The notes beneath the pieces were generated by a model, which was not told the origin of the DNA, searched no databases, and saw only the letters and a program-made list of their open reading frames with translations. From positions 229,273 through 293,272 of the IMG/VR virus record IMGVR_UViG_2974794945_000001: a DNA stretch of 64,000 bases; one strand, written 5' to 3'. Position numbers and translations under genes: made by a program. Shown here piece after piece: positions 1 to 64,000 of the stretch (positions are counted from its first letter, which is position 1; the number at the start of each line of letters is the position of its first letter). This DNA is from a virus (lineage: Duplodnaviria > Heunggongvirae > Uroviricota > Caudoviricetes).

Positions 1-1
1 T

Positions 2-1840
<1,839 letters not shown>

Positions 1841-1844
1841 GTAA

Positions 1845-2111
1845 ATGGAAATACCGATAGTAAGCGGAATCTTTAAATGGTTCCGTAAACGAAAAGAAAT
1901 AAGTCGGTTATTGCGACGACGTTACAACGTGGTTCACGAAGCAGTTTGTATGGGCGTTCATTTTGAACCCAGTACAGAGCGGTTTCAATGTCCATGTTGT
2001 GGTAATCGAATTTGTGGTAAGAAAAAGAATGGTTACATGGTACCTATTATCTTAGTGCACCAAGCAGACTACGATAATTATACCAATCAGATTAAAGCAC
2101 TGCAGTCTTAA
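1845..2111 (+). CDS. small Cys-rich zinc-ribbon protein (C-x-C...CPCCGNRIC)
   Basis: 88-aa ORF directly after ligA stop. Paired CxxC motifs. Followed by terminator. Confidence 0.5.
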   Translation: MEIPIVSGIFKWFRKRKEISRLLRRRYNVVHEAVCMGVHFEPSTERFQCPCCGNRICGKKKNGYMVPIILVHQADYDNYTNQIKALQS

Positions 2112-2115
2112 GGCA

Positions 2116-2152
2116 TAAGCTCTCCCTTCGGGGAGAGCACTATATTTTTTTT
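2116..2152 (+). terminator. rho-independent terminator
   Basis: Hairpin gctctccc-ttcg-gggagagc followed by T8 run. Confidence 0.7.
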
Positions 2153-2163
2153 GATTACATCAA

Positions 2164-2188
2164 ATCTGAAATCTATATTACTAACATG
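2164..2188 (+). promoter_or_regulatory. conserved promoter-like box atctgaaatCTATATTACt
   Basis: Member of recurring CTATATTAC motif family, 29 nt upstream of ATG at 2217. Confidence 0.45.
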
Positions 2189-2216
2189 TATCTACTACAC
2201 TTAAATAGGATTTGTA

Positions 2217-3140
2217 ATGGGCATTAAAAGACGGCTTCTGGAAAACCATAAAGAATGGTTATTCCGCGTAATGAATCTACATGATGTTGATTTTGCCATT
2301 GCTACCGATGAGAATGGTAAAAAGTGGGTAGCTTTTATTGAAGCCCATAACACTTATTCGGTTAGTCTACATTCAATCGATGATGGTCCACAAATTGGGC
2401 GTTGTATATTTACTGAAAATAGTGATGTCAAAAAGCACAGTTGGGAGTTTTGCACGCGAAATCCTAAACCGTCATTGAATGGGTTGTCGTTCAAACCAGA
2501 TCTAAACAGTGTAGTGGAAGATGTTATTTCATACACTGATGCAGCGCAAGATCTTGATGATAATCAAGGCATTCACATTTACACTTCACCTAATGGAACC
2601 GAATGGTATTTAACTAACGATTCTATTGAACGCGATCGTTTGAAATTGTTTCAATACATACCACATGCACGAATGTTTGGATGTGGGTATTGGTTTGATA
2701 TCAGTTTGCTGGACCAATATAACGGCATTTGGAACACCCCGGTAACAACCCCCGTCTTTGAAATTCCTCCCGCTCCTGAATCTGAAAGGCCTTACATTAC
2801 AAAAGTATCCGACAAGCCAAGTGCTTTGTTGGTACTTACAAACAAAGGCGATGGGATCAGAAAAATTAAACATCTTAACTTGACTTTAAATCTAAAGAAA
2901 GAGTTAGAGCCTGATGAAATCATGGACATTTACCCTGCGTTAAGAAGCGCGTTGCAGCGTGAATTCCCCCAAAACAAAATTGTGATTGACCTAGACCAAG
3001 TTGTCTTTGTAATACACGGTACCCGTATTACTGGTCGTAACATGCGGGCTGCACATGGCTCACGCTACTATTGTGATATACCTAAAGATCAATCGCAATT
3101 TCAATTCCAACCTAACCATTTTCCTGCTCGTTACTGCTGA
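2217..3140 (+). CDS. hypothetical protein (307 aa)
   Basis: Long ORF, same strand, downstream of promoter box. Confidence 0.6.
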   Translation: MGIKRRLLENHKEWLFRVMNLHDVDFAIATDENGKKWVAFIEAHNTYSVSLHSIDDGPQIGRCIFTENSDVKKHSWEFCTRNPKPSLNGLSFKPDLNSVVEDVISYTDAAQDLDDNQGIHIYTSPNGTEWYLTNDSIERDRLKLFQYIPHARMFGCGYWFDISLLDQYNGIWNTPVTTPVFEIPPAPESERPYITKVSDKPSALLVLTNKGDGIRKIKHLNLTLNLKKELEPDEIMDIYPALRSALQREFPQNKIVIDLDQVVFVIHGTRITGRNMRAAHGSRYYCDIPKDQSQFQFQPNHFPARYC

Positions 3141-3148
3141 GGTTTTAT

Positions 3149-4060
3149 ATGTTCAAGGCTTTACGTAATCGTTACCGTTTGACGCGTTTGTTTGAAATGG
3201 ATGCCATCAAAAACAACATCTGTTGTTTCCGTACAGATGAAGATGAATACGTTCATCTGTTTTTGGATGACAAAGGACAACGCCATGCATACAGCTCTGT
3301 AACTTTGCAACCAATTGATATAGCAACCGTTACTATTCCAGATAAAGATTGTTTCCGTTGGACCTCTTGGGATCGTAAACCATTTTCTAGTTATTACGAG
3401 CGCGGTATCAGTGCAATTAAAGTACTGAAAGCTCGGCATGCCGAAACATGGCAGGGTGTTCCATTTATCAAAGTAAATGGAAAGGTGTTGTACATTAGCC
3501 GAGGTAGCGATGGCGGCGAGTGGTTTGAACTAACCGATATTAATGGAAATGAATTTATTTTTCCTACGGTTATGTTGAACGTGCTTAATTCAAGCAATTA
3601 TATTGATCTGGATATGTACACTGCAAAAGTGGTTAACCTTTACGGCGAAGGTAATCCTGTTGAAGATTGGAAACCTATCATTGCCTGGGGTAATGAACCA
3701 ACCTCTAATCAACCAGCGTATTCTGAGTTGATTGAAATGGATGGGTTTCCAGGTATGTTAGAACTACATACCAAAGACATTGTTATTAACATCAGTGAAA
3801 TTGATAACAGCGCTACACCAATTGTAGATTTGCATCCATTTGTTAAAATCATCAAATGGAATTTGTTGGATCACAATGCACGCTGGACACTCGATGTAAG
3901 TAACATTCTTTTGCAAGTGGGTAAAAATCCAATCCTGATTCGTGTTGGTGATTTACCTACGGAAGTGCCAGGACATCGTTTCATTATGTCCAATATGGTA
4001 GATGGCAACGAAAGTCAACATATCAACTACAATGTTGACCTGCCATCAACGTATCCATGA
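3149..4060 (+). CDS. hypothetical protein (303 aa)
   Basis: Long ORF, 9-nt spacing from previous gene. Confidence 0.6.
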   Translation: MFKALRNRYRLTRLFEMDAIKNNICCFRTDEDEYVHLFLDDKGQRHAYSSVTLQPIDIATVTIPDKDCFRWTSWDRKPFSSYYERGISAIKVLKARHAETWQGVPFIKVNGKVLYISRGSDGGEWFELTDINGNEFIFPTVMLNVLNSSNYIDLDMYTAKVVNLYGEGNPVEDWKPIIAWGNEPTSNQPAYSELIEMDGFPGMLELHTKDIVINISEIDNSATPIVDLHPFVKIIKWNLLDHNARWTLDVSNILLQVGKNPILIRVGDLPTEVPGHRFIMSNMVDGNESQHINYNVDLPSTYP

Positions 4061-4076
4061 TGGATTTAAAACATTT

Positions 4077-4098
4077 AAAAGGCTATATTACAATAGTG
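4077..4098 (+). promoter_or_regulatory. promoter-like box aaaggCTATATTACaat
   Basis: CTATATTAC motif. Here it precedes a hairpin (4116-4133) rather than following one. Confidence 0.35.
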
Positions 4099-4115
4099 AT
4101 CTAGCTACCTATTTA

Positions 4116-4140
4116 GCCTCTCTTCGGAGAGGCTTTATGC
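4116..4140 (+). terminator. hairpin gcctctc-ttcg-gagaggc + tttatgcc (terminator or 5' stabilising hairpin)
   Basis: Perfect 7-bp stem with ttcg loop. Same hairpin sequence recurs at 32824 and 49178. Confidence 0.5.
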
Positions 4141-4162
4141 CCTTTAACTACAGGTATATCAA

Positions 4163-4450
4163 ATGGCTCTTCCAGCTCGCTGGACTACGTCTGTGAAAGC
4201 TACTGCTACCCTCTACTTAAATGGAGGTAAACCAGAAGTTGTTCGCAGTATTGTAAAAGACTTAAACGTTTTGTACAATACACATCTCGCTACTGATAAA
4301 GAAGCTGGACGTGCCGTAGCCGTACTAGAGAAACTCACCGACTGTGTTGGTGGGCGCTTTGATCACCACCGTAATACCAATAACCTAACTGCTGCTAAAC
4401 GCATGCAGATAGTGGAAGCACAGCTGCATAAAGCCAGGCCTCCCTACTAA
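4163..4450 (+). CDS. hypothetical protein (95 aa)
   Basis: ORF. Confidence 0.5.
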   Translation: MALPARWTTSVKATATLYLNGGKPEVVRSIVKDLNVLYNTHLATDKEAGRAVAVLEKLTDCVGGRFDHHRNTNNLTAAKRMQIVEAQLHKARPPY

Positions 4451-4495
4451 CCGTATTGGGACCTGGTAATAACTAATCATACCAGGAGGTTCCCA

Positions 4496-4858
4496 GTGGG
4501 TCCAGTATATTTCCAACTAACAAACAACACCATTACTTTTGAAGATCTGATCCCAGTTGGTCAGAACGCAGAAGGCCTTAAGTTCACGCTAGTCGATCGT
4601 TACAGTCGTAAGCCGATAGATCATCCAATGTCGATTAAAGCCATCGACAAACGCCATGAGGGCGTTGCTGTGTCATCTGTCGTTATGCAAGGCGACACAG
4701 AAAGTACCATGCAAGCACTTAAAGCTTGGTGGAACAAATGTGAGATCCATGAAATTGAACTTGAGTGGTATCACATTGACAGTGCAAAGGTAGACATTCG
4801 TGTCAAAGGTAATCCTAAGCACATTATGAATTATGCACTAAAAGTAGAAACAGCATAG
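4496..4858 (+). CDS. hypothetical protein (120 aa)
   Basis: ORF; aggagg RBS at 4484-4489. Confidence 0.55.
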   Translation: MGPVYFQLTNNTITFEDLIPVGQNAEGLKFTLVDRYSRKPIDHPMSIKAIDKRHEGVAVSSVVMQGDTESTMQALKAWWNKCEIHEIELEWYHIDSAKVDIRVKGNPKHIMNYALKVETA

Positions 4859-4875
4859 TTCATCCTATTCGGAAT

Positions 4876-4929
4876 GGACTCCTCTGGCCTTCGGGTTAGG
4901 GGAGTCCATACTAATGGTTTTTTCTTTTT
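4876..4929 (+). terminator. rho-independent terminator
   Basis: Hairpin ggactcc...ggagtcc, then ggttttttcttttt. Confidence 0.65.
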
Positions 4930-5052
4930 ATACTGACCACCCTCTTAGTATAAGTAAAGAGCGCTACTAAAGAGCAATGAGGGAGGCTTTTATTTTGTAA
5001 CATGGTTGCATAGCAACATCCTTATTCTAAAAATACAATCGGAGCTACGCCA

Positions 5053-5445
5053 TTGAAACAAGTTGTACTTATTCCGGTTTTAGATACCGGTACTAACGAG
5101 CAACGCAAATTGTTCACTGATGGTACGCAAATTGATGCGGTTCACAACTGTGAGTTGCTGAATGCGTATCTGGAACGTTTTACTGATTACTTTGTTGTAT
5201 GTGATGCCATTATTCCTGGTGTCTATCAACGGACAATCTATTTTAAAGGTCCAACCGCTTCTATTCAAATCGGTTCGCTGATGGTCGATCTTAAGACGGG
5301 GCTTTATACTTTGAAGCTCAGTGATCCCATGGCACGTCCAGCTGGTTTGGATATTCATCTCACTGTTAACACTATCCCCAAGGAAAGCGAATGTCGATCC
5401 AAGTATCCCTCCGAGCAATGCCACTCGATGAAAGCAGTGGCGTAA
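5053..5445 (+). CDS. hypothetical protein (130 aa; TTG start per ORF track)
   Basis: ORF; ggag RBS 10 nt upstream. Confidence 0.5.
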   Translation: MKQVVLIPVLDTGTNEQRKLFTDGTQIDAVHNCELLNAYLERFTDYFVVCDAIIPGVYQRTIYFKGPTASIQIGSLMVDLKTGLYTLKLSDPMARPAGLDIHLTVNTIPKESECRSKYPSEQCHSMKAVA

Positions 5446-5855
5446 AAGAACTCATTGTACAAGTACCTATTGTTGATTCAGAGTGTTACCAGCTACCTGA
5501 TATTTTAAAAGTAGACAGTAACCGAATTAGTTGGGTTTCCCCTGTACAAATCTGTGTACAATACACGGATGTTCCTGCTCCAGGTTTTACATTTACCCTA
5601 GGTCCTAATCCAGATGGAAAGGGCCAATGGTTATACGTGTGGTATAAATTGCATCGAGTAGCTATAGTTGCTATTGGTGGACCACATGGGCGAATTGTAG
5701 TCGGATCAAATTTGGTTGATGAAACTACACCAGCTGATTTAGCTGAAGTTATAAACCAAGTAACCATTGCTTTCCTTGTACACATCAAGGAAACTCATGA
5801 AGACGACACTAACACTGGACTTCTCCAACAGGGGAGTTGTATCGGGACGGTCTAG
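5391..5855 (+). CDS. hypothetical protein (start uncertain; overlaps neighbours)
   Basis: ORF; overlaps 5053..5445 by 55 nt, so true start is probably internal. Confidence 0.4.
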   Translation: MSIQVSLRAMPLDESSGVKELIVQVPIVDSECYQLPDILKVDSNRISWVSPVQICVQYTDVPAPGFTFTLGPNPDGKGQWLYVWYKLHRVAIVAIGGPHGRIVVGSNLVDETTPADLAEVINQVTIAFLVHIKETHEDDTNTGLLQQGSCIGTV

Positions 5856-6174
5856 CTCATTAGTACACGTAGGTTCTAAAGACCACACGTTTATTGATGT
5901 TGATGTATTGTCAATAACACAAGGGCCACAAAACTATGAATCTGAATTGGGTGTCTATAAGGAACCACAAATTGAATTCCCTAATCGGGTAATCTTTACG
6001 TTCTTTGACAAAATCCAAAACCAGATGATTGCTGAACTAGAAATAGAACTGCAGTTAAAAAGGTTACGTTGGATTAAACCTGTTAGTATGCGCCGCATGA
6101 CACCATTTCAGACGACTATCGAATTGTCTCAAGATCCGGCTATCTTGGTGCACTTACCGAGTATAGCTGTATGA
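5767..6174 (+). CDS. hypothetical protein (start uncertain, possibly ATG 5797)
   Basis: ORF overlapping previous. Confidence 0.4.
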   Translation: MLSLYTSRKLMKTTLTLDFSNRGVVSGRSSSLVHVGSKDHTFIDVDVLSITQGPQNYESELGVYKEPQIEFPNRVIFTFFDKIQNQMIAELEIELQLKRLRWIKPVSMRRMTPFQTTIELSQDPAILVHLPSIAV

Positions 6175-6587
6175 TCGAAGTTACTATAGCGCTGTATGAC
6201 AAACGCCAAGGAGATCTTGGTGACTTTGTTAGAGGGACAGAAGACAAGACCTTAGGGAACCCTTATTGGATTACCCCAGGCCTAACTTTTGAAACGGATG
6301 GTCAAGCGGTACATGCTTTTAAAACAGTACCCACGTTGCATTCTTATGAAGGAATTAAACAATTCCAGATTTGGGACAAGCGCAGTCAGTCCGTTAGGAA
6401 ATTAGTAGCCACTATTACAATGGATACTAATACTAACACCTACACGGTAGCATTAGAACCTTACTACCAACGGCGTCGGTTGAACACTACTTTCCATGTA
6501 CATGGGAATTATAATCGACCACCAGCGCCTGTGGCATTCCATAACAAAACTCATCACGGCGATTGGGTTTTCGACAACACGATTTGA
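6171..6587 (+). CDS. hypothetical protein (138 aa)
   Basis: ORF; ATGA overlap with previous stop. Confidence 0.55.
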   Translation: MIEVTIALYDKRQGDLGDFVRGTEDKTLGNPYWITPGLTFETDGQAVHAFKTVPTLHSYEGIKQFQIWDKRSQSVRKLVATITMDTNTNTYTVALEPYYQRRRLNTTFHVHGNYNRPPAPVAFHNKTHHGDWVFDNTI

Positions 6588-6589
6588 CT

Positions 6590-6796
6590 ATGAGCAAAGA
6601 ATCTCGCATTTTGGACTTAGAAGAACAACTGGCTAATTATGTCAGCAATCTACAAACGTTTACCCGAAAGCTCAGTGACCTAAACAAAGAAATTCAGAAA
6701 GCCAACGATGTTAATGAATTGTTGACTAAACGTGTTGAACGTTTAGAAGCCCACATTGTTTGTGTTTCAGGTAAATCCCTTCCAGATTTAGATTGA
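6590..6796 (+). CDS. small coiled-coil protein (MSKESRILDLEEQLANY...)
   Basis: ORF; internal ATG at 6590 directly after upstream stop; heptad-like pattern. Confidence 0.5.
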   Translation: MSKESRILDLEEQLANYVSNLQTFTRKLSDLNKEIQKANDVNELLTKRVERLEAHIVCVSGKSLPDLD

Positions 6797-6803
6797 GGTT
6801 AAC

Positions 6804-7274
6804 ATGCTTCATCCAGTAATTTCCAGAGAACATTTTGCTAAACTGAATCTACCTATTGACAACTTTACCTATTTCCCAGAAAATACTGTGGATGCGGTTT
6901 TGGTTGAAAAACTCTTGCTGCGTGAAGCCCGTTGGTTATCCCGTAATAAAGCAGGGGTACTGGTAGGTTACAATCCAGAAGAAGATATTCAAATTGGTAT
7001 TCGTTTGGCATTGAACCAAGATCAGAAAGTTTTGGACAGTGATATTTTCTGGACTAATCTGACCGGGAAAGGTAAAGACGATCATCTGGATATTTTGTTC
7101 TCAGACGCTATGACGGACATCATCAACATCACTCGTGCAACACATAGTTACCACATGCATTCAACAGCACCACGTGGTTGGGCTGCTTGCTTTGGTCCTA
7201 ATGGGGAAGTAGAAGCGATTGGTCGAAACTATGTGATTGGTGCCACCAACATTGAAAGAAGGTTTGCTGAATAA
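6804..7274 (+). CDS. hypothetical protein (156 aa)
   Basis: ORF. Confidence 0.55.
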   Translation: MLHPVISREHFAKLNLPIDNFTYFPENTVDAVLVEKLLLREARWLSRNKAGVLVGYNPEEDIQIGIRLALNQDQKVLDSDIFWTNLTGKGKDDHLDILFSDAMTDIINITRATHSYHMHSTAPRGWAACFGPNGEVEAIGRNYVIGATNIERRFAE

Positions 7275-7276
7275 CA

Positions 7277-7720
7277 ATGTCAACTATTTTATACGCTTTG
7301 GATAATCGTTTTCTAGAAACAATTAAAACCATGCTGGCTAAGCCAATGGATAAAGAATATTGGACTGGGCCATTAGTTAAAAATTCAGCTTTGGTTCGAT
7401 TGGTCCAGAAAGCCGAACGTATTGTTACTGAACAAGATTTGCTTACCCCTAATATTGAAGTACCTAAAGGCAAATTCATTTTGGGGATTGGTGCCGAATG
7501 GAACGATGTTAATGGGGTAATGCATCGAAAGAACAGCGATCTGTTCTTTGATCATGAGTTGTTTGATAACCCCATGGCTACATTGGTAAAACAATTGCAC
7601 GGCTTTGGGGATGCCATAATCCCAGTGGAATGTGTACCTGATCAAACCACAGCTTATGCCTGGACCTTGAGTAGCTATGAAGGCTACACTGTTCTTCGTA
7701 TCTGCGGACAATTTAAATAA
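7277..7720 (+). CDS. hypothetical protein (147 aa)
   Basis: ORF, 3-nt spacing. Confidence 0.55.
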   Translation: MSTILYALDNRFLETIKTMLAKPMDKEYWTGPLVKNSALVRLVQKAERIVTEQDLLTPNIEVPKGKFILGIGAEWNDVNGVMHRKNSDLFFDHELFDNPMATLVKQLHGFGDAIIPVECVPDQTTAYAWTLSSYEGYTVLRICGQFK

Positions 7721-7947
7721 TGCATGACTCTCCTATGGAGGGTCTTATGCCCCTGTGAGATAGACCGTGTTAATAGACAACCCACCTGTAAATTGGTTAC
7801 ATGCAGTAGGTACCCTGTTGTTGGCACTCAGTTATTTGTTATGCCACGGCACTTTTGGTAAGAACAAAGCATTAGTTAACTTAGGGATTCTAGTATTCAT
7901 GCTAGGGGTTGCCTCTATTACCGCAGCTGAACTTAAGTAACTTAATA

Positions 7948-7974
7948 AATCTCAGATCTATATTACTATCTTGA
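7948..7974 (+). promoter_or_regulatory. promoter-like box aatctcagatCTATATTACtatcttga
   Basis: 27-nt sequence identical to 27719..27745; 29 nt upstream of ATG 8003. Confidence 0.5.
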
Positions 7975-8002
7975 ATTCAAGACCATTCCTTAGGAGTATT
8001 AC

Positions 8003-8749
8003 ATGCAACAAGTTCAAACAGATACCAACATGTGCCGCGTTATGATGAATGCAATGATCCAATGGATGATTGATACCAACATGGCTCAACGTATTCACGT
8101 AGTAACTGACGCAACCATGTTTGACGTGGGTATCTTGAAAAACAATGTAAACGGTTTGTATCAAATCGTACTGAACATTGCCGCATCGGCTGTTCGTAAT
8201 TTCTCATACAACGAACATACCTTCAGTTTTAACTGCTCCAATAATGGTGTTGACGTTCCTCTGAATGTCCCATATGAAGCAGTGTTGGGTTTCCTGATTC
8301 CTACCGCTGAAGGTTACACTTCTTTCTTCCCTATTCCAAACATGGAACGGGAATTGCTTGCTCTTCAAAAGACGCAAAACATGTTGCAAGAACTGGATCA
8401 ATTGGATCTGGGTGATGATGCTCCGTCAATGGCGCAGTTGAATGAACTCATGCGTGGTGTAGGGGTTAATGAACCGGCCAAACCAGTTGAGTCTTCCCCA
8501 TACGCGGTACATGGTCTTAACACAAATAGCGGTGAAGACGACACTAACACCCACGCTAATTCTTTGCCCACCAATGTTGAACTCATGCGTCGTAAACCAT
8601 TCACTGAACGTCCGGTGGCAAAAGTTGAAAAAGAAGCCCCACGACCATTGTTGGATTTTGGTCCAGTTGGCGGTGTAGTGTTTCAATCTAAACGTCCACG
8701 TCGTAAAGACGGTCCGAACCTGACCCTTATCCAAGGCGGAAAGAAATGA
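8003..8749 (+). CDS. hypothetical protein (248 aa)
   Basis: ORF after promoter box. Confidence 0.6.
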   Translation: MQQVQTDTNMCRVMMNAMIQWMIDTNMAQRIHVVTDATMFDVGILKNNVNGLYQIVLNIAASAVRNFSYNEHTFSFNCSNNGVDVPLNVPYEAVLGFLIPTAEGYTSFFPIPNMERELLALQKTQNMLQELDQLDLGDDAPSMAQLNELMRGVGVNEPAKPVESSPYAVHGLNTNSGEDDTNTHANSLPTNVELMRRKPFTERPVAKVEKEAPRPLLDFGPVGGVVFQSKRPRRKDGPNLTLIQGGKK

Positions 8750-9468
8750 ATTTGTGCGAACTACGTGCACACGTCATGCGGCGTGATTCTACACGCATGG
8801 CGGCAATCTTCAATGAACTAAAAGAAGATTCACAGTTTAAACAATTTGATATTTACGAGATGAATGACTTTTTGTTTCGTGAACTGGTATGGGCACCCGA
8901 AGAAGTGTCGGTTGATTCCAGAGAACTATATCAAATCAACATCCGAACTATCCCCATGGTTCGTTACGGCAATGGTAATCTGTGTATCCTTCCTGAAGAT
9001 GCACAAACATTCTGGCCAAGTCTGAATGACATTACTAACCCCCATACACCTATTCATGACATGGTTCATGCTGCATTGGTCAACCATGTTACAGGTTGGG
9101 ACCTGCGCATCGATGCGCCAGCCATGCGAATGCCGGTTCCTTTCACCTACGATCAACTGCGTCAGAATTTTGATGGCATTGTTGTAGGTGCGGAAAAAGT
9201 CATGTATTTGGATACCGAACTGAAAGTAGCCAAACTGACCAAGCACTTAACTATTACTGTGGTTTTGTTGATTACACCAAACGTGCTGTACGCATTGGGA
9301 AATCAGAAATACGGCGGAGAACGTACTGGTTTCTATACTTGCGACAATTCACTAAAAACAGAAGTGGAAGATAGCGAACTACCATTCGATCAGAATGAAA
9401 GTTTCTATGCGCACCTTACCAAAAACAGTTTTGATGCAACTGTAATGTTGCTACCGGGGCTTGAGTAA
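8746..9468 (+). CDS. hypothetical protein (240 aa)
   Basis: ORF; ATGA overlap. Confidence 0.6.
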   Translation: MNLCELRAHVMRRDSTRMAAIFNELKEDSQFKQFDIYEMNDFLFRELVWAPEEVSVDSRELYQINIRTIPMVRYGNGNLCILPEDAQTFWPSLNDITNPHTPIHDMVHAALVNHVTGWDLRIDAPAMRMPVPFTYDQLRQNFDGIVVGAEKVMYLDTELKVAKLTKHLTITVVLLITPNVLYALGNQKYGGERTGFYTCDNSLKTEVEDSELPFDQNESFYAHLTKNSFDATVMLLPGLE

Positions 9469-9471
9469 AAC

Positions 9472-10836
9472 ATGACTTTTCAAGATGTGTTGGGCTTTTA
9501 TCATGAAACGCTTAACTTGTTGTCTCATGGGGATTCAACCGTAAAAGGTTTCCTTGTGTTAGGTATCATGGGTGCACTGGGCTGGATTGGTCGTACATGG
9601 CCAGCTATGTTCATTGCATTCATTCGACGTAACATCATTGCGTCTATGACATTCACTCGTGCTGGGTCCTATTCAATGGACCTACAAAACTACGCAGAAT
9701 TCATGCGTTGGTTCAGTGAATCTAAATGGGCAAAGTATGATCGCAATCGTCGAGTAACATTTGACCGCGATAATCCTTATTTTGGACCAGGAGCAGGTTT
9801 TCACTGGTTCATCCATAATGGCCGCTACTTCTGGTTTCATGTGGTGCGTTTGAATTCCTCGGGTACAGATATCGAGAAAGAAGAATTCACCCTTTATACC
9901 TTCGGTCGTGATACTGCTCCGCTGGAAGCAATTGTAGAAGAGTTCCGTATTAAACCATGCAAAAGTTCTATACGTATCTTTGCACCTAATGATGGTGATT
10001 GGAAACGTCAAGGCAAATTGCGTTTGGATGCGGATGAAACTCTCATCATTGACCCGGACGTGGAACAAGAGTTCTTTGGTTCACTGGACTGGTACATTAA
10101 CAATGAGGCATGGTATCGTAAACGTGGTCGTGCTTACAAACACACGGTCATCCTGCACGGCCCACCTGGTACCGGTAAAACGTCTCTGATCAAGCGTGCA
10201 GCGCGTAAGTATAAACGTGACTTGCATTTCTTGAATTTGTCAACACACGGTCGTTCTCTGGCAGAACTGGTAGCTAAATTGCAACCGGGTGACATTCTCT
10301 GCATTGAAGACTTTGATGATGTGCGTTCTTTGCATCGTCGAGTAGAAACCAAAACGGTTGGTGTAACCGATGGTGATGATAGCAAAAGCCCTGGTGCTTT
10401 GCTGATGGATTGTGACATTGCACTGAGCACGTTCTTGAACGTATTGCAAGGTGTTGTGGAACTTGATGACATCATCATTATCATGACTACTAACCACCTG
10501 GAAAAGATTGACCCAGCTGTTTACCGTCGTTCTCGCGTAGACAAATTGATCGAAGTCCTGCCTCTTAAAGATGCAGAGATTAAACGCTACATCGATCAGA
10601 TGTATGATAATCCTACTTACGATCGTAATGTAATGTATCCAGATGTACCGGCTTCTACTTTGTCCGGTATATTCCAGGAACACCCAGACGATCATCTGGC
10701 TTTTATTAATAAGCTAGATTCCTTGGATGATGCGTACATCGCTAACAACTACGCATTACAACCAGAACCTAAACGGCCACCAGTGATTAAAAAGGAACCT
10801 GCTCCTGCATTGGAGGCTGTTGCTCTATCGGAATAG
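9472..10836 (+). CDS. membrane-anchored AAA+ ATPase, Bcs1-like
   Basis: N-terminal TM segment GFLVLGIMGALGWIG. Walker A HGPPGTGKTS. Bcs1-type Walker B ILCIEDFDD (E-D order). Sensor-1 IIMTTN. Arg finger region PAVYRRSRVD. Confidence 0.8.
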   Translation: MTFQDVLGFYHETLNLLSHGDSTVKGFLVLGIMGALGWIGRTWPAMFIAFIRRNIIASMTFTRAGSYSMDLQNYAEFMRWFSESKWAKYDRNRRVTFDRDNPYFGPGAGFHWFIHNGRYFWFHVVRLNSSGTDIEKEEFTLYTFGRDTAPLEAIVEEFRIKPCKSSIRIFAPNDGDWKRQGKLRLDADETLIIDPDVEQEFFGSLDWYINNEAWYRKRGRAYKHTVILHGPPGTGKTSLIKRAARKYKRDLHFLNLSTHGRSLAELVAKLQPGDILCIEDFDDVRSLHRRVETKTVGVTDGDDSKSPGALLMDCDIALSTFLNVLQGVVELDDIIIIMTTNHLEKIDPAVYRRSRVDKLIEVLPLKDAEIKRYIDQMYDNPTYDRNVMYPDVPASTLSGIFQEHPDDHLAFINKLDSLDDAYIANNYALQPEPKRPPVIKKEPAPALEAVALSE

Positions 10837-10841
10837 AATAC

Positions 10842-11183
10842 ATGGAACAGCTCAAACAAAAAGAATTCGACGTCTACCCAGATGAGATGACCTATCACAA
10901 AGATCGATTCCTGCACCCTAGCCGGAAATGTGAACTGGTCCGTTTTGTTGGTGCATTCCATTCGGATCATGTGCTTACAACCGAAGTCGAAGTTATTTGT
11001 CGTGGGAATGAACCGGGCAAGGTAGCACGGTTCTTGGTTCGTTACGGTGATCAAGAAGCTGATTTGATCATGGATTTGGAAACTTGCCGTTACTCTGCAT
11101 CTGTTAACATCAAAACTAAACTAGTCGATGTGATCCTTGTATTCCGCGCAGAATATCGGGAGGCACCAAAGGAAGCAGTATGA
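10842..11183 (+). CDS. hypothetical protein (113 aa)
   Basis: ORF. Confidence 0.5.
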   Translation: MEQLKQKEFDVYPDEMTYHKDRFLHPSRKCELVRFVGAFHSDHVLTTEVEVICRGNEPGKVARFLVRYGDQEADLIMDLETCRYSASVNIKTKLVDVILVFRAEYREAPKEAV

Positions 11184-12124
11184 TTAAAATCGAAGCTACA
11201 ATACCAACAGGTTATGGCAGTACATCAACTCGTTCGGAAGTAAAGATGGGTAAGATGCCTGGTGGTGAACTTCACCCCACAATCCCACCACACCTTGCCT
11301 GCTATCCCGATTACAAACTAATCGCAGATACACGTAGTGCTGAAGACATCATGGCGATCTTGTTGACTGTTGATGCCCTGCGGCGACAATGTGCTACCAA
11401 GAATCCCAGAGTCTCGTTGGAAATTGGTTACGTTCCTTACGCCCGGCAGGATCGGGTTTGTAATCCAGGGGAATCATTGAGCATTGCTGTTTTTGCTGGA
11501 TTGATTAACTCGTTGAATCTTGACGAAGTAATCATTGTTGATCCACACAGTGATGTTACACCTGCATTGATTAACAACGTTACAATTGTTACTCAGACCG
11601 ATGTGTTGAAACAAACACTGATCCGTGAGCATTGTGCTATTTATTATCGGGATGTAGCCATTGATCCAAAAGAATGGATTCTGGTTGCTCCTGATGCGGG
11701 TGCGGTTAAAAAGACCGAAGCTCTGGTAAAAGAGTTTGGTTTTAAAGGGATTGTTTATGCAAGTAAATTGCGTGAACTTTCTACGGGCAAAATTGTTAAG
11801 ACCTCGTTGGACCGTGTTGTCTACGATGGCACCACTCAACCACATGAATCATTGGCTGACCAGAAAGTGTTGATTGTTGATGACATTTGTGATGGTGGTC
11901 GTACATTCCTGGAATTGGCTAAAGTCATCCAGCCTTACGAACCCAAGCAACTGGATCTCTTTGTCACCCACGGGATTTTCTCTCAGGGTCAAAAAGAACT
12001 TTGTAAACATTTCAACCGCGTAATGTCGTCAAACACATATCGCATGGACGCCATCACTGATTTTGATAATCTTGAAATCAATGATCTCCTGGCACTTACC
12101 GAAATTCGTTTTCCCTACCTGTAA
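11180..12124 (+). CDS. ribose-phosphate pyrophosphokinase family protein (Prs-like; candidate ADP-ribose pyrophosphokinase, Adps)
   Basis: DALRRQCATK..IGYVPYARQDR matches Prs N-domain. PRPP-binding loop VLIVDDICDGGRT. 314 aa. Confidence 0.8.
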   Translation: MIKIEATIPTGYGSTSTRSEVKMGKMPGGELHPTIPPHLACYPDYKLIADTRSAEDIMAILLTVDALRRQCATKNPRVSLEIGYVPYARQDRVCNPGESLSIAVFAGLINSLNLDEVIIVDPHSDVTPALINNVTIVTQTDVLKQTLIREHCAIYYRDVAIDPKEWILVAPDAGAVKKTEALVKEFGFKGIVYASKLRELSTGKIVKTSLDRVVYDGTTQPHESLADQKVLIVDDICDGGRTFLELAKVIQPYEPKQLDLFVTHGIFSQGQKELCKHFNRVMSSNTYRMDAITDFDNLEINDLLALTEIRFPYL

Positions 12125-12136
12125 ATAGGAGCTTCA

Positions 12137-13966
12137 ATGAACGCACTCAATGCAGCAACAGCAACCGATTTTTACAAACCTGGTCACGGTCCATTGTACC
12201 CAGCGGGTACTACCCGTAAGTACTCGAACTTCACCCCACGTTCGGCAAAGAACTTTATTCGTTCTAAAAGCTGCTCATCGTTCTACGACAACAAAGTCGT
12301 AAACTTTGGTCTGTACGGCAGCTGGCAAGAACTGGTTGCTTTGTGGGATCGCACGTTCTTCCAGGTTTCCAAAGAGAAAGCCGTCAAAGCCATCAAGCGT
12401 CGTTTTGATAATGCTTGCGGCCCAGACGTTATCTCGGTTGCCCAAATTGCTGCGCTGCATGATGTAGGCTTCCTGCCTGTCACCGTGCTGTCCATCGAAG
12501 AAGGTAATCGTGTTAATGTTGGTATCCCACTGTGGGTTATCTATAACTCGGAAGAATACCCAGAGCACTACTGGCTGGTTAACTACCTGGAAACCGTAAC
12601 CAGTTCTTACAACTGGCAATCCATCACCAATGCCACCATTGCTTACGAATATCGTCGAGTAATGGAACACTGGGCTGAAAAGACTTGCGATAACAATCTG
12701 CACGTCAAGATCCAGGGTCATGATTTCTCGTTCCGTGGGATGCCTGGTCCAGAAGCTGCCGCTCGTTCAAACTCTGGTCACTTGGTTTCGTTCATTGGTA
12801 CTGACACTATCCCAGCAATCGACTACGTGGAAGAATATTACCACGCTGATAGCGATAAAGAAATTCTGGGTGTATCGGTTACTGCAACAGAGCACGCCGT
12901 GGCAACCGCCAACATCCTGACCATGTTCAAGCACCGCTTCGATGCTGTATGGGATGCTAACCACGGGGACATGGACATTGTTGGTCCATTGCTGGATAAA
13001 CTCAAGCTTGAGTGTGAGCGTGATTACATCCGTCAAATCATCACCGAAAAAGTAAACAAGGGCATTATCTCCCTGGTTTGCGATTCGTTCGATTTCTGGG
13101 GCGTCATTGCAGAAGTACTTCCATCACTGCGTACTGAAATTGAAGCTCGGATCAAGAATGAAATTGGTCTGGCTAAAGTTGTAGTGCGTCCTGATTCCGG
13201 TGATCCTGTTAAAGTCATCACTGGTTTTAAACTGGTTGAGTACAACACTGCAAAAGAATTCGATGATGCATTGTATAACCTCGGTTGGGAAGCAGTCAAC
13301 GGCGAAGCTGTCCGGGTAGGTGACAAGTATTACGAACTGCGTAACCACGATGCTCCAAATGCATTCCAGGCTCAGTCAACTTACGAAGACTTCCTGGGTC
13401 GTGAAATGTCTCGCGCAGAAGCTATCGGTGCCATTGATAGCCTCTACGAATCGTTTGGTGGACATGTAAACGGAAAGGGCTACAAAGTCCTGAATGAATA
13501 CATTGGCTTGATCTACGGTGATTCTATTACTGTAGAACGTGCTGAACAAATCTTTGAGCGCCTGGAAGAAAAAGGTTACGCTTCTTCTAACGTTGTTCTG
13601 GGTATTGGTTCGTTCACTTATCAATTCAACACTCGTGATACTTTTGGCATGGCTATGAAAGCCACCGCGTGTGAAGTTAACGCCGAACTGATTGAACTGT
13701 ACAAAGATCCAAAAACTGCTGCTTCCAAGAAATCTGCTAAAGGTTTCCTGCGCGTAGTGCGTGATGCTGCTGGTAACTATACACTGGAACAAGAAGTAGA
13801 AATGGACTGGAAAGATCTGTTCTACGGTTCGGGTGAATTGAAACCACTGTGGCACAACGGTAAGTTCCAGCGCGCTGAGTTCTTCCGTGATGCCCGTGAT
13901 CGTTTGGACCGTACATTTCTGCCTGCAGATACTGCTGCGGTAAATGATGGTTTTGAAGTAGCCTAA
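12137..13966 (+). CDS. nadV: nicotinamide phosphoribosyltransferase family protein (NadV/NAMPT-like; candidate Namat), with about 100-aa extra length
   Basis: NAMPT-family length and motifs (GTDTIPAIDY, GIGSFTYQ). Immediately downstream of the Prs-like gene. Confidence 0.75.
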   Translation: MNALNAATATDFYKPGHGPLYPAGTTRKYSNFTPRSAKNFIRSKSCSSFYDNKVVNFGLYGSWQELVALWDRTFFQVSKEKAVKAIKRRFDNACGPDVISVAQIAALHDVGFLPVTVLSIEEGNRVNVGIPLWVIYNSEEYPEHYWLVNYLETVTSSYNWQSITNATIAYEYRRVMEHWAEKTCDNNLHVKIQGHDFSFRGMPGPEAAARSNSGHLVSFIGTDTIPAIDYVEEYYHADSDKEILGVSVTATEHAVATANILTMFKHRFDAVWDANHGDMDIVGPLLDKLKLECERDYIRQIITEKVNKGIISLVCDSFDFWGVIAEVLPSLRTEIEARIKNEIGLAKVVVRPDSGDPVKVITGFKLVEYNTAKEFDDALYNLGWEAVNGEAVRVGDKYYELRNHDAPNAFQAQSTYEDFLGREMSRAEAIGAIDSLYESFGGHVNGKGYKVLNEYIGLIYGDSITVERAEQIFERLEEKGYASSNVVLGIGSFTYQFNTRDTFGMAMKATACEVNAELIELYKDPKTAASKKSAKGFLRVVRDAAGNYTLEQEVEMDWKDLFYGSGELKPLWHNGKFQRAEFFRDARDRLDRTFLPADTAAVNDGFEVA

Positions 13967-13972
13967 TTGGTT

Positions 13973-14008
13973 GGGTCCCTTCGGGGACCCTTCCTATTTT
14001 CTTTTTTG
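13973..14008 (+). terminator. rho-independent terminator
   Basis: gggtccc-ttcg-gggaccc followed by T-rich run. Confidence 0.65.
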
Positions 14009-14024
14009 TTGTGAGGTATAGTAA

Positions 14025-14609
14025 ATGAGTTGCTGCAATGATTGTAAAAAAGATGAAGGTGAACGAGTGGAGTTTGACGTAGGTATTAACTTCAATACCA
14101 ATAACTCGTATCATCCAGATTTGATTGGAAAAAAGATCAACTTCGTCAGCGGCTTTCTAGTAACAGCTGAAGGGGCAATGCCTAAGGGTGGGTTTCAAAT
14201 ACAGTTCCACAGTTATGGTGCCCGTAAACACATCAACATTTATCGGAACCGCTTACCGTTTGATGAACTGATGGCTACTATTCAGTTTAATGAAACCACA
14301 GGTCATTTTGTGGTACAGCAATTGACTCGGATAGAGTTTGAAAAAGTTCAATTGATTTTTACCAAAGAGCATGTTGAAGAAGTACAGTATCAAGAACTGG
14401 CTCTAGGTGTATACCGTGTACCTAACTTGGATGCAGGTATTCAACTTAGTGGACACTTGGATATCGATGATTACACTTTAACACAACTTCAAATTGGTCT
14501 GCGTAGAATTAATAGCTGGCCAGCGCTGGTATTGCACCATAGTCAAGAACTCTGTGTATTGTTTACTCCCGAACACCCTACTTGGAAAAATGACGCGTTG
14601 TGGCAATAG
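14025..14609 (+). CDS. hypothetical protein (194 aa), N-terminal CC..C cluster
   Basis: ORF. Confidence 0.55.
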   Translation: MSCCNDCKKDEGERVEFDVGINFNTNNSYHPDLIGKKINFVSGFLVTAEGAMPKGGFQIQFHSYGARKHINIYRNRLPFDELMATIQFNETTGHFVVQQLTRIEFEKVQLIFTKEHVEEVQYQELALGVYRVPNLDAGIQLSGHLDIDDYTLTQLQIGLRRINSWPALVLHHSQELCVLFTPEHPTWKNDALWQ

Positions 14610-14632
14610 TGTGTAATTAACGGGAGCATTCA

Positions 14633-16054
14633 ATGAAACAATATTTGGCAATGCAAAGGGACATTTTGACCCTGGGTACAGAAAAACAAGATCGCACTAA
14701 AACAGGTACGATCTCTTATCCGGGGATGATGGCACGTTACGACATTAGTGATAATCGTCTAGCTGTAACATCAACCAAAAAACTTCATCTGAAAACAGGA
14801 CAAGTTGAAGAAGACTGGATGTTCTCAGGTGATACACGACTAAAGTTTCTGAAAGATAACAACTGTAACATTTGGGATGAATGGGTATTACCTGGTACGG
14901 GTACCTATCGTCTACGTACATTAAAAGAAATGCGTCGTGTATATGTGCGTAACCATTTTGGCTGGGATGAACCAGGCTTCTTTAATGCACCTTTATCAGA
15001 AGAACAAAAGGGCTACTGCAATCTAGTTCATACCGAAATTGATTTTGACATTTACGAAGTGGTACCCACCACATTGTCTAAACCTCGGCACATGGTACTA
15101 GATAAATCAGATCCAAATAAAAATTGGCTTAACTGGATTAATCCTGACGATCCAATGTGGGTTAAGTTCTACACTGGTTTGAATATCTCCGATCAAGAAG
15201 TTGTTGATGGTGAATTGGGTAAAGTGTACGGTGCTATGTTTCGTAGCATTGAAGATACACGCATTGTAAAAGATGCGTCAGCCAAAGAAACATTGGCCAT
15301 GAAAAAACGTGGGTTTACCTTTGAAGGTGAACTGGCAGGCAAGCGTTCTGTGTTTACTCGGAACATTGACCAGCTGGCAAATCTACTGCATGATCTTGAA
15401 CATAACCCAGATTCACGTCGTTTGATTCTTTGCCCATGGAATCCAGCGTATGTGGATGAGCAAGCCTTACCACCTTGCCATTCATTTATTCAATTCTGGA
15501 CACGTGAAATTCCTGCGGAAGAACGTTACAACATTTACGTGAAACGTTTTGAGCGGGAAAAAGCTGAACTGTTTGACGATATTGCTCGCCGGGGGCGGGC
15601 AGATATCTACACAGTCCATGTACCGTATCCACTAAGTTCTTTCATGCATGTTGAAAACGATGCATTGGTTCGTGATGAATATAAACTACATGCCTATTTG
15701 GATGAGCTTAATGTTCCTCGTCGTGGTTTGACCTGTATCTTCTACATGCGCTCCAACGATAACTTTTTGGGTGCTCCGTATAACCTGACGTTTTATTCGT
15801 CGTTGACGCACAAACTTGCTCACCAGTTTAATATGTATGGTGAAGAGCTAGTGCACATGGTCGGTGATGCACACATTTACCTGAACCATTTGGATCAAGT
15901 AAAAGAACAGCAACTGCGTACTCCGGATGAAGATATGCCACGACTAAAGATCAAATGTCCTGTAGGTACTTCCATTCTGGATATGACCTTTAATGATCTT
16001 GAAGTTGTTGGCTACAATCCACAACCGGCTATTCCTGCGCCCGTAGCAGTTTAA
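14633..16054 (+). CDS. thyA: thymidylate synthase (ThyA family) with two large insertions (473 aa)
   Basis: N-terminus MKQYLAMQRDILTLGTEKQDRTKTGT and NIWDEW match ThyA. Active-site region DSRRLILCPWNP...LPPCHSFIQFW. TCIFYMRSNDNFLGAPYNLTFYSSL matches ThyA SCQLYQRSxDxFLGxPFNIASYALL. GDAHIY-NH and C-terminal GYNPQPAIPAPVAV. Confidence 0.85.
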   Translation: MKQYLAMQRDILTLGTEKQDRTKTGTISYPGMMARYDISDNRLAVTSTKKLHLKTGQVEEDWMFSGDTRLKFLKDNNCNIWDEWVLPGTGTYRLRTLKEMRRVYVRNHFGWDEPGFFNAPLSEEQKGYCNLVHTEIDFDIYEVVPTTLSKPRHMVLDKSDPNKNWLNWINPDDPMWVKFYTGLNISDQEVVDGELGKVYGAMFRSIEDTRIVKDASAKETLAMKKRGFTFEGELAGKRSVFTRNIDQLANLLHDLEHNPDSRRLILCPWNPAYVDEQALPPCHSFIQFWTREIPAEERYNIYVKRFEREKAELFDDIARRGRADIYTVHVPYPLSSFMHVENDALVRDEYKLHAYLDELNVPRRGLTCIFYMRSNDNFLGAPYNLTFYSSLTHKLAHQFNMYGEELVHMVGDAHIYLNHLDQVKEQQLRTPDEDMPRLKIKCPVGTSILDMTFNDLEVVGYNPQPAIPAPVAV

Positions 16055-16061
16055 CGTCATA

Positions 16062-16090
16062 AAGCCTCCCTGCTAGGGAGGCTTTTATAT
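16062..16090 (+). terminator. terminator hairpin agcctccctgctagggaggct + ttttatatt
   Basis: 8-bp stem; weak T run. Confidence 0.45.
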
Positions 16091-16099
16091 TGGAAGATT

Positions 16100-16303
16100 A
16101 TGATCACATTAGTTGTTGGATGCATTTTACTAGCAATGGGTATCATTGGTGGTGGATTCCTATTATGGGCGTGCATTACCAATTACATCGAGAAAGATGA
16201 TCAGCTCAATTATTGTTTCGGTGCACTGATTAGTTACCTAGTGCTACTTATGGTAATGGTTGCTATTGCCATGGCTGAAAAACAATACCTGATGAACAAC
16301 TGA
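16100..16303 (+). CDS. small hydrophobic membrane protein (67 aa, two TM)
   Basis: ORF dominated by hydrophobic stretches. Confidence 0.5.
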   Translation: MITLVVGCILLAMGIIGGGFLLWACITNYIEKDDQLNYCFGALISYLVLLMVMVAIAMAEKQYLMNN

Positions 16304-16310
16304 GGTTAAC

Positions 16311-16616
16311 ATGCAAAGTAATCTAATTGTAGCAACTGTCTACCCAATCACTGGTTGTGATAGTGTTGGGTATGTTCGTGAAATCAAACAAGACGAAAAT
16401 GGTAAGTATTCTTTTGTCCGTACAAACTCCGTTGAACGTGCACAGTTGTTCGGCGCGGAAGTTAATGCGGTAATTGATTGGATGCGTAAGGAATGCCATT
16501 ACGATGGCCTGGACACAATCTATTCATTTAGCCCATTTCCAGTTAACAACCTAACCCGTATGGTGGAAGTTAGTACTCTTTCAGAACAAGCCGAGGCAAA
16601 TGATGTTCAGGCGTGA
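16311..16616 (+). CDS. hypothetical protein (101 aa)
   Basis: ORF. Confidence 0.5.
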   Translation: MQSNLIVATVYPITGCDSVGYVREIKQDENGKYSFVRTNSVERAQLFGAEVNAVIDWMRKECHYDGLDTIYSFSPFPVNNLTRMVEVSTLSEQAEANDVQA

Positions 16617-17127
16617 ATTAACCATTAGTGAACGTTGCAGTTTGATTAACCTGCGCAACGATACACGCATGACCGGGCGGCGTTCCAACGAAGAATTTAT
16701 CACTCCGGAATCACTGTGTAAGTTTCATGATCGCACTGTGGCTGAAATGACTACTTTGTTGGATACCAAGAAAGCCCCTACGCATACGACTAATCCATAC
16801 CCATTGGTTGAAGTAGTTGAGTGGCTGGCTAACCAAAACAAATCGTTAGATGCTGCCATTGTTACTGACGATTTGAATTTTAGTTCTACTACACATGGGT
16901 ATCTGGAATTTTTTCTAGACAAAGCTTTGCAGGGGGAAATACAACGAGTTAAAAATACCACCATTCGTTTAGATTTTCCAAAACAAGATGCCCCGACTAC
17001 GACCATGCATCTTTATGAAAACGATATGTTGATCCGTCGTCCAAAAGACGCTACGACGTATGTATACTTCTGTGCCATACAACCAGTAATTGACAAAGAG
17101 ACTGTACACGATGCAGATTCAGATTGA
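16600..17127 (+). CDS. hypothetical protein (175 aa)
   Basis: ORF. Confidence 0.5.
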   Translation: MMFRRELTISERCSLINLRNDTRMTGRRSNEEFITPESLCKFHDRTVAEMTTLLDTKKAPTHTTNPYPLVEVVEWLANQNKSLDAAIVTDDLNFSSTTHGYLEFFLDKALQGEIQRVKNTTIRLDFPKQDAPTTTMHLYENDMLIRRPKDATTYVYFCAIQPVIDKETVHDADSD

Positions 17128-17545
17128 TTTAGCTACTAAACGTCCAGGTTATAAAGAAGCATTGGACGCGTTCATAGAACGAAATAAAGTTCATGGTACT
17201 TTGGTAGAGTGGGGCAATCCACCTATGGGTGCCTACAACACACCTGACCGTAAACTGTGGCGCATGAGTCAAGTAAACCCCGGACAAGTCTGTGCTGAAC
17301 TTGTAGAGCCTGAGTTTGATGCATCTACCGGTATATTTACCTTTCAAGTAGCACCTTACGGTCCGCGTCGGGATATGTTTGAAAAGTATGTTAAGGAACA
17401 AAAAGATTTGGCCCTTAATAGTCGTATGACTGTAGATGGAATGAACGAAGTTGTAGAGCTTCTACAATACAGTCTTGTTCCTATTGCTGAACAAGATGAC
17501 ATGGTCCTACAATCCACACGTAAAGTTAAAAAGAGTAGCAAATGA
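17090..17545 (+). CDS. hypothetical protein (151 aa)
   Basis: ORF. Confidence 0.5.
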   Translation: MTKRLYTMQIQIDLATKRPGYKEALDAFIERNKVHGTLVEWGNPPMGAYNTPDRKLWRMSQVNPGQVCAELVEPEFDASTGIFTFQVAPYGPRRDMFEKYVKEQKDLALNSRMTVDGMNEVVELLQYSLVPIAEQDDMVLQSTRKVKKSSK

Positions 17546-17835
17546 AAAAGAAAGATTGGATTGCTGAACTGGGTAAAAACGTAATCATTGGGGCCTGTTT
17601 TGTTTGGTGGTTTATTATTCGTTGGTTTGAACCACGTGAAAACTACAAAACTTTTGCGTTGTATCTGACTGCACGCCCTAACATGGGTTATGCTACACGG
17701 AAACTGTTAGAACAATTTAAAGCAACATTAAAACCTGATGATGTAGTACGTGTTATTCAATCGCCAGGTTGGTATCCAGATAGTACCACATGGACTTTTT
17801 CTTATAAAGACGTAACTTGGAAAATAACAGAGTAA
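17542..17835 (+). CDS. small membrane protein (97 aa)
   Basis: ORF; TM segment VIIGACFVWWFIIRWF; ATGA overlap. Confidence 0.5.
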   Translation: MKKKDWIAELGKNVIIGACFVWWFIIRWFEPRENYKTFALYLTARPNMGYATRKLLEQFKATLKPDDVVRVIQSPGWYPDSTTWTFSYKDVTWKITE

Positions 17836-17855
17836 GATAATACTCGTATGGTTTA

Positions 17856-19244
17856 TTGATTGCGGTGAGATTGCCGCTTTCAATATCCTACGAGGTCGTT
17901 ACAATGTCTGAAGCAGAAGTTGTACAAAAAGAAATCAAAGCAGGTTTTGGTGTAGTAGAAAAAGATCGTAAACTTGCGCGCATCGTTATCATTGACGATG
18001 TTGTTCCACACCCTAATGCTGAACGCTTGGAACTTGCTGTAATTGGTGGTTGGCAACTCTGTGTCAAATTGGGCGAATACAAGAAAGGTGATCGTGCCGT
18101 TTATTGCGAGATCGATTCCCTGCTACCATTGTCCAACGTAGAACTCTTTGGTTTCCTGGAAGAACGCCGTTCTGATAACCGTCGGGTTGATGGTGTTAAC
18201 TTTCACCGGCTGAAGACTATCAAACTGCGTAAAGAAATTTCACAAGGTCTGTTGGTTCCAGTGCCAGCTAAGTTTAAAGATTCTCCGGTTGATACTAACC
18301 TGACTCTAGAACTGGGTATCTTGAAATACGAACCACGTGCACCAATGGAGCCATCGAACAAAGAAGCTCGCGGTTCTGACTGGTACTCTCGTTTGATTCG
18401 TAAGATCATTGGTAACCTGGATGGTTCACTGATTCCTTGGCCAGCTCAACTGACTAAGTCTGATCAGGACCGAGTACAGAACAAAACTGTTGCCTTCACC
18501 CTGGCTAAAGAAGCCGGTGAAGTATTTGAAGTTACCTACAAGCTTGATGGTAGCTCGATGACTGTGTTCTGCATCAACGATAAAGGTGTCCGTACTGGTG
18601 TGTGTTCTCGTAATTACGAGCTAGGTCTGGGTGAAGGTAATTGGTCGTTCTCTGAACAGCTGCGTCATTGGGTTGGTGCTTTCCTCATCCGTAACCGTAA
18701 AGTAGTTAGCTTGAAGAAAGTTCCTTTGGAAGAAGGTGGTTTCAAACGTAAACTACATTGGACTGGTATTCACATTCCACAGTGGTTGAAAGGTAGCATT
18801 GCTACTGAGAACAACTTCACTCGTTATGTGAAAGAACATGAAGTTACCAAGGCGCTGCGTGAATACCAAGCGCGTACTGGTGAATTCATTACTGTTCAAG
18901 GTGAATTGATTGGTCCGGACATTCAGTCTAACTTTGAAGGTGTAGACAAACACGAATACCACGTGTTCTCTGTGTACCGTAATGGTAACGAAGAAGTCTT
19001 GCCTGAAGAAGCTGAAAAGATTGTTAAAGAACTGGGTCTTACTTACGTTCCAATCTTTGATCGTGCGTTTGTAATCAAACCAGAACAAGGTGTTAAAGAA
19101 ATCCTGGAATTGGCTGAAGGTCAACGTGCTTTCAATCCAAAGAAAGGTACTTACCGTGAAGGTCTGGTATTCAAGTCAAAATCTCGACTGATGTCCTTCA
19201 AAGCCATCAGCAATAGCTACCTTATCAAAAAAGCAGACGAATAA
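17856..19244 (+). CDS. ATP-dependent RNA ligase (covalent nucleotidyltransferase; Rnl-type with N-terminal OB-like domain)
   Basis: Motif I TYKLDGSSMTV (KxDG), motif IV REGLVFK (EGxV), motif V KAISNSYLIKK. N-terminal roughly 110 aa looks like an OB/beta-barrel module as in Rnl5/NgrRnl-type ligases. Confidence 0.6.
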   Translation: MIAVRLPLSISYEVVTMSEAEVVQKEIKAGFGVVEKDRKLARIVIIDDVVPHPNAERLELAVIGGWQLCVKLGEYKKGDRAVYCEIDSLLPLSNVELFGFLEERRSDNRRVDGVNFHRLKTIKLRKEISQGLLVPVPAKFKDSPVDTNLTLELGILKYEPRAPMEPSNKEARGSDWYSRLIRKIIGNLDGSLIPWPAQLTKSDQDRVQNKTVAFTLAKEAGEVFEVTYKLDGSSMTVFCINDKGVRTGVCSRNYELGLGEGNWSFSEQLRHWVGAFLIRNRKVVSLKKVPLEEGGFKRKLHWTGIHIPQWLKGSIATENNFTRYVKEHEVTKALREYQARTGEFITVQGELIGPDIQSNFEGVDKHEYHVFSVYRNGNEEVLPEEAEKIVKELGLTYVPIFDRAFVIKPEQGVKEILELAEGQRAFNPKKGTYREGLVFKSKSRLMSFKAISNSYLIKKADE

Positions 19245-19249
19245 CATGG

Positions 19250-19274
19250 GTAGGCCTTCGGGCCTGCTTTTTGT
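19250..19274 (+). terminator. rho-independent terminator
   Basis: gtaggcc-ttcg-ggcctgc + tttttgt; identical hairpin at 43885. Confidence 0.7.
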
Positions 19275-19296
19275 CAACTAAACCAAGAAGTGAAAT

Positions 19297-19611
19297 ATGC
19301 ACGATTCAAGCGTCATTCATCCATTTTTCAAAAATAAACCCAAACAAAAGAAAAAGAAATACGCCGTGAGTAGCGTTTATATCCGTGGTGCGACATCGTA
19401 TTTAATCGATGCTATCCGTTGTTTGCCGCCAGAAGTATACCCACGCACTGCTGAAATTATTGCTATACTGCAAGAACCTAGATCGGGTAGTAGTATCGTA
19501 AGAATTGACCATAAAAAGACATGGTTTCTTCGGCGTCCTTATGAAACTATTTTGGTCACCGATTACCTACACACAACCATTTATGAAGTGAAACATTTTC
19601 TAGATAAATAA
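19297..19611 (+). CDS. hypothetical protein (104 aa), Lys-rich N-terminus
   Basis: ORF. Confidence 0.5.
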   Translation: MHDSSVIHPFFKNKPKQKKKKYAVSSVYIRGATSYLIDAIRCLPPEVYPRTAEIIAILQEPRSGSSIVRIDHKKTWFLRRPYETILVTDYLHTTIYEVKHFLDK

Positions 19612-19624
19612 AAAGAGTTATTAC

Positions 19625-19717
19625 CGTGAAAAAACTGATGACCATGTGTGTAGCACTATTAATGGGTCTGGTATTAGCTGGTGCCACTATGGCAGCTATG
19701 CAAGTGACCGTAGTTAA
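19625..19717 (+). CDS. candidate micro-lipoprotein (about 26-30 aa; ..MTMCVALLMGLVLAGC|HYGSYASDRS)
   Basis: Small ORF below the 60-aa cutoff, GTG 19625 or ATG 19637. Signal peptide ending in lipobox LAGC. Confidence 0.3.
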   Translation, partial: REKTDDHVCSTINGSGISWCHYGSYASDRS

Positions 19718-19738
19718 AACACATAACCTGGAATCCAA

Positions 19739-20350
19739 ATGACTTACGAAGAACAACGTAAATCTGATATTGTACATATCACTGATCTGCAACAGAATCT
19801 GTTGCGTAAACCACAAATGTGGAAAGATACATCAATGATTGAAAGCAAGTGGATACGTTTGCTGGCCGGTGAAGAACCAATTGATGATTTCATATACGCT
19901 ATTAACTATCTGTTGAAGCACTGGCTTAGTCAAGAGAACATTACTTGTTCGGCAGGTATGCATCTCTTTGCTTACTTTCAAGTCTGGGCTTGTTTTCCAC
20001 AACATATCCGTGACCAACATACGTCTACACTGGAAGCTATTCAAGAATTCCTAAGACGTCCTGAATGTACACTGATGGTTTTTCTTGATGTACTGGATGG
20101 CCCACATGACGTTAGTGAATGGGTAGACATCTGGTGGGATCGGGATGTACTAGAAACTTACGTCCGGGGCAAAAAAGAAGAACTTGAAAATCCACCGTTT
20201 AACTTTGATCTGGATAGAATGAAAGCGTCCATTGAATCAGGCACTATTTCAATTCCTCCTGGACTTGCAGGTAAAGGTGAATTGCGTGCTTATTTGAAAA
20301 ATCGGTTAATTGAACTGGATAAAGATAATGGCCAAATCGGTAAGGTATAA
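19739..20350 (+). CDS. hypothetical protein (203 aa)
   Basis: ORF. Confidence 0.55.
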   Translation: MTYEEQRKSDIVHITDLQQNLLRKPQMWKDTSMIESKWIRLLAGEEPIDDFIYAINYLLKHWLSQENITCSAGMHLFAYFQVWACFPQHIRDQHTSTLEAIQEFLRRPECTLMVFLDVLDGPHDVSEWVDIWWDRDVLETYVRGKKEELENPPFNFDLDRMKASIESGTISIPPGLAGKGELRAYLKNRLIELDKDNGQIGKV

Positions 20351-20366
20351 AGACGGCACTCGGATC

Positions 20367-20609
20367 ATGGAAGGATCGGAAGCGTGGGAACTTTATCATA
20401 ACCCACCTAAGATTCTAAAAGTCCCTAATGCTCCAAAAAGTCTTGATAAACACATGGAAGACTTGGATAAGACCTTTCGTAAAATAGAAGGTCGGAAACC
20501 ACGCAACGAATTAACAGAACGTGAAAAAATAATGGAAGGAATCATTCCTTTTAACGTACAACGCATTAAACAAATTGATGCGGAACAAGCTGCGCTACAA
20601 TTAATTTAA
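20367..20609 (+). CDS. hypothetical protein (ORF track start 20310; ATG 20367 avoids overlap)
   Basis: ORF. Confidence 0.45.
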   Translation: MEGSEAWELYHNPPKILKVPNAPKSLDKHMEDLDKTFRKIEGRKPRNELTEREKIMEGIIPFNVQRIKQIDAEQAALQLI

Positions 20610-20619
20610 GGAGTAACAA

Positions 20620-20973
20620 ATGTTATTAAAATTGTGGAAAGCTTTTTTAAGCTTATTTGTACCTGAAGTTAAAGACCGTCATTATTGGTTTCAAGATTTG
20701 AATGACGACCGTGATGTTCGGCGTGCATTTCTATGGGACGGTAAAAAGGTATCCCGTCAGTACTTGCAAGAATTTGTAGGTAATTTAGATGTTAAGTTTT
20801 ACCCTGATGGTAATTGTATTGTAGACGGCCCTAATCCCATTCAGCTATTCCCATATACTTTTATTTGGGAAGATTCGGATGGATATGATAGCAGCAGGTT
20901 GTATGGAGTTATCCAACGATTTGCTATGTATCGAAATCCAGACCTTCGACCAGGTACACCAAAAGCATCATGA
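20620..20973 (+). CDS. hypothetical protein (117 aa)
   Basis: ORF; ggag RBS. Confidence 0.55.
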   Translation: MLLKLWKAFLSLFVPEVKDRHYWFQDLNDDRDVRRAFLWDGKKVSRQYLQEFVGNLDVKFYPDGNCIVDGPNPIQLFPYTFIWEDSDGYDSSRLYGVIQRFAMYRNPDLRPGTPKAS

Positions 20974-21254
20974 TGAAATATATCGTTGCGCTATTGTGTG
21001 CACTATTAATAACCGCGTGTAAACCACAATCGGAATACACCACTAAAGGTTTATTGATCGGCGCTAGTTGTGGTAAAGAAACCATGGGTCGTTTTGGTGT
21101 TACTTACGATAGTGGTTGCGTTGCTGCAGTTAAAGATGAAAAAGGAGTAGCTACTTTTTCTATTGAATCCGACAGTGGTGCGTTAGTGGGGTCTCAGGTA
21201 GTAATCATTAAAACGGGTGATTACATGTACCGGGTTATAAAGTCAATTGAATAA
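20970..21254 (+). CDS. putative lipoprotein (94 aa)
   Basis: Signal peptide MMKYIVALLCALLITAC with lipobox ITAC. Confidence 0.55.
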   Translation: MMKYIVALLCALLITACKPQSEYTTKGLLIGASCGKETMGRFGVTYDSGCVAAVKDEKGVATFSIESDSGALVGSQVVIIKTGDYMYRVIKSIE

Positions 21255-21326
21255 GGAGCAAGCTTATGTGTAGTTTAAGCATACGGTAGCCCGTCTCATG
21301 TCGAGGCGGGCACCGCAGTGTGAGAA

Positions 21327-21659
21327 TTGCAAATGTCAGCCGACAAACAAACTAAAGCATTGAATCGTTCCCATGATCGTCGTACTATTAAAAACCAATT
21401 GGTTATTTGGCGTCTGTACAATCCGAATGACCAATGGCTGGTACAACAGAAACCTTCAGGGTGGCGTAAACAACGCGCCATGAACTGCAGCTGCAAGACG
21501 TGTCGTGGTTGGGCGGTTAATGCTAAACGTTTTCGTTATAACCTTCAGTTGGAGAAACAAGGTATGTGTGATAAGTTCCACACCGCTAAATCTTTTGCCC
21601 AAGTAAAGATGAAAAAAATCGATTGGGATCTTTTTGTCAAAGAAGAAGATTGGATCTAA
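21327..21659 (+). CDS. hypothetical basic protein (110 aa), CxC..C..C cluster
   Basis: ORF. Confidence 0.5.
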   Translation: MQMSADKQTKALNRSHDRRTIKNQLVIWRLYNPNDQWLVQQKPSGWRKQRAMNCSCKTCRGWAVNAKRFRYNLQLEKQGMCDKFHTAKSFAQVKMKKIDWDLFVKEEDWI

Positions 21660-21668
21660 GGATATAAT

Positions 21669-21710
21669 GGCTACCCTTCGGGGTAGCCTTATGTTTATTT
21701 CTTTTTTATT
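21669..21710 (+). terminator. rho-independent terminator
   Basis: ggctaccc-ttcg-gggtagcc + T-rich run; same hairpin at 52743. Confidence 0.7.
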
Positions 21711-21723
21711 TAAAACGATTTCA

Positions 21724-21745
21724 AAGCTATATTACATTTAGGATA
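21724..21745 (+). promoter_or_regulatory. promoter-like box aaagCTATATTACattt
   Basis: CTATATTAC motif 35 nt upstream of ATG 21770. Confidence 0.45.
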
Positions 21746-21769
21746 TCAACTACATTAAGGAATACAGCC

Positions 21770-22027
21770 ATGTCTAAACAAAAGCAAACCCGTAAAGTTC
21801 TTGGTGAATTGCGCCTTTTACAACACCGCTTCTGCACTGTCAATCCACAACGGACACGCCGTGAACTGATTGATAGTCTGCAAACGTTTGTCAGTACCGA
21901 TGGCATTGACATCATCGATGCCACAACGCGGCAAAAGATCGATCGCGTAACTTTCGACCAGAAGGTAGTGCCTGAGCATTACTATCCGGTCATCGCACAC
22001 ATTGCGGCGATTACTGCTCCGCAATAA
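21770..22027 (+). CDS. hypothetical protein (85 aa)
   Basis: ORF. Confidence 0.5.
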   Translation: MSKQKQTRKVLGELRLLQHRFCTVNPQRTRRELIDSLQTFVSTDGIDIIDATTRQKIDRVTFDQKVVPEHYYPVIAHIAAITAPQ

Positions 22028-22034
22028 ATCCCGT

Positions 22035-22062
22035 GGCCCTCCGTAATAGGAGGGCATTATAA
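22035..22062 (+). terminator. possible terminator hairpin gccctcc-gtaata-ggagggc
   Basis: 7-bp stem; weak A/T tail. Confidence 0.3.
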
Positions 22063-22074
22063 AAGGAAGTAGAC

Positions 22075-22323
22075 ATGTCACTTGCAGTTGTGTTTTTCTC
22101 CACCGTGATTGGTTTGTCTGAAGGCGTCAGCATTCCACCAGAGCCCAATCAAGAAAAGATTGAGTTTCGTGGAAGTAACGCCATGCAAGCTTGCCGTTCT
22201 TTTGAGAACGCTTTTCATACTAAACAACCAACCACGTACGGCATGCGTAAGGTTTCTATTGATACCTACGGCGTCGGGCAAGTACAACGTGAAAGCTATT
22301 GTGTAACAACTGAACAGGGTTAA
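22075..22323 (+). CDS. small secreted protein (82 aa)
   Basis: N-terminal signal-like MSLAVVFFSTVIGLSEG. Confidence 0.5.
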   Translation: MSLAVVFFSTVIGLSEGVSIPPEPNQEKIEFRGSNAMQACRSFENAFHTKQPTTYGMRKVSIDTYGVGQVQRESYCVTTEQG

Positions 22324-22328
22324 TAATA

Positions 22329-22730
22329 ATGCGTACACAAGTAGAAATCTGGGAAGATGAACGTCGTAGTTTGGAAATAGCTCTGATCAGAGCAACGCTC
22401 CAGCAGCTGTGGAATCAAGACTACGAACCAGGTCTGCTAACAATGAATGGCGTGGTTCATCTGGTAGAGCATAAAGTGGACACCAGTATGGGCAGAAATC
22501 AGACAACTGGCCATAAGGAATTCACGCTGGATGTTCTTGAATCTACAAAGTTTAAACTGGATGCACCTCTTTGGACGATCGTATTTGACGTCGAGGACAA
22601 CAAGGTTTCGGAATTGGTTATTGATACCATACTCTGCAAACGTAAAACCATCATCCATGAACTGGGTGAATATGTGTTGCATATCCTCAGCACATATCAT
22701 CCCGATGGCCGGAAACTGTTTGAAAATTAA
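22329..22730 (+). CDS. hypothetical protein (133 aa)
   Basis: ORF. Confidence 0.55.
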   Translation: MRTQVEIWEDERRSLEIALIRATLQQLWNQDYEPGLLTMNGVVHLVEHKVDTSMGRNQTTGHKEFTLDVLESTKFKLDAPLWTIVFDVEDNKVSELVIDTILCKRKTIIHELGEYVLHILSTYHPDGRKLFEN

Positions 22731-22732
22731 GT

Positions 22733-22761
22733 GTTGACACAAGGAGAGACTACGGGTAAAC
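22733..22761 (+). promoter_or_regulatory. sigma70-type promoter TTGACA-N17-TAAACT
   Basis: Perfect -35 TTGACA at 22733-22738, 17-nt spacer, -10 TAAACT at 22756-22761; 33 nt upstream of ATG 22794. Confidence 0.5.
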
Positions 22762-22793
22762 TATAGTCTCAATCAAAACGGAAGGGAAACATA

Positions 22794-23000
22794 ATGAAGT
22801 ACGAAGATCTACTGCATCTGTCATCGCAAGTTCGGGTGTCTTATCTGGTAGCTGTCCTCAAAGCAGTTTGTGTCGAGGCGAAGGAATCGCCAAAGCCCCT
22901 AGCAACAGTTATAAATGCAACATTGGCAGTGTTTAGCTTGACTGCCACCGAACACGATGCGTTGAAACAAGAAGCATTAGAACGCCTACAAGACGAATAA
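22794..23000 (+). CDS. hypothetical protein (68 aa)
   Basis: ORF with ggaagggaaa RBS. Confidence 0.5.
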   Translation: MKYEDLLHLSSQVRVSYLVAVLKAVCVEAKESPKPLATVINATLAVFSLTATEHDALKQEALERLQDE

Positions 23001-23044
23001 TTGGACTGAGCCTCGCAAGGGGCTCAACTCTCAAGGAAAACAAA

Positions 23045-23314
23045 ATGATTGAAGCACTATTGAACTTTCCATGGAAAATCCAATTGGGTTTAATATGGAT
23101 TGTGTTGACTCTATTGGGTGTGTGGCTGGCTAACAACATGCTCAATGATGCATGGCGTAATAAAACCTGGTGTATGTTTATTGGGTGTTTTAACATCTTT
23201 GCCTTGTTGTTGAATCTGTTGTCTGCAACCGTAATGATTGTGGATTATAGCCAAGAACAATATCAAGATGAACTGTTTACTCAGGAATTGCAACGTGAGA
23301 GTATTCCGTATTGA
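23045..23314 (+). CDS. small membrane protein (89 aa, two TM)
   Basis: Hydrophobic segments. Confidence 0.5.
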   Translation: MIEALLNFPWKIQLGLIWIVLTLLGVWLANNMLNDAWRNKTWCMFIGCFNIFALLLNLLSATVMIVDYSQEQYQDELFTQELQRESIPY

Positions 23315-23669
23315 AGATGTTTACGGGAATGGTATCTACGCTGTTGAAATGGGATATGAAATGTCATTGGCTGCTGGCCTAGACGAATACTTTCCTTTTG
23401 AAGGTCATTCTAATCAACCCGTTCCAAGTGAAGATGGTCTTACCCGTGGTGATGAAGCATGGGGGAAATACTACGGGTTTGCTGGTATCCCGCAACTGTT
23501 AAATTGGATTAACGGTTGTCCTGTAGAAAGGCTGTATGAAAAAGGTGGGCTTGTAATCCAACTCGATGTTAAAAAAGCAGAGTTTGGTTATAACCAATGT
23601 CGGTTTGCTGAAACCGATATCATTTCGCGTAAACCATTGAAGTTGTACGATCTACAGAGGATTCTATAA
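23238..23669 (+). CDS. hypothetical protein (start uncertain)
   Basis: ORF overlapping the previous gene in another frame. Confidence 0.4.
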   Translation: MWIIAKNNIKMNCLLRNCNVRVFRIEDVYGNGIYAVEMGYEMSLAAGLDEYFPFEGHSNQPVPSEDGLTRGDEAWGKYYGFAGIPQLLNWINGCPVERLYEKGGLVIQLDVKKAEFGYNQCRFAETDIISRKPLKLYDLQRIL

Positions 23670-24317
23670 ATGGCGATGTATTCTGGTCTACGGTTGGACC
23701 TTAAGTTGAAATCTGAAACCCCACCACAAATCATCGTGTGGTTGTCTAAGCATGCAATGCATGAAGGTAACATTCCAGAGATCAATAGTTTCTTTTCTTA
23801 CGGGGTTACTTACTTTCCAGATTGGAAAGGTGGTTCACTAAAACGTATTGACGAAGGTGATGGTTATTGGCACCTGAAATCGAATGGTGTAAGTTCTGGT
23901 TACGATGACACTAAAATTGCTTTCTTCCTGCATGAAATCCAACCGTGGTTGATTTTAGAAGAAGGACAAATTCTGGCGTCTATTATCTACGAAGAACGTG
24001 AAGCAGTTGAACGTATCTTCTGGATTGACCCCAAAGACACTTTGGTGCGCCGCCGTCGAGCTACAGTGTATTGTTACGAAGATGATCATCCTCGTGATTG
24101 GAATGCATTAGAACTAGCTGAACCACTGGGTTTTGAATCTGCAGCAAACCGACCTAATTGGTTGGATGAAGAAATATTCAACTTTGCATGCAATGCGGTG
24201 GTAAGTCCAGCACAAGAAGAAAAACGTATCCTGGCTAAACAGCATAATGAAAAATATGCAGCAGGCAGCGTAGAAGCAATTCAAGAAGAACTTAAAGCAT
24301 TGGAAGGGAAGCAATGA
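23670..24317 (+). CDS. hypothetical protein (215 aa)
   Basis: ORF. Confidence 0.55.
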   Translation: MAMYSGLRLDLKLKSETPPQIIVWLSKHAMHEGNIPEINSFFSYGVTYFPDWKGGSLKRIDEGDGYWHLKSNGVSSGYDDTKIAFFLHEIQPWLILEEGQILASIIYEEREAVERIFWIDPKDTLVRRRRATVYCYEDDHPRDWNALELAEPLGFESAANRPNWLDEEIFNFACNAVVSPAQEEKRILAKQHNEKYAAGSVEAIQEELKALEGKQ

Positions 24318-24733
24318 ATATTCATTCGTGGCGTGATGGGCGTTTTATTCTGGCAAAGGATTCACTGCTGGCGATGGCTGCTCGATTAGGTTTTATGTCT
24401 ATTGATCAGATCAATGAACTGCCCATTGCCAGTGACGTGGGGTTGCACGATGGCTGGTGTGTTGATATCCACGCTAGTAAAGGTATTGGTGGACGTATTC
24501 GCCATACACTTGACATCAACATTTGGAATGACATTGAAGATTGTCAATGGAAGTTTACCATTGACGTGTTGGGTCAGAATCAATGTAAAAACTGTTACTT
24601 TCCAGAAATTGGAAACTTCGGTAAAGATGTAGATACATTGTCAGAAAATGATTTCAATGACATTTGTTATTTGCCGGAAGTCTTTGCAGATTTTGTAGCT
24701 ACTCTCTTGCTCGAACATCACAGGCCAAAGTAG
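24314..24733 (+). CDS. hypothetical protein (139 aa)
   Basis: ORF; ATGA overlap. Confidence 0.55.
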   Translation: MNIHSWRDGRFILAKDSLLAMAARLGFMSIDQINELPIASDVGLHDGWCVDIHASKGIGGRIRHTLDINIWNDIEDCQWKFTIDVLGQNQCKNCYFPEIGNFGKDVDTLSENDFNDICYLPEVFADFVATLLLEHHRPK

Positions 24734-24734
24734 C

Positions 24735-25160
24735 ATGCAGACGGAAAGAAATAAAGAATTAACCAAGCACATGATCAGTGCGGTCATTGATAAGTATCTG
24801 GAATATGGTTACTTAACTTGGTCACTGACAAAGGCTCGCACAAATGATCCGTTATACACCATGCACCATCATGGTTATGTAGAGTATCTACGAGTCGAAG
24901 CAAAAGAAGAGGGGTTTACTTTCCATCGAACTGGGGTAGGGCACCCAGATAAAAATTACACGGTGGTAGTTAAACTTAATCCACAGTTTGAAGTTGTTGA
25001 GGTGGAAATAGAAACCTCATACTTCACCCACTTAGAAATTGCAATTGATCTACATCATGTTATTTCTGAAGTAATGGACCAATATCACGCAGATGGTTCC
25101 CTTCGTGAACCACAAGCAAAAAACATTTCTGATTGCATTTGCAATCGACAGGGGAAGTAA
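24735..25160 (+). CDS. hypothetical protein (141 aa)
   Basis: ORF. Confidence 0.55.
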   Translation: MQTERNKELTKHMISAVIDKYLEYGYLTWSLTKARTNDPLYTMHHHGYVEYLRVEAKEEGFTFHRTGVGHPDKNYTVVVKLNPQFEVVEVEIETSYFTHLEIAIDLHHVISEVMDQYHADGSLREPQAKNISDCICNRQGK

Positions 25161-25163
25161 GTA

Positions 25164-25649
25164 ATGAATGCAGTTGGCGTAGCTAAACGTTTGGGTATGG
25201 GCATGTTGGAAGTGCTAGTAAAAGACTTCATTGCCAGCGGATACATTGCACTGTTTAATGACGGTTGCACCAGTCGCTCTTTCCGTTATTCCACTACCGG
25301 TCGTATTTATATCAAATACGCTGTGGAAGGGAAGACTGAAAAAGTACACTTCACCGTACAGAACCTTACGTCATTGCGTGAGGAAACTGTGGTATACACA
25401 CTGCCGAAGCGCAGTGATGGTACTGTTGAAGTATTGCATGATATTACCAAACCGTACACGTTGGATTTTGTTTGGCTCACTACCGAACTGGCTAAAGCCA
25501 TGATTGTATTGCACAATCAAATCACCATTACTGGTGAACGCCAAGAACGTATCGAAGGGGGTAAAGGTTATTCGGTTATTGCTGCCGATAACGTTGCCGA
25601 ACAATTTACACGTATGCGCAACAATGGTACACCTGGAGTAGCTAACTAA
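25164..25649 (+). CDS. hypothetical protein (161 aa)
   Basis: ORF. Confidence 0.55.
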   Translation: MNAVGVAKRLGMGMLEVLVKDFIASGYIALFNDGCTSRSFRYSTTGRIYIKYAVEGKTEKVHFTVQNLTSLREETVVYTLPKRSDGTVEVLHDITKPYTLDFVWLTTELAKAMIVLHNQITITGERQERIEGGKGYSVIAADNVAEQFTRMRNNGTPGVAN

Positions 25650-25927
25650 TGTGGGCTTACATTTCACCCATGATTGGTTATTTGATTCCTCTACTCATCT
25701 CGGCGGTTTGGTTAACATACCGTACTTTTGTAGTGGGTATGGATTCAGTCCGTTACTCACGCAATTATAACCCACGTATTCATAAAAGAGAATATGTTCA
25801 GAAGTGTCAGGAAAAATTCCAATACTTCAGTTTTCTTTGTATGGGTGCGGTACTTATGTGGATAGCGTTTATTACTATCCTGTTCGTTTCTGTATTTGGG
25901 ATAGCGCATGGAACATCTGGAATCTAG
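25649..25927 (+). CDS. membrane protein (92 aa, two TM)
   Basis: Hydrophobic. Confidence 0.5.
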   Translation: MWAYISPMIGYLIPLLISAVWLTYRTFVVGMDSVRYSRNYNPRIHKREYVQKCQEKFQYFSFLCMGAVLMWIAFITILFVSVFGIAHGTSGI

Positions 25928-26369
25928 TTGCATTAAAATGCTGAATGACGTAATGACCGGCCACCAGCTGGTGCGTTACAAAATGATCACTGAGCTTACG
26001 GCAGCCTGGCGATTAAACACACAGTGGCGAATGGATCATGCTGAAGGTGCGTCATCTTCAGCAATTGATAAATTCATCTGGAAGAACCATCTCTGTTATT
26101 ACCCGAACAAAAAGACTGATCGCACCATTCGTGGCTACTCGATTCGTGATACAGAAAACGGATGGATTATGTTTACGGATTCCGATCCAGATAAACCTAT
26201 GCCCTTGAAAGACCACTTGCGTCAACTGGGGTTGCCTGCTGGAGCCATTCCGGATATTATCCGTTTGCCTTTAGAGCCGGATGGTTTTGTAACCCCCAAA
26301 GGTCGCACTTTTCAAGCAGATGCTTTTTATGTCTGGTTGTATGATCCAAAGAATTACTTTTGGAGTTAA
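25908..26369 (+). CDS. hypothetical protein (153 aa)
   Basis: ORF. Confidence 0.5.
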   Translation: MEHLESSCIKMLNDVMTGHQLVRYKMITELTAAWRLNTQWRMDHAEGASSSAIDKFIWKNHLCYYPNKKTDRTIRGYSIRDTENGWIMFTDSDPDKPMPLKDHLRQLGLPAGAIPDIIRLPLEPDGFVTPKGRTFQADAFYVWLYDPKNYFWS

Positions 26370-26749
26370 TCATGAAGCTTTTAAAGCTCATGTTGGCAGC
26401 GGGTATTGCCGTAGGTATGACCATGTGTCATCCGGTTATGGCGGTACCCAAACCAACCAATGTAATTGTAGTAGAGAACAAAACTTGTCAAACCGGGGAT
26501 CGCTTCTTAGCTGAGGTTATTCGGTTAATACAAGAAGGTAGAGCAAACATTGAAATTGTTTCTTACCTGGATAAACTTACACCCAATCGCGAAAAGGACC
26601 CACAAGGTTATTTAGGTATTACGATAGTGAAATTAAACATCACCAATGTTCGTACATCTCTAAATAAAGCGTTCAGGGAGAACGCTATTCGCAAAACCCA
26701 AATGGCTAACTGCACGGAAACAGTTGGTAAAAGTTTTACTTTATATTGA
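26360..26749 (+). CDS. secreted protein (129 aa)
   Basis: Signal peptide MKLLKLMLAAGIAVGMTMCHPVMA. Confidence 0.55.
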   Translation: MELIMKLLKLMLAAGIAVGMTMCHPVMAVPKPTNVIVVENKTCQTGDRFLAEVIRLIQEGRANIEIVSYLDKLTPNREKDPQGYLGITIVKLNITNVRTSLNKAFRENAIRKTQMANCTETVGKSFTLY

Positions 26750-26758
26750 GGCACTGAT

Positions 26759-27217
26759 ATGGACCTGCAACTTATTCGCGAACTACGTGACACCTTTAAA
26801 GATCGTTACGTATCGGCTAACGATCTTTTTGTTAAGTCGTTGAACACAGTCGCAACTCCAGTCATGGGTAGTCCAAAAGCAGTTTTGTGGATTATTGTTG
26901 ATAATGCTCGTGGTGAAGACATTGTTCGTCGTCATTACGAAGCAATGCTCAAGGAAGATGAAAAGATTACAGGCAAGGAACAATTGATTGATCCTTACGG
27001 TGGTCCTTCTCAACTGGCTACCCGTCTGCGTCAACAAGGGTACCATATGGAGTTGACTGTACTGCCAGAGGACTTTGATAAAAAGACCAAGTACATCCAA
27101 CTGAAGCACGCAGAAATGCTGGCAAAGCATTACGATGTTCAAGCCGTTTGTTATAACCTGGATAATCGAGTTATGCCAGATGAAGAGACTTTGAAGATTG
27201 ACGGGATCAATGAATGA
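26759..27217 (+). CDS. hypothetical protein (152 aa)
   Basis: ORF. Confidence 0.55.
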   Translation: MDLQLIRELRDTFKDRYVSANDLFVKSLNTVATPVMGSPKAVLWIIVDNARGEDIVRRHYEAMLKEDEKITGKEQLIDPYGGPSQLATRLRQQGYHMELTVLPEDFDKKTKYIQLKHAEMLAKHYDVQAVCYNLDNRVMPDEETLKIDGINE

Positions 27218-27666
27218 AAAAGTTTGTTGCTGTGTTGCTGATGATGTTTTCAGTAATGACGTGGGCTAATAAAAAACCCGATGTCATCATTGATTACAAA
27301 AACAAAGAAAAGATCGCAATCACCCCACATGTGTGTGAAGTGGTTGAAGGGCTGGTAGATGAAGTAGTTGTAAAGATGGAGAAAGGTGCTAGTGATGACA
27401 CCCTTGTCCAACTGTTGGCAAATCTTTCTATTAAGGAAGTAGCTGACACATCAACTTATTTATCAGCTTACATGGTCGGTAGTGCAGTTCCTTATATCCG
27501 TACAATGTTGGATAACCCAACGGTATTGGTATTCATGCATAACCATCCGGATCGAACCAAAGCGGAATCAGTTGCGGCTACAATGCGATTGAAATGCGAT
27601 GTACAACACGGCACGCAATATGAAGCACCCCGTCGACTCTATCTGATTAAAGATAAGTCTATTTAA
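27214..27666 (+). CDS. secreted protein (150 aa)
   Basis: Signal peptide MKKFVAVLLMMFSVMTWA. Confidence 0.55.
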   Translation: MKKFVAVLLMMFSVMTWANKKPDVIIDYKNKEKIAITPHVCEVVEGLVDEVVVKMEKGASDDTLVQLLANLSIKEVADTSTYLSAYMVGSAVPYIRTMLDNPTVLVFMHNHPDRTKAESVAATMRLKCDVQHGTQYEAPRRLYLIKDKSI

Positions 27667-27670
27667 AGAT

Positions 27671-27708
27671 GGCCTCCCTTCGGGGAGGCTTCCCTTATTT
27701 CTTTTTTA
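27671..27708 (+). terminator. rho-independent terminator
   Basis: ggcctccc-ttcg-gggaggct + T-rich tail. Confidence 0.7.
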
Positions 27709-27718
27709 TGTTCCAAAT

Positions 27719-27745
27719 AATCTCAGATCTATATTACTATCTTGA
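27719..27745 (+). promoter_or_regulatory. promoter-like box (27-nt exact copy of 7948..7974)
   Basis: aatctcagatCTATATTACtatcttga. Confidence 0.5.
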
Positions 27746-27800
27746 TGTAGTCACCAAAAAGAATAATAACTCAGGAGTATCTGTTATAGGAGCAAAAGCA

Positions 27801-28277
27801 ATGGCTTTTACCAAATTAGCTATTGTTAGTGGAGAATGGCAACTTGATCCAGATCAGGTTTTTCGTCTCTATGTGCGCCCGACGCTTACAATTTTAAATC
27901 GTGCCGGAGTTACGCACTATGTATCTGCATTCGCAACAACCGCAAGAAGAACAACTGATTCACTCGACACAACGTCGCACTCTTTCGTTTGCTCCGCCTC
28001 CGCTCCCAGTAGCGCGTTTGGGGGAACGAGCGGGTCAGACTACTCCGCGTCAAACAGCCAGTGGTTGGAACCGATAGTTCAATCACATAACTTTCACATG
28101 CTTGGGGAATTGTCTCACGACAGTTCTCCGATTATGGCCGGTTTGCTGATACGCGATACTGTTACCTGGAAAGCATTAGACATGCAATCTGGGTTGATCT
28201 GTATTGACGACACGGAAGCTACTAACCAATTCGATGAACAGCTCATCGAAATTCTTAAACGTTTTAAGGTGGGTTGA
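27801..28277 (+). CDS. hypothetical protein (158 aa), Ser-rich low-complexity middle
   Basis: ORF track start 27669 lies inside the terminator. ATG 27801 has RBS taggag and follows the promoter box. Confidence 0.5.
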   Translation: MAFTKLAIVSGEWQLDPDQVFRLYVRPTLTILNRAGVTHYVSAFATTARRTTDSLDTTSHSFVCSASAPSSAFGGTSGSDYSASNSQWLEPIVQSHNFHMLGELSHDSSPIMAGLLIRDTVTWKALDMQSGLICIDDTEATNQFDEQLIEILKRFKVG

Positions 28278-28612
28278 TGTGTACTGATATTGCAATTACC
28301 CTGAGTCAAATCCCAACGCGGGATGACCTTTTCAAAGTGGGTATAGGTAAAACGGTTAACGAAATATTGGAGTACATTGTTAAAGAATTCTCGGGTCCCA
28401 CAGGTGAACCGGATTACTTTGCAAAAGCGCAAAACAATATGGATTATTGGAAATGGTACGTTGAACTACCTTTCTCAGTAAGTGAGTATGCACAGCATGC
28501 CGTGCGAGATGCATTAACAGAAAAAGCTTTTGATCTGGTACATTTCAACGACTACGAATCTTTTGACTCCGGGTTTACCCGCATGTCAATTACCGTAAAC
28601 AAAAAGGGCTAA
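28274..28612 (+). CDS. hypothetical protein (112 aa)
   Basis: ORF. Confidence 0.5.
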   Translation: MMCTDIAITLSQIPTRDDLFKVGIGKTVNEILEYIVKEFSGPTGEPDYFAKAQNNMDYWKWYVELPFSVSEYAQHAVRDALTEKAFDLVHFNDYESFDSGFTRMSITVNKKG

Positions 28613-28617
28613 ACTAC

Positions 28618-28974
28618 ATGTGTCATAGGTACGCTGATCCTGATGCTTACATTGCTGCTGAAACTGACCGAGTGGTTAACAGCGTAATGAAAGAAGTCAT
28701 GGTAAGACATGTTTTACCACTAAATGCCAAACCGGATCGTTTTCATCGTGATGGTGTTGTTTTTATAATGGATGTTACAGACGACATTCATTCCAATTCC
28801 GAAGCAGGAAAACGCATCACCAAAGAACTTATGAGTCTTGGTTTTATTCATGCGCGTTTCTACGATAACAAGAAAGAGCATTATCGCACTATCTTGGAAT
28901 ACACATTGGCACCTCTGGCTTTGTTTGAAGAAGAACGCGCCAGTTATGAAAGAGAGATGGCCACTAGTGTTTGA
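28618..28974 (+). CDS. hypothetical protein (118 aa)
   Basis: ORF. Confidence 0.5.
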   Translation: MCHRYADPDAYIAAETDRVVNSVMKEVMVRHVLPLNAKPDRFHRDGVVFIMDVTDDIHSNSEAGKRITKELMSLGFIHARFYDNKKEHYRTILEYTLAPLALFEEERASYEREMATSV

Positions 28975-29239
28975 TTTAGCTAAGTGCGATACATTTCACG
29001 AAGGCGATATCATTGTTTCTTTTAAGAAAGACGACAATGAAACTAAAGCTAAAATCATCGGTACGTTGAATGCTTTAGGGTTTCATCAATGGGCTTATTC
29101 TCTACGTGGTGATTACGAACAGTATCTGTTTGTAGCTGATTACGAAAAGCGCAAACAAGACCATTTGAATAGTTGCATGAATTCACTTTCTCTTTTGCCG
29201 AGTGCTGTTAAGCAAAAGCTTTCGGAATTGGTAGTATGA
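28946..29239 (+). CDS. hypothetical protein (97 aa from internal ATG)
   Basis: ORF 28838..29239; ATG 28946 gives a 29-nt overlap only. Confidence 0.45.
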   Translation: MKERWPLVFDLAKCDTFHEGDIIVSFKKDDNETKAKIIGTLNALGFHQWAYSLRGDYEQYLFVADYEKRKQDHLNSCMNSLSLLPSAVKQKLSELVV

Positions 29240-29658
29240 ATCCATACATTTGCGACATGCTTGATACATTGATTAGAAAGCGTCGTGAAGAGTTTTGGTG
29301 GTTAGCTGGCCCAACCACACCCTTGCCTGACGAACACATTGTCAGTCAACCTCACGGGCGCTTCTATGAATCAAGTTCACCGTTAGCCACCGAACGGCGT
29401 GAGTTGTTACTCAGCAACAATAAAGAAAGTAACCTACTGAAGTTTGTATGGGACGATGTAGTAATTTTATACATTGGTTCCCTAACCGATGAAGAACAAA
29501 TTGTTTTCCATTGGATACGCGGAGACGCAGTAGATGAAGAAGAACCCCTATCCCGAGAGTCTCTCATTCGAAGAGATCCTAGCTTCAGTTGCTGGCGGGG
29601 CATTAGTCGTGACGACCAAGGAATTCGAAAAGAAATTTCCGGATTTGAAAACGACTGA
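29236..29658 (+). CDS. hypothetical protein (140 aa)
   Basis: ORF. Confidence 0.5.
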   Translation: MNPYICDMLDTLIRKRREEFWWLAGPTTPLPDEHIVSQPHGRFYESSSPLATERRELLLSNNKESNLLKFVWDDVVILYIGSLTDEEQIVFHWIRGDAVDEEEPLSRESLIRRDPSFSCWRGISRDDQGIRKEISGFEND

Positions 29659-29722
29659 TCCAAACAGCATTAAATTGGAACTTAAACCAGAACCCGAACA
29701 CAGCGTGGATGTACACGTATGA
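29534..29722 (+). CDS. possible small protein (62 aa), overlaps previous in another frame
   Basis: ORF. Confidence 0.3.
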   Translation: MKKNPYPESLSFEEILASVAGGALVVTTKEFEKKFPDLKTTDPNSIKLELKPEPEHSVDVHV

Positions 29723-30003
29723 GCAATGCAAATGCCAACATGTTGGCAATTCGTGGAAAGATGGTAGAAGATCTGGTTGAAATGAATCAGAACGTTCAAG
29801 AAGTCTTGGATAACAAAGACCTTGGGTTTACCATTGAGCAGTCGGTAGCAGTTAAAAAAGCAATAGAAGAAACGACCTATGAAACTTTGCGTGTAATTGA
29901 TGCAAGAGCGCAAATCTTTCCATCAGGTCATAACTTAGGTGAGATGCCATTCTTTGATGAAGGTGAACTTACCATTGCTTATATAAAAGCCATTAACACT
30001 TGA
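29719..30003 (+). CDS. INS/INT-tail family small protein, member A (ends ..AYIKAINT)
   Basis: ORF; conserved C-terminal aromatic-x3-I-N-T followed by stop. Confidence 0.55.
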   Translation: MSNANANMLAIRGKMVEDLVEMNQNVQEVLDNKDLGFTIEQSVAVKKAIEETTYETLRVIDARAQIFPSGHNLGEMPFFDEGELTIAYIKAINT

Positions 30004-30019
30004 CACTTAGGAAGCAGTA

Positions 30020-30304
30020 ATGGGGAATAGCGTAGTAGATAATAGTTTTACCCAAGAGCGCCTTGACGAAATGGCGCAATCGGTTACTGAAGCCAACGAA
30101 GCTAAGCAGATTGAAATTCTGGACAGTCTTGTAGGTATTCGCATTGAAGCGCAAGCAATGACATTGGAGCAAGGTGTCATTCATGCAATCACTGAAACTG
30201 CACGTGTTTATGAAAATGCGTTCTGTTTAGAAGTAACTGCTAATGGGTGCGCCACTGAATTTATGGGCGCTGCAGATCGTTTTGTGGAAGAAATCAACTC
30301 GTGA
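30020..30304 (+). CDS. INS/INT-tail family member B (ends ..RFVEEINS)
   Basis: ORF; C-terminal motif. Confidence 0.55.
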   Translation: MGNSVVDNSFTQERLDEMAQSVTEANEAKQIEILDSLVGIRIEAQAMTLEQGVIHAITETARVYENAFCLEVTANGCATEFMGAADRFVEEINS

Positions 30305-30534
30305 GAAATGACATCAGCGATGCCTCAGTAGATCTAGTCACAGACCACTTGATGGAATGGACTGGTAATTTGGACAAGAATAGTGTTGCAGCAGTAATCG
30401 TAGGAGTTGAGAAAACCCTCGATGCTCTTGCGCTAGCTATGATTATCCCGCTGAACTTCAAAGAACGTCTTACGAGTGCAATGTCACGTCGGAGCACCAA
30501 GCCTGCTCCAATTCTTAGTCTTACCCAAGACTAA
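30301..30534 (+). CDS. hypothetical protein (77 aa)
   Basis: ORF. Confidence 0.45.
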   Translation: MRNDISDASVDLVTDHLMEWTGNLDKNSVAAVIVGVEKTLDALALAMIIPLNFKERLTSAMSRRSTKPAPILSLTQD

Positions 30535-30607
30535 AGAAATACTCCACCATGCAATAACATACGTGACCAATCCGGTGCGTATTACTAATTCAAAAAGGAA
30601 CACAGCA

Positions 30608-30844
30608 ATGAACGAAGTAAACACAATCAGCGTAGATGAATCCCGCCTGCAACTGGTAAGCGTCATCAATGACGTCCGTGCCGATGCTGTTAAGCTGGAC
30701 ACTGCTGCTGCTGTTGACTACGCCATTCAAGGCACCCTGGCTGCTGCTGCAACTGCAATCACCGTTACTGGTGTTGATGCCCCAGTGCTGGAAGATTTCG
30801 CCAAACAAATCGCTGCTACCTGGGTTGAAACCGTCAACTCGTAA
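30608..30844 (+). CDS. INS/INT-tail family member C (ends ..TWVETVNS)
   Basis: Internal ATG 30608 with aaaggaa RBS; Ala-rich. Confidence 0.5.
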   Translation: MNEVNTISVDESRLQLVSVINDVRADAVKLDTAAAVDYAIQGTLAAAATAITVTGVDAPVLEDFAKQIAATWVETVNS

Positions 30845-30917
30845 TCCATTGCCGGTAACCATTGGTGGCTAAGACAAAATAAAAGCCACCAATGGCCTTG
30901 CTCAAAGGTTAGTATAA

Positions 30918-31193
30918 ATGTCTGTTAGCCTAAAAGAATCTGGACTTCTTGATCAATTGATTTTTGATCGGGATGAGATTGTTTGCTGCACATTGAAAGA
31001 TCTGGAAGATGACTACACCAAAGAAAAGGTGACGGCTGCTCTGGATGAAGTTTACAATCGCACAGTAGGTAATACTCTGGCGACGTTAAACAAGAATGGT
31101 TTTTATACAATCGCTGATGCCATTGCTGGTACTATTGGCGATGTGGTAAGCCAAGATTCCCATGACGAATGGATTAACGCAATTAACACGTAA
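30918..31193 (+). CDS. INS/INT-tail family member D (ends ..EWINAINT)
   Basis: ORF. Confidence 0.55.
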   Translation: MSVSLKESGLLDQLIFDRDEIVCCTLKDLEDDYTKEKVTAALDEVYNRTVGNTLATLNKNGFYTIADAIAGTIGDVVSQDSHDEWINAINT

Positions 31194-31202
31194 GGAAAGT
31201 AG

Positions 31203-31547
31203 ATGTTCCCTGTATATTGGCAAGGTAGTGTCATTGGTGCAATCATTGGTTTGATTGTGTTGGCGGTATTCGCTTATTGGTTGATCCGTACCAAAGCTGA
31301 ATCACTTGGTTTTCTTACCAAGCGCACCCGTTGGATCACAGTTGTTTTACTTCCCCTCATTTGGGTACTTTCGTTTGTTAACGTGGGTATTCATCAGACT
31401 CAAGGCGATCGTGTTCGTTTTGATCAGGCCGGTCAATTGACCGAGAAGTCTACACCTGTTGTACGCTCCAGTGCTTCCCCTGAATCAGCACGTCAAGCTG
31501 CCGCTGAAACGCGGAAAGAAATTGACGCTGGTAACCTGAACAAGTAA
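31203..31547 (+). CDS. membrane protein (114 aa, two TM)
   Basis: Hydrophobic N-terminal half. Confidence 0.5.
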   Translation: MFPVYWQGSVIGAIIGLIVLAVFAYWLIRTKAESLGFLTKRTRWITVVLLPLIWVLSFVNVGIHQTQGDRVRFDQAGQLTEKSTPVVRSSASPESARQAAAETRKEIDAGNLNK

Positions 31548-31592
31548 TTCACCGCTACACCAAACAGAATTGAATTCAATAAGGAAAGATGC

Positions 31593-32456
31593 ATGAAACT
31601 GTTGTCCATGATTAAAACTGCTGCACTTGCAATGGTTGCTGTAGTGGCTCTGCAAGGTTGCTCGTTTGAAGTTATTCCACCTGCCTTTAAAGGTAAGGTC
31701 CTGACTACTTCTGGTTACAATCCAGAAATCCTGGAGCCGGGTAAAGAAACCCTGTTTGGTCGTGACGAACTGGTTCTTCTGGAAACCGGTACCCGCACCG
31801 TAGCGGAAACCATTACCGTTAAAATGGAAGACAAACTGGACCTCACTTTTGATGTCCGCTTCCGTACTCGCATTGGCGGTAACGAGAAAGTCCTGAACGC
31901 AATGTTCAATGACATTCAAGTTCAAAACCGTATGGTTACTCTGCAACAAGTCTACGGCGTGTATGGCCTGGACGTAGTGCAATCAGTAGCTCGTTCCGTT
32001 GTAGGTAAGTACAAGACCGAAGACGTCGGTGCTAACTTTGATAACATCACCAAAGACCTGGCTGAACGTCTGACCAAAGCAATGGTGAATTCGCCCCTGG
32101 AAGTATCAAACGTTACCTTGGGTAATCTGAAATATCCTGATGTTATTACCATTGCAATTGAAAAGCAATCGGAACGTCGTCTGGCTATTGAAACAGAAAC
32201 CAACCAGCAGGCAATTGAAACCACCAAGCGTACCAACATGTTGGCTTTGGCACAATTGGATCGCGATATCGAACTGACTCGCGCTAAAACCCTGCGTGAC
32301 TCTAACGCTATCACTGCTGATGGCCTGAGCCCAATGCTGCTTGCTTACAAAGCACTGGACGTTCAGCAAGATATGGCTAAGAACAATGCCGCTGTATTCG
32401 TGCCTTACGAGGCTATGGGTAGCAGCGGTTTGTCGAACCGCATCTTTAACAAGTAA
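31593..32456 (+). CDS. SPFH/band-7 (prohibitin/HflK-like) domain lipoprotein
   Basis: Lipoprotein signal MKLLSMIKTAALAMVAVVALQGC (lipobox LQGC). SPFH core and coiled-coil tail (..QQAIETTKRTNMLALAQLDRDIELTRAKTLRD..AAVFVP). Confidence 0.6.
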   Translation: MKLLSMIKTAALAMVAVVALQGCSFEVIPPAFKGKVLTTSGYNPEILEPGKETLFGRDELVLLETGTRTVAETITVKMEDKLDLTFDVRFRTRIGGNEKVLNAMFNDIQVQNRMVTLQQVYGVYGLDVVQSVARSVVGKYKTEDVGANFDNITKDLAERLTKAMVNSPLEVSNVTLGNLKYPDVITIAIEKQSERRLAIETETNQQAIETTKRTNMLALAQLDRDIELTRAKTLRDSNAITADGLSPMLLAYKALDVQQDMAKNNAAVFVPYEAMGSSGLSNRIFNK

Positions 32457-32507
32457 TGCCTGATCTGATCGAGATGTCCGATAGCTTGAAAAAAAGCTAT
32501 CGGTATA

Positions 32508-32816
32508 TTGGCTGACCGTAGGCAGCAAGAAGAACATGACCGTGTAACTAATCGCAACCTTTTTATGGCGGTGGTGGTTGAAGGGTTAATTGAAAAAGGT
32601 AACACTGGTACTTTCTTTGAAGATAATCCGGAAGCAGCAACTGCTCACCGAGTAGGTCTGCGGGAAGGTGCAGCTGTAGTTATGAAAACAATTGATCGGT
32701 TAGACATGTCTGTCCATTCTACAGAAGACCATTGTATTAACCTTACCGTCGATGATGGTGATACTTATTGCAGTGTTAGTCTTGCAGAAGCCTTCGCGGC
32801 ATCGATTAACTCGTAA
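32508..32816 (+). CDS. INS/INT-tail family member E (ends ..AFAASINS); start may be ATG 32565
   Basis: ORF. Confidence 0.5.
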   Translation: MADRRQQEEHDRVTNRNLFMAVVVEGLIEKGNTGTFFEDNPEAATAHRVGLREGAAVVMKTIDRLDMSVHSTEDHCINLTVDDGDTYCSVSLAEAFAASINS

Positions 32817-32823
32817 ACAAACG

Positions 32824-32861
32824 GCCTCTCTTCGGAGAGGCTTTTTGATGTTTTCTTTTTT
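32824..32861 (+). terminator. rho-independent terminator
   Basis: gcctctc-ttcg-gagaggc + tttttgatgttttcttttttg. Confidence 0.7.
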
Positions 32862-32872
32862 GTGGGGTTGTA

Positions 32873-33106
32873 ATGGTTACAGATCCAGATAAATTTTTTG
32901 GTGGACTAGTTGAATACTTGGATGATAACTCAGCTGGTGAAGCGGGTACACTTACCCAGCTTATTGAAGGGTCACGATTGACCATTGGTTATTTTAGTCA
33001 CTTTGCTAAAACCGGTGAATCATTGACTATGGAAAAAGCAGACGACATAAAAGAAGATGTAATGTTAAAAGCTTTTGAAAAACATGTTGATTTGCATTAT
33101 GGTTGA
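32873..33106 (+). CDS. hypothetical protein (77 aa)
   Basis: ORF. Confidence 0.5.
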   Translation: MVTDPDKFFGGLVEYLDDNSAGEAGTLTQLIEGSRLTIGYFSHFAKTGESLTMEKADDIKEDVMLKAFEKHVDLHYG

Positions 33107-33395
33107 TTATCAAAGATTCTTTCATGATCTGATAATTGAACAATGTGGTCCGTCATATGCCCAAAACAATCCTACCGAGTTTCACCAAGGAATGGCATTT
33201 GGTATGGCTACAATTACTCCGACTGTCATTACACAAACATTACAAATAGCTAATGAACACGGCTTATTAAAAGAAGGCGTATATGAAGCTTGGCACGAGT
33301 ATTATTACAATACTGTTTCTGAAGAGAACCCTAGTCTGGAAGATTTCCGAAAAGAATTAATACGGCGTCGATCTGAAGAAGATCTTGATGCTTAA
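33099..33395 (+). CDS. hypothetical protein (98 aa from ATG 33099)
   Basis: ORF; 8-nt overlap with previous stop. Confidence 0.5.
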   Translation: MVDYQRFFHDLIIEQCGPSYAQNNPTEFHQGMAFGMATITPTVITQTLQIANEHGLLKEGVYEAWHEYYYNTVSEENPSLEDFRKELIRRRSEEDLDA

Positions 33396-33450
33396 CCGGT
33401 ATTAAAAAACGCTGCTGCATTCTGTATGTATCAATACCCGGAACACTGTC

Positions 33451-33558
33451 ATGAAACTCAAGCTTATAGAATTCATCTATGGTTACCGTGCCCCTTTGGG
33501 TATGGCTGTAATAGGTGGGTTTTACATTCTCTCTGTTAATATCGCTGGCCTTAACTAA
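33451..33558 (+). CDS. candidate small membrane peptide (35 aa)
   Basis: MKLKLIEFIYGYRAPLGMAVIGGFYILSVNIAGLN; below the ORF-track cutoff. Confidence 0.3.
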   Translation: MKLKLIEFIYGYRAPLGMAVIGGFYILSVNIAGLN

Positions 33559-33570
33559 CAAGGATTACCG

Positions 33571-34029
33571 ATGCATTCGTCCACCGCTTTGACTCTCGCT
33601 GCAATCGTTCTCGTTCTATTTCTAGCCTACCGCACATGGTCTAGTCTTATCCCGGCAGCAGCTGGTGGATTAAACGAATGGATCGATCAAGATTTTCCCG
33701 AAATCGTGCACACCCCTAAGCCTACATGGCTAACGGGGTTCCGTTACAAACGACATGGTATTGATGCTATTGCTAAACTAGATGTACCCATCTGTTTGGA
33801 ATATGAACAATCAGGTAATCTAGGTCGGTTTTCTATTGTTGATTCGTTTGCGCGAGCTACGGTTGCTACTGACGGGAACGATCGTTCTCATAAGAAAGAC
33901 CTAGTGGCTTACAATTGTGGTTTGGACCTGGTTCAATATACCGGTGGACAAATTGCAGTCAGTGTGGTTTACAACCGTATTTGCATTACGGAAGTTGAAC
34001 CAATTATTGAGGAATCTGCCTGTGAGTAG
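33571..34029 (+). CDS. membrane-anchored protein (152 aa)
   Basis: N-terminal TM LTLAAIVLVLFLAY. Confidence 0.5.
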   Translation: MHSSTALTLAAIVLVLFLAYRTWSSLIPAAAGGLNEWIDQDFPEIVHTPKPTWLTGFRYKRHGIDAIAKLDVPICLEYEQSGNLGRFSIVDSFARATVATDGNDRSHKKDLVAYNCGLDLVQYTGGQIAVSVVYNRICITEVEPIIEESACE

Positions 34030-34372
34030 AAAAGTACCCACCAAACAAGAACTTGAAGAAGCTTATGCTAAGGTAGCCGAAATTGAAGCTGAGTTAGTTC
34101 AAGAAGCAGCCGATGCTCGCATTCTGCTCTTTACCGAAATGCAATGTCAAGTTAATGATCGCGCTATTCCTACCTTTCGTAAAGGTGCAACCATGTCCCA
34201 AGCATTCCGTATGGGCATTGATGCCGGTATTGAAGTTGCTTTGGATAGCATGGATCGTCGAGGTATTACTTTGATTGATGGCGATGATCGTTTACTAAAC
34301 GTAGCTTTCGCACATGAAGGTCCTGATCTGTTGCCCATGAATGAATTGTGGGCATCTTACATTAATAGCTGA
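34022..34372 (+). CDS. INS/INT-tail family member F (ends ..ELWASYINS); GTG start
   Basis: GTG 34022 overlaps the upstream stop by 8 nt. Confidence 0.5.
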   Translation: MSRKVPTKQELEEAYAKVAEIEAELVQEAADARILLFTEMQCQVNDRAIPTFRKGATMSQAFRMGIDAGIEVALDSMDRRGITLIDGDDRLLNVAFAHEGPDLLPMNELWASYINS

Positions 34373-34379
34373 GGTAGTT

Positions 34380-34688
34380 ATGGGTCAAGGACTATCTGCA
34401 GCAAATGTAGTAACAGATGACATGTACTTAGCACAAGATGCTAAATGCAATCAGGAAAATTTCTTTGGTCTTTTAACGGATACATTGGCTGGCATTAAAG
34501 CCGTAGCTTCGGAGGATCAATTAGCTGGAATAATTTGTGGTGCACGGATGGTGTTAGGTGCCATTGAAGATTTGGACTTTGAGTTAATAAATCGCAAAGA
34601 TCAAACGCCATTGAATCCTAAACACGAATACATGGATTTTGATTTAGTAGTAGCTTGGGACAATTATGTTTCCGAGATAAACACCTGA
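34380..34688 (+). CDS. INS/INT-tail family member G (ends ..WDNYVSEINT)
   Basis: ATG 34380 with gagg RBS; clearly homologous to member H. Confidence 0.55.
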   Translation: MGQGLSAANVVTDDMYLAQDAKCNQENFFGLLTDTLAGIKAVASEDQLAGIICGARMVLGAIEDLDFELINRKDQTPLNPKHEYMDFDLVVAWDNYVSEINT

Positions 34689-34695
34689 GGCAATA

Positions 34696-35064
34696 ATGAA
34701 CGACCTAGCTGGCGCATTTGAAAGAAACAAACTTCGCAACTTCCAAGCTAGTTCTAAACTAGAAGGCATTGACTTGATAAAAGATATTGATCCAGCTGTC
34801 CTTCAGATTGCAGGTACTCAAATTTCTCAAGGTTTGTTTGTCCAACATATTGAAGATCGAATAAACAGCTTAGTTGAACTTGGCACTGGTGCAGGATCAA
34901 TTGAATGTGTTCGAACCGGTGTACGGCTTGTATTGGACACCATCGATGAATGCAATATGTTATTGTTAGATGAAGCCAACGAACCGATCAACCCACCTCA
35001 TGAAACAGTCGATTTTAGTTTAGTGGCCTATTGGGATATCCATTGCGCTGACATTAATAGTTAA
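34696..35064 (+). CDS. INS/INT-tail family member H (ends ..WDIHCADINS)
   Basis: ORF. Confidence 0.55.
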   Translation: MNDLAGAFERNKLRNFQASSKLEGIDLIKDIDPAVLQIAGTQISQGLFVQHIEDRINSLVELGTGAGSIECVRTGVRLVLDTIDECNMLLLDEANEPINPPHETVDFSLVAYWDIHCADINS

Positions 35065-35126
35065 GCCCTGTGTGATCTTATGTATCTACGTTTGTAGATT
35101 CTGTCTGATCATAAAGGAGCCTACTA

Positions 35127-35687
35127 ATGGCAATTCTGAATAAGCAAGATGCAATCGCTGCACGCGTTGCTACTGACATCTCCCCTGTGGAAGCCGCAAT
35201 CAATGATTACCTGACTTCTCAGCGTGTTATTGATTATCTCACCAACGTAGAAATTGCTAACCCATCTGTACGTGTAAACGTTGATGGTCAAGTACTGACT
35301 AAAGCTGCACTTGATGCAGTCAAAGCTTCGGTTGAAGCCGCTGGTTGGAAATCGGTTGAAGTCATCCAAGAAGCTAAGCGTGTAGTTGTTGCTTTCTCTG
35401 TTGAAGAGAAAATCGTTACTCCACCTGAGCCGGATGTATATGTTGCTACTGTAGCCCCTGGCTCAGCAAGCATCATTGTTGGTGCAACTGCAAAGTTCAC
35501 CGCAACTGTAACTAAAAATGGTCAAGCATACACTGCTACGCCTACCTTTAGTTCTGCTACCCCTGGCGTTGCCACTGTAGCTGCTGATGGCACCGTAACT
35601 GGTGTTGCTGCTGGTACTTCGGTTATCACCATTGCAGAAGCTGGTAAGTACAGCAAGACTGTTACCGTCACTGTTACTGCTGCTTAA
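35127..35687 (+). CDS. protein with C-terminal bacterial Ig-like (Big_2) repeats
   Basis: T/A/V-rich beta-strand repeats TATVTKNGQAYTATPTFSSATPGVATVAADGTVTGVAAGTSVITI. Confidence 0.55.
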   Translation: MAILNKQDAIAARVATDISPVEAAINDYLTSQRVIDYLTNVEIANPSVRVNVDGQVLTKAALDAVKASVEAAGWKSVEVIQEAKRVVVAFSVEEKIVTPPEPDVYVATVAPGSASIIVGATAKFTATVTKNGQAYTATPTFSSATPGVATVAADGTVTGVAAGTSVITIAEAGKYSKTVTVTVTAA

Positions 35688-35695
35688 GTCATATT

Positions 35696-35736
35696 GCCTC
35701 TCCCCTAAGGAGAGGCATTTATGCCTTTTCTTTTTA
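35696..35736 (+). terminator. rho-independent terminator
   Basis: gcctctcccc-taa-ggagaggc + tttatgccttttcttttt. Confidence 0.65.
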
Positions 35737-35752
35737 TACATTTAAACAATTT

Positions 35753-35775
35753 AAAAGCCTATATTACTTATTGGA
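35753..35775 (+). promoter_or_regulatory. promoter-like box aaagcCTATATTACttatt
   Basis: CTATATTAC motif. Confidence 0.4.
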
Positions 35776-36166
35776 ATATACTCAATTAGGTTGTAGTCCC
35801 ATGCCTAGAAAAGAACAGAAGTATTCTGCAAGTGCTGCTAACCTTAGCTGCTTTGCTAACTCGCTCTCAATCTCTGTTCGAGAGTTCCATGTTTTCTTTG
35901 GTAAGGATTCTCCCCTGGCTGAATTATTTGCCAGTCATCCTGACCGAGACATTGTAAAGGTTGCTCTAGAAAAGCGCGACCTAACCTGGGTGTATCGAGT
36001 GATTTGGATTGATGCTAGTGAGGACTCTAGTCCTTATGATGTTGATGACCCTATTCGTTTCTTTACCGCTCAGCGCTTCAACCAGCTCATCTTTGATACT
36101 TGTGAGATCAAGCATAACGCATCCATTAATTTCATGGGTGGTGTTGTGATTGATTACAAGCATTAA
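35771..36166 (+). CDS. hypothetical protein (start likely ATG 35801)
   Basis: ORF; the track start overlaps the promoter box. Confidence 0.45.
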   Translation: MEYTQLGCSPMPRKEQKYSASAANLSCFANSLSISVREFHVFFGKDSPLAELFASHPDRDIVKVALEKRDLTWVYRVIWIDASEDSSPYDVDDPIRFFTAQRFNQLIFDTCEIKHNASINFMGGVVIDYKH

Positions 36167-36530
36167 AAGATGGGTAAAAATCCAATTTATTTTTCTTTTG
36201 TGTAGAAGTGGAGTTTTAACCGTGACTGGATATGTTATTGAAATCATGCGTGGGGAAGACCGCGTATACCTCTGCCAGGATCTGAAAAAGAAACCTCTTG
36301 TAGATCCTAAAGAAAGGAATGCTCTTGTGTTCCATTCGTTTGCTGACGGTAAGACTGCATTGAATGCTTTCTTGGCACTCAAACCCAATTACGTTCGTCA
36401 CCTCATTAAAGTGGATGACAAATACAAACGTCCCCTGCATGTGTTCCTTCGTCGTACCGGTGAAAAAGAAGGATTGTTTACCAGTGCTTCCATTTCCAAG
36501 ATCTATGATTTTGTTGAGGTAGTTGCATGA
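36150..36530 (+). CDS. hypothetical protein (start uncertain)
   Basis: ORF. Confidence 0.45.
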   Translation: MITSIKRWVKIQFIFLLCRSGVLTVTGYVIEIMRGEDRVYLCQDLKKKPLVDPKERNALVFHSFADGKTALNAFLALKPNYVRHLIKVDDKYKRPLHVFLRRTGEKEGLFTSASISKIYDFVEVVA

Positions 36531-36667
36531 ACTGGGTTATTACCCGTTACAACGGAGAAGTATGGGAAGCCCCATACCAAATGCTACTCACTGAAGCACT
36601 GGTGCGCTTTATGAAAGACACCGGTTGCAGTGAGTGGGACATCAAACAAATCGTTAACACCCATTAA
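36527..36667 (+). CDS. candidate small protein (46 aa)
   Basis: ATGA overlap with upstream stop; MNWVITRYNGEVWEAPYQMLLTEALVRFMKDTGCSEWDIKQIVNTH; fills a gap before 36681. Confidence 0.4.
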   Translation: MNWVITRYNGEVWEAPYQMLLTEALVRFMKDTGCSEWDIKQIVNTH

Positions 36668-36680
36668 AAGGAAGTACGTT

Positions 36681-37364
36681 ATGATCGAAATTAAAGTTAA
36701 GCCTCAACATGGTAAAGGTCCAGGTATCAACATCCATGGCAAACACGTAACCGAATCTGTGCATCAGATCTTTTCGCGTGTAATGGCTGCAAACCATATT
36801 CATAGTCCTTTTTATAAAGCACGGACTAAATGTTCTGCTTTCTTTCAAGGTGGGTATGATGCCCCTAAAGATAACTGGGTGTTCATTGAATTCTGGGGTT
36901 CCGATTATATGGACTTTGTTCAGATAATTCGGAAATATATTAATTACCTGGATAACGCAGGTAACCCACTTCCTATCACGTATAGTTTTCCCATTGAGCG
37001 CCGTTCAGAAGCAGAAGATATTCACCACTATGTTTTGCGTGGTAAATACTGCCATAACGAAGATGGTACCATCACCCTGTATCCAGAAGATGGTGACGAT
37101 GTAATGGATTTGGTCGATTCTTTGGAGCGCAGCGGTTTTGTAATCAATTGCACCAAAATTGTAATTGACCCTTACGAATGGGAAGAAAAAGGTGCACTCG
37201 GTGTATTTGAAATGATCACCGAAGATACCTCAGTTCCATACATCTGGAAACTGGGGGACAAGTTGCGTTTCCTGCCGGTAAATGAAGAACAGAAAACAGC
37301 AGTAGCAGATCTGCTTGGCTTGTTCAAGATTGCATACGTGTTCCAGAAGTTTGCAGATGAATAA
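36681..37364 (+). CDS. hypothetical protein (227 aa)
   Basis: ATG 36681 with aaggaag RBS. Confidence 0.55.
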   Translation: MIEIKVKPQHGKGPGINIHGKHVTESVHQIFSRVMAANHIHSPFYKARTKCSAFFQGGYDAPKDNWVFIEFWGSDYMDFVQIIRKYINYLDNAGNPLPITYSFPIERRSEAEDIHHYVLRGKYCHNEDGTITLYPEDGDDVMDLVDSLERSGFVINCTKIVIDPYEWEEKGALGVFEMITEDTSVPYIWKLGDKLRFLPVNEEQKTAVADLLGLFKIAYVFQKFADE

Positions 37365-37659
37365 CGGATTAGCTTGGGAGCTGGAATGGATTGACCAGCA
37401 TCCTGAGCATTATGAAGGGCCATTACATAGAGAAGCAGTGAAAAGAAATATTACAGCTCGCTATCTAATGAATCGGTTGATCCAAGGCGAAGTGTTTTAT
37501 AAACCCGTTCCTGAAACACGTTACCAATACCTAGGGCTTTCTTTAGGTGCTGGATCACGACGGGAAGAACGATTGTTTGTCTACTGGAATGCAGAAACTA
37601 ATCAACTGCATCACAGAGATCGGGACGATTACAAAATGCGAATGGAGCGTTGTAAATGA
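37357..37659 (+). CDS. hypothetical protein (100 aa)
   Basis: ATG 37357 overlapping the upstream stop. Confidence 0.5.
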   Translation: MNNGLAWELEWIDQHPEHYEGPLHREAVKRNITARYLMNRLIQGEVFYKPVPETRYQYLGLSLGAGSRREERLFVYWNAETNQLHHRDRDDYKMRMERCK

Positions 37660-37883
37660 ACACTCTAGCAGACGGCGAGTATGACACTTGCCCAAAACAT
37701 GGTCCTAAGCTATATATGCCTACGCGCCGTGTATTGGTTACGGACAATGTGGTTAGCCTAATCCATGATGAAGCAAACCCACCGGAACCAAAACCTTTTG
37801 GCTGGCCTTACCGATTTTCGGTAAATTCCTTTTTTGCTGTTAACGTTATCTTTGATAAAGAAAAGAACAGGGTAGTACAATGA
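37656..37883 (+). CDS. hypothetical protein (75 aa)
   Basis: ORF; ATGA overlap. Confidence 0.5.
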   Translation: MNTLADGEYDTCPKHGPKLYMPTRRVLVTDNVVSLIHDEANPPEPKPFGWPYRFSVNSFFAVNVIFDKEKNRVVQ

Positions 37884-38608
37884 CTAAGTGTGTAATTCAT
37901 CTTGATGTTCCAATTCATGGCGAAGACATGAAGCGTACATATCTGCAAGAACATGATTCCTTGGGGTTTTCTGATCCCATATCTGCAACAGAAATGTATC
38001 CACGTTTGATTGGTACATTAGATTCCAGGGTTTTGATTTTCCCTAACCCTAAAGCAGCAGCGGACTTCGCCGAAGTGTTTAGCCGCTGCGACGGCATGGC
38101 TACACCAGGTATGGCAGTTGGTTACCATGGTATTACTGAAAACGGTAATGCCTGCCCCCCTTTCCGCATTGTGCATCGCAATCCAGTTGTCCCAGGTCCA
38201 GATGCTGTAGCTAAAATTATGTCTGGTTGGGAAAAGCGCATTGAGGCTAAACGCCAAATGTTTCTTCCTGAACTACTCACTATGGCTGATGTCACTGTTG
38301 GTCGTCAAGGGGAATTTAGCCATTCTGAAATGCTAGATGAGATTCGTTATCTTACCGACAACATGGTGGATGAAGAAATTGCTGCTGTGATGGATCGACT
38401 AAATCGTTTCAATCATGACAGCACGGTTATCACGGACATTGATACGTATCCTGAATCAGCAAACATTCATTACACCCGTACCACCGGTGATGGTTGGCAA
38501 CAACACTTCAGTCTTACTATCTGCGCATTTAACTTGTGGGATGAAGCAGGTATCCGTCAACTTAACAATTTGGCACGGCGGCGCAGACAGCATTATGGAA
38601 CAAGGTAA
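37880..38608 (+). CDS. hypothetical protein (242 aa)
   Basis: ORF. Confidence 0.55.
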   Translation: MTKCVIHLDVPIHGEDMKRTYLQEHDSLGFSDPISATEMYPRLIGTLDSRVLIFPNPKAAADFAEVFSRCDGMATPGMAVGYHGITENGNACPPFRIVHRNPVVPGPDAVAKIMSGWEKRIEAKRQMFLPELLTMADVTVGRQGEFSHSEMLDEIRYLTDNMVDEEIAAVMDRLNRFNHDSTVITDIDTYPESANIHYTRTTGDGWQQHFSLTICAFNLWDEAGIRQLNNLARRRRQHYGTR

Positions 38609-39023
38609 TCTACGTCAATACACGACTAGTCAAAAGTACCAGTTTTTTGAAATAGATAAGGATACCACAATAGACCATATCACGTTAGGTGAACGGTTTA
38701 GTTATGGTGACTTGTACATTGTACCCGAAACAGATTTGGAATGGCAAAATTGTCAGGATGCTGGTTTTGGGGGCTATGGCATATTTCAAGTACAGGTGTG
38801 TGTTAAAGAAGGATACTCATGGAAAAATGAATTTGTTTTTCGTGAAGCGCATGTGTTGATTGTGGGTGGTAGCATTCAATCCATTCAACATAAAGCATTG
38901 ACTTGGTTTGAAAATAACCGTGATTTGGTTAACAGTAAATACCCGCATCGGTACGGTCGTGAAATCACACCTATGTTGGTAACCCTTCGTTGTTTTGACC
39001 CTTACGTTCCTAAGGAAAAATAA
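38595..39023 (+). CDS. hypothetical protein (142 aa)
   Basis: ATG 38595, 14-nt overlap. Confidence 0.5.
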   Translation: MEQGNLRQYTTSQKYQFFEIDKDTTIDHITLGERFSYGDLYIVPETDLEWQNCQDAGFGGYGIFQVQVCVKEGYSWKNEFVFREAHVLIVGGSIQSIQHKALTWFENNRDLVNSKYPHRYGREITPMLVTLRCFDPYVPKEK

Positions 39024-39511
39024 TGCTCGACATTAAGAATTACAATTCTCTCAAGAACACTAACAGCGGTACTGTTGTGGGTATTCTTCGTGGGTTTGGT
39101 TTTGTTGTCAACGATAACAAAGTTCTTGCATTGCAGGAATACAAAAATCGCCTTGAGGTATTGGCGATGAGTGTGCGTTTGCGTACTGCTGGCAAAACCA
39201 GCAATGCTGAACTTAAAGCACATATTGCAGCGTTACAAGAAGTGATCGATACCTTAGTTGATAAAGAAGGTACGTCGTATGCATACGTTGTTAAAACGCT
39301 GCGTCGTAAAATCAATCACATCAACTATATCTTTACCGATCTTCAAGAACTGGATAGTTTGGTAAAAGACTTTCAGTTGGTAAATCCTATGGTGAGTCTG
39401 ACTGTAGCCGGTGCCAACGCTTTGCATCAAGAAATGCATGGCCTGGACGGTTACATTGAAGATGTCATTCAAGAACTTAATGATAGTGTACTTGCAGTTA
39501 GTCCTAGTTAG
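39023..39511 (+). CDS. hypothetical protein (162 aa)
   Basis: ORF. Confidence 0.55.
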   Translation: MLDIKNYNSLKNTNSGTVVGILRGFGFVVNDNKVLALQEYKNRLEVLAMSVRLRTAGKTSNAELKAHIAALQEVIDTLVDKEGTSYAYVVKTLRRKINHINYIFTDLQELDSLVKDFQLVNPMVSLTVAGANALHQEMHGLDGYIEDVIQELNDSVLAVSPS

Positions 39512-39528
39512 GGCTAAAGGATATCAAA

Positions 39529-39810
39529 ATGAGCGTTAAGCTAATCAAGCGTGGCAATGCATGGGTAACGGAATTCCTTGGCAAAGAGCGTCACTTTATT
39601 GTTGATTCAGACTTGGTCACTTGGCGCTCCCTTGGTGTTCTTACTGGGGCTGCTGTAGAGTTTAGTATTGACCTGGGTGGTTCATTGGAGCACGTGCGTA
39701 ATCTCTTGACGGGGGAAGAACTTTCAGAGTTGGAAATCCCATCAGGTCACACCGTAGCAAGAATGATAAAAGCAACTAAGCTGTATGTTAACGGGGATTC
39801 ACATGCCTGA
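39529..39810 (+). CDS. hypothetical protein (93 aa)
   Basis: ORF. Confidence 0.5.
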   Translation: MSVKLIKRGNAWVTEFLGKERHFIVDSDLVTWRSLGVLTGAAVEFSIDLGGSLEHVRNLLTGEELSELEIPSGHTVARMIKATKLYVNGDSHA

Positions 39811-40216
39811 TGTAAGTGTTGTACATTTGTTGATTTTGTTTGGGGTGCTGCTATTAGTAGCATGGGGATTCTTGACGTGGATCTGTAAGCCCGTCATGGT
39901 AATTACCTTTGACAATGTTGAAATCACTACGCATTATGGTGCAGACCGCATTGTGGAGCGAACTGAGCTTGATTCTCCTTGTGGGGGTAAAAGTCTCAGT
40001 GCTGGCATGAACGACTTCTACATTACCATTACAGAGGGCATTGTCCGATACCATACTCCTGGGGAAGCAGCACTGTTGACCCCAATCTTACGTAGCTCTG
40101 AAGATATTCTTTTCTTCCGACTGCAAATTCGAGTAGTAGGTAAACGCATCACTCGTTTTGAGCCAACCAATTTGTCCAAACCTTTGGCCCGGTTAGCTTG
40201 GAGTAAAGTAGCGTAG
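39803..40216 (+). CDS. membrane-anchored protein (137 aa)
   Basis: ATG 39803; TM VVHLLILFGVLLLVAWGFL. Confidence 0.5.
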   Translation: MPDVSVVHLLILFGVLLLVAWGFLTWICKPVMVITFDNVEITTHYGADRIVERTELDSPCGGKSLSAGMNDFYITITEGIVRYHTPGEAALLTPILRSSEDILFFRLQIRVVGKRITRFEPTNLSKPLARLAWSKVA

Positions 40217-40244
40217 TATCGTTAACGTTTCTAAGGAACGCAAC

Positions 40245-40706
40245 ATGTCAGAGAAATTGAATGCTGGGCAATTCCCGGTATTGCAACGTAACAATAACGC
40301 TAACCTGTTTGTGCAGCATCAGCAGTCCATGCCGCAACGCGTCACTCTACCTAACGGGGATCTGGCTGAAACGGGTTATGTAAAAGTAACAGGTTCCGAA
40401 TCTATTGATCTGTACGCGTTGTGTCAGAACAATGGTAACAGTAAGACTTTGTCAGTAAAAGCTATTGCCTATGTTGATGAAGGTGATAACTTGCAAGTTC
40501 ATCCTATCGCTCGGATGAAACCGTCAGAACTAAAAGATCCGGCATATACCGCTAAAGGTAAAACCCTTATTGAAATTGGACATGTGACTAAGTTGGTTGG
40601 ATTGCGTTGGGGCTTTAATCTCAAGCTTGATCCTAAAACTGGTTACTGCACAATCAGCGTAGATCGGGAATCCCCGATTGTCGGTTTGAAATTACAGTTT
40701 GATTAA
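40245..40706 (+). CDS. hypothetical protein (153 aa)
   Basis: ORF. Confidence 0.55.
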   Translation: MSEKLNAGQFPVLQRNNNANLFVQHQQSMPQRVTLPNGDLAETGYVKVTGSESIDLYALCQNNGNSKTLSVKAIAYVDEGDNLQVHPIARMKPSELKDPAYTAKGKTLIEIGHVTKLVGLRWGFNLKLDPKTGYCTISVDRESPIVGLKLQFD

Positions 40707-40709
40707 ACA

Positions 40710-40735
40710 GAGTCCCTTCGGGGACTCGTTTATGT
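40710..40735 (+). terminator. terminator hairpin gagtccc-ttcg-gggactc + gtttatgtt
   Basis: 7-bp stem. Confidence 0.55.
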
Positions 40736-40744
40736 TCCAAAAAA

Positions 40745-40768
40745 TCACAGCTCTATATCACTTAGAAG
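40745..40768 (+). promoter_or_regulatory. promoter-like box variant cacagCTCTATATCACtt
   Basis: Variant of CTATATTAC, 40 nt upstream of ATG 40808. Confidence 0.35.
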
Positions 40769-40807
40769 TATAGACTGCCTGCTATACACAACAAGGGGAT
40801 TTAAAAA

Positions 40808-41092
40808 ATGTTTAGTAAACTTATCGGTTTGGCTGTACATGGCATTGCTGCTTCTAAAGTAGAGCCAGGAATGATTCTTACAGCGGCACGCGATATTTTT
40901 CAGACTATCATTGATCGCAATGGTAATCATCACGAAATTGCTTATGCTAACGAAGGTGACCAAATCCGTGTTGAACACTCTGATGACGTACGTCCGGGTG
41001 AACTGTTTGTATGTACTAACATCGATAACTTTGAAGAAGTTGCTTCGGTAAACCCACATGACCTTGATGATGTTTTGAAGGAATACACTTAA
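40808..41092 (+). CDS. hypothetical protein (94 aa)
   Basis: ORF; gggga RBS. Confidence 0.5.
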   Translation: MFSKLIGLAVHGIAASKVEPGMILTAARDIFQTIIDRNGNHHEIAYANEGDQIRVEHSDDVRPGELFVCTNIDNFEEVASVNPHDLDDVLKEYT

Positions 41093-41442
41093 TGCTTGAT
41101 TTTGACAATCTAAAAGAATACATTGAACAAGTCTATCGTGTTCGCATGGATCAATCTTTCTTAGAAAAAGAAGCTCCTGCGTTAACGTATTTGAAGCTTG
41201 TTCGTGTATTGAGTTTTCTGCGCATTCAGCCAGTTGGCATGACAGCAGAAGAAATTTTTGCTGATGCTGTTCGTGAAGAACGCAATTGGGGTGGCAACAG
41301 TCCATCGCCAGAAACCCGCACGGTATTGCTTTATCAATTGGCTGATCTTCACGAGATCATTGAACTCCTCATTCGCAAATCGGAAGTAAAGAAAAATGAC
41401 TCTTTCAGCGCAGAGCTCTGGAGCAACGACATTAACAGCTAA
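41092..41442 (+). CDS. INS/INT-tail family member I (ends ..AELWSNDINS)
   Basis: ORF; same C-terminal motif as members A-H. Confidence 0.5.
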   Translation: MLDFDNLKEYIEQVYRVRMDQSFLEKEAPALTYLKLVRVLSFLRIQPVGMTAEEIFADAVREERNWGGNSPSPETRTVLLYQLADLHEIIELLIRKSEVKKNDSFSAELWSNDINS

Positions 41443-41455
41443 AGAAGATCTAATC

Positions 41456-41605
41456 ATGACTGGTCCTAACGATGAGCAAATGGTCATCGCTAAGAAAGGG
41501 GATGTATTAGAACTGGTTGTTGATGCCGGTGAAGTATATGAAGTTAAAACCAGCTCTGGTGTTTTCTTTTATACTCATCGCGATAAGGTTATACTGGCCT
41601 CTTAA
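41456..41605 (+). CDS. small protein (49 aa from ATG 41456)
   Basis: ORF 41396..41605 trimmed. Confidence 0.4.
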   Translation: MTGPNDEQMVIAKKGDVLELVVDAGEVYEVKTSSGVFFYTHRDKVILAS

Positions 41606-41629
41606 ATCCAATGTGATTATGGAGGCGGT

Positions 41630-41965
41630 ATGTTTAGAACTGAAGCAAAGTCATACTCGTGGTCTTCGACGGTACATGGTCGAGGTGCACGAAGTGTGTT
41701 GGTTACACAGGGGACTTATGTAATCGATCATATTTCCAGTGGTTGGTTTATTGTGGGTACATCTCGTACTGTCAGTGCTGACGTTGACAAGCAAATTGCT
41801 TTGTTGAAAGCAGGCCGACATCCTAATCGGAAGCTGCAACAACAATACGCTTGGGAGCCCGACGTTAAGTTAATTGAGTTCCCGTTAGATACAGCCAAAC
41901 AATCTAAAAAGGTTGAAGCTGAAATCCGTAGCACTAATGATACGGACTATTGTCTTTTAAACTGA
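41630..41965 (+). CDS. hypothetical protein (111 aa)
   Basis: ORF; ggagg RBS. Confidence 0.55.
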   Translation: MFRTEAKSYSWSSTVHGRGARSVLVTQGTYVIDHISSGWFIVGTSRTVSADVDKQIALLKAGRHPNRKLQQQYAWEPDVKLIEFPLDTAKQSKKVEAEIRSTNDTDYCLLN

Positions 41966-41974
41966 GGGTGAGTA

Positions 41975-42595
41975 ATGCTTTCGTATACAAACATGCATTC
42001 CAAAGATGGTATTGCTGAGTTGAAGTTGATTGCTGTTGAAACCATCCGAGATTCGCTGGGTGATTCCGAATGGGAATTCATTCGCACTGATCAGGATATG
42101 GATTTCCCTTCACTGCATGCCACCATTGGTTGTGTACGTAATGGCAATCCCGATATTGTCATGGGGTTCCAAGCAGCGCCTGTGTCGATGGGGACTATGC
42201 GCGAGCTGGTAAGTAACATGGTTGCATACCTGGCATGGAATAAAGAGTTTGTATCGGGTGATGTTGATTTAATTGATTACACCACTTTCCTTTTACAGCA
42301 TCGTGGTTATAAAGATGCTGCTCCATTAGAAGCAACTGATCGTATTCATTTTCGAGAGATCGATGCGCAACGTTGGTTTGCAGGTCAGGGTTGGCAACAT
42401 GCCACCTACTACACTGCAGATGAACGTAAGAATGCACGTTTCCTTCAGTTTGTAATGTCCGACCTAAACGGTCTTATTCCAGGCGAAGAAGGTTATTCGG
42501 GTATTAAACAAATCATGCTGTCGGCTGAACCATTTGGTAAAGCGGACAAAGTAACAACCCCAGTGAGTGCGGAACGTGCTCGCTATTTAAACTGA
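41975..42595 (+). CDS. hypothetical protein (206 aa)
   Basis: ORF. Confidence 0.55.
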   Translation: MLSYTNMHSKDGIAELKLIAVETIRDSLGDSEWEFIRTDQDMDFPSLHATIGCVRNGNPDIVMGFQAAPVSMGTMRELVSNMVAYLAWNKEFVSGDVDLIDYTTFLLQHRGYKDAAPLEATDRIHFREIDAQRWFAGQGWQHATYYTADERKNARFLQFVMSDLNGLIPGEEGYSGIKQIMLSAEPFGKADKVTTPVSAERARYLN

Positions 42596-42602
42596 GGTTC
42601 AG

Positions 42603-42857
42603 ATGTCAGATCGTGAATTTGAGGTTCGTGAGTTCGTCCGTTTGAATGTTGACGTGATGATTAACAAACCAGGTGCTGGCCAAGTACTTTACGCACCGGC
42701 TGGTACAATTGTGCAAGTCATGTCGTATGACCCAAGCTTGGATGCTAAGTATGGTGTACGCGCACCACGCGAGCCGTACCGTAATGCACCTGTCACCGAA
42801 GCAATGATGGCTAAGTTACCTGAGGGTTATGTCTATGCCGAGCCCGTGGGACTATAG
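42603..42857 (+). CDS. hypothetical protein (84 aa)
   Basis: ORF. Confidence 0.5.
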   Translation: MSDREFEVREFVRLNVDVMINKPGAGQVLYAPAGTIVQVMSYDPSLDAKYGVRAPREPYRNAPVTEAMMAKLPEGYVYAEPVGL

Positions 42858-43227
42858 AGACGACCAACGGCGAGGGGTTATTCCACCAAGACGGTATTAC
42901 ATTGTTTTGGTGGATGAAAACCTTACTCCAGTTTATACTTACTCACGTTTAGTGGGTAAGTTTTATTCTCGTGTGAAGTCAACTCGTAAAGCCCTCTTCA
43001 TAAAAACTGAAGAGCCTCATGAAAGAATCTATTTTGATCAGTACAACTATGCACGATATGCATTGATTGAAATAGGTAAGACTCCTGTTAGTTTAGATGT
43101 CCCAGTGGGACAGTACAACTTGCAAATTCGTGAAACCAATTCGGACGAACCCGTAGCGGTTCTTCCTTACTACGTAGTGAAGGAAGTAAAGTATGCCCCA
43201 GAGCGAACCAAAAGTGTTGGACATTAA
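42829..43227 (+). CDS. hypothetical protein (132 aa)
   Basis: ORF. Confidence 0.5.
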   Translation: MSMPSPWDYRDDQRRGVIPPRRYYIVLVDENLTPVYTYSRLVGKFYSRVKSTRKALFIKTEEPHERIYFDQYNYARYALIEIGKTPVSLDVPVGQYNLQIRETNSDEPVAVLPYYVVKEVKYAPERTKSVGH

Positions 43228-43591
43228 GTTGTTCAATCAATCAACCCATTACTACCGTTTGGTGGTTCAAGGTAAAGACGTATCCATTACCTCAAATGCC
43301 GAATCGCAAGACTTCAACGCCTATACCCGCCTGGCTGCTGATAATGGGCGTACCATTGAAGACGAATCCATTACTGGTATTGCCTGCCTGGGTAACCAAC
43401 ATCCGTCCGCAGTAGTGCGCGATATGTTGCGCGTGGTTAAGTGGGACAAACAAACCCTTAAAGAATACTCGATGTTTACCATTGGGGATTTCTTGATTAC
43501 CACCGACAAAGCAATTTACTTTGCTGTCAATGGCGATTTGGTTGAACGCGATCTGTGCTATGGTCTGGATCAAGTTCGAGGCTTGGGTTAA
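43193..43591 (+). CDS. hypothetical protein (132 aa)
   Basis: ORF. Confidence 0.5.
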   Translation: MPQSEPKVLDIKLFNQSTHYYRLVVQGKDVSITSNAESQDFNAYTRLAADNGRTIEDESITGIACLGNQHPSAVVRDMLRVVKWDKQTLKEYSMFTIGDFLITTDKAIYFAVNGDLVERDLCYGLDQVRGLG

Positions 43592-43887
43592 TGCACGTAG
43601 TCCGCGTATGCCGCGATCGGATGGGTGATGATCCCATTGGACAAGTCTGTGAGGCTTCTAAGGTTAAACGTCTGCTATGGTGTCCTAAGGGCACCAGCAA
43701 CACCATTGCTGACACTGCCGACTACCATGTAGGTATGATGATGGCAATGGGTTACGTTAATGAACCTGAAGAGCTTTCTAAGTTCTTGCGTAAGCTTAAG
43801 CAACCGGCAGGTGAATACTACGTCATGTTGTGGAATGTCACACGACGTAGCTCCGATGCAGTGTTTGAGTTTGATTTTAAGGGGTAG
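43591..43887 (+). CDS. hypothetical protein (98 aa)
   Basis: ATG 43591 overlapping the TAA. Confidence 0.5.
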   Translation: MHVVRVCRDRMGDDPIGQVCEASKVKRLLWCPKGTSNTIADTADYHVGMMMAMGYVNEPEELSKFLRKLKQPAGEYYVMLWNVTRRSSDAVFEFDFKG

Positions 43888-43910
43888 GCCTTCGGGCCTG
43901 CTTTATTTTG
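43885..43910 (+). terminator. rho-independent terminator
   Basis: gtaggcc-ttcg-ggcctgc + tttattttg; same as 19250. Confidence 0.65.
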
Positions 43911-43924
43911 TCTTAAGGAAAATT

Positions 43925-44464
43925 ATGAACAATTACGTCGCTTTAAAATGTTTTTTGTTACTGGTAATAACTTTCTTTATTCCCGATTTTTCCCGTATTG
44001 TTTTTCCTAGCTCTGCCGATTACTTTAGTCGGGGGGTTCTGTCATTTACAATACTGTTCATTATGGTAACTGCAGTTTTTACATATCCTGCATTCTTTGC
44101 CAAAAAGTATTATCGCAAATTTACGTTAGATGGCGTAACATTAGTTAACCGAGAATTGTTTTGCAGTTACACTGAACGGATGTCTGTTATTGCAAACGGT
44201 TCATTTGAATTTCCAATGGATGTAAAAGAATTCTGGATTGACCTAGAAGAAACCTCTGACGGAGAATATATCCAAGGGGGAACTGTATTTGAATTGGTTC
44301 CTAAGTTCCATTTGAATTTACATAAAGTTTCTTTTTATGACCAAACTGATCTGTTAAAAGTTACCATTGATAAAGATGGTTTTGTTAAGGTCGAATATAA
44401 AACTAACCAGCCCATGGTGGAAGGCTCTGCCCAATGGGAAATCTCCGAGGTTTATGCAAAATGA
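43925..44464 (+). CDS. multi-pass membrane protein (179 aa)
   Basis: ATG 43925 after the terminator; three or more hydrophobic helices. Confidence 0.5.
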   Translation: MNNYVALKCFLLLVITFFIPDFSRIVFPSSADYFSRGVLSFTILFIMVTAVFTYPAFFAKKYYRKFTLDGVTLVNRELFCSYTERMSVIANGSFEFPMDVKEFWIDLEETSDGEYIQGGTVFELVPKFHLNLHKVSFYDQTDLLKVTIDKDGFVKVEYKTNQPMVEGSAQWEISEVYAK

Positions 44465-44880
44465 ATACCCAACAGTTTTATGTTGTCGAAGTAACACGTA
44501 AAGTCGACAACATGATCTTTATGTTGATTGGCTACCATTCGCATGATCCCATGGATACCTGGCAATTCGAACCATTACGTCAGTACAACGAAATGTCACT
44601 GTGGTCTAAACTGCAAACCATGACTAAGTTGGGTGATCACCAAGATCACAATAAATGGCTGGTTGATTTTGTAATCCCGGCCATGCGTCAAGCAGCAGTG
44701 AGCCATCCAATTCATCCGGATGTTACTCCACAAGCTGTGCAATCACATCTGTTAACTATCTACAAAGTTGATTTGATGGCAAGTTTAAATCTACGTTTCA
44801 AACCAATGTTGTGCCAGACATTTCATTTGTCGGGTGAACCCTTTACTGGTGCAATAAAACAAGGATACTGTAATGAGTAA
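44461..44880 (+). CDS. hypothetical protein (139 aa)
   Basis: ATGA overlap. Confidence 0.5.
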   Translation: MNTQQFYVVEVTRKVDNMIFMLIGYHSHDPMDTWQFEPLRQYNEMSLWSKLQTMTKLGDHQDHNKWLVDFVIPAMRQAAVSHPIHPDVTPQAVQSHLLTIYKVDLMASLNLRFKPMLCQTFHLSGEPFTGAIKQGYCNE

Positions 44881-45235
44881 CAAAACAATCGTAGAAACCC
44901 GCGTTGAAACTAAAGATGCCAAACTTGCGCGACTGCGTAAAGAATACATCTTGGAACATTGGCCACGGTTTGTAGAACTCTTTCCGGGCATGCCTGGTTA
45001 TCGTGGTGATGGCCCATTTGAACAAAAAGCTTTGGAGATTCTGGAGCTAAGTAAAGAAGCACAAGTTTCTATTACTGGTCAGAATTGGGACCCTGAAGAT
45101 CTGGATACATTAAACAATCGTCCAGCTAAAGACTTTATTAAGCATATCCGTTCTAACTACAATCGCATTAACCTGGGTAACCAGTGGCGTGTAGTGCGTG
45201 ATCAGTATTTGCTGGATAGTCGAATTGCCGCATAA
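44873..45235 (+). CDS. hypothetical protein (120 aa)
   Basis: ORF. Confidence 0.55.
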   Translation: MSNKTIVETRVETKDAKLARLRKEYILEHWPRFVELFPGMPGYRGDGPFEQKALEILELSKEAQVSITGQNWDPEDLDTLNNRPAKDFIKHIRSNYNRINLGNQWRVVRDQYLLDSRIAA

Positions 45236-45236
45236 A

Positions 45237-45262
45237 GGGCTACCCTGCGGGGTAGCTTTATT
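45237..45262 (+). terminator. terminator hairpin gggctaccc-tgcg-gggtagc + tttatt
   Basis: Variant of the ggctaccc hairpin family. Confidence 0.55.
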
Positions 45263-45274
45263 ACGTTAAACGGA

Positions 45275-45691
45275 TTGCTAATGAATCATCAACATTACCT
45301 GACCCATGTGTATCCAATGTATCAAGCTTATTTTCCAGGAGGGATTTATTATCGTTATAAATCACCTATGGTTGAAAGGTTAGAAGCACTCTACCGGGCG
45401 GCTGAAGTTTTGATTAACCATGCAACTGATTTGGGATGTAGCCATTTAGGTTTACCCAATAGTGACGTGCGTTTTAATGCAGTTACTTTATTAGAGCGTG
45501 TGCTCAATCATCATTGTCCCTTGAATGACCGAAAGAAATGGTTGGCTATTTGTAAAGAACATAATGTTCAGCATTTGGTTAATACCTGGAGTCTTGGGAC
45601 TAGTAAACATGACGTAGCTAACTGGGCTGAATTCCGGGCTGCTTTAAAACAGTTTCTGAAGACCAAGCGAACGAATAGTTTAGAGGAATAA
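45275..45691 (+). CDS. hypothetical protein (138 aa)
   Basis: ORF. Confidence 0.55.
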   Translation: MLMNHQHYLTHVYPMYQAYFPGGIYYRYKSPMVERLEALYRAAEVLINHATDLGCSHLGLPNSDVRFNAVTLLERVLNHHCPLNDRKKWLAICKEHNVQHLVNTWSLGTSKHDVANWAEFRAALKQFLKTKRTNSLEE

Positions 45692-45700
45692 GATGTGGCA

Positions 45701-46054
45701 ATGACGTCTCAAGAAAAAACCCAAATGGCTAAGTTTCCTAGCCCATCTGGTCCCAAATACAAACCGTGGTACATGGCTAATGGAAACACACATGTTTCTA
45801 CTGTGGACATGTTTGACACTGACCGCAAACAAAATGCTTTCATTATTACGGTGTACAGCTATCTAAATAAGAAACAAGAACTGATTGAAGAAATCATTCG
45901 TGTAGTCCATCTTGGACCCATCACTAAAGACATCGTTGATGAGTACTTGAAAGAAAAAGGCATACCCATTTATTACCGGGAATTCAAACGTGAATGTATC
46001 AATCGAGAATCGGTTGAGTTAATCATAAAACGTTTAAAAGCTTTAGTTTCATAA
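45701..46054 (+). CDS. hypothetical protein (117 aa; track start GTG 45695)
   Basis: ORF; gagga RBS. Confidence 0.5.
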   Translation: MTSQEKTQMAKFPSPSGPKYKPWYMANGNTHVSTVDMFDTDRKQNAFIITVYSYLNKKQELIEEIIRVVHLGPITKDIVDEYLKEKGIPIYYREFKRECINRESVELIIKRLKALVS

Positions 46055-46085
46055 GTCATCAATTTGATAGGGTAGTAGATCTGTA

Positions 46086-46547
46086 ATGACGACAATTAAA
46101 GAACATGCTATTGCTAAGTTGCATGTAATGGCGGAAAACCCAGAATACATCGAATACCTTACTGTCAAGTTTCCTGAGTGGATGTCACATTCCCCAGGTG
46201 GCTTGAACTATCTACCAAATGTCTTTCCTAATCGACTAACCCGTGTACGTCGTTGGATGGATGCAACAATTGAAATCATTCGCGAATCTCAACGTCTGGG
46301 GATTGGTTTGAATGGTTACCCTGCACCAATGCCACCACCAGGTAGCATGGAAGAACCTGCTGTCTTTTATTCAGTAGCCGGTAAAATCCGTGATGCTCGT
46401 AAAGGCTGGAAAAATCACATGCGTCTGTTAGATTTCGTTCCTTGTGATGACCTGTGGCGTTGTGAAGATGCCCGCAGTGGTGCATGGGAAAAAGAATGGA
46501 AAGAGTTCCGTGAACTTGTCTATTCTGAATACGGAATAAAAAACTAG
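46086..46547 (+). CDS. hypothetical protein (153 aa)
   Basis: ORF. Confidence 0.55.
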   Translation: MTTIKEHAIAKLHVMAENPEYIEYLTVKFPEWMSHSPGGLNYLPNVFPNRLTRVRRWMDATIEIIRESQRLGIGLNGYPAPMPPPGSMEEPAVFYSVAGKIRDARKGWKNHMRLLDFVPCDDLWRCEDARSGAWEKEWKEFRELVYSEYGIKN

Positions 46548-46592
46548 AGTCATCCATTAAATGACCCTTTTAACTTAACCATAGGTAGAACA

Positions 46593-46802
46593 ATGTTACA
46601 GAAAAAGCAAGAAGTTATCCTTAAGCAAACTTTGGCAGTTAACGCACTTAAAGGGCGTTCTCGAATTGTTCTGGGTAATGAAGGTGACAAATTCTCAGTG
46701 GTAGCGCCACATGAGAACCTGGCTGGGTACTACTACATGCGTGGTACCAATCCAGAGTGTCCACCAATGTCAGTTCTACACTTCACTGAAGTTGTGGCAT
46801 AA
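46593..46802 (+). CDS. hypothetical protein (69 aa)
   Basis: ORF. Confidence 0.5.
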   Translation: MLQKKQEVILKQTLAVNALKGRSRIVLGNEGDKFSVVAPHENLAGYYYMRGTNPECPPMSVLHFTEVVA

Positions 46803-46804
46803 TT

Positions 46805-46833
46805 GCAGCCCTACGGGGCTGCTTTATTTTGTT
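46805..46833 (+). terminator. rho-independent terminator
   Basis: gcagccc-tac-ggggctgc + tttattttgttt. Confidence 0.65.
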
Positions 46834-46845
46834 TGGGGAATCTCA

Positions 46846-47124
46846 GTGAAAAGTAAGGCAACCTGTTTCTTTGCAGCTTGTTTTGTTATTGGCTTTACAG
46901 CATTAGCTATTAATGCTTGGAACACATACTACCCAGAATACGTTCCGGGTTTGCCACACGCAGAAGAAGAACATCAAGAAAAAGTAATTGCCATGATTCA
47001 AGGGCGCGTCAGTTATAAAGCATCCTGCATTATGGGCGAACGAGAACTTGATGTCATTTACGGTAAGATGGTGTATGATTGCGAAAAGATTGCTCAACAA
47101 GTCTACGCATATCCAGATGTTTGA
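46846..47124 (+). CDS. secreted/membrane-anchored protein (92 aa, GTG start)
   Basis: Hydrophobic N-terminus KATCFFAACFVIGFTALAINA; ORF track start 46711 lies inside the upstream gene and terminator. Confidence 0.45.
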   Translation: MKSKATCFFAACFVIGFTALAINAWNTYYPEYVPGLPHAEEEHQEKVIAMIQGRVSYKASCIMGERELDVIYGKMVYDCEKIAQQVYAYPDV

Positions 47125-47127
47125 ATA

Positions 47128-47154
47128 CATCTGAAATCTATATCATCTCTTTGA
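47128..47154 (+). promoter_or_regulatory. promoter-like box variant catctgaaatCTATATCATct
   Basis: Close copy of the 2164 box, 22 nt upstream of GTG 47176. Confidence 0.4.
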
Positions 47155-47175
47155 CACTTACATTAGGGGTAGAAA

Positions 47176-47844
47176 GTGGAACTAGTTAAAACCAATCGTG
47201 ATATCGCCCGTGGTATCCTACGTCGTTACATGGCCGATTTTTCGAATCAGCGCACACCACCTAAATCAGTAGAGGGTGGTTTTTATGCTATCCTGATGAC
47301 TGACACTGGTGAAGTGTGGTTGTCTGAATGTGGTAGCTTTAAAACAACAATTACCCGTTTCTACAGCAAGACTACAGTACAACCAGATTGCATTACAAAA
47401 GCACGTGCTCGTGGTGCACAACTGGAACTTTGGTTTTTGACTCAACCACAACGTTTCTCCGCTCAAGCATTAGAAAACGAATTGTTTGAAGCCGACCTAT
47501 TGGCTTCACGCAAACAAATCAATAAAGAGGGCTCTGGTTTTCTTTATGTTATTCGTCATCGCAGTACTTTGGATTATTTTGTTGTAACCGATCGACAAGG
47601 AATTGTGGAATCTACAATCCTTAGTAACTTCTACACCCGTTTGGCAAGTATGCGTGGGAACGTACACAATACCAAATTAAGTAAGTTTGTAACTGAACAA
47701 GCTTCCGACATCCTGAATCAACGCAACTTCGACATCGTACGTCTGGGAACATTCCTGGACAAAGAAGATGAATGGCTGAAACGTCAGCTGTATATCGATG
47801 GTTGCACGTCAGGTGAAAACTTGAACTTACGTTCGGTGGATTAA
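47176..47844 (+). CDS. hypothetical protein (222 aa, GTG start)
   Basis: ORF. Confidence 0.55.
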   Translation: MELVKTNRDIARGILRRYMADFSNQRTPPKSVEGGFYAILMTDTGEVWLSECGSFKTTITRFYSKTTVQPDCITKARARGAQLELWFLTQPQRFSAQALENELFEADLLASRKQINKEGSGFLYVIRHRSTLDYFVVTDRQGIVESTILSNFYTRLASMRGNVHNTKLSKFVTEQASDILNQRNFDIVRLGTFLDKEDEWLKRQLYIDGCTSGENLNLRSVD

Positions 47845-47920
47845 GTAATACTTGGCCTTATTATTTGGTGAGCGAATTGTCTCAACCAGAACTCTCAAAT
47901 AATCAAAAGGCCAAGTATTC

Positions 47921-48571
47921 ATGAGTGCACATATCGTCGAGGTTCATGACGTCATTAAGATCCTGCTAAAACGGATTGAAAATTACACCGTCAACAAACA
48001 GTACGGCGAGGGAAACATTCCTCACCTATGTATAAAAGTAAAGCATAACAATGGTTTTGCATGGTTTGGTGTTCACATTTTGGAAGCACCTGCCCAGAAC
48101 TGGTCAATTGAAATTCGTGATCAGATCGAAAAAGAAATTCAAGAAGGTCTTAATAAGATCTGCGACATCCAGGAACTAGTTACGGACATGCCTCGTTTGA
48201 TGGATTCAATATCAGACGTAGTATCATCACGCAAACGTCCCACCATCTTTGGTGGGATGGGTAATGATCTGCTACAACTTCACATGGAAGGCAATGTGCA
48301 GCTTGACGTGTATCGAAATGATCGTAATCCAGATACTCTGTCTTATGGTGGGTTTGAAGGTGAACTCATGTTGAATGGTCGTTGGTATACCTTCTTCCTG
48401 TATCATCGTGGTGTCATCCTTTATAACTACATCGACAGCGAAATTGCTGTTAACATGATCCGTCGTGCGCTTACTCGCCAGTTCCCTGAAATCTTTGATG
48501 AAGATGATCTGGACTTTGTGCAAGTTGATCGCTCGGTAGATCGTACGCGGAACAAACGTCGGGAGGCATAA
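47921..48571 (+). CDS. hypothetical protein (216 aa)
   Basis: ORF. Confidence 0.55.
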   Translation: MSAHIVEVHDVIKILLKRIENYTVNKQYGEGNIPHLCIKVKHNNGFAWFGVHILEAPAQNWSIEIRDQIEKEIQEGLNKICDIQELVTDMPRLMDSISDVVSSRKRPTIFGGMGNDLLQLHMEGNVQLDVYRNDRNPDTLSYGGFEGELMLNGRWYTFFLYHRGVILYNYIDSEIAVNMIRRALTRQFPEIFDEDDLDFVQVDRSVDRTRNKRREA

Positions 48572-49005
48572 TGTCCCAGCTAGTGGTTGTAGATATAGCA
48601 CCGATAGAGCAGCCATTAGATTTTCCTCGTTTGTCTGGGGAATCGTTGACCTGCTTAGAGTCCTACGCAGACAAGGTTACTGATCTATACACCATTCGTC
48701 AATACGGGTATCACCCTGAATACGGGGCGACTATCTTTGAGATCATCATTGATTGGGGAGTAAACTATGTTCCTCCAAAACCGCAGAGTGCGGAGATAGG
48801 GGAATCAGTTCCATTTGATGATCTAACAAAGGCTCTAATGAAACTGCAGAGACAGTACGAGATAATCTTAGAAGCAAACTGTCAGGTTGTGCGCCACGAG
48901 GGCCGGATTACTCGGTGTTCATTTAAGCCTAAAGGCGAATATCGAGAAGCCCCAACCAATTTAGACTGGTTGCTTGAAGATCCTCCATTACGAGATCCCG
49001 TTTGA
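48571..49005 (+). CDS. hypothetical protein (144 aa)
   Basis: ORF. Confidence 0.55.
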   Translation: MSQLVVVDIAPIEQPLDFPRLSGESLTCLESYADKVTDLYTIRQYGYHPEYGATIFEIIIDWGVNYVPPKPQSAEIGESVPFDDLTKALMKLQRQYEIILEANCQVVRHEGRITRCSFKPKGEYREAPTNLDWLLEDPPLRDPV

Positions 49006-49177
49006 TTTAAGAAAGTGTACAACTATATATGTGGTTATACTGCATGTGTTGTTTTCCTTTTCTTGAAGCTCTTTAACAACTTAGTGTTTAACGACTAGCA
49101 GGGTTAGATTCCCTTGCACCTCCTAGGCGTCTTTCATCGACTGATGCCGCACCTGGGTTGCCAGGCGCAATAATATT

Positions 49178-49203
49178 GCCTCTCCTTCGGGAGAGGCTTT
49201 ATG
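49178..49203 (+). terminator. terminator hairpin gcctctcc-ttcg-ggagaggc + tttatgc
   Basis: Third copy of the gcctctc hairpin family; lies in a 225-nt ORF-free spacer. Confidence 0.55.
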
Positions 49204-49230
49204 CTGTTATAAGACTAAATTAATTTAATT

Positions 49231-49698
49231 ATGGGGCGAGAGATGTATTACGAGTTCACGCATGACGAACTTCCTTTTCAATTTAACACCATGCTTCGTT
49301 TCTTTTGTAAAGCCACAGTCATACGAAAACAGTTTGAACCCAACGAACACGTTTCTTTTTCACCAGAAACTGTCGTAAGACTGGTAGTGCCAACCGCCAG
49401 TGAAGAAGACCTACAGCCATTCATTACGGCCAGTTGCCCGGTGCATGGTAGCAATTTACATATAAATATCAAAATGGTCCCAGAACGCAAGTTAGAGAAT
49501 CGTAACGATGCTATTGCATACGTTCGCCGTACTTTGTGTAAAGAAGCCATTATGGTAACAGAACGAGATATCCGTAACCTTGACAAACATGGTGCACGGA
49601 AACACTATAGCAAAGATTTCTTTGGCAAGTTGATCTCTAAGTGTCGTTATCGAATGGAAACATTTCATACGTATAACTTCTATCCATCTTACGACTAG
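49231..49698 (+). CDS. hypothetical protein (155 aa)
   Basis: ORF. Confidence 0.55.
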   Translation: MGREMYYEFTHDELPFQFNTMLRFFCKATVIRKQFEPNEHVSFSPETVVRLVVPTASEEDLQPFITASCPVHGSNLHINIKMVPERKLENRNDAIAYVRRTLCKEAIMVTERDIRNLDKHGARKHYSKDFFGKLISKCRYRMETFHTYNFYPSYD

Positions 49699-49706
49699 GT
49701 GAATTT

Positions 49707-49925
49707 GTGTTTAAAAAGATCCTGCTGCGTGAAACTAGAATTATTTTCTTTACGCTGCTGATGCTGACTTTAGGAATAATTACTTTAGTCGGATGCATGG
49801 CTGCTTTGATGGGTGTTGTAACACAATCGATGCCGCATTTTGTTTACGGTATTTTAATTGCAGTTATTGTTGGACGTGCATTTATTGTTAGCATAGCACC
49901 TACCAGCAAAGCTTGGAGACGTTAA
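49707..49925 (+). CDS. small membrane protein (72 aa, two TM; GTG start)
   Basis: Hydrophobic. Confidence 0.45.
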   Translation: MFKKILLRETRIIFFTLLMLTLGIITLVGCMAALMGVVTQSMPHFVYGILIAVIVGRAFIVSIAPTSKAWRR

Positions 49926-50207
49926 GTGGAAATCCCAACTCTAGATGACCGGATACAAAACAAGTACGCCGATCAGATTGAAGAATATAGCACTATCTTC
50001 AATAAAGAAATATTGAATGGCCATCAACACACCAGCGATAGTGGTTATCCATATTTTGAATGCGTCATCAATGACGGTGAATGGATACACAGTGAATTGT
50101 TTGACTATCTAGTTAAGCTTTATTACGAAGCTTTTTGGATTGTTGAACAATATGAAGAAAAAGAAGGTTATTGCATTCGTATCTTTCGACGTAAAGTTGA
50201 GAATTAA
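49926..50207 (+). CDS. hypothetical protein (93 aa, GTG start)
   Basis: ORF. Confidence 0.45.
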   Translation: MEIPTLDDRIQNKYADQIEEYSTIFNKEILNGHQHTSDSGYPYFECVINDGEWIHSELFDYLVKLYYEAFWIVEQYEEKEGYCIRIFRRKVEN

Positions 50208-50231
50208 ATACTTGATGTGTAATAGTATAAT

Positions 50232-50300
50232 GACGAACTGGAGTTCCGTGGAACATCTCCCAACTTAGTACCTACCCGTCGGTATGTTGGTGCCACGTGA
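50232..50300 (+). other. long imperfect hairpin (ctggagttccgtgg ... ccacgtgaactccacc)
   Basis: About 13-bp terminal arms pair across a 40-nt interior; sits in an intergenic spacer before the terminator at 50319. Confidence 0.35.
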
Positions 50301-50318
50301 ACTCCACCTATTTTTAGA

Positions 50319-50345
50319 GCCAGCCTTCGGGTTGGCTTTATGCCG
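50319..50345 (+). terminator. terminator hairpin agccagcc-ttcg-ggttggct + ttatgcc
   Basis: 8-bp stem with G-U pairs. Confidence 0.5.
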
Positions 50346-50528
50346 TTAGGACAAAATATGTCAATTAATCAATTCTGTTTAGTGGCCATTATTTACATGT
50401 TGGTTACTACTGGGCTTGAACTTCGTTACGATTTGCATTTCGATATGACCAGCTGGAAATACTGGGTTGGTAACTGTTTGCTCTGGGCAAGTATCTATCT
50501 CATTGATCGAGTAATCAAAACAAAATGA
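50340..50528 (+). CDS. small membrane protein (62 aa)
   Basis: Hydrophobic. Confidence 0.45.
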   Translation: MPLGQNMSINQFCLVAIIYMLVTTGLELRYDLHFDMTSWKYWVGNCLLWASIYLIDRVIKTK

Positions 50529-51256
50529 CTTACATTGTTTATGATGGGAAAACACTCATTGCCGACAAGTTAATGTCGCAAGGTGTTGGGTCATATGCCC
50601 TGGGGCGTAAACCTAGGACAGCCGGTGGGTTTGTCGTTAACCGGCCTGGTAAAAAAGTTGATGTTTATTACAACGATACTGAAAAAGTTATCTTCCTGCG
50701 TAAGGGTCTGTATGAAGGAAAAGAAATAAAGTGTTTAGCTATGGCTGGACAAATTGTTAACCTAGGTGAGCTTATAAGTTACCTAGAGCAAGGTCACGAT
50801 CTGGACCATTATTTGGATTGTGAAGCAGCGGTCTATCCGGTTAAAGAAAGACGTAATTTTGGCCCTGGTAACAGCATTACTGTTGTTATGAAAGATGGAG
50901 CTGGTTATAATTTCCATCATGTCAGTGATGGCATTGATCGAGTTATGTCGTCTAAGGGCTTGATCCATGGCGGGGCTGGTGTGAGTTGGGTGAATGGCAT
51001 TAACCCACATCTATCGACCCCCCTAACAGCCCTGGAAGCTTTTGTGATAGGTTCTCATTACTCTTCTGTAGTTAGTGAAGAGTTTGATTACTATTGCTCG
51101 GTTACCAATGAGTACAAAAAGAACCAGAAGCTTAGTATGCGTCAACGTGAATCCATACTGGCAAGAGTTCAATCCCGCTTTGCATTAAATGGGGAAGTTG
51201 CTAACGAAAATTACGTTAACCTTCCTTTTACTAACATTATCAAAAAGGCAGATTAA
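50525..51256 (+). CDS. hypothetical protein (243 aa)
   Basis: ORF; ATGA overlap. Confidence 0.55.
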   Translation: MTYIVYDGKTLIADKLMSQGVGSYALGRKPRTAGGFVVNRPGKKVDVYYNDTEKVIFLRKGLYEGKEIKCLAMAGQIVNLGELISYLEQGHDLDHYLDCEAAVYPVKERRNFGPGNSITVVMKDGAGYNFHHVSDGIDRVMSSKGLIHGGAGVSWVNGINPHLSTPLTALEAFVIGSHYSSVVSEEFDYYCSVTNEYKKNQKLSMRQRESILARVQSRFALNGEVANENYVNLPFTNIIKKAD

Positions 51257-51261
51257 GGCCT

Positions 51262-51402
51262 ATGAATAATCCTTTATTGGACAGGATGCATCGTCGACAG
51301 AAAGCACATCGGCTCGACACCCTACAACGGTTTGGAATGCTTGCTTTTATAGCAGCAGTTGTCGTTATAAGTATTATCGAATTGTTTAAGCCTGTACTCT
51401 AA
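51262..51402 (+). CDS. candidate small membrane protein (46 aa)
   Basis: MNNPLLDRMHRRQKAHRLDTLQRFGMLAFIAAVVVISIIELFKPVL; C-terminal TM; below the ORF-track cutoff. Confidence 0.35.
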   Translation: MNNPLLDRMHRRQKAHRLDTLQRFGMLAFIAAVVVISIIELFKPVL

Positions 51403-51407
51403 AAAAT

Positions 51408-51430
51408 TATAGGCCTATATTACAACCCTG
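51408..51430 (+). promoter_or_regulatory. promoter-like box ttataggCCTATATTACaacc
   Basis: CTATATTAC motif, 36 nt upstream of ATG 51466. Confidence 0.4.
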
Positions 51431-51465
51431 CAATACACACATCCTTTAAACTAAGAGGTAATACC

Positions 51466-51648
51466 ATGGAACTCGAAAACACCGAAATGTACACCCTGGA
51501 AATCAAAGACCTGGCGGCAGACGAGTCTGAAGTTCAGACCGTAACCAAAGCAGGTTGGGAACTGATGCAAGAATTCAACTTCCTGCAAATCGGTCAAGTT
51601 GTACGTGACTGGAAAATGTTCATTGTTACACCCCTAATCATGGGCTAA
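51466..51648 (+). CDS. small acidic protein (60 aa)
   Basis: ORF; gagg RBS. Confidence 0.5.
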   Translation: MELENTEMYTLEIKDLAADESEVQTVTKAGWELMQEFNFLQIGQVVRDWKMFIVTPLIMG

Positions 51649-51650
51649 CG

Positions 51651-52208
51651 ATGATTTGCGTTTATACTCTTTATCTCCCCTTTACTGGGGTTTACTACAT
51701 TGGTTATACGGATAATTTTAACCGTCGGCGCAGACAGCACATTAATACGCTGCGCCGCGGTGTTCATGACAATAGTTTTCTACAGTATGCTTTTAATGTA
51801 GACAACCAAGTTATTGTAATTCCGGAACCTGTAGAGACAATTGAAAAAGCAATTGCTTTAGAAAAACAAAAGATTCTTGACCATAAAGACAATCCATTGT
51901 TAGCTAATATTATTTACGCTAAAGCACGTAGTGCCGAATGGTGTGAGGCTATGTCACAAAGTCGTATTGGGACAAAAGCCAGTCAAGAAACAAAAGACAA
52001 AATGTCAGCGACTAGGACAGGAGTCAAACAATCAGCTGAATGGGTTGAGAATAGGGCAAAGCATAGACGCCTATCGGTAACAATTGCCGGTACAGTGTAT
52101 AAAAGTGTAACGGATGCTGTAAAAGCATTAGGTATACCGTGCAACACTTTACTGCGGCGAGTGAGAAATCCTAATCTCAAATTTAAAGACTATGTTTTCA
52201 CTTCGTAA
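51651..52208 (+). CDS. GIY-YIG homing endonuclease (free-standing, Seg-like)
   Basis: N-terminal ICVYTLYLPFTGVYYIGYTDNFNRRRRQH (GIY..YIG..R..H). C-terminal NUMOD-like repeats (SRIGTKASQETKDKMS, TRTGVKQSAEW) and HTH-like tail. Confidence 0.75.
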   Translation: MICVYTLYLPFTGVYYIGYTDNFNRRRRQHINTLRRGVHDNSFLQYAFNVDNQVIVIPEPVETIEKAIALEKQKILDHKDNPLLANIIYAKARSAEWCEAMSQSRIGTKASQETKDKMSATRTGVKQSAEWVENRAKHRRLSVTIAGTVYKSVTDAVKALGIPCNTLLRRVRNPNLKFKDYVFTS

Positions 52209-52728
52209 GGAACTCGGTATGTCTCATCTTCAAAAACTTGTTGCACTCTATGCAGAAGATAAAAAACTGGTGCCTGTAGCGTACTATGCCGTTACCGGTT
52301 TGCTGATATCTGGTAAAATCCAGAGCATTGACAATGGCACAGCGCTAGTCGCCTGGGAAGGTGAGACAATGCGAGTAAAGATCCAGGTCTCCGGTCTGGC
52401 TGGTCCAAGTTTTCCACAGGAATGGTGCTTGACCAAAGAAGGGCTGCAGAAGTATGCCGTGCTTGCTAATGAGGATTGCGATGCTCTCAAGCAACTACGG
52501 TTCACAACGATCTGTAACCTGTTTAATGACGTAAAGAATGTCAGTGATGACATGACGTACCACTACGTCGATAAATGGCCTGGTGTAGAAGCTGAGGACA
52601 TCATGGGCTTTGTGTCATTGAACATTCACACAGTCGGTTCTCCACTGAGTGGTTTCTTGGTTAACATGGAAGGACGAGCTCGTTTCATCCACCGCGTACC
52701 AGAAAACATTAAACTTCGACCGATGTAA
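52192..52728 (+). CDS. hypothetical protein (178 aa)
   Basis: Last plus-strand gene before the strand switch. Confidence 0.5.
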   Translation: MFSLRKELGMSHLQKLVALYAEDKKLVPVAYYAVTGLLISGKIQSIDNGTALVAWEGETMRVKIQVSGLAGPSFPQEWCLTKEGLQKYAVLANEDCDALKQLRFTTICNLFNDVKNVSDDMTYHYVDKWPGVEAEDIMGFVSLNIHTVGSPLSGFLVNMEGRARFIHRVPENIKLRPM

Positions 52729-52742
52729 TAAAACGACATAAT

Positions 52743-52781
52743 GGCTACCCTTTGGGGTAGCCTTATATCTTATTTTTTTTT
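52743..52781. terminator. bidirectional terminator at convergent junction
   Basis: ggctaccc-tttg-gggtagcc followed by T9 on plus; the minus-strand gene stop abuts at 52780. Confidence 0.65.
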
Positions 52782-54336
52782 ACTTTCCTACAGAACGCAA
52801 CCAACGATCAATCAATTCATTGGTCTTAGCTTTGTATTTCAGGTATTTCAAAAACAGTTCTTCAGCACGTGGGTGCTCACGAACAATCATGAAACCATGT
52901 GTTACACGCAGGTAATCTTCTGCACCAATAACAATGGATGGATCTTCCAGAGCAATAGCAATGTCTTCCAACCGATCAAGGTTTTGAAGAGCAGTCCATG
53001 CATCTTCCACATCAGCGTAGATTGTTTTTGGGATAGCGCTTTGGCTGATGTGGTACAGTGTAAAAGGACCTTCGTGTTTAGTAACTACAATTGCTTCACC
53101 GTCACCAAAACGATCCAACCAACGTTCGTTGTTAATAGCCAGGTCAGTGTAGTACTTAGCTACGGATGGCATGGTTTCTTCTAGCAACGCTTGTAGACCA
53201 TCATTAAGATGCTGAAAAATACGGAAACCATTACTAACAAATGATTCTGGATTAAATTCAGGATCGGTAGTGTCAACGTAAAGCAATGCCAGTTGCTTAC
53301 CTTCCGGCAGATCACGTTCAAATAGGTACGCATGCTTACGTGATTCAGGATCAGCCAGATTATGCTTAGCAATAGACATTGCCAGTTGTGGTGCTTGTTC
53401 CTGAATTGCTTCTCTGACGAGATCTACGGTAGTTTCCGGATCAGGATCGGCGGGATCAATTGTGAGTTCGACGTCTTTTGGAAAATCTTCCTGATATCGT
53501 TTTACAATATCCTCGGTCACTAGGTAATTAAGTTTAGCTTTAATTACAATATCCGCATCTGGATATTTTCTTTTGAAGTGATCTACAATCAGTTCTGGGT
53601 TAGTTTCGTCTTTATCCAGTTCTAGTTTCAGAGTCACTTTGCGAGGTGGAACATACAGTTCAGCAGTAGCAATACCTTCTTGCGAACCAACATCATCAAA
53701 TGGATCACAGTCAGGATCTTCACCGTATTCCGGTTCATCTCCACTGTCGTATTCTTGCTCATCAGTGTCCGTATCCACCGCTTCATCTGGATCACCCAGT
53801 GGGCGATGACGATCGGTGTGCCATCGAGATTCTACACCAGTGATAACAATCTTACTACCAGCTGGAGGTAATGACAATCCACGTTCTTCGTGGGTCAATG
53901 TAGTGTCGGCAATATTAAGTGCAGTATCGTAACCACCACCAACCAAAAACAAAGGCAAGCGACGCGCCAGTGCTTCAGCGCCAGAATTTGCCTGGAAACC
54001 AGTTACGGTAATATGCAAGGTGTTTTCTTCCACACCTACAATATCACCGGCTTTATCAACTACAAAATCAGCTGTAGTTTTTTCTTCTGGTTTAATTACA
54101 TCAGCATATTCGCTTTGCTTAGTAATGTCGTATTTGAACAGATGCGACATCAGTCGAGCAGCGGCAATGTTAGCTTGTTGACGTGTAATACCAGTAGCAT
54201 CCATGATAGGCATGGCCAGGTTACATTGCCAACCCCACGCGTAACCTTCATCATCACGAATCGCAGCTTTAAGGCGATCAAATGCTTCACCTGTGGTAAT
54301 AGTGTATTCTACAGCTTTTGTAATTTCGGTGCTCAT
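52780..54336 (-). CDS. hypothetical protein (518 aa) with strongly acidic D/E/T-rich central segment
   Basis: Long ORF; segment DEAVDTDTDEQEYDSGDEPEYGEDPDCDPFDD. Confidence 0.6.
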   Translation of the reverse strand: MSTEITKAVEYTITTGEAFDRLKAAIRDDEGYAWGWQCNLAMPIMDATGITRQQANIAAARLMSHLFKYDITKQSEYADVIKPEEKTTADFVVDKAGDIVGVEENTLHITVTGFQANSGAEALARRLPLFLVGGGYDTALNIADTTLTHEERGLSLPPAGSKIVITGVESRWHTDRHRPLGDPDEAVDTDTDEQEYDSGDEPEYGEDPDCDPFDDVGSQEGIATAELYVPPRKVTLKLELDKDETNPELIVDHFKRKYPDADIVIKAKLNYLVTEDIVKRYQEDFPKDVELTIDPADPDPETTVDLVREAIQEQAPQLAMSIAKHNLADPESRKHAYLFERDLPEGKQLALLYVDTTDPEFNPESFVSNGFRIFQHLNDGLQALLEETMPSVAKYYTDLAINNERWLDRFGDGEAIVVTKHEGPFTLYHISQSAIPKTIYADVEDAWTALQNLDRLEDIAIALEDPSIVIGAEDYLRVTHGFMIVREHPRAEELFLKYLKYKAKTNELIDRWLRSVGK

Positions 54337-55604
54337 GCAGTTACCTGTTCATTGGATTGATATTCACGAGAAGCACGAAGACGAACCTTGGCTTCAGTTG
54401 TAGTTTCAGTGACCCACACAGTCATGCAACCATTTTGATATTGGGCATTGACTGTAAATTTCAGTTCTGGAAATTTATCTACTAGTTGTTGTGTAATGTG
54501 TTCTGATACAACTGCATCGGCATTACCCAGGATAGCTTCCGTACCTAGGAAAACATCTTCCAGCGCTTTGGTTGCTACTGTAGTGATTTCAATAATCTTA
54601 CTGACATTACGTGAACGTTTCTTTTGTTCTTCCGTACGTACAGGGAAAAGATCATTGACCACATTGTCATTTGGCACTGGTGCACCTATAGTCATTTCGG
54701 TACGAGTAAAACCTAGATCATGAACAACTTCTTCATCACTGAGAGTATCCTCTACTACAATGGTGAATGTCCAATCCCGACCAATAGCAGCGGTTACGTT
54801 TACTTGGAAGTTTTCATTCTCGTAACGCTCAACCAAACGTTCTTTAATACGGATGTTAGCTGCGCAGATCATTTCATGGGTGTTCAGTTTAGAATCACCC
54901 AGTAGTTCATTAAATACTTCAGCAGCAATCTTCTTTACTTGTTTTGCAAAAACACTTTCTGTTTGGGACATTGTATCACCTTCAAAACGGGTAAGTGGTG
55001 CTTGTACCACTTCTACATAACAATGGTCAGGTGAGTTATAAATTGCACCCTGTACATTAAACATCAATGGCGCACCCAGTTCGTAGTCGGAATAATACAC
55101 CGAAACCGTAGTGTGATTTTCAGGGTAGACCATTTTTACTTGATCACGAATATCTTCTTCTACAAACAGACGAAGTTCTTCTGCCGTAGAGATAGCGTTG
55201 TTGCTAACATCAGCAACAACTTCTTTGGTAACGTTAATCAAGAACTCTTTGAAATCGGTAAACAACGGAATGAGTTCTTCCACTGGTAAAGTTTGTACCG
55301 ATTTGACAATCTGGAATTGATCAATATCACGATTAAGCTTTTCACAAACTTTAACCATGTACTGTTCTACATCAGAACCCTTAACCAAAGTAACGGTAAC
55401 GGTATGGTAATAGGTACCTAGCTCGTGGGTATCGGGAGTCCATTTGTAATCCGTTGCTAACTTGGCTTCTAACTTAGTAGCAAGTTCCAGGTTAATGCGA
55501 CCCACAATGTAAACATACTTCTGCGCATGGGTCAGATAAACTTGGCTGGTCACATCCTGCAAGTGCTTTAATACGGTTTCTTCTACTTGTTTGATTGTGT
55601 CCAT
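54333..55604 (-). CDS. hypothetical protein (423 aa)
   Basis: Long ORF; ATGA overlap with the downstream gene. Confidence 0.6.
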   Translation of the reverse strand: MDTIKQVEETVLKHLQDVTSQVYLTHAQKYVYIVGRINLELATKLEAKLATDYKWTPDTHELGTYYHTVTVTLVKGSDVEQYMVKVCEKLNRDIDQFQIVKSVQTLPVEELIPLFTDFKEFLINVTKEVVADVSNNAISTAEELRLFVEEDIRDQVKMVYPENHTTVSVYYSDYELGAPLMFNVQGAIYNSPDHCYVEVVQAPLTRFEGDTMSQTESVFAKQVKKIAAEVFNELLGDSKLNTHEMICAANIRIKERLVERYENENFQVNVTAAIGRDWTFTIVVEDTLSDEEVVHDLGFTRTEMTIGAPVPNDNVVNDLFPVRTEEQKKRSRNVSKIIEITTVATKALEDVFLGTEAILGNADAVVSEHITQQLVDKFPELKFTVNAQYQNGCMTVWVTETTTEAKVRLRASREYQSNEQVTA

Positions 55605-55605
55605 A

Positions 55606-56868
55606 TTAACCTTTCACACAGAGGAATTGTTTTAGGGTGTGCACGATTTCAACCAGTTCAGATTGTGCCGCCATTACGTCATCAATGTTCTTGTATGCCT
55701 TAGGGGTTTCATCCAGAACACTTGCATCTTTACGACATTCTACACCAGCTGTATCACGGATATGATCTTCCAGTGTAAAAGTCTTTTCTGCTTGTGTACG
55801 GGACATTACTCGACCTGCACCATGTGAACATGAACAGAACGATTCTCGGTTTCCTTTACCGCGGACAATGAATGACTTAGCACCCATAGAACCTGGAATG
55901 ATCCCCAGTGTTCCTTCACTTGCGTTGACTGCACCTTTACGTGTTACAATAACATTCTCACCAAAGTGGCGTTCTTGTGATACGTAGTTGTGGTGGCAGT
56001 TAATTGCCTCTAGATCCGAATCAATTGGCAGGCCCAGTGTTTTGTGGATGGCATCCAAAGCAGCGTGCATCATCACGGAACGATTTAGTGCAGCAAAGCG
56101 TTGTGCCCAAGATACGGCTTCAACGTAGTCATCGTAGTAACGTGAACCTTCCGGCAGATAAGAAAGATCTTTATCCGGAAGGTGGATAAAGAAACGCCCC
56201 ATTTCTTCTTTGGCTTTGCTAATGAAGTAAGTACCAATAGCGTTACCAATACCACGCGAACCCGAGTGTAGCATAATCCATACACGATCTGTTTCATCAA
56301 GACACAGTTCAATGAAGTGGTTACCCGTACCCAGTGTCCCTACATGGTTCCAAGCACGCTCGGATGCTTTCTTCAATTTAGGGTGGCGTTCAACAATGCT
56401 ATCCAATTGCTTCCGTAGTTTTGCAGCTTCTTCACGAACAGCTACGGTTGGGTGATTGAAGATATTAACGGTACCAAATGCACCACGATCATTCTTACCA
56501 CCATTGTCAGTACGACCATGTGGCACACATGCTTCAATGGCTGCACGAAGATGTCCCAGAGAGTCTGGAAGCGCGTCTGAAGAGAATCTCAGACGTTGTG
56601 CTGCCATTCCGCATCCAATATCAACACCTACCGCAGAAGGGATGATAGCGCCTTTGGTAGCAATAACAGAACCAATGGTTGCACCTTTACCCACATGAAC
56701 GTCTGGCATCACTGCTACGTGGGAATAAATGAATGGCAATGCTGCAATGTTTTTCAATTGCTTTACTGCATCGGGTTCTACTGGTACACCTACGGTCCAG
56801 CCTTTAATTGGCTTAGCTCCGTCAATAGGCTCACCACCTAGAATTTCAAATGTTTTACTCTGTTTCAT
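55606..56868 (-). CDS. rtcB: RtcB family RNA 3'-phosphate/2',3'-cyclic phosphate ligase
   Basis: RtcB motifs: LGTGNHFIEL, metal/GTP-binding residues, CSCSHGAGRVMSR; 420 aa. Confidence 0.85.
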   Translation of the reverse strand: MKQSKTFEILGGEPIDGAKPIKGWTVGVPVEPDAVKQLKNIAALPFIYSHVAVMPDVHVGKGATIGSVIATKGAIIPSAVGVDIGCGMAAQRLRFSSDALPDSLGHLRAAIEACVPHGRTDNGGKNDRGAFGTVNIFNHPTVAVREEAAKLRKQLDSIVERHPKLKKASERAWNHVGTLGTGNHFIELCLDETDRVWIMLHSGSRGIGNAIGTYFISKAKEEMGRFFIHLPDKDLSYLPEGSRYYDDYVEAVSWAQRFAALNRSVMMHAALDAIHKTLGLPIDSDLEAINCHHNYVSQERHFGENVIVTRKGAVNASEGTLGIIPGSMGAKSFIVRGKGNRESFCSCSHGAGRVMSRTQAEKTFTLEDHIRDTAGVECRKDASVLDETPKAYKNIDDVMAAQSELVEIVHTLKQFLCVKG

Positions 56869-56896
56869 ATAAATCTCTCACGGATGGAATTAGAGT

Positions 56897-57562
56897 TTAT
56901 TGATTAACGAATGTTTCACAATGCCCTTTTGGATCAAGCACAATATTACCTGTCCAAGTAAAACCTTTTTGTTCTTCTGTTTCAACGTTTGCTACTGCGC
57001 TGATTACAATTTGCCTTACTTCGCCATTTTTAATACTAGCAAAGTCTTTAGGAAACAAATGATCCCGAACTGCATTCAATACAACGTCGCCTTGAGTGGT
57101 TGTTGTAGGGACAGTAACAAATGCACTTAGTGCACGATCAACTTCGTTGTCTAGCAGACGCCACTGGACGTACGGGTGCAAGTGTCTGATGCTATCCCCG
57201 TCCATGTAATCCAAATGGGCTGAATGTTTATCGATCAAACGGTCTTGAAAAAGATCTGCTGTCTTGGTATACAGTTCAGGGTGGTCACGGAACAGCGAGT
57301 TTGTACAGTAAGTATTTTCTACAGTAGAAACGGGCTCAAGTTTTTCTAATGTTTCCCGGTAACACTCTTCCAACAGCATGAAGTAATTCTTACGCACAGG
57401 TCCCCAAATGTCCTCACGAATGATTTCGCGCAGGGCTGCAAATTCAGTAAGTTCCTTAAGGTTAACGCTACGGTTTGCACAGTGTAGTTCGTGCAAGCGT
57501 TCTTTAAATCCTTCTTGTAGCAAAGGAGCGAAGGGCTCCATAAATTTATCAAGTGCTGACAT
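56897..57562 (-). CDS. hypothetical protein (221 aa)
   Basis: ORF immediately upstream of rtcB. Confidence 0.55.
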   Translation of the reverse strand: MSALDKFMEPFAPLLQEGFKERLHELHCANRSVNLKELTEFAALREIIREDIWGPVRKNYFMLLEECYRETLEKLEPVSTVENTYCTNSLFRDHPELYTKTADLFQDRLIDKHSAHLDYMDGDSIRHLHPYVQWRLLDNEVDRALSAFVTVPTTTTQGDVVLNAVRDHLFPKDFASIKNGEVRQIVISAVANVETEEQKGFTWTGNIVLDPKGHCETFVNQ

Positions 57563-57949
57563 TGTAGATACCTATTGGGTTTGGTTATATAAACTGAAGC
57601 GGTAAGTATTATTAAACGGCATAAGAGCAGACCCGAAGGTCCACTCCTATTAAGGACTGTATAGTTATTAGCTGGCCAGCTTACCCCCGTAGTGTTCAGA
57701 GGTTAATAGCTATTACAGCACCGCGAGTCTTTTACATATCCAATGGTCCTACCACATGCAGCAAGAGGTGGCTTGGACGGACCTTGGATAAAAAGAAACT
57801 TACGATTCGGATCAGACGTAGTTGTCACACTAAGTAAGTCCATTCGGGTCGAAGCTTGACTGGCTTCGTTATGAGGTCTTCCCTCTATTTAAGAGCCGAA
57901 ACCGCGCAACCGGCAATGTTCTTCACATTATTACGTCTGTAGTATTTCT
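57563..57949 (-). other. ORF-free 0.39-kb spacer, possibly structured RNA or leader
   Basis: No ORF of 60 aa or more on either strand, between the radical SAM gene and the 221-aa gene; several local hairpins. Confidence 0.3.
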
Positions 57950-58831
57950 TTATTTTAAGAACGTACCACATGATGCTTTTACGTCTGTACCTACGCGAGG
58001 AATAACTTTGACTCGTGCCTTAGGCAAGCGTCTACGAATATAACCTGCCAGGTAATTAATCTGTCCTTCTAAGCTTTCTTGTGAGCTATGACCATCGGGT
58101 GGATTGTACCGAACAATGTTCCAATTGACATCCAGCTTATACGTATCAAGTTGATCACAGATCTTTGCTACGTCTGCAAGATCATCATTTTCATTACGAA
58201 TGAATGCATAATGAATCTTTGGTTTTTTACCGGTGGCTTGTTGCCAGGACATTAGCTTAGCAAACGCCGCACTCGGATTAAGTGCTTTAGGTATCCAGCG
58301 TTTACGAAACTCGGGTTTTAAGGAATACACCGAGTAATAAATTTCTGGATAAAGATCTGGATGTGTGAAGATTTCAGTTAATCCACGGTTCATCATTTCC
58401 TGTGGAAAAATGGTAGACACCAAAAACTTATATTCCAAACCGTAACGTGAAGCACGTTCCGCTAAACCATCCAAAATGATGTCGGCATTGTCTAGGAAGA
58501 TCTTGTTGGCTAAAGGTTCACCACGAGCCATGAAATTGAAATGTACTTTACGAGCCATTGTTTTAGTGGCGTAGTATTGTAGTACACGTTCAGCTTGATC
58601 CCAGTATTCTTCAATGGTTACATCACGTAGTTTGTTTTGTCCCGTAGCTGTTAAATGGCACATACGGCAGGCTTGATTACAGCCTGTCTGAGAAGACAAA
58701 TAAACAATGAAGTAATCATCGCTCCGACGTACATACCGTGCCTCTAACATCCCTGGGTGATCTTCAAAGCGGTGTTCAAAGTTAACGGACTGATCAAGTT
58801 GTGATATGTGTTGTTTAAAGATAAGTTCCAT
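57950..58831 (-). CDS. radical SAM enzyme, RlmN/Cfr-like (short form, 293 aa)
   Basis: YLSSQTGCNQACRMCHL matches RlmN/Cfr SSQVGCxxxCxFC (CX3CX2C). C-terminal conserved Cys in IPRVGTDVKASCGTF matches RlmN ..DIDAACGQL. Confidence 0.6.
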   Translation of the reverse strand: MELIFKQHISQLDQSVNFEHRFEDHPGMLEARYVRRSDDYFIVYLSSQTGCNQACRMCHLTATGQNKLRDVTIEEYWDQAERVLQYYATKTMARKVHFNFMARGEPLANKIFLDNADIILDGLAERASRYGLEYKFLVSTIFPQEMMNRGLTEIFTHPDLYPEIYYSVYSLKPEFRKRWIPKALNPSAAFAKLMSWQQATGKKPKIHYAFIRNENDDLADVAKICDQLDTYKLDVNWNIVRYNPPDGHSSQESLEGQINYLAGYIRRRLPKARVKVIPRVGTDVKASCGTFLK

Positions 58832-59088
58832 TAATCCACCTGTATTTCAATGAAGACTTCGGTACGACCAACCCATATTGAACCACGGGTGGCATATTGC
58901 GCATTGTAAGTCGCTTTGTTATCTACCCAAACTTGGTATACATCCTGACCACAATCTCGAATAAAATTCGAAACTTTATTAATAGCATAACGAACTTGCT
59001 TATCATTGAACCAGGGAAATGATAAGCGAATCTGTTTTTCCATGTTATCGTGGTACGACATTGTTATACTCCGCAATTTGGAAATCAC
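58831..59088 (-). CDS. hypothetical protein (85 aa)
   Basis: ORF. Confidence 0.5.
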   Translation of the reverse strand: MISKLRSITMSYHDNMEKQIRLSFPWFNDKQVRYAINKVSNFIRDCGQDVYQVWVDNKATYNAQYATRGSIWVGRTEVFIEIQVD

Positions 59089-59380
59089 CTAGGTTAACAA
59101 CAAACCCTCCAATTGTACTAATCACAACCGGTCTGTGTTTACGATAAAGCCCGTGTTGCTCACGCCAGTAATCTTGTAGATGTGCATCTACAAAAGCTTC
59201 TGTATGTCCTGGGGTAAATATTTCACCCCATTGCGGTTCTAACGCCTTCTCTATTTGGTATTGGTAACTCTTAATAACGTGGTGTGGTGGATCAGTCTCT
59301 GGACCAAAATAGGTCTCACGTTTATGTGCAATCTTTGCGTGGATCATGTCTTTAAATGCAGCATTAGTTCTTTCATTCAT
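59045..59380 (-). CDS. hypothetical protein (111 aa)
   Basis: ORF. Confidence 0.5.
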   Translation of the reverse strand: MNERTNAAFKDMIHAKIAHKRETYFGPETDPPHHVIKSYQYQIEKALEPQWGEIFTPGHTEAFVDAHLQDYWREQHGLYRKHRPVVISTIGGFVVNLGDFQIAEYNNVVPR

Positions 59381-59402
59381 TGTAAATTCCTATTTTTAGT
59401 AT

Positions 59403-59915
59403 TTAACCAATCCGAATAACTAGTACATCTTCAGCAAAGTTATTAGCAACCCATTGCATGAAGTTAGCATCAGTAACACCCATAAAGTTTAGAGTGTATG
59501 ATGCATCATCAATAAGAATGTATTTAATGCGTTCATACAATTCTTTTTCTGGTTCTGCTCCATGCTTAACTTTATCTCTTAACGTACATGTTGACAAATG
59601 GGGAACAATAGTGGTGGTGCTATTTTTCTTATTGTATTTGGCAGTAAGTGACCGTTGAGTAAAGTCATCTTTTACAATAAGCAAGCATTCACCAAGTTGT
59701 TTCTTACTGATGAAATCAATAATGGTTTCTGTTTTACCTGATTGACGTCCAACAAAGAAACCGACTGTCCTTAGTTCACGAATAGTAGAGGGTAAGCCCA
59801 AACGCAAACTATCTTTGTTTTTGTAGTAGACCTCATTGGTCTTTTCAATTAGTGCATCAAGCATTGCCTGATAATCAATTTGAATTGCCGGTGTTTTAAT
59901 GTATTCGTTTTTCAT
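59403..59915 (-). CDS. small P-loop NTPase-like protein (170 aa)
   Basis: Walker A-like VGRQSGKTE; possible Walker B ILIDDA. Confidence 0.5.
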   Translation of the reverse strand: MKNEYIKTPAIQIDYQAMLDALIEKTNEVYYKNKDSLRLGLPSTIRELRTVGFFVGRQSGKTETIIDFISKKQLGECLLIVKDDFTQRSLTAKYNKKNSTTTIVPHLSTCTLRDKVKHGAEPEKELYERIKYILIDDASYTLNFMGVTDANFMQWVANNFAEDVLVIRIG

Positions 59916-59984
59916 GGGTATTCCAATAGTAGAGGTACTGCAATCGTAAAGACCATTCTTTACTTATACATTGTCGCACTGAGT

Positions 59985-60019
59985 ATTTTATGGCATAAAG
60001 CTTTCCCCTAGGGGAAAGC
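59985..60019 (-). terminator. palindromic hairpin gctttcccc-ta-ggggaaagc + A/T tail (terminator after tRNA-Leu)
   Basis: Perfect 9-bp stem; on minus it is followed by tttatgcc. Confidence 0.5.
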
Positions 60020-60031
60020 ACTATACTTGTT

Positions 60032-60117
60032 TGGTGCGGACGAAGAGACTCGAACTCTCACGGGCTAAGCCCGCTGGAACCTAAATCCAGTGCGTCTACC
60101 AATTCCGCCACATCCGC
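60032..60117 (-). tRNA. tRNA-Leu (anticodon UAG), type II, CCA encoded
   Basis: Minus-strand sequence GCGGATGTGGCGGAATTGGTAGACGCACTGGATTTAGGTTCCAGCGGGCTTAGCCCGTGAGAGTTCGAGTCTCTTCGTCCGCACCA. 7-bp acceptor, anticodon stem CTGGA/TCCAG with loop TTTAGGT, long variable arm, T-loop TTCGAGT. Confidence 0.85.
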
Positions 60118-60154
60118 TTGTATATTATTACACTTGTGGTATTCTTTTACAGTA

Positions 60155-60877
60155 TTAGGTTATTTGAATTGACCACTCATTGTTTTCCCAACTGTCTTTT
60201 TGTTTTGTTATAAGAGCTTTATGAATTGTAGTGTAATTTATTTTGGTATATTTAGCAGCATCCATAAGTGTTTCAAATGTGTGAGCTTCGCCTGTAACTT
60301 TATTAGCCGCCATTGTAATAAACCATGTTCTCTTTTTACTAGATATCTTAGGCCATGGTTTTATTGACATGTGTCTGAAAGCGTAGTTGCAATAAGCGTA
60401 TTGTCCAGCCATGTTACCCCGTAAATGTTTGGCTAGGGTAGGTAATGGTACACCATATTTCTCTGCTGCTCGTCGAATAGATTTCTCTGTAAATATCTCA
60501 CCGCTATTAATGTTAAGAATTTGTATTTCTATTGGGATAGGGGTAAGCTTATTATCAACCGCATGAATAACATTACCTGATCCTGTTACCCATTCTAAGT
60601 TAGTTTTTGTATTGTTTGCTTTATTGCCGTCTTTATGATTAACTTCAAGTTGTTTAAATGGAATATGTTGTAAATGCATTGGTCGTTTAACATAGGTAAT
60701 TGCATATATGCGGTGTACTCGATACGCCCTATGTTTCATTCCAGGTGAGGTTAAAACAATATTCATGTATCCTGATTTTGTTTTATGTTGTTTAAGTATT
60801 TTGCATGTTCGGTAATTAAACAATACCCCTTCGGGACTTACTCCGATCCTATTGTCATTTGGAAATGGTTTATACAT
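60155..60877 (-). CDS. HNH homing endonuclease
   Basis: HNH core AYRVHRIYAITYV...LEVNHKDGNKANNTKTNLEWVT; sits between two tRNA genes, as is typical of phage tRNA islands. Confidence 0.75.
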   Translation of the reverse strand: MYKPFPNDNRIGVSPEGVLFNYRTCKILKQHKTKSGYMNIVLTSPGMKHRAYRVHRIYAITYVKRPMHLQHIPFKQLEVNHKDGNKANNTKTNLEWVTGSGNVIHAVDNKLTPIPIEIQILNINSGEIFTEKSIRRAAEKYGVPLPTLAKHLRGNMAGQYAYCNYAFRHMSIKPWPKISSKKRTWFITMAANKVTGEAHTFETLMDAAKYTKINYTTIHKALITKQKDSWENNEWSIQIT

Positions 60878-60946
60878 TTTAAGTCCTGTCTACTATTACA
60901 CTATACAATAGGACATAAAACCAACCCTAAGGTTGGCTATGTTTTT

Positions 60947-61032
60947 TGGTGCCTGAAGGGGGACTCGAACCCACCAATCCCGAAGGCGGGAGTGTTTAAG
61001 ACTCCTATCTATACCAATTCGATCATTCAGGC
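60947..61032 (-). tRNA. tRNA-Leu (anticodon UAA), type II, CCA encoded
   Basis: Minus-strand GCCTGAATGATCGAATTGGTATAGATAGGAGTCTTAAACACTCCCGCCTTCGGGATTGGTGGGTTCGAGTCCCCCTTCAGGCACCA. Anticodon stem GGAGT/ACTCC with loop CTTAAAC. Confidence 0.8.
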
Positions 61033-61039
61033 GTATACT

Positions 61040-61850
61040 TTCTAGAATGGTGTGTCTACCGATTTCACCATCCGGGCTAATTTGATCCAGCATCCAAAAC
61101 GTACAGGTTTGGTTAACAACAAACACAAGGTCGTTGGTAGATCGGTCGCTGGAAGAACCTTTTCATCCTAGTACATAGCCACAACGAACTGCGGTAAACC
61201 GCTAGAGTTGTAACCGGCGAGCTAGGTCTATCTACTTACTCGCCTACAGCGCTTCAGGACGATGGAGGGCAAGTAATTGAGAATCGAGGGTAACCAATTA
61301 GACGCTTTGCTAGCTCCGGCTTTCACGGAGTGCCGACTAACCCATTACCATGACCAGTAGGCAGACTGGGTAGCTGGGACACAAGGTCCAGTTCGGGAAT
61401 ATGGGGTTGCGTGTAAGAAATCAGCCAGGGATCTGAAACATGTTTTCTTACACCAACCAGTGACGGACATCTGATCCGTTGCAGCCGAGTCTGCCGCCTC
61501 TTCGGTATGCGCCTTAGTAACCGGGACTATCCAGTCTTTGGGGTATCATGGGTCGGGCTTTGAGCTTCCCTGTTAACTGACTATTCTAGTCTTTTGTCAG
61601 TCGTCGTAGGGGTTCATTAAAATCTCACACCATGCAGCTCGGTGCCCTAGTCTGAGGATTAATCAGGCATCAGTGTAAGACTTGCCTATCCCTTCCGGGC
61701 TAGGGCTTCACCGTTCCAATGGGCTCGGTGTATGAGATTGATAGTAACGATTTAACGCTCCTTGGCAGCTTTCCCAATTCACGCAACCTTTACCGAACGT
61801 TAGAGGAAACCTCCTTACCCAACATCCGAACTATCTATCTCATGCTCTTG
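61040..61850 (-). other. 0.8-kb ORF-free region (candidate structured RNA, intron-like element or long UTR)
   Basis: No ORF of 60 aa or more in six frames between tRNA-Leu(UAA) and the 224-aa gene. Contains a possible GACTA/TAGTC long-range pair (about 61340 and 61640). Confidence 0.3.
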
Positions 61851-61851
61851 A

Positions 61852-62526
61852 CTACTCGTGAGTAGTTTCTAAACTGTGTATTACGCAAACTGAACCATCG
61901 TCTAACGCGGTCTTGGCGTTGTAATCAATTTGATTATAGACACCACCATGAAATTGGAAGATTCGATCACGCCAAGTACTATCCAGCTTTAAAGCAGGAC
62001 AATCAGATTTACGACCTTCGCACAGAGCGTTGATTGTTACTGAACCTGCTTTAGTTACGTGGAGAGTAATCTTGAACGGCACACCTAGTGGTACGTTTTC
62101 CAAAACAGTAAAGTTATTGATTACTGGATCGGTAAAGCTACTACGGAAACCAGCCGTAAGTTTTCCTTTATTCCAGAAAACTTTCAATGGTGGAGTAGTA
62201 GCATTTTTAACGTGTACTTGAGCAACTACCACTTTCTTAGCTGAGTTAACTCGAACTAATGTCATCTCTTGTCGAGACCAGTGATGTGCGGCACTATCCA
62301 TAGGCCAGTAGTTTGCTTCTTTCCATTCACACCGCGTACGATGTGTACTTTTACTAGATGCACCTAATGTTGGTGCTGAGAGTTGTATCGAACCGTCTTC
62401 TAATTGACTGATCACATCCGCACACTTCACCAAGGCCTCTGAACCAATTAATTCCCAAGCAACAGGATTATTGATACTGACCGGTAAGGGAGTGGCTATT
62501 AAGTAATGATTAATGTCAACTAACAT
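61852..62526 (-). CDS. hypothetical protein (224 aa)
   Basis: ORF downstream of the tRNA cluster on the minus strand. Confidence 0.55.
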   Translation of the reverse strand: MLVDINHYLIATPLPVSINNPVAWELIGSEALVKCADVISQLEDGSIQLSAPTLGASSKSTHRTRCEWKEANYWPMDSAAHHWSRQEMTLVRVNSAKKVVVAQVHVKNATTPPLKVFWNKGKLTAGFRSSFTDPVINNFTVLENVPLGVPFKITLHVTKAGSVTINALCEGRKSDCPALKLDSTWRDRIFQFHGGVYNQIDYNAKTALDDGSVCVIHSLETTHE

Positions 62527-62547
62527 TTCTTTACTCTCTTTTAATAG

Positions 62548-62690
62548 GTGGAGCGTCCTAGTCTAACTAGACGACAGCTAATGCTGATTGGATTTGCACC
62601 AATGTACTCCGGGTACGAGAGTGTCCTTGGCCACTAGACGAACTACCCTAATGGATAGTAACGGGGTCGAACCGTTGTTTCTCTCTATCA
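62548..62690 (-). pseudogene. tRNA-like remnants (canonical T-arm AACGG-TTCGACC-CCGTT; internal about 20-nt direct repeat), no complete cloverleaf found by eye
   Basis: Minus strand directly 3' of tRNA-Ser carries a perfect T-arm plus ACTATCCA tail. CATTAG..TCGTCTAGT occurs twice, 72 nt apart. Confidence 0.3.
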
Positions 62691-62691
62691 C

Positions 62692-62783
62692 TGGAGGAAG
62701 AATAGGGATTTGAACCCTAGGGCAGTCCTTAGACCACCAGAGCTTTAGCAAAGCCCCTCGTTAAACCACTCCGACATTCTTCC
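62692..62783 (-). tRNA. tRNA-Ser (anticodon GCU), type II, CCA encoded
   Basis: Minus-strand GGAAGAATGTCGGAGTGGTTTAACGAGGGGCTTTGCTAAAGCTCTGGTGGTCTAAGGACTGCCCTAGGGTTCAAATCCCTATTCTTCCTCCA. Anticodon loop TTGCTAA. Confidence 0.8.
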
Positions 62784-62789
62784 TGTAAT

Positions 62790-62865
62790 TGGCGGGCTAT
62801 GATGGACTCGAACCACCAACACGCGGCTTTGGAGGCCGCTGTTCTGCCAATTGAACTAATAACCC
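62790..62865 (-). tRNA. tRNA-Trp (anticodon CCA), CCA end encoded
   Basis: Minus-strand GGGTTATTAGTTCAATTGGCAGAACAGCGGCCTCCAAAGCCGCGTGTTGGTGGTTCGAGTCCATCATAGCCCGCCA. Anticodon stem GCGGC/GCCGC with loop CTCCAAA. Confidence 0.8.
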
Positions 62866-63005
62866 TAAACCTGTACGGGTTTGATTTAACTGAGCTAACC
62901 GTGATCCTCAGTCCCTTCGCTAACCTTTGGGAAAAGTTAGCTTACGCTTGATTGGAGACTTAACGACAGTCTCTCGTATACTATTACACAACCAGTATTT
63001 TATTT

Positions 63006-63713
63006 TTAGAAAGGCACGTAAGTGTACGATCTAGAATACCTAGCAAAATCACTAATCCGAATTCGTCCATGGTAGCCGGTAACTGCCGGAGTAGAACTGG
63101 CTTCAAATCCTAAACGTAGTCGCGTTATATTAGCCAAGCTATCTTGCGGAGTAAATGATTGTAGATTATAAACCGTTGTTGTTCCACGAGCCAAAGATTG
63201 TTGTAGGCCATTACAGAATATTTTGATTTGGCCATCTTTACATACCAGAGCGTAATGATTCAATACGTTGGTAGCATTTGCTTTGGTAATAGCCGGAGCC
63301 CAAGTATTGTTAGCTACTCCAAATGAAGTACCAAAATGTAACCTGTTTTGGAATCCTTGATCACCATACCGTGATAACACACCTGTACCAGCCGTAGAAC
63401 TTAACAAACTAAATTCATGTGCATAACTAGCTGCTGCTGTGGTGTTTTTAGACGACCATTCCACAGTCCAGTTTTTGCCCTGCAGATTTAAAGGGATAGC
63501 AAATGTAATAAGTAGTCCAGCAGACGTACTAGGAAAAGACAAAGAACTACGTCCATCAATAGGGTTAGCTGCGTCAGCTACCGCTCCTCCCGATAAAACG
63601 ATTGTGGGGTTAGTACCCATCAACTCCGTATTGGTTACAGGGTCATATAAAAAGATAACGTTACCGGTGTCTTCCGGGGGCGATTCTAACAGCCCCAATA
63701 AAGATTCAAGCAT
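63006..63713 (-). CDS. hypothetical protein (235 aa), Ser/Thr/Gly/Asn-rich beta-type composition
   Basis: ORF; composition reminiscent of jelly-roll/lectin-like structural domains, but no motif recognised. Confidence 0.5.
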   Translation of the reverse strand: MLESLLGLLESPPEDTGNVIFLYDPVTNTELMGTNPTIVLSGGAVADAANPIDGRSSLSFPSTSAGLLITFAIPLNLQGKNWTVEWSSKNTTAAASYAHEFSLLSSTAGTGVLSRYGDQGFQNRLHFGTSFGVANNTWAPAITKANATNVLNHYALVCKDGQIKIFCNGLQQSLARGTTTVYNLQSFTPQDSLANITRLRLGFEASSTPAVTGYHGRIRISDFARYSRSYTYVPF

Positions 63714-63754
63714 GGGATAATTCCAAATAGTAAATACACACTATTGGGACATAA

Positions 63755-63774
63755 AGCCAACCCGCAGGCTGGCT
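63755..63774 (-). terminator. terminator hairpin (minus strand: agccagcc-tgcg-ggttggct + tttatgtc)
   Basis: Same hairpin family as 50319; directly downstream of the 63778..63978 gene. Confidence 0.5.
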
Positions 63775-63777
63775 ATG

Positions 63778-63978
63778 TTAGTCATGTCGAATTCCGTAAT
63801 CAATTACTTTATTCATTTGTTCTTGAGTGGGGATTCTGTTGCGGGCTCGTTCAGCACATTCGATATCAAATTGTTTAATTCTAGCCTGCCATTCTTTTAT
63901 TTGTTTTGGTGTCAGTTGGATTGGCTTTATGTTACCATTGGCTAAATCAATCAGTTTCTTTAGGCTCATATTGAACAA
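63778..63978 (-). CDS. hypothetical protein (66 aa)
   Basis: ORF near the window edge. Confidence 0.45.
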   Translation of the reverse strand: MFNMSLKKLIDLANGNIKPIQLTPKQIKEWQARIKQFDIECAERARNRIPTQEQMNKVIDYGIRHD

Positions 63979-64000
63979 GTCTTTGCTAACAATTCAGGGC

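What the first reader, a model, noticed from the sequence alone, without database searches (positions are those of the whole stretch)
29719..35064. Nine-member paralogous family of small proteins with an invariant C-terminal [WFY]-x(2-4)-[IV]-N-[ST]-stop tail
Eight ORFs within 5.4 kb and a ninth at 41092..41442 end in near-identical tails. Starts are 29719, 30020, 30608, 30918, 32508, 34022, 34380 and 34696. Tails are AYIKAINT, RFVEEINS, TWVETVNS, EWINAINT, AFAASINS, ELWASYINS, WDNYVSEINT, WDIHCADINS and ELWSNDINS. The last 12-15 nt are conserved at DNA level too (ATTAAC/ATCAAC-nC-GT-stop). Members G and H are clearly homologous over their whole length (..INRKDQTPLNPKHEYMDFDLVVAW versus ..DEANEPINPPHETVDFSLVAYW); the others are divergent. 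All are about 80-120 aa, acidic and helix-rich. Such a local expansion of a small-protein family in a phage early region is typical of diversifying host-interaction or anti-defense factors. I do not recognise this family.
Basis: seen in the sequence. Interest (0 to 1): 0.8.

Follow-up and report, generated by a model that had tools for sequence, protein, structure and literature searches.

The report
Shared C-terminal tag on jumbo-phage early proteins
A nucleus-forming jumbo phage of Pseudomonas gives at least eleven small acidic early proteins the same seven-residue C-terminal ending, and related phages use their own genome-specific version of it, which suggests an undescribed peptide tag read by one common partner.

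Summary
The window is Pseudomonas phage Psa21, a nucleus-forming jumbo phage. Nine + strand genes in the window end in [WFY]-x3-[IV]-N-[ST]-stop. Two more genes elsewhere in the genome, gp251 and gp276, end in INS, but gp251 lacks the aromatic and gp276 has it one residue further from the end. That is 10-11 observed against 0.44 expected (P about 5e-11).

The tail is kept in every orthologue found in six related phages or contigs, while the protein bodies fall to 41-69% identity. All six Ser codons, three Ile codons and all three stops are used, so selection acts on the peptide, not on a DNA site.

"One nine-member family" is only partly supported. E-F-G-H and B-C are demonstrably related. A, D and I are linked only marginally. 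gp251 belongs to the unrelated phiKZ gp186 family.

The key new result is that other Pseudomonas chimalliviruses carry genome-specific versions of the tail:
- PS119XW: mostly VNT.
- 201phi2-1: VSN on at least five proteins.
- phiKZ gp186: VNS.

The gp186 homologue always carries its own genome's version.

Best reading (inferred, not shown): a C-terminal docking tag recognised by one co-evolving partner. An early SspB-like ClpX adaptor in the window is a candidate. No family annotation or paper describing this tail was found.

The parts
29719..30003 (+). Member A (gp339, 94 aa, pI 4.5), tail ..AYIKAINT
   Evidence: Twelve homologues all end Y-x3-I-N-[ST]. A 4-residue indel lies just before the Tyr, but the Tyr-to-stop spacing is fixed. 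AF2 pLDDT 73.7: helices 4-32, 39-63 and 81-93, the last carrying the tail.
30020..30304 (+). Member B (gp340, 94 aa), tail ..RFVEEINS
   Evidence: Five orthologues end [FY]-x3-[IV]NS. Reciprocal HMM link to the C family.
30563..30844 (+). Member C (gp342), tail ..TWVETVNS. The start is uncertain (30563 annotated, 30608 also possible).
   Evidence: Orthologues carry very different N-terminal extensions, from 77 to 248 aa. In RVTF4 the extension includes a YhfG-like module.
30918..31193 (+). Member D (gp343, 91 aa), tail ..EWINAINT
   Evidence: No significant link to the other members.
32508..32816 (+). Member E (gp346, 102 aa, TTG start), tail ..AFAASINS
   Evidence: Joined to F, G and H by hhalign (78%) and by the G/H HMM (E = 0.0067, best decoy 0.66). 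No homologue of E by sequence was found in the phage collection.
34022..34372 (+). Member F (gp350, 116 aa), tail ..ELWASYINS
   Evidence: In the E-F-G-H superfamily.
34380..34688 (+). Member G (gp351, 102 aa), tail ..WDNYVSEINT
   Evidence: Foldseek TM 0.79 to the H model.
34696..35064 (+). Member H (gp352, 122 aa), tail ..WDIHCADINS. Residues 8-27 (window 34717-34776) form a YhfG/FicA-like motif, FQASSKLEG.
   Evidence: Pfam YhfG 25.3 bits against a cut-off of 22.6. Fourteen other G/H homologues (besides G and H themselves), plus five further representatives from an exhaustive search, all end [IV]N[ST] at the last residue. AF2 pLDDT 72.5: helices 4-20, 33-62, 65-85 and 109-121.
41092..41442 (+). 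Member I (gp367, 116 aa), tail ..ELWSNDINS
   Evidence: Four orthologues end [WY]-x3-INS. The body is not linked to any other member.
27730..27737 (+). phiKZ-type early-promoter motif TATATTAC with a conserved AT-rich upstream context, at the head of the transcription unit holding A-H
   Evidence: Seven sites in the window, all on the + strand, against 2.2 expected on both strands. The motif is listed as the phiKZ and 201phi2-1 promoter in PMC7058600.
35760..35767 (+). The next early-promoter motif, at the head of the unit holding member I
32823..32842 (+). Terminator-like hairpin (GGCCTCTC-TTCG-GAGAGGCT followed by T-run) 7 nt after the stop of E
8003..8749 (+). SspB-domain protein (248 aa) ending ..NLTLIQGGKK. 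Proposed only as a candidate reader of the tail. This link is inference, not a result.
   Evidence: Pfam SspB E = 6.2e-10, 39.7 bits against a cut-off of 27. Homologue of phiKZ gp232 and 201phi2-1 gp347. An early-promoter motif lies at 7959.

Best explanation
The tail is a short C-terminal recognition peptide. It is the end of an amphipathic helix with an aromatic at -7 (or -6), Ile/Val at -3, then Asn-Ser/Thr and the free carboxylate.

It is carried by several families of small, acidic, early-expressed proteins of Pseudomonas nucleus-forming jumbo phages. These proteins share a common plan: a long helical hairpin, a linker, and a C-terminal helix. Their N-terminal parts vary and can be swapped, and one of them is a FicA-like Fic-inhibitor motif.

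The tail most likely docks all of these proteins onto one common partner that co-evolves with it. That would explain why every tail in a genome carries the same variant: INS in Psa21, VNT in PS119XW, VSN in 201phi2-1.

Shown here:
- the tail exists and is strongly enriched;
- selection acts at the peptide level;
- its distance to the C-terminus is fixed;
- it occurs on bodies that are not detectably related;
- it varies in concert between genomes;
- it lies in early-promoter-bounded units.

Inferred: that it works in trans on a shared partner.

Not known: the partner and the outcome. The candidates, in my order of preference, are the phage's own early SspB-like ClpX adaptor (timed turnover or delivery to ClpXP), a groove on the family members themselves (hetero-oligomers), or a component of the phage nucleus.
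For: - Enrichment: 10-11 tails against 0.44 expected in Psa21. Forty-six tails in Psa21 plus five relatives have N at -2 in 46/46, I/V at -3 in 46/46, S/T at -1 in 46/46, and W/Y/F/H at -7 in 44/46.
- Peptide-level selection: synonymous codons and stop codons vary freely.
- Conservation: the motif positions are 67-100% identical within orthologue groups, whereas the bodies are 41-69% identical.
- Anchoring to the C-terminus: no tail-bearing homologue has an extension. All 20 distinct G/H homologues match through to their last residue. The A family has a 4-residue indel just upstream of Tyr(-7) but none after it.
- Portability: the bodies fall into at least two unrelated-looking superfamilies plus singletons. 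gp251 belongs to the phiKZ gp186 family, phrog_16459.
- The fold does not need the tail: tail-less or altered homologues of the E-H body exist. L013 8214-8483 ends ..EELDDHF and L015 4740-5018 ends ..VING+EATE.
- Concerted genome-specific variants:
  - PS119XW has six tails around its SPFH gene, [YHL][FYW]xx[VI]N[TSNQ], and its gp186 homologue ends ..LFEEVNT.
  - 201phi2-1 has five proteins ending ΦΦxxVSN. VSN is the commonest C-terminal tripeptide there: 4 of 176 ORFs against 0.11 expected, P = 6e-6, with differing codons.
  - phiKZ gp186 ends ..FFEDVNS.
- Timing: early-promoter motifs bracket the genes. phiKZ186 is an early transcript whose knock-down strongly reduces plaques (10.1101/2024.07.31.605949).
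Against: - No partner has been identified and no binding has been tested. I could not run any complex prediction.
- AlphaFold places the tail inside a helix of moderate confidence (pLDDT about 72-81). Together with the hydrophobic stripe at -10, -7, -6 and -3, this is also what a helix packed against its own hairpin would look like.
- Asn is a common helix C-cap residue.
- The concerted-variation argument rests on three genomes plus single proteins from five others.
- gp251 and gp276 deviate from the -7 spacing. gp251 has Ile at -6 where its close homologues have Phe, and gp276 has Trp at -8.
- phiKZ has an SspB-like protein but only one tail in the 132 kb scanned.
- An Erwinia relative with an SspB-like gene shows no tails in the 18.8 kb examined.
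Confidence: 0.5

Rival explanations
1. Purely structural. All members are extremely diverged paralogues of one three-helix fold, and the tail is simply the best-conserved core helix with an Asn C-cap. No trans partner reads it.
For: - A and H have the same predicted topology, with the tail inside the last helix.
- A against G/H gives hhalign 49%, P = 1.7e-4, colinear from helix 2 to the end.
- By eye, a recurrent small-xxx-small motif in helix 2 is seen across members, including PS119XW.
- The genes are tandemly arranged, and the proteins are similar in size and acidity.
Against: - It does not explain why tails switch together (INS, VNT, VSN) in different genomes, with different codons.
- It does not explain why the unrelated gp186 family carries the genome's own variant.
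- Homologues of the E-H body exist without the tail.
- Ordinary families do not fix the exact position of the stop codon over this degree of divergence.
Confidence: 0.22
2. Degradation or delivery tag. The tail is bound by the phage's early SspB-like adaptor, which hands the tagged proteins, or whatever they hold, to host ClpXP. This would limit them to early infection or destroy their targets. It is a specific version of the best explanation.
For: - An SspB-domain protein lies in the window (8003-8749, Pfam 6.2e-10) behind an early-promoter motif. Its C-terminus ..NLTLIQGGKK resembles that of phiKZ gp232..KLTVIKGGKK. From my own knowledge, both resemble the ClpX-binding LRVVK end of E. coli SspB.
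- Homologues are present in phiKZ and 201phi2-1.
- The SspB-like protein of phage RAY is cytoplasmic (10.1101/2023.02.24.529968).
- Bacterial SspB reads a C-terminal tag (established knowledge).
Against: - The tail does not resemble the ssrA tag and lacks its LAA-COOH end for ClpX.
- The tail is helical in the models, whereas SspB binds extended peptides.
- The co-occurrence of tails with SspB-like genes is not exclusive.
- Nothing was tested.
Confidence: 0.15
3. Compartment address. The tail targets the proteins to the phage nucleus shell, the import machinery or the early infection vesicle.
For: - Psa21 encodes chimallin and PhuZ.
- All phages in which the tail was found are Pseudomonas phiKZ-like jumbo phages. 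Chimallin was seen directly only in Psa21 and phiKZ, in the annotation tables.
- A terminal peptide shared by unrelated proteins is how cargo is addressed in other compartments (established knowledge on PTS1 and encapsulin cargo peptides).
Against: - A 2025 review states that import into the phage nucleus depends on surface residues of the folded cargo, not on a terminal signal (PMC12908238).
- The chimallin and PhuZ C-termini do not resemble the tail.
- No localisation data exist for any member.
Confidence: 0.08
4. A nucleic-acid element (recombination site, RNA signal or termination context) overlapping the 3' ends of the genes, or a chance resemblance.
Against: - Six Ser codons, three Ile codons, two Asn codons and three stop codons are used interchangeably.
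- The sequence after the stop is unrelated between genes.
- The probability of chance is about 5e-11.
Confidence: 0.01

Closest known systems
phiKZ gp186 family (phrog_16459; 201phi2-1 gp283, PhiPA3 gp222)
   Same: Psa21 gp251 is a member (E = 1.7e-30). The family ends in the same kind of tail (phiKZ ..FFEDVNS). phiKZ186 is an early transcript needed for normal plaque formation.
   Different: Its body is not detectably related in sequence to the nine window proteins. No function is known for it, and no paper found here mentions its C-terminus.
ssrA tag with the SspB adaptor (ClpXP delivery)
   Same: A short peptide at the extreme C-terminus that is portable between proteins and read by an adaptor. 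An SspB-domain gene is present in the same phage.
   Different: The sequence is unrelated to AANDENYALAA and has no LAA-COOH. The tail is genetically encoded rather than added by tmRNA. Binding was not tested.
Encapsulin cargo-loading peptides and PTS1-type C-terminal targeting signals
   Same: One short C-terminal peptide shared by otherwise unrelated proteins of one system.
   Different: No compartment or receptor has been linked to this tail. The motif is different, and it appears to be part of a helix rather than a flexible extension.
YhfG/FicA antitoxins of class I Fic toxins (applies only to the N-terminus of member H)
   Same: The Pfam YhfG match is above the curated cut-off, and the inhibitory motif [ST]xxxE[GN] is present as SSKLEG.
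   Different: It is fused to a tail-bearing body. No Fic gene is found in the phage. Orthologues have Asp in place of the inhibitory Glu.

Membership tests
Single paralogous family of all nine window proteins | Significant sequence or profile similarity linking every member | tested here: not met
   blastp finds only G-H (8e-11) and E-F (0.002). hhalign links E-F-G-H at 59-99.9% (45-99.9% with the tail removed), and the other pairs at 24% or less. In a decoy-controlled HMM iteration, E-F-G-H is solid, B and C hit each other reciprocally, and A, D and I are at or near decoy level.
Single paralogous family of all nine window proteins | Common fold | tested here: inconclusive
Tail motif Φ-x3-[IV]-N-[ST]-COOH | Located at the exact C-terminus, enriched over chance, and conserved in orthologues | tested here: met
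Repeated DNA element at gene 3' ends | Nucleotide conservation beyond what the peptide requires | tested here: not met
   Codons and stop codons vary freely.
Pfam PF10832 YhfG / FicA antitoxin (member H, residues 8-27) | Score above the Pfam gathering cut-off | tested here: met
   25.3 bits against 22.6, E = 1.4e-5. Orthologues are below the cut-off at 20.0 and 18.2 bits.
Pfam PF10832 YhfG / FicA antitoxin (member H, residues 8-27) | Inhibitory motif [ST]xxxE[GN] (from established knowledge of Fic regulation) | tested here: met
   SSKLEG in Psa21 H. In L008 it is SSKLDG and in RVTF4 SSALDG, that is, Glu replaced by Asp.
Pfam PF10832 YhfG / FicA antitoxin (member H, residues 8-27) | Cognate Fic toxin gene next to it or in the same genome | tested here: not met
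   A six-frame scan of Psa21 with a relaxed form of the Fic active-site motif HxFx(D/E)GNGRxxR finds no match. A host Fic was not examined.
phiKZ gp186 family, phrog_16459 (gp251 only, outside the window) | Profile match over the whole length | tested here: met
   E = 1.7e-30, profile positions 5-128 of 136. tblastn finds it in 68 Pseudomonas jumbo-phage records.
ssrA-like ClpXP degron | C-terminal LAA-COOH or a related non-polar end recognised by ClpX | tested here: not met
   The tails end in N-S, N-T or S-N.
ssrA-like ClpXP degron | Binding to an SspB-type adaptor | not testable with these tools
   An SspB-domain gene is present, but no complex prediction or assay was available.
PDZ or tail-specific-protease C-terminal ligands | Hydrophobic last residue | tested here: not met
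   The last residue is Ser, Thr, Asn or Gln.
Compartment cargo peptides (encapsulin or PTS1 type) | Demonstrated receptor or shell that binds the peptide | not testable with these tools
   Only the sharing of one C-terminal peptide among bodies that are not detectably related is shown.

The most novel reading that the evidence does not exclude
Pseudomonas nucleus-forming phages run a private, genome-specific C-terminal 'address tag' system. A seven-residue ending, written on a changing set of early proteins (including phiKZ gp186, whose knock-down strongly reduces plaque formation), is read by one phage-encoded receptor. The receptor could be, for example, the SspB-like adaptor feeding host ClpXP, or a nucleus or vesicle component. 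The tag would set the timing, place or fate of these proteins. The tag and its reader co-evolve, so each phage lineage has its own code.
Probability: 0.25. Interest if true: 0.85.

Novelty: new variant of a known kind. Interest (0 to 1): 0.72.

Why it matters
Most early genes of phiKZ-like jumbo phages are small orphans with no handle for study. A shared terminal peptide that changes in concert between genomes gives a simple handle. It groups a dozen orphans per genome into one functional set. It ties them to phiKZ gp186, whose knock-down cripples phiKZ. It also predicts a single partner that could be fished out with a 10-residue peptide.

If the partner is the phage SspB-like adaptor, this would be a virus-encoded tag-and-adaptor system that programmes turnover of its own early proteome through a host protease. 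If the partner belongs to the phage nucleus or the early vesicle, it would be the first linear sorting signal in these compartmentalised infections, where current work reports none.

There is a practical consequence too. C-terminal GFP fusions, the standard localisation tool in this field, would mask the tag.

Tried and rejected
- **Family libraries.** Pfam and PHROGs on all nine window members gave nothing, apart from YhfG on the N-terminus of H.
- **PDB sequence search with H.** Only chance helical matches.
- **Foldseek against BFVD with the A model.** It hit only itself.
- **Mimicry of chimallin or PhuZ C-termini.** Neither resembles the tail.
- **Link to the SPFH lipoprotein and membrane-protein pair inside the cluster.** The pair occurs without tails in Erwinia phage RisingSun and in 88-kb PAK_P3-like phages. 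The SPFH protein also has a lipoprotein signal, so it lies on the other side of the membrane.
- **Fic toxin encoded by Psa21.** No active-site motif was found.
- **DNA-level motif.** Rejected on codon usage.
- **Literature.** Searches for the tail, for gp186 and for terminal signals in chimalliviruses found no description of it.

Full report
**What the window is.** The window is identical to Pseudomonas phage Psa21 (NC_062581.1, 305,260 bp). Window position 1 corresponds to genome position 229273. Psa21 encodes a PhuZ tubulin and a nuclear shell protein, so it is a nucleus-forming (phiKZ-like) jumbo phage. The region of the finding is a long run of small + strand genes, all annotated 'hypothetical'.

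- Elsewhere in the window's six frames the pattern appears only on four ORFs of 9, 9, 13 and 79 codons, none of them an annotated gene.
- I rebuilt the whole genome from annotated stretches and found two more genes with the ending: gp251 (..DEIANINS) and gp276 (..NWDINKINS).
- In a crude set of 396 genes, 10 end this way against 0.44 expected (P = 4.6e-11). INS and INT are the two commonest C-terminal tripeptides in the genome.
- Counted from the C-terminus, the aromatic residue sits at -7 in eight of the nine window members.
- All eleven proteins are acidic, with pI 4.05-4.95.

**Peptide or DNA?** Peptide. Within Psa21 the final Ser is TCG, AGC, AGT or TCT, Thr is ACT, ACG or ACC, and Ile is ATT, ATC or ATA. 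The stops are TAA or TGA. Across orthologues all six Ser codons and TAG occur as well.

**Conservation in relatives.**
- A viral contig (L008), phage RVTF4 (L012) and three metagenomic contigs (L013, L015, L016) carry the same syntenic cluster, with 6-10 tail-bearing genes each.
- Pooling 46 tails gives N at -2 in 46/46, I/V at -3 in 46/46, S (40) or T (6) at -1, W/Y/F/H at -7 in 44/46, and D/E at -9 in 31/46.
- Within orthologue groups the four motif positions are 67-100% identical, while the bodies are 41-69% identical.
- Besides G and H themselves, 14 G/H homologues came from the 5.8-billion-protein search and five further representatives from the exhaustive HMMER search. All end [IV]N[ST] at the very last residue, and the family is confined to this phage clade.
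- The twelve A-family sequences show a 4-residue indel immediately before Tyr(-7), but none between Tyr and the stop. The constraint is therefore measured from the C-terminus.

**One family or several?** Only partly one.
- Pairwise blastp links G-H (8e-11) and, weakly, E-F.
- Family profiles link E-F-G-H. This link survives removal of the last nine residues. No other pair exceeds 24%.
- I ran a local iterative HMM search over 1,728 ORFs, using minus-strand ORFs as decoys. It makes E-F-G-H solid and adds two extra paralogues in L013. It also adds one PS119XW protein and two homologues whose tail is lost or altered: L013 8214-8483 ends ..EELDDHF, and L015 4740-5018 ends ..VING plus four more residues.
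- B and C find each other reciprocally (4.8e-4 and 6.9e-3). A, D, I and gp276 stay near decoy level.
- With larger alignments, A against G/H reaches 49% probability (P = 1.7e-4), colinear from the second helix to the end.
- AlphaFold models of H (pLDDT 72.5) and A (73.7) have the same plan: two long helices, a poorly defined linker, and a 13-residue C-terminal helix containing the tail.
- Fold searches give nothing specific.
- gp251 is different. It belongs to phrog_16459, the phiKZ gp186 family.

So the tail sits on at least two demonstrable superfamilies, on several unlinked proteins, and on one unrelated family.

**The tail outside this clade.** This is the main new result.
- phiKZ gp186 ends ..FFEDVNS. 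In the 132 kb of phiKZ that I scanned it is the only such protein.
- In PS119XW (Pawinskivirus), six of 45 genes around the SPFH gene end ..DYFKLVNS..TYFESVNT..YHYDRVNT..SLFEGVNT..RYFKHINQ and ..SYWATVNN. Its gp186 homologue ends ..LFEEVNT.
- In 201phi2-1, five proteins end ..LFEDVSN..FFSEVSN..YWNQVSN..YFEEVSN and ..LWEAVSN. VSN is the commonest C-terminal tripeptide in the 100 kb scanned (4 of 176 ORFs, 0.11 expected, P = 6e-6), with different Val and Ser codons.
- In the 201phi2-1-like phage Viktualia, a gp276 homologue next to the gp186 homologue ends ..YYDMVST.
- The gp186 homologues of PhiPA3, Phabio and Noxifer end ISN, ISS and INN.

Each genome thus has its own variant, used by several different proteins. 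The gp186 homologue follows that variant in the three genomes where this could be checked.

**Context.**
- The phiKZ and 201phi2-1 promoter motif TATATTAC, with a conserved AT-rich upstream context, occurs seven times in the window, always on the + strand (motif as listed in PMC7058600).
- Sites at 27730 and 35760 bracket genes A-H, and the unit that starts at 35760 contains I.
- A strong hairpin terminator follows E.
- phiKZ186 is described as an early transcript whose antisense knock-down strongly reduces plaques (10.1101/2024.07.31.605949).
- The early timing of the Psa21 genes is therefore inferred by analogy. It was not measured.

**How it most likely works.** The hydrophobic positions -10, -7, -6 and -3 form one face of a helix, and Asn-Ser/Thr plus the free carboxylate close it. 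Two readings fit this geometry: a helix packed in cis, or a docking helix.

I favour docking on a common partner (confidence 0.5) for four reasons:
- The tail varies in concert between genomes without codon identity, which argues for a shared reader rather than gene conversion.
- It occurs on an unrelated body (the gp186 family).
- Homologues of the E-H body can lack it.
- Its distance to the stop is fixed, whereas the sequence just upstream tolerates indels.

The partner is unknown. One candidate I noticed is an SspB-domain protein in the same window (8003-8749). Its Pfam match is E = 6.2e-10, above the cut-off, and it lies behind an early-promoter motif. It ends ..NLTLIQGGKK, like phiKZ gp232 (..KLTVIKGGKK). 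From my own knowledge this resembles the ClpX-binding end of bacterial SspB. Bacterial SspB reads a C-terminal tag, which makes this an obvious test, but nothing here shows binding. A 2025 review states that import into the phage nucleus does not use terminal signals (PMC12908238), which lowers the compartment-address reading.

**Modularity.** The N-terminus of H (residues 8-27, FERNKLRNFQASSKLEGIDL) matches Pfam YhfG, the FicA antitoxin family, above the curated cut-off. It contains the inhibitory motif as SSKLEG. The same module sits on H orthologues in L008 and L015. In RVTF4, however, it sits on the C-family protein instead (64% identity over 22 residues). C orthologues also carry unrelated N-terminal extensions of up to about 170 residues. 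Psa21 has no Fic active-site motif, so any target would be a host enzyme. This fits a picture of variable heads on a constant tail-bearing module, but it is a single example.

**Novelty.** No Pfam or PHROG family covers the nine window proteins. Searches of the paper library found no description of the tail. Shared C-terminal recognition peptides are a known kind of device, so I rate this a new variant of a known kind. The more novel reading is a phage-private tag-and-reader code, which I put at about 0.25.

**Limits.**
- Only two structure predictions were available, and no complex prediction.
- Model coordinates could not be inspected, so cis packing of the tail was not assessed.
- phiKZ, 201phi2-1 and PS119XW were scanned only in part.
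- Non-Pseudomonas chimalliviruses were barely sampled (one 18.8-kb stretch of RisingSun).

Noticed in passing
window 34717-34776 (residues 8-27 of gp352); also L012 16713-17051 and L015 6002-6385: A YhfG/FicA-like Fic-inhibitor motif (FQASSKLEG) is fused to tail-bearing proteins. It sits on the H family in Psa21, L008 and L015, but on the C family in RVTF4. Psa21 has no Fic gene, so this may be a phage inhibitor of a host Fic toxin.
   Followed up: partly
window 8003-8749 (+): An early SspB-domain protein (Pfam 6.2e-10) whose C-terminus ..NLTLIQGGKK resembles that of phiKZ gp232 and the ClpX-binding end of bacterial SspB. Homologues occur in phiKZ (gp232), 201phi2-1 (gp347) and Erwinia phage RisingSun (gp117).
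   Followed up: partly
window 2174, 4084, 7959, 21728, 27730, 35760, 51416 (+): Seven copies of the phiKZ-type promoter motif TATATTAC, all on the + strand, share an extended AT-rich upstream context (..atttaaaa.atttcaaag.TATATTAC). They probably mark the early transcription units of this arm of the genome.
   Followed up: partly
window 31203-31547 and 31593-32456 (+): A membrane protein with predicted transmembrane helices, followed by an SPFH/Band_7 lipoprotein (lipobox LQGC), lies in the middle of the cluster. The SPFH gene is conserved there in all Psa21-like relatives and in PS119XW. The SPFH gene also occurs in Erwinia and Klebsiella jumbo phages and in 88-kb PAK_P3-like phages, so it is an independent module.
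   Followed up: partly
window 35127-35687 (+): gp353 is annotated 'major head protein' in RefSeq, but it is a 186-aa protein whose only recognisable domain is an Ig-like Big_2 domain. The real major head protein is gp170. This is probably a misannotation.
   Followed up: partly
Psa21 genome 209930-210352 (gp256) and 223915-224082 (gp277), outside the window: gp256 ends ..YASSINT followed by five more residues (DYSGR). gp277, next to gp276, ends ..HASING. These may be decayed or variant tails.
   Followed up: no
L026/L027 (201phi2-1 gp308, gp369, gp376, gp378) and L024 (PS119XW gp309, 311, 312, 314, 315, 318): These are sets of small proteins in two other model jumbo phages that carry the genome-specific tail variants VSN and VN[TSNQ]. 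They are ready-made test cases in better-studied systems.
   Followed up: partly
window 30301-30534 (+), gp341: A 77-aa gene without the tail lies between B and C. Its L008 orthologue scores marginally (E 0.03-0.045) against the E-H profile, so it could be a tail-less relative.
   Followed up: no
L016 10941-11882 (-) and L012 20921-21898 (-): In RVTF4 and in one metagenomic relative, a Kelch/beta-propeller protein is inserted on the opposite strand just after the Big_2 gene. It is absent at this position in Psa21.
   Followed up: no

What the first reader, a model, noticed from the sequence alone, without database searches (positions are those of the whole stretch)
55606..62865. Minus-strand tRNA-repair and translation-modification island: RtcB, RlmN/Cfr-like radical SAM, P-loop protein, four tRNAs, HNH endonuclease
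RtcB (3'-P/5'-OH RNA ligase) is encoded about 3 kb from tRNA-Leu(UAG), tRNA-Leu(UAA), tRNA-Ser(GCU) and tRNA-Trp(CCA), all on the same strand. A separate ATP-dependent RNA ligase lies at 17856..19244. Phage-encoded RNA ligases are classically used to reseal tRNAs cut by host anticodon nucleases, and phage tRNAs can replace depleted host species. Carrying both chemistries (RtcB for 3'-P ends, Rnl for 5'-P/3'-OH ends) suggests counter-defense against tRNA-cleaving toxins. The small P-loop protein at 59403..59915 could be an accessory end-healing kinase, but this is unproven.
Basis: partly seen in the sequence, partly recalled or inferred. Interest (0 to 1): 0.6.

Follow-up and report, generated by a model that had tools for sequence, protein, structure and literature searches.

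The report
Phage tRNA island hiding large RNA
The flagged genes are real but already annotated in jumbo phage Psa21, and the new results are an undescribed ~745-base structured RNA next to a tRNA gene and a radical-SAM enzyme whose bacterial relatives pair with a tRNA-attacking toxin.

Summary
The window is Pseudomonas phage Psa21, a 305-kb nucleus-forming jumbo phage.

**What holds up**
- All listed features exist and were already in GenBank: RtcB, a radical-SAM gene, an HNH gene and four tRNAs. Four more tRNAs lie just past the window.
- RtcB is intact. "tRNAs plus RNA ligases for tRNA repair" is already a published, untested idea for jumbo phages.

**What does not hold up**
- The "P-loop kinase" is a lone RecA-like domain whose Walker lysine is not conserved.
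- The second ligase is Rnl5-type, lies 36 kb away, and has no detectable healing enzyme nearby.
- The radical-SAM protein has an RlmN fold. It lacks the N-terminal domain and has an invariant Tyr where RlmN/Cfr have the resolving Cys, so it is not a true RlmN/Cfr.
- The gene order is conserved only in close relatives.

**New results**
1. Window 61087–61830 (− strand) encodes a ~745-nt RNA. It has 22 covarying helices, three long-range helices and a kissing loop with four compensatory versions. It abuts tRNA-Leu(UAA) and matches no Rfam family, but its setting resembles GOLLD/ROOL.
2. In 56 of ~115 informative bacterial loci, the same radical-SAM clade sits head-to-head with an AbiEii toxin gene. 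Phages carry the enzyme alone.

The parts
55606..56868 (-). RtcB RNA ligase (gp396), 420 aa
   Evidence: Pfam PF01139 E=4e-129 and PHROG 1075 E=8.5e-149. The motifs VDIGCG, GNHF, HSGSRG, HHN and SHGAGR align with the catalytic residues of solved RtcBs. Homologues occur in 562 phage records.
56897..57562 (-). gp397, 221 aa, lineage-specific ORF of unknown function
   Evidence: No Pfam, PHROG, NCBIfam or PADLOC hit. tblastn finds no homologue in any related locus.
57950..58831 (-). Short RlmN-like Class A radical SAM enzyme (gp398), 293 aa, a distinct clade
   Evidence: PHROG 27142 E=6.5e-144. NCBIfam RlmN scores 55 bits against a cutoff of 290. CX3CX2C and C288 (equivalent to RlmN C355) are invariant, Y44 replaces RlmN C118, and the N-terminal domain is absent. 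AF2 pLDDT 89.8; Foldseek RlmN TM 0.77. Bacterial homologues are head-to-head with AbiEii.
58831..59061 (-). gp399, a small ORF whose stop overlaps the radical SAM start codon
   Evidence: GenBank annotation. Relatives always have a small ORF coupled upstream of the radical SAM gene, but these ORFs fall into groups that BLAST does not relate to each other.
59045..59380 (-). gp400, 111 aa, unknown function
   Evidence: No family hit. Homologue found only in L008.
59403..59915 (-). gp401, 170 aa, a standalone RecA-like domain with a degenerate Walker A motif (the 'P-loop protein')
60032..60117 (-). tRNA-Leu(UAG)
   Evidence: ARAGORN. Rfam 54.6 bits. Highly conserved in relatives.
60155..60877 (-). 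HNH homing-type endonuclease (gp403) between the two tRNA-Leu genes
   Evidence: Pfam HNH_3, HTH_psq and NUMOD1; PHROG 59. Present in D6 at the same place and absent in L008/L220, where the two Leu tRNAs are adjacent.
60947..61032 (-). tRNA-Leu(UAA)
   Evidence: ARAGORN. Rfam 43.1 bits. The allele differs strongly between relatives.
61033..61076 (-). Truncated 5' half of an older tRNA-Leu(UAA) allele (pseudo-tRNA, a replacement scar)
   Evidence: Read directly from the sequence. Its D-arm and anticodon-stem match the Phabio tRNA-Leu(UAA). D6 has the same kind of fragment.
61087..61830 (-). Large structured non-coding RNA (~745 nt). Conserved core at 61508-61651, variable insertion at ~61283-61462, and kissing-loop partners within 61582-61595 and 61523-61532.
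   Evidence: Stop codons in all six frames but 76-84% DNA identity in relatives. RNAalifold gives 106 pairs in 22 helices. 95.6% of cells are paired against 29-41% in slid registers; 32 pairs show double changes against 4-11; 0 of 500 shuffles reach these values. The covariance model finds 14 copies. All 5 kissing-loop pairs covary and are 100% paired. No Rfam hit even at E<=10.
61852..62526 (-). PL7 polysaccharide (alginate) lyase gene inserted in the tRNA island
   Evidence: Pfam PF08787 E=5.7e-35. Present at this position in some relatives (L004, L008, L220, L222) and absent in others (D6, L006, L013).
62692..62783 (-). tRNA-Ser(GCU)
   Evidence: ARAGORN. Rfam 47.6 bits.
62790..62865 (-). 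tRNA-Trp(CCA)
   Evidence: ARAGORN. Rfam 63 bits.
17904..19244 (+). Distal ATP-dependent RNA ligase, Rnl5 (Naegleria/Deinococcus) type
   Evidence: Pfam PF21189 OB domain E=6.6e-24 plus PF09414 E=2.8e-18. PDB 5cot NgrRnl E=1e-40 with the KLDGSS motif aligned.

Best explanation
Window 55.6-62.9 kb is the near end of the accessory tRNA island of the nucleus-forming jumbo phage Psa21. It is a mosaic of loosely linked parts, not one machine.

**Shown**
- It holds four of the phage's eight tRNAs.
- It holds an intact RtcB ligase.
- It holds a solitary radical-SAM enzyme of an uncharacterised RlmN-like clade.
- It holds a homing-type HNH gene next to a tRNA-Leu replacement scar.
- It holds a ~745-nt, highly structured RNA that ends about 10-55 nt before tRNA-Leu(UAA) on the same strand.

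**Inferred working**
- The tRNAs and the large RNA are transcribed together, and the RNA is released by the tRNA-processing enzymes RNase P and RNase Z.
- The tRNAs feed the phage's AT-rich codons and can stand in for host tRNAs that are damaged.
- RtcB reseals 2',3'-cyclic-phosphate/5'-OH breaks made in tRNA or rRNA by host ribonuclease defences. These defences reach cytoplasmic RNA even though the phage DNA is shielded.
- The radical-SAM enzyme acts on RNA or on an AbiEii/MenT-type nucleotidyltransferase toxin pathway. Its closest cellular relatives are encoded head-to-head with such toxins.
- The large RNA is a new analogue of the GOLLD/ROOL RNAs of phage tRNA islands. Its biochemical role is unknown.
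For: - Identity and annotation.
- tRNAs.
- RtcB integrity.
- Conserved order (tRNAs - large RNA - tRNA-Leu - small ORF - radical SAM - RtcB) in D6, RVTF4 and metagenomic relatives.
- Large RNA: covariation and controls; four compensatory kissing-loop versions; many G-U pairs that fix the strand as that of the tRNAs; position directly 5' of tRNA-Leu(UAA) in 12 of 14 copies.
- GOLLD/ROOL context ('phages, often near tRNA islands'): PMC12286853.
- Radical SAM fold and motifs.
- AbiEii adjacency in 56 bacterial/metagenomic loci, with none in phage loci.
- AbiEii/MenT toxins act on tRNA acceptor ends and occur commonly in P. syringae: PMC7450476 and PMC10435456, PMC8790059.
- AT-rich codon demand.
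- Published general hypothesis.
Against: - No expression, processing or activity data exist for any part.
- Linkage of RtcB with the radical SAM gene and the tRNAs holds only in one narrow clade, so shared ancestry could explain it without shared function.
- Iyer et al. report that RNA-repair genes are less common in nucleus-forming phages.
- No end-healing enzyme, RtcA or archease was found in the window. The other 241 kb of the genome was not screened.
- The AbiEii-radical SAM pair is divergently oriented, not an operon, and is absent from about half of the bacterial loci.
- The large RNA's stability is only modestly above shuffles (z=-2.0), and it is confined to about 14 related phages.
Confidence: 0.55

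Rival explanations
1. The region is a plain translation-supply island with hitchhikers. The tRNAs only compensate for the codon mismatch between a 42% GC phage and a high-GC host. RtcB, the radical SAM enzyme, HNH, the PL7 lyase and the small ORFs are unrelated accessory genes that accumulate in a variable genome arm. No counter-defence function is involved.
For: - UUA 14%, CUA 12%, CCA 42% and AGU+AGC 35% of their codon families match the anticodons UAA, UAG, UGG and GCU.
- The D6 authors reach the same codon-usage conclusion.
- Gene content between the tRNAs varies freely among relatives: PL7, HNH, galactose oxidase, gp397 and gp399-401 come and go.
- Synteny is clade-limited.
Against: - Trp, Asn, Asp and His each have a single isoacceptor, so codon choice cannot explain those tRNAs (inference from the genetic code).
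- RtcB is retained at 82-90% identity next to the island in relatives whose other proteins are about 65-75% identical.
- The bacterial radical-SAM partners are toxins of a tRNA-targeting family.
Confidence: 0.3
2. The radical-SAM protein is a true RlmN/Cfr-type methyltransferase. It methylates A2503 of 23S rRNA or A37 of tRNAs, including the phage tRNAs, to tune translation.
For: - GenBank calls it RlmN.
- Best NCBIfam and PDB sequence hits are RlmN/Cfr.
- Best fold matches are RlmN at TM 0.77.
- CX3CX2C, the GEP motif and the C355-equivalent Cys are conserved.
- The gene lies beside tRNA genes.
Against: - Scores are far below the family cutoffs (55 against 290 bits).
- The RNA-contacting N-terminal domain is missing.
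- The position of the resolving Cys118 is an invariant Tyr in all 22 aligned members. From established RlmN biochemistry, a C118 mutant stays covalently cross-linked to its RNA substrate (PDB 5hr6/5hr7 titles).
- In bacteria its conserved neighbour is an AbiEii toxin, not translation genes.
Confidence: 0.15
3. The conserved non-coding block is a degenerate group I intron or other mobile ribozyme associated with the neighbouring HNH endonuclease, not a free-standing functional RNA.
For: - R/S-like motifs ('CUCAGACUAGG', 'GAUAGUCC') are present, and an HNH gene lies 200 nt downstream in Psa21 and D6.
- Phage group I introns often carry HNH or GIY-YIG genes (general knowledge).
Against: - No hit to any Rfam intron or ribozyme model, even at E<=10.
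- The 'GACUA' and 'UAGUC' elements pair as a loop-loop kissing contact between two hairpins, not as a P7 helix.
- The upstream flank is not a conserved exon: it is tRNA-Ser in D6/L006/L013/RVTF4 and a PL7 gene in Psa21/L004/L008/L220.
- Most copies have no HNH gene nearby.
Confidence: 0.05
4. RtcB serves the phage's own RNA processing, for example joining or circularising phage RNAs such as the large RNA or split tRNAs, rather than repairing host-inflicted damage.
For: - RtcB is the tRNA-splicing ligase in archaea and eukaryotes (general knowledge; molecule names).
- It is syntenic with the tRNA/large-RNA array in the Psa21 clade.
Against: - No intron-containing or split tRNA was detected by ARAGORN or Rfam.
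- RNase P and RNase Z products carry 5'-P/3'-OH ends, which are not RtcB substrates (established enzymology).
- L005, L010, Phabio and Viktualia keep the RNA, or part of it, without an adjacent RtcB.
Confidence: 0.07

Closest known systems
GOLLD and ROOL large 'ornate' RNAs (Rfam; Weinberg 2009/2017; Kretsch 2025, PMC12286853)
   Same: Phage-encoded, located in or beside tRNA islands, 600-900 nt, many helices with pseudoknots or kissing contacts, a better-conserved part joined to a variable part, and no known protein partner or function.
   Different: No sequence or structure match to either covariance model, even at E<=10. Confined to a narrow clade of Pseudomonas nucleus-forming jumbo phages. 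Oligomeric nanocage formation is untested.
E. coli/Salmonella Rtc RNA-repair system (RtcB with RtcA and RtcR) and phage RtcBs
   Same: Same RtcB family with all catalytic motifs. Proposed substrates are cleaved tRNAs and rRNA (PMC7790460 and PMC9304027, listed).
   Different: No RtcA, RtcR or archease next to it. It is embedded in a phage tRNA island. Activity is untested.
T4 Rnl1 + Pnkp tRNA repair against the PrrC anticodon nuclease
   Different: Psa21's ATP-dependent ligase is Rnl5-type (N-terminal OB domain, NgrRnl-like), not Rnl1. No Pnkp was found near it. gp401 is not a kinase.
RlmN / Cfr Class A radical SAM RNA methyltransferases
   Same: Core fold (TM 0.77 to RlmN), CX3CX2C cluster, GEP SAM motif and the C-terminal methyl-carrier Cys.
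   Different: About 90 residues shorter with no N-terminal domain. An invariant Tyr replaces the resolving Cys118/Cys105. Scores are far below the family cutoffs. The genomic partner in bacteria is an AbiEii toxin.
AbiE / MenAT nucleotidyltransferase toxin-antitoxin systems
   Same: The bacterial neighbour of the radical-SAM clade is a full-length AbiEii (PADLOC E=1e-63, Pfam E=4.6e-25). This family modifies tRNA 3' ends and gives abortive infection.
   Different: No AbiEi/MenA antitoxin gene is present. The upstream position is taken by a divergently transcribed radical-SAM gene. The pairing is not in PADLOC and was not found in the literature searched.
Free-standing homing endonucleases in phage tRNA clusters (e.g. 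T4 SegB)
   Same: An HNH gene lies between tRNA genes. There is presence/absence variation among relatives and a truncated tRNA-Leu copy beside a divergent complete allele.
   Different: HNH rather than GIY-YIG family. The cleavage site and homing have not been shown.

Membership tests
RtcB RNA ligase (PF01139) | Full-length match above the curated Pfam threshold | tested here: met
   432 bits against a cutoff of 27, covering profile positions 1-426 of 426.
RtcB RNA ligase (PF01139) | Metal-binding Asp/Cys/His/Asn residues and the His that becomes guanylylated | tested here: met
   VDIGCG, GNHF, HSGSRG, HHN and SHGAGR align with the corresponding motifs of PDB 1uc2/4dwq and 2epg.
RtcB RNA ligase (PF01139) | GTP/Mn2+-dependent joining of 3'-P or 2',3'>P ends to 5'-OH ends | not testable with these tools
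   Needs a biochemical assay.
RlmN/Cfr Class A radical SAM methyltransferase | CX3CX2C [4Fe-4S] motif and radical SAM core fold | tested here: met
   C51/C55/C58 are invariant. Foldseek: RlmN TM 0.77, Cfr 0.62.
RlmN/Cfr Class A radical SAM methyltransferase | Methyl-carrier Cys (RlmN C355) | tested here: met
   C288 in 'ASCG' is invariant and aligns with Cfr 'AACGQ'.
RlmN/Cfr Class A radical SAM methyltransferase | Second, resolving Cys (RlmN C118 / Cfr C105) seven residues before the cluster | tested here: not met
   The position is Tyr44, invariant in 22 of 22 members.
RlmN/Cfr Class A radical SAM methyltransferase | N-terminal accessory RNA-binding domain, and a score above the NCBIfam equivalog cutoffs | tested here: not met
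   The alignment starts at RlmN model position 78. Scores are 55 bits against a cutoff of 290 (RlmN) and 43-48 against 530-550 (Cfr).
Polynucleotide kinase / P-loop end-healing kinase (for gp401) | Conserved Walker A GxxxxGK[ST] lysine | tested here: not met
   The K position reads K, S, G, A, L or I across 24 family members.
Polynucleotide kinase / P-loop end-healing kinase (for gp401) | Kinase-type P-loop fold | tested here: not met
Rnl5 (NgrRnl/DraRnl) RNA ligase (distal gene 17904-19244) | N-terminal OB domain plus a nucleotidyltransferase domain with the KxDG motif | tested here: met
   PF21189 plus PF09414. PDB 5cot E=1e-40 with KLDGSS aligned.
T4 Rnl1-type tRNA repair ligase | Sequence membership in the Rnl1 family | tested here: not met
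   Only Rnl5-type matches were found. No Rnl1 entry appears among the PDB or Pfam hits.
GOLLD / ROOL RNAs | Match to the family covariance model | tested here: not met
   No hit at the gathering threshold or at E<=10 in Psa21, and none at gathering in five relatives.
GOLLD / ROOL RNAs | Phage-encoded, adjacent to tRNA genes, more than 500 nt, and multi-helix with tertiary pairings | tested here: met
   The context is described in PMC12286853.
GOLLD / ROOL RNAs | Homo-oligomeric nanocage assembly | not testable with these tools
   Needs cryo-EM or native gels of the transcript.
Group I intron | Match to intron models, and insertion in a conserved host gene with definable exons | tested here: not met
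   No Rfam hit. The upstream flank differs between copies.
tRNA | Covariance-model score above the Rfam gathering threshold | tested here: met
   Scores of 43.1-63 bits against 29 for all four.
AbiE (AbiEi-AbiEii) toxin-antitoxin system (bacterial neighbourhood of the radical-SAM clade) | AbiEii nucleotidyltransferase toxin | tested here: met
   Pfam PF08843 E=4.6e-25 and PADLOC AbiEii E=1e-63. Adjacent in 56 loci.
AbiE (AbiEi-AbiEii) toxin-antitoxin system (bacterial neighbourhood of the radical-SAM clade) | AbiEi antitoxin gene upstream in the same operon | tested here: not met
   No conserved AbiEi-like neighbour was found. The upstream position holds the divergent radical-SAM gene.

The most novel reading that the evidence does not exclude
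The 61087-61830 transcript founds a previously undescribed class of large ornate phage RNA, a third analogue of GOLLD and ROOL. It would be physically tied to the phage tRNA array in nucleus-forming jumbo phages. It would work with the neighbouring RtcB and the orphan radical-SAM enzyme as a hub that protects or restores tRNAs. The radical-SAM enzyme would be a phage-captured partner of AbiEii-type tRNA toxins acting as an anti-toxin.
Probability: 0.3. Interest if true: 0.8.

Novelty: new variant of a known kind. Interest (0 to 1): 0.6.

Why it matters

Two results go beyond that:

1. **A new large RNA.** A third, unrelated family of very large structured RNAs sits beside phage tRNA genes. This strengthens the case that such RNAs have a general role linked to tRNAs. 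It also provides an example in culturable Pseudomonas phages (Psa21, D6, RVTF4) where deletion, RNA-seq and cryo-EM are feasible.

2. **A new gene pairing.** An RlmN-like radical-SAM clade that naturally lacks the resolving cysteine is paired in bacteria with AbiEii toxins and occurs alone in jumbo phages. This suggests a new partner or antidote for a widespread family of tRNA-modifying abortive-infection toxins. It also poses a mechanistic puzzle for Class A radical-SAM chemistry.

Tried and rejected
- **gp401 as an end-healing kinase.** Rejected by family alignment and fold.
- **Radical SAM protein as a true RlmN/Cfr.** Rejected as a family member.
- **RtcB-radical SAM-tRNA as a widely conserved module.** Rejected. 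It is clade-limited: RtcB occurs in 562 phage records and the radical SAM gene in 21, and they lie next to each other only in Psa21, D6, RVTF4 and metagenomic relatives.
- **Healing enzymes beside the Rnl5 ligase.** None seen by Pfam in 10 neighbours.
- **Large RNA as a known family.** Rejected for GOLLD, ROOL, group I/II introns, RNase P, tmRNA and HEARO. There are no Rfam hits at E<=10 and no ARAGORN tmRNA.
- **Large RNA as protein-coding.** Rejected: stop codons in all six frames.
- **A second ncRNA in the 57563-57949 gap.** Only short hairpin-plus-'TTTATG' junction motifs are conserved there.
- **A window-wide promoter motif from the AT-rich box upstream of tRNA-Leu(UAG).** Only 3 loose matches against 0.9 expected. 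Sigma-70-like sites are not enriched.
- **A conserved small partner ORF upstream of the radical SAM gene.** One is always present, but the ORFs fall into groups with no BLAST-detectable similarity to each other.
- **Widening the RNA family.** The single metagenome scan added few close relatives. Two motif scans of viral contigs returned only contigs already held.
- **AFDB fold search for gp401.** The library was not available.
- **Not done.** Screening the other 241 kb of Psa21 for Pnkp, RtcA, CCA-adding or 2H enzymes, and statistical covariation testing with R-scape.

Full report
**Identity and observation**

The window is 100% identical to Pseudomonas phage Psa21, record positions 229273-293272. 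Psa21 is a 305,260-bp phiKZ-like jumbo phage of P. syringae pv. actinidiae. It carries nuclear-shell and PhuZ homologues and eight annotated tRNAs.

- RtcB at 55606-56868(-).
- A protein annotated as 'ribosomal RNA large subunit methyltransferase N' or 'Fe-S-cluster redox domain-containing' at 57950-58831(-).
- An HNH endonuclease at 60155-60877(-).
- tRNA-Leu(UAG), tRNA-Leu(UAA), tRNA-Ser(GCU) and tRNA-Trp(CCA).

ARAGORN and the Rfam tRNA model agree on all four tRNAs, which score 43-63 bits against a threshold of 29. The cluster continues just past the window with Asn, Pro, Asp and His, plus a second HNH gene.

**The proteins**

*RtcB.* It matches the full Pfam model (E=4e-129). It retains the metal-binding and guanylyl-histidine motifs seen in solved RtcBs. 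Homologues occur in 562 phage records, so a phage RtcB is not unusual.

*The distal ligase (17904-19244, + strand).* It has an N-terminal OB domain (PF21189) and an RNA_ligase domain. It matches the Naegleria Rnl5 structure at E=1e-40. It is therefore not a T4 Rnl1-type tRNA ligase. It lies 36 kb away on the other strand, and Pfam finds no kinase or phosphatase among ten neighbouring proteins.

*gp397.* No homologue was found, even in the closest relatives.

**The radical-SAM protein**

It belongs to a large, strongly conserved family of ~290-310-residue proteins, with 2086 hits. The fold is RlmN-like: pLDDT 89.8 and TM 0.77 to E. coli RlmN. The CX3CX2C cluster and the C-terminal Cys equivalent to RlmN C355 are invariant.

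It fails membership of RlmN/Cfr on three counts:
- It scores 55 bits against an RlmN cutoff of 290.
- It lacks the N-terminal domain.
- The position of the resolving Cys (RlmN C118, Cfr C105) is a Tyr in all 22 aligned members.

In RlmN, loss of C118 traps the enzyme covalently on its RNA substrate. This is the basis of the cross-linked structures 5hr6 and 5hr7 listed. The canonical two-cysteine cycle therefore cannot run as it does in RlmN.

**Is it an island in the functional sense?**

I collected 58 viral, 71 genomic and 80 metagenomic loci around homologues of the radical-SAM gene, plus Logan/JGI contigs.

- The order tRNA cluster - small ORF - radical SAM - one to four small ORFs - RtcB - gp395 - gp394 recurs in D6, RVTF4 and about eight metagenomic Psa21-like contigs.
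- Phabio and 201phi2-1 have the radical-SAM gene without RtcB.
- Viktualia has the two genes 42 kb apart.
- More distant viral homologues sit next to UvsX/gp32-type replication genes.
- No bacterial locus has RtcB.

Among sequenced phages, the radical-SAM clade is limited to 16 phages, all with genomes of 207-357 kb.

**The overlooked large RNA**

Between the PL7 lyase gene and tRNA-Leu(UAA) lie 819 nt with stop codons in all six frames. Two blocks there are nevertheless 76-84% identical in relatives whose proteins are only ~65-75% identical.

*Secondary structure.* Ten full-length copies (596-938 nt) were aligned. RNAalifold predicts 106 pairs in 22 helices, including three long-range helices that enclose domains. 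The controls are as follows:

| Measure | Predicted structure | Slid registers |
|---|---|---|
| Cells forming standard pairs | 95.6% | 29-41% |
| Pairs with changes on both sides | 32 | 4-11 |

None of 500 shuffles reaches the observed values. Many invariant G-U pairs fix the strand as that of the tRNAs.

*More copies.* A covariance model of the 147-position core recovers all copies. It also finds diverged copies in L005 and L010 (61-65 bits), RVTF4 (59.6 bits) and Viktualia (22.5 bits).

*Tertiary contact.* A loop-loop kissing contact was not part of the model used for alignment, yet it covaries completely. It reads GACUA/UAGUC, GAUCA/UGAUC, AGUCG/CGACU or CAUCG/CGAUG. All five pairs change on both sides and stay paired.

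*Context and distribution.*
- In 12 of 14 copies the RNA ends immediately 5' of tRNA-Leu(UAA). In D6, L006, L013 and RVTF4 it also starts right after tRNA-Ser(GCU).
- Phabio keeps only the 3' half, and 201phi2-1 keeps only a short leader.
- No Rfam 15 family matches any copy, even at E<=10 in Psa21.
- Two motif scans of IMG/VR found no copies outside this clade.
- I found no description of it in the literature searched.
- Thermodynamic stability alone is unremarkable (z=-2.0).

The nearest known things are GOLLD and ROOL. [quoted passage not shown] The Psa21 RNA resembles them in setting and complexity but is not a member of either family.

**The radical-SAM/AbiEii pairing**

In bacterial and metagenomic loci, the gene immediately upstream of the radical-SAM gene, on the opposite strand, is an AbiEii-family nucleotidyltransferase toxin (Pfam E=4.6e-25, PADLOC E=1e-63). 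The gap between the two genes is mostly 100-250 nt.

- The arrangement occurs in 56 loci, out of about 115 with enough upstream sequence. These come from Planctomycetota, Myxococcota and others, and the toxin sequences diverge to 29-40% identity.
- No AbiEi antitoxin or other conserved neighbour is present.
- A profile built from these toxins finds none in any phage locus.
- The AbiEii-linked bacterial proteins are the closest cellular relatives of the Psa21-type enzyme at 50-57% identity. Most other viral homologues are only 39-47% identical.

AbiEii/MenT toxins modify tRNA acceptor ends and mediate abortive infection. They are listed as common in P. syringae (PMC8790059). The pairing is absent from PADLOC and from the papers I could search.

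I infer that the enzyme's cellular role is tied to this toxin, and that a phage copy without the toxin could act as an antidote or as a protective RNA modifier. That step is inference only.

**The tRNAs**

UUA and CUA make up 26% of Leu codons in this 42% GC window. CCA is 42% of Pro codons, and AGU+AGC are 35% of Ser codons. Codon supply therefore explains Leu(UAA), Leu(UAG), Pro(UGG) and Ser(GCU). It does not explain the single-isoacceptor Trp, Asn, Asp and His tRNAs.

A 44-nt fragment lies directly upstream of tRNA-Leu(UAA), at 61033-61076. It is the 5' half, up to the anticodon loop, of a different tRNA-Leu(UAA) allele, closest to Phabio's. D6 has the same kind of remnant, and both phages carry the HNH gene just downstream. 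Relatives without the HNH gene have no remnant, and the tRNA-Leu(UAA) allele varies widely among relatives. This looks like a homing-endonuclease-driven allele replacement.

**Synthesis**

The best-supported reading is a mosaic tRNA island whose parts all touch translation RNAs:
- tRNAs for supply and replacement.
- RtcB for resealing cyclic-phosphate breaks.
- An orphan radical-SAM enzyme linked by ancestry to a tRNA-toxin module.
- A large structured RNA probably co-transcribed with the tRNAs.
- Mobile and hitchhiking genes (HNH, PL7 lyase, lineage-specific ORFs).

The counter-defence theme is plausible, and published reviews already state it generically. It remains untested.

I rate the flagged gene set as already known. 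The RNA is a new family of a known kind. The radical-SAM/AbiEii pairing is a new, testable lead.

Noticed in passing
window 61033-61076 (-): A truncated 5' half of a tRNA-Leu(UAA) gene lies directly upstream of the complete tRNA-Leu(UAA). It resembles the Phabio allele. D6 has an equivalent remnant, and both phages have the HNH gene downstream. It is probably a homing-endonuclease allele-replacement scar.
   Followed up: partly
window 62587-62639 (-): A weak partial tRNA-like match (Rfam tRNA 13.5 bits, E=3.6, model positions 10-63) lies in the spacer between tRNA-Ser(GCU) and the PL7 gene. It may be a decayed tRNA.
   Followed up: partly
window 60120-60142 (-) and 60888-60910 (-); also L012 ~7826-7853 and L011 ~1597-1630: A conserved AT-rich box (...TAC-N6-GTGTAATAATATAC) lies directly upstream of tRNA-Leu(UAG) in all relatives. 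Similar boxes precede the HNH gene, the Phabio RNA and the 201phi2-1 tRNA-Leu leader. It may be a phage-RNA-polymerase promoter. It is not enriched across the window (3 loose matches against 0.9 expected).
   Followed up: partly
window 60921-60946, 59990-60031 and 57585-57625 (-): Recurrent intergenic junctions consist of a GC-rich hairpin followed by 'TTTATG' and the next start codon. The same pattern occurs in relatives. These look like terminator/promoter or processing junctions typical of this phage group.
   Followed up: no
L220:11748-13958: In one close relative the RtcB gene encodes 736 aa instead of ~420, which suggests an intein insertion. The best NCBIfam hit of Psa21 RtcB is an 'intein-containing RtcB family' model, matched outside the intein.
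   Followed up: no
L008:8212-8322: The 5' hairpin domain (H1-H2) of the large RNA is tandemly duplicated in this relative (nhmmer second hit, E=1e-9).
   Followed up: no
window 61852-62526 (-): A PL7 alginate/polysaccharide lyase gene (Pfam E=5.7e-35) sits inside the tRNA array in some relatives and not in others. This is an odd location for a likely depolymerase.
   Followed up: no
window 8003-10836 (+): An SspB-like adaptor domain protein (PF04386, E=6e-10) lies two genes upstream of a BCS1/AAA+ ATPase that RefSeq annotates as 'cell division protein FtsH'. This may be a phage-encoded proteolysis or unfoldase adaptor pair.
   Followed up: no
window 11180-13966 (+): Adjacent ribose-phosphate pyrophosphokinase and nicotinamide phosphoribosyltransferase genes appear in the RefSeq annotation. 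This is an NAD+ salvage pair of the kind proposed to counter NAD-depleting defences.
   Followed up: no
window 51639-52196 (+): A GIY-YIG endonuclease (Pfam E=6e-7) lies at the switch from plus-strand to minus-strand genes, just before the RtcB block.
   Followed up: no
L062-L219 (e.g. L078:9007-9972(-) with 10001-10843(+)): In Planctomycetota and Myxococcota, AbiEii toxin genes lack the usual AbiEi antitoxin gene. They are paired head-to-head with the short RlmN-like radical-SAM gene instead. This may be an uncatalogued variant of AbiE/MenAT systems.
   Followed up: partly

What the first reader, a model, noticed from the sequence alone, without database searches (positions are those of the whole stretch)
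57950..58831. Truncated RlmN/Cfr-like radical SAM methyltransferase next to phage tRNA genes
CX3CX2C cluster in the RlmN/Cfr-type context (SSQTGCNQACRMCHL). A conserved C-terminal Cys (ASCGTF) corresponds to the methyl-carrying Cys of RlmN/Cfr. The N-terminal accessory domain of bacterial RlmN is missing (293 versus about 380 aa). RlmN methylates C2 of A2503 in 23S rRNA and A37 in some tRNAs; Cfr methylates C8 and confers multi-antibiotic resistance. A phage copy could reprogram ribosome or tRNA modification, or act on the phage's own tRNAs. A minimal phage version of this family is, to my knowledge, unusual.
Basis: partly seen in the sequence, partly recalled or inferred. Interest (0 to 1): 0.6.

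Follow-up and report, generated by a model that had tools for sequence, protein, structure and literature searches.

The report
Phage RlmN/Cfr-like enzyme lacking one cysteine
This jumbo-phage gene encodes an intact radical SAM enzyme related to the RNA methylases RlmN and Cfr, but it belongs to a separate, uncharacterised, mostly phage-borne family that has swapped one of the two catalytic cysteines for an invariant tyrosine, so it is neither a true RlmN nor a true Cfr.

Summary
The ORF is real: window 57950-58831 (-), 293 aa, PSA21_398 of Pseudomonas jumbo phage Psa21. GenBank already calls it "RlmN". RlmN and Cfr are its closest relatives by HMM, PDB profile and predicted fold. It scores 55 and 48 bits against curated cut-offs of 290 and 530. 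It lacks the N-terminal accessory domain.

It keeps the CX3CX2C cluster (C51/C55/C58) and the methyl-carrying Cys (C288 = RlmN C355). The resolving Cys (RlmN C118 / Cfr C105) is Tyr44. That Tyr is present in 148 of 149 divergent family representatives, and no other conserved Cys exists.

The gene is not a truncation. It is a full-length member of a large family (at least 420 clusters at 50% identity) carried mainly by jumbo phages, often in or beside tRNA arrays. In Psa21-like phages the order is tRNA array, this gene, RtcB.

One derived bacterial clade (Planctomycetota/Myxococcota) sits divergently next to an AbiEii nucleotidyltransferase and LRR operon.

Best reading: a new single-Cys/Tyr variant of class A radical SAM methylases, probably C-methylating an adenine in RNA, most likely tRNA. 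Substrate and chemistry are inferred, not shown. Interest is moderate to high.

The parts
57950..58831 (-). CDS PSA21_398, 293 aa: RlmN/Cfr-like (class-A-like) radical SAM enzyme of a distinct phage-dominated family (PHROG 27142)
   Evidence: ORF list. GenBank record. NCBIfam RlmN 55 bits and Cfr 48 bits. PHROG 27142 at 480 bits. AF2 pLDDT 90.9. Foldseek RlmN TMq 0.77.
58658..58681 (-). Codons for C51-x3-C55-x2-C58, the radical SAM [4Fe-4S] cluster motif
   Evidence: Read directly from the sequence. Invariant in 149 of 149 representatives. Aligns with Cfr C112/C116/C119.
58700..58702 (-). Codon for Tyr44, at the position of the resolving Cys of RlmN (C118) and Cfr (C105), seven residues before the first cluster Cys
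   Evidence: Ungapped HMMER alignments to Cfr 9p0p, 6fz6 and E. coli RlmN. Tyr in 119 of 120 close homologues, the remaining sequence having a gap there. Tyr in 148 of 149 distant homologues.
58514..58525 (-). Codons for R103-G104-E105-P106, equivalent to the GxGEP SAM-binding motif of RlmN/Cfr. M101 just upstream aligns with Cfr M155 of the 5'-dA pocket.
   Evidence: Alignment. Pocket residues listed in PMC12887959. Conservation.
57959..57994 (-). Codons for V280-GTDVKASCGTF-291, the C-terminal loop carrying Cys288, equivalent to the methyl-carrying RlmN C355 / Cfr C338
   Evidence: Alignments. C288 conserved in 148 of 149 representatives; the exception is a C-terminally aberrant sequence. 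Lower pLDDT in this tail is consistent with a mobile loop.
58829..58841 (-). Shine-Dalgarno-like AGGTGG (58836-58841) and ATG (58829-58831). The ATG overlaps the TAA stop of the upstream 76-aa ORF (TAATG), suggesting translational coupling.
   Evidence: Read from the sequence.
55606..56868 (-). Context: RtcB tRNA/RNA ligase, two genes downstream on the same strand. The order tRNA array, radical SAM gene, RtcB is conserved in 8 related chimallivirus loci.
   Evidence: Pfam RtcB 432 bits. PHROG 1075. Synteny table.
60032..62865 (-). Context: start of the phage tRNA array (Leu-tag, Leu-taa, Ser-gct, Trp-cca; more lie beyond the window in the record), upstream on the same strand
   Evidence: ARAGORN. 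Rfam. GenBank record.

Best explanation
PSA21_398 is an intact, functional member of a third, previously undescribed branch of the RlmN/Cfr-type (class A) radical SAM enzymes.

Shown:
- It has the RlmN-like radical SAM core with the N-terminal beta extension.
- It has the CX3CX2C cluster ligands, the GEP/Met SAM and 5'-dA pocket, and the C-terminal mobile loop with Cys288 at the position of the methyl-carrying Cys.
- It has no N-terminal helical RNA-binding domain.
- It has an invariant Tyr44 where RlmN and Cfr have the crosslink-resolving Cys.

Inferred mechanism:
- One SAM methylates Cys288.
- A second SAM is cleaved at the [4Fe-4S] cluster to give the 5'-deoxyadenosyl radical.
- That radical abstracts H from the S-methyl group.
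- The resulting methylene radical adds to an sp2 carbon of a purine, probably adenine C2 or C8.
- Tyr44, acting as a base or a proton-coupled electron-transfer residue, takes the role of the missing Cys in releasing the methylated product.

Inferred substrate and role: RNA, most likely tRNA, as part of a phage tRNA supply, repair and protection module (tRNA array, this gene, RtcB). It is not a duplicate of host RlmN and not a Cfr resistance gene.
For: Closest family:
- NCBIfam top hits are RlmN and Cfr over nearly the full core, model positions 78-341 of 355.
- The family profile against PDB gives Cfr E 6e-17, an RlmN-like protein E 3e-9 and E. coli RlmN E 1e-7, with nothing else below 0.01.
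- AF2 pLDDT is 90.9. Foldseek gives RlmN/6fz6 TMq 0.77-0.78 and Cfr 0.64; the next fold, PFL-AE, is 0.52.

Active-site conservation:
- C51/C55/C58, G104-E105, M101 and C288-G289 are invariant or nearly so across 149 representatives that are 37-52% identical to the query.
- They match the Cfr cluster and 5'-dA pocket residues listed in PMC12887959.
- Strong purifying selection across at least 420 clusters at 50% identity argues for an active enzyme.

tRNA link in phages:
- 17 of 51 scanned IMG/VR loci, in about 9 separate lineages, have tRNA genes within 8 kb.
- The gene is embedded inside tRNA arrays in L105, L151 and L100.
- A tRNA array, radical SAM, RtcB block is conserved in 8 Psa21-like loci.
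- A CCA-adding enzyme lies about 2 kb downstream in Caulobacter and Brevundimonas jumbo phages.

tRNA link in bacteria:
- 39 of 66 genomic loci pair the gene with an AbiEii-family nucleotidyltransferase.
- From my own knowledge, not checked in a paper here: characterised members of that toxin family (MenT) modify tRNA 3' ends.

RlmN itself methylates tRNA A37 (PMC9692996; PMC5130265).
Against: - No experiment exists. Substrate, regiochemistry and even methyl transfer are inferred by homology.
- The resolving Cys, described as indispensable in RlmN and Cfr (PMC9692996), is absent. The chemistry may therefore differ: a stable crosslink, another radical outcome, or a Cys/Tyr H-atom relay.
- The N-terminal domain of RlmN and Cfr is missing, so RNA recognition must differ.
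- About two thirds of phage lineages show no tRNA genes nearby. Some place the gene beside DNA ligase, SbcCD-like or UvsX-like genes.
- tRNA regions of jumbo phages are also general dumping grounds for accessory genes.
- The AbiEii linkage is confined to one derived bacterial clade and is absent from the phages.
- Scores to RlmN and Cfr models are far below the curated cut-offs.
Confidence: 0.5

Rival explanations
1. It is a covalent RNA-trapping (single-turnover) enzyme. Without the resolving Cys, the Cys288-CH2-adenine adduct is the end product, so the protein crosslinks itself to a target RNA (host tRNA, rRNA or a defence RNA) and inactivates or marks it.
For: RlmN C118A and the corresponding Cfr mutant accumulate a stable protein-RNA crosslink (PMC9692996; PDB 5hr6/5hr7). 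The family has no Cys at that position and no other conserved Cys. The bacterial clade is associated with an AbiEii toxin.
Against: The replacement is an invariant Tyr rather than a variable or small residue, which suggests a catalytic role. Stoichiometric suicide is costly. The family is conserved in many phages as a solo gene.
Confidence: 0.12
2. It is an RlmN/Cfr-fold enzyme with a non-RNA substrate or non-methylating chemistry. It might act on phage or host DNA adenine, on a free nucleotide or signalling nucleotide, or use Cys288/Tyr44 as an H-atom relay (as the Cys/Tyr pair does in spore photoproduct lyase, from my own knowledge) rather than as a methyl carrier.
For: The RNA-binding N-terminal domain is absent. 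One defining Cys is changed. In several phage lineages the neighbours are DNA ligase, SbcCD-like and UvsX-like genes. Some bacterial clusters add a sulfotransferase and a sulfatase, which hints at small-molecule chemistry.
Against: The C-terminal Cys loop and the 5'-dA pocket are conserved exactly as in the methylases. tRNA-array embedding recurs in independent lineages. No DNA-modification genes are consistently linked.
Confidence: 0.18
3. It is an ordinary RlmN orthologue, as annotated in GenBank, making m2A2503 in 23S rRNA and m2A37 in tRNA.
For: The GenBank and JGI product names say so. The best NCBIfam hit for the Psa21 protein is TIGR00048.
Against: It scores 55 bits against a cut-off of 290. 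C118 is replaced by Tyr. The N-terminal domain is missing. Bacteria, including Pseudomonas, carry their own rlmN (own knowledge), so a duplicate would add little.
Confidence: 0.06
4. It is a Cfr-like C8 methylase of A2503 that changes ribosome drug sensitivity or function.
For: The family profile hits Cfr best in PDB (65.6 bits). The RYNP motif is shared with Cfr. Bacterial members score higher on Cfr models than on RlmN models.
Against: It scores 48-77 bits against cut-offs of 468-550. The C105 equivalent is absent. There is no N-terminal domain. There is no link to resistance contexts.
Confidence: 0.05
5. It belongs to a different radical SAM subfamily (QueE, NrdG/PFL-AE activase, viperin and the like), and the RlmN resemblance is generic.
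For: Pfam detects only a sub-threshold generic Radical_SAM match (19.4 bits against a gathering score of 29.5).
Against: PFL-AE scores 16 bits and viperin 12.5 bits, against RlmN 55 bits covering the whole core. On fold, RlmN has TMq 0.77 against 0.52 for PFL-AE. The RlmN/Cfr-specific C-terminal GxD(I/V)xA(A/S)CG motif is present.
Confidence: 0.02

Closest known systems
RlmN (dual-specificity 23S rRNA A2503 / tRNA A37 C2-methyltransferase; class A radical SAM methylase; PDB 3RFA, 5HR7)
   Same: Radical SAM core with extra N-terminal beta strands (Foldseek TMq 0.77). SSQxGC-x3-C-x2-C motif, GEP motif, STx, ND and NP motifs. C-terminal GxDxxAxCG loop with the methyl-carrying Cys.
   Different: No N-terminal helical accessory domain of about 60 residues. 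Tyr instead of the resolving Cys118. About 19% identity. 55 bits against a cut-off of 290. Encoded mainly by jumbo phages.
Cfr (23S rRNA A2503 C8-methyltransferase, PhLOPSA resistance; PDB 9P0P)
   Same: Best PDB sequence match for the family profile (E 6e-17). Shares the N(L/I)(I/V)RYNP motif and the 5'-dA pocket residues. The C338 equivalent is present.
   Different: The C105 equivalent is Tyr. The N-terminal domain is absent. 48 bits against cut-offs of 468-550. Not on resistance elements.
AbiE / MenAT-type AbiEii nucleotidyltransferase toxin systems (context of the bacterial clade only)
   Same: In 39 of 66 bacterial loci the homologue sits beside a bona fide AbiEii gene (Pfam 74-84 bits, PADLOC E 1e-52) that retains the GG...DxD motif.
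   Different: No AbiEi antitoxin is present. The partners are a TIGR02996+LRR protein and often a sulfotransferase. The radical SAM protein matches no PADLOC model. Phage copies have no AbiEii partner.

Membership tests
RlmN (NCBIfam TIGR00048 / PRK11194) | Score at or above the curated equivalog cut-off | tested here: not met
   55.1 bits against 290 (TIGR00048) and 29.6 bits against 633 (NF008396).
RlmN / Cfr (class A radical SAM methylases) | CX3CX2C [4Fe-4S] radical SAM motif in the SSQxGC context | tested here: met
   C51/C55/C58 in YLSSQTGCNQACRMC, invariant in the family.
RlmN / Cfr (class A radical SAM methylases) | Methyl-carrying Cys in the C-terminal loop (RlmN C355 / Cfr C338) | tested here: met
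   C288 in GTDVKASCGTF aligns with the Cys of GxDIxAACGQ in Cfr, 6fz6 and RlmN. Conserved in 148 of 149 representatives. Methylation itself was not tested.
RlmN / Cfr (class A radical SAM methylases) | Second conserved, crosslink-resolving Cys (RlmN C118 / Cfr C105), seven residues before the first cluster Cys | tested here: not met
   Tyr44 occupies this position in ungapped alignments. Tyr in 148 of 149 representatives and Cys in one, P0258. No other conserved Cys exists. The review defines class A by two conserved Cys.
RlmN / Cfr | N-terminal helical accessory domain preceding the radical SAM core | tested here: not met
   The match starts at model position 78 of 355, about RlmN residue 67. 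The protein starts directly with the beta extension.
RlmN / Cfr | RlmN-type fold (radical SAM partial barrel plus beta extension plus C-terminal stretch) | tested here: met
   Foldseek top 11 hits are all RlmN or Cfr. TMq is 0.73-0.78 for RlmN/6fz6 and 0.64 for Cfr, E down to 6e-15.
RlmN / Cfr | Catalytic activity: C2 or C8 methylation of A2503 / A37 | not testable with these tools
   Needs biochemistry and nucleoside mass spectrometry.
Cfr (NF000424, TIGR04432, PRK14453) | Score at or above the curated cut-off | tested here: not met
   47.9, 43.1 and 41.4 bits against cut-offs of 530, 550 and 468.
Radical SAM superfamily (Pfam PF04055) | Pfam gathering score | tested here: inconclusive
   19.4 bits against a gathering score of 29.5, covering only residues 46-109. 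Superfamily membership is nevertheless clear from the motif and the fold.
PHROG 27142 ('Fe-S-cluster redox domain-containing') | Full-length HMM match | tested here: met
   E 6.5e-144, 480 bits, residues 1-293 on profile positions 2-300 of 300.
AbiEii-linked radical SAM gene cluster of Planctomycetota/Myxococcota | Adjacent AbiEii nucleotidyltransferase and TIGR02996-LRR genes | tested here: not met
   No AbiEii, LRR or sulfotransferase homologue in the window or the Psa21 flanks. No AbiEii homologue in any radical-SAM-bearing jumbo phage record.
Other radical SAM subfamilies (PFL-AE/NrdG-type activases, viperin, QueE) | Best or threshold-level HMM match | tested here: not met
   PFL-AE 16.3 bits against 231.75 and viperin 12.5 bits against 180; QueE is not listed.

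The most novel reading that the evidence does not exclude
The family is a mechanistically new kind of class A radical SAM enzyme, with one Cys plus one Tyr. Jumbo phages would use it to install a so far unknown purine C-methylation, or a covalent mark, on tRNA. That mark would protect the tRNA pool from host tRNA-targeting toxins such as AbiEii/MenT-type nucleotidyltransferases or anticodon nucleases. In Planctomycetota and Myxococcota the same enzyme would have been recruited as the target-protecting (type IV antitoxin-like) partner of an AbiEii-LRR module.
Probability: 0.2. Interest if true: 0.8.

Novelty: new variant of a known kind. Interest (0 to 1): 0.55.

Why it matters
Class A radical SAM methylases are defined by a two-cysteine mechanism that has only two characterised members, RlmN and Cfr. 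This is a large natural family that keeps the whole scaffold and the methyl-carrying Cys but replaces the 'indispensable' resolving Cys with an invariant Tyr. It therefore offers a direct test of how the protein-RNA adduct is resolved.

Biologically, the gene sits with tRNA arrays, RtcB and CCA-adding enzymes in jumbo phages, and with an AbiEii toxin in bacteria. That points to an unexplored RNA-modification layer in the phage-host conflict over tRNA.

Practically, the current database names ('RlmN', 'Cfr family', '23S rRNA (adenine2503-C2)-methyltransferase') are over-annotations. They should not be read as rRNA methylation or antibiotic resistance.

Tried and rejected
- Pfam gave only a sub-threshold generic Radical_SAM hit.
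- PADLOC gave no hit for the radical SAM protein.
- Literature searches on RlmN plus phage, AbiEii plus radical SAM, jumbo phage plus radical SAM or Cfr, resolving cysteine plus tyrosine, 201phi2-1 plus radical SAM, and phage or viral radical SAM phrases found no description of this family. A search for Psa21 or RlmN listed only RlmN papers among those shown, none mentioning Psa21.
- Clustering of neighbours in 78 IMG/VR loci found no partner conserved beyond single lineages (largest cluster 10 loci). Those neighbours look like DNA ligase, SbcCD-like and UvsX-like proteins by my reading of the sequences; they were not scanned against a family library.
- On Pseudomonas megaplasmid pMPPla107 the neighbours are all hypothetical and gave no Pfam hit.
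- The family pI distribution (5.7-9.0) does not indicate nucleic-acid binding either way.
- A first crude ORF-clustering of the high-GC bacterial loci was confounded by spurious overlapping ORFs. I replaced it with tblastn using called genes.
- N-terminal extensions in a few long homologues are mutually unrelated and probably mis-called starts.
- Cys at position 43, seen in 24% of representatives, is a variable hydrophobic position (V/C/I/A) and not a conserved substitute for C118.
- I could not measure the Tyr44-Cys288 distance because the model coordinates are not exposed.
Full report
**1. Observation**

The window is part of Pseudomonas phage Psa21, a 305-kb jumbo phage of genus Tepukevirus that infects P. 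syringae pv. actinidiae. Window 55000-62000 is 100% identical to MK552327.1 positions 284272-291272.

The reported ORF exists exactly as described: 57950..58831, minus strand, ATG start, 293 aa.
- Its ATG overlaps the stop of the upstream small ORF (TAATG).
- An AGGTGG Shine-Dalgarno-like sequence lies 4 nt upstream.
- Its GC content (40.9%) matches the window (42.3%).
- It contains C51-x3-C55-x2-C58 in the context YLSSQTGCNQACRMCHL, and a C-terminal VGTDVKASCGTF with C288. These account for four of its five cysteines; the fifth is C225.
- Four tRNA genes lie upstream on the same strand inside the window. More follow in the record.

The gene is PSA21_398. GenBank already annotates it as 'ribosomal RNA large subunit methyltransferase N'. 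RefSeq calls it 'Fe-S-cluster redox domain-containing'.

**2. Family assignment**

Sequence models:
- Pfam sees only a sub-threshold generic Radical_SAM match (19.4 bits against a gathering score of 29.5).
- NCBIfam ranks RlmN (TIGR00048, 55 bits, model positions 78-341 of 355) and Cfr (48, 43 and 41 bits) first.
- These are 5- to 10-fold below the curated cut-offs of 290 and 468-550. PFL-AE, viperin and others are at noise level.
- PHROG 27142 matches full length at 480 bits.

Solved structures and fold:
- A 25-sequence family profile against all PDB sequences hits only Cfr (9P0P, E 6e-17), an RlmN homologue (6FZ6, E 3e-9) and E. coli RlmN (E 1e-7).
- The AlphaFold2 model is confident (pLDDT 90.9, pTM 0.89).
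- Its 11 best Foldseek hits in PDB are all RlmN or Cfr. TMq is 0.73-0.78 for RlmN/6FZ6 and 0.64 for Cfr. There is a clear drop to PFL-AE at 0.52.

RlmN/Cfr is therefore the nearest known kind.

**3. The two catalytic cysteines**

All HMMER alignments (Cfr, 6FZ6, RlmN wild type and C118A) are ungapped between the first cluster Cys and the position seven residues upstream. There RlmN has C118 and Cfr has C105. The phage protein has Tyr44. C288 aligns with RlmN C355 / Cfr C338.

Conservation:
- In the 120 closest homologues (at least 51% identity), Y44 and C288 are invariant apart from an alignment gap in one sequence.
- In 149 representatives of 50%-identity clusters (37-52% identical to the query), Y44 is present in 148. 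One, P0258, has Cys.
- C288 is present in 148. The exception has an aberrant C-terminus.
- No other column is conserved as Cys.

The review PMC9692996 defines class A radical SAM methylases by 'two conserved cysteine residues'. It states that C118/C105 are indispensable for resolving the protein-RNA crosslink, probably acting as a general base on C2/C8.

The 5'-dA and SAM pocket residues listed for Cfr (F118, C119, M155, I290, C338, G339; PMC12887959) correspond to M57 (F in half of the family), C58, M101, V240, C288 and G289. The correspondence for V240 rests on my reading of the aligned NLIRYNP and NIVRYNP motifs. These positions are conserved in the family.

The N-terminal helical domain of RlmN and Cfr is absent. 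The protein begins with the beta extension, where the conserved S10-x2-D13-x-S15-V-N17 aligns with the segment of RlmN that I recall as carrying its SxDGTxK motif.

**4. Distribution**

The family is large:
- 2086 hits among 90%-identity clusters.
- In the 50%-identity library, 420 clusters at E<=1e-30 and 936 at E<=1e-10. Nearly all of the 150 listed are 275-315 aa.

GenBank phages carrying it are all jumbo phages:
- Pseudomonas chimalliviruses Psa21, D6, RVTF4, Phabio, Viktualia and 201phi2-1 (gp434), at 62-75% identity.
- Caulobacter CcrColossus and CcrPW, at about 45%.
- Brevundimonas jumbo phages, at 38-42%.

IMG/VR yields 78 loci, many on contigs of 180-460 kb.

Among 185,579 species-representative genomes only 66 loci were found:
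- Most are Planctomycetota and Myxococcota MAGs.
- Others are Pseudomonas megaplasmids of about 1 Mb, including pMPPla107.
- A few are in Actinomycetota, Rhizobiales and Acetobacteraceae.

A midpoint-rooted neighbour-joining tree has no outgroup, so it is tentative. It places the phage sequences on all deep branches. The bacterial AbiEii-linked copies form one derived clade, sister to the Pseudomonas chimallivirus and megaplasmid clades.

**5. Context in phages**

No neighbour is conserved across lineages; the largest neighbour cluster covers 10 of 78 loci.

tRNA genes recur, however:
- 17 of 51 scanned loci, in about nine separate lineages, have tRNA genes within 8 kb.
- In L105 the gene lies between tRNA-Arg and tRNA-Phe inside a 22-tRNA array.
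- In L151 it lies inside a 21-tRNA array, and in L100 inside another.
- In eight Psa21-like loci the order tRNA array, radical SAM gene, (small ORF), RtcB is conserved. The 201phi2-1-like sublineage lacks RtcB at this position.
- RtcB in the window (55606-56868) is a solid match, Pfam 432 bits.
- In Caulobacter and Brevundimonas phages a CCA-adding tRNA nucleotidyltransferase lies about 2 kb downstream.

Other lineages place the gene next to proteins that look like NAD-dependent DNA ligase, SbcCD-like and UvsX-like proteins by my reading of the sequences.

In Psa21 the annotated tRNA array spans about 7 kb of 305 kb. The gene lies 1.2 kb from its edge. This is suggestive, but I did not test it against a formal background.

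**6. Context in bacteria**

In 39 of 66 loci an AbiEii-family nucleotidyltransferase gene is nearby.
- In 34 of these it lies 57-263 bp upstream on the opposite strand.
- It is followed in an operon by one to three copies of a 490-700-aa TIGR02996+LRR protein.
- In 22 loci a sulfotransferase-like protein follows, sometimes with a sulfatase.

The AbiEii proteins diverge to 30-50% identity while synteny holds. One locus (L023) keeps the same genes in a different order. Both points argue for functional linkage.

AbiEii is well supported: Pfam 74-84 bits, PADLOC E 1e-52, with the GG...DxD motif present. No AbiEi antitoxin is present. The clusters sit among housekeeping genes.

The phages carry no AbiEii, LRR or sulfotransferase homologue.

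From my own knowledge, characterised AbiEii relatives (MenT toxins) nucleotidylate tRNA 3' ends. AbiE is classed as a type IV toxin-antitoxin system, in which the antitoxin acts without binding the toxin.

**7. Interpretation**

Shown:
- It is an intact, strongly conserved radical SAM enzyme with the RlmN/Cfr scaffold.
- The cluster ligands, the SAM pocket and the C-terminal Cys loop are present.
- The N-terminal domain is missing.
- An invariant Tyr replaces the resolving Cys.
- The family is a distinct, phage-dominated lineage.

Inferred:
- Cys288 carries a methyl group that is activated by the 5'-deoxyadenosyl radical and added to a purine sp2 carbon.
- Tyr44 substitutes for the Cys as base or proton-coupled electron-transfer residue.
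- The substrate is RNA, most likely tRNA.
- The enzyme serves a phage tRNA maintenance and protection module.

I give this combined statement about 0.5. The 'distinct RlmN/Cfr-like family' part is about 0.9. 'Purine C-methylation of RNA' is about 0.5. 'tRNA' is about 0.35-0.4.

Rivals:
- A suicide RNA crosslinker (0.12).
- A non-RNA substrate or non-methylating chemistry (0.18).
- A plain RlmN (0.06).
- A Cfr-like resistance enzyme (0.05).
- Another radical SAM subfamily (0.02).

**8. Novelty and verdict**

I found no paper describing this family, its Cys-to-Tyr change or its AbiEii association. Existing database names are automated over-annotations.

It is best filed as a new variant of a known kind: class A radical SAM methylase-like, one Cys plus Tyr, without the N-terminal domain. 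Interest is 0.55.

The most novel reading not excluded is a new tRNA-protecting modification enzyme that has been recruited as the antitoxin-like partner of AbiEii in bacteria. I give it about 0.2 probability.

Noticed in passing
window 61033-61851 (- strand), directly 5' of tRNA-Leu(taa) 60947-61032: An 820-nt stretch in the tRNA array has no ORF, no tRNA and no Rfam match. Two blocks (about 61452-61711 and 61110-61295) are 73-84% identical in related chimalliviruses: L075, L077, L079, L084-86, phage D6, and partly Phabio. RNAalifold on block 1 (6 sequences) gives 48 pairs, 12 of them with compensatory double changes, against 6.0 +/- 1.6 in shuffles (0 of 500) and at most 2 in slid controls. 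The MFE z-score is -2.2. This is a candidate novel structured phage ncRNA.
   Followed up: partly
bacterial loci L006, L007, L009-L060, L155, L157, L158 (for example L007 4877-8891): A conserved gene cluster in Planctomycetota and Myxococcota has a radical SAM homologue divergent from an operon of AbiEii nucleotidyltransferase, one to three TIGR02996+LRR proteins, and often a sulfotransferase and a sulfatase. No AbiEi antitoxin is present, and the radical SAM, LRR and sulfotransferase-like proteins match no PADLOC model. This may be an undescribed toxin-antitoxin or defence module.
   Followed up: partly
window 57563-57949 (- strand): A 387-nt non-coding gap lies between the radical SAM stop and the next ORF. 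It includes a 13-bp hairpin with a UUCG tetraloop (GGAGUGGACC UUCG GGUCUGCUCU). The MFE z-score is -2.4. Relatives carry a 105-aa ORF (cluster c16) at the corresponding position, and no remnant of it is detectable here.
   Followed up: partly
window 60155-60877 (-): An HNH homing-type endonuclease (HNH_3, HTH_psq and NUMOD1 domains) is inserted between the two tRNA-Leu genes. The same arrangement is found in phage D6.
   Followed up: partly
window 61852-62526 (-): A gene annotated as polysaccharide lyase family 7 (alginate-lyase-like) lies inside the tRNA array. It is absent at this position in phage D6.
   Followed up: no
P0258 (metagenomic family member): This is the single family representative with Cys instead of Tyr at the position equivalent to RlmN C118 (VVCLSSQTGC). 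It is otherwise a typical family member, and it scores higher on the RlmN model (72 bits) than other members do. It may be an evolutionary intermediate or a revertant.
   Followed up: partly
L129 5871-6026 (IMG/VR contig IMGVR_UViG_3300037189_023253): ARAGORN calls two adjacent tRNAs with anticodon CTA as tRNA-Pyl, that is, amber suppressor-type tRNAs. They lie 2 kb upstream of the radical SAM homologue and hint at stop-codon recoding in that phage.
   Followed up: no
L153 (pMPPla107, NZ_CP031226.1 534898-549737): On the roughly 1-Mb Pseudomonas megaplasmids the homologue sits in a co-directional run of about ten hypothetical proteins of 270-450 aa. Its stop overlaps the next gene's start. Nine of these neighbours were scanned and none has a Pfam match.
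   Followed up: partly
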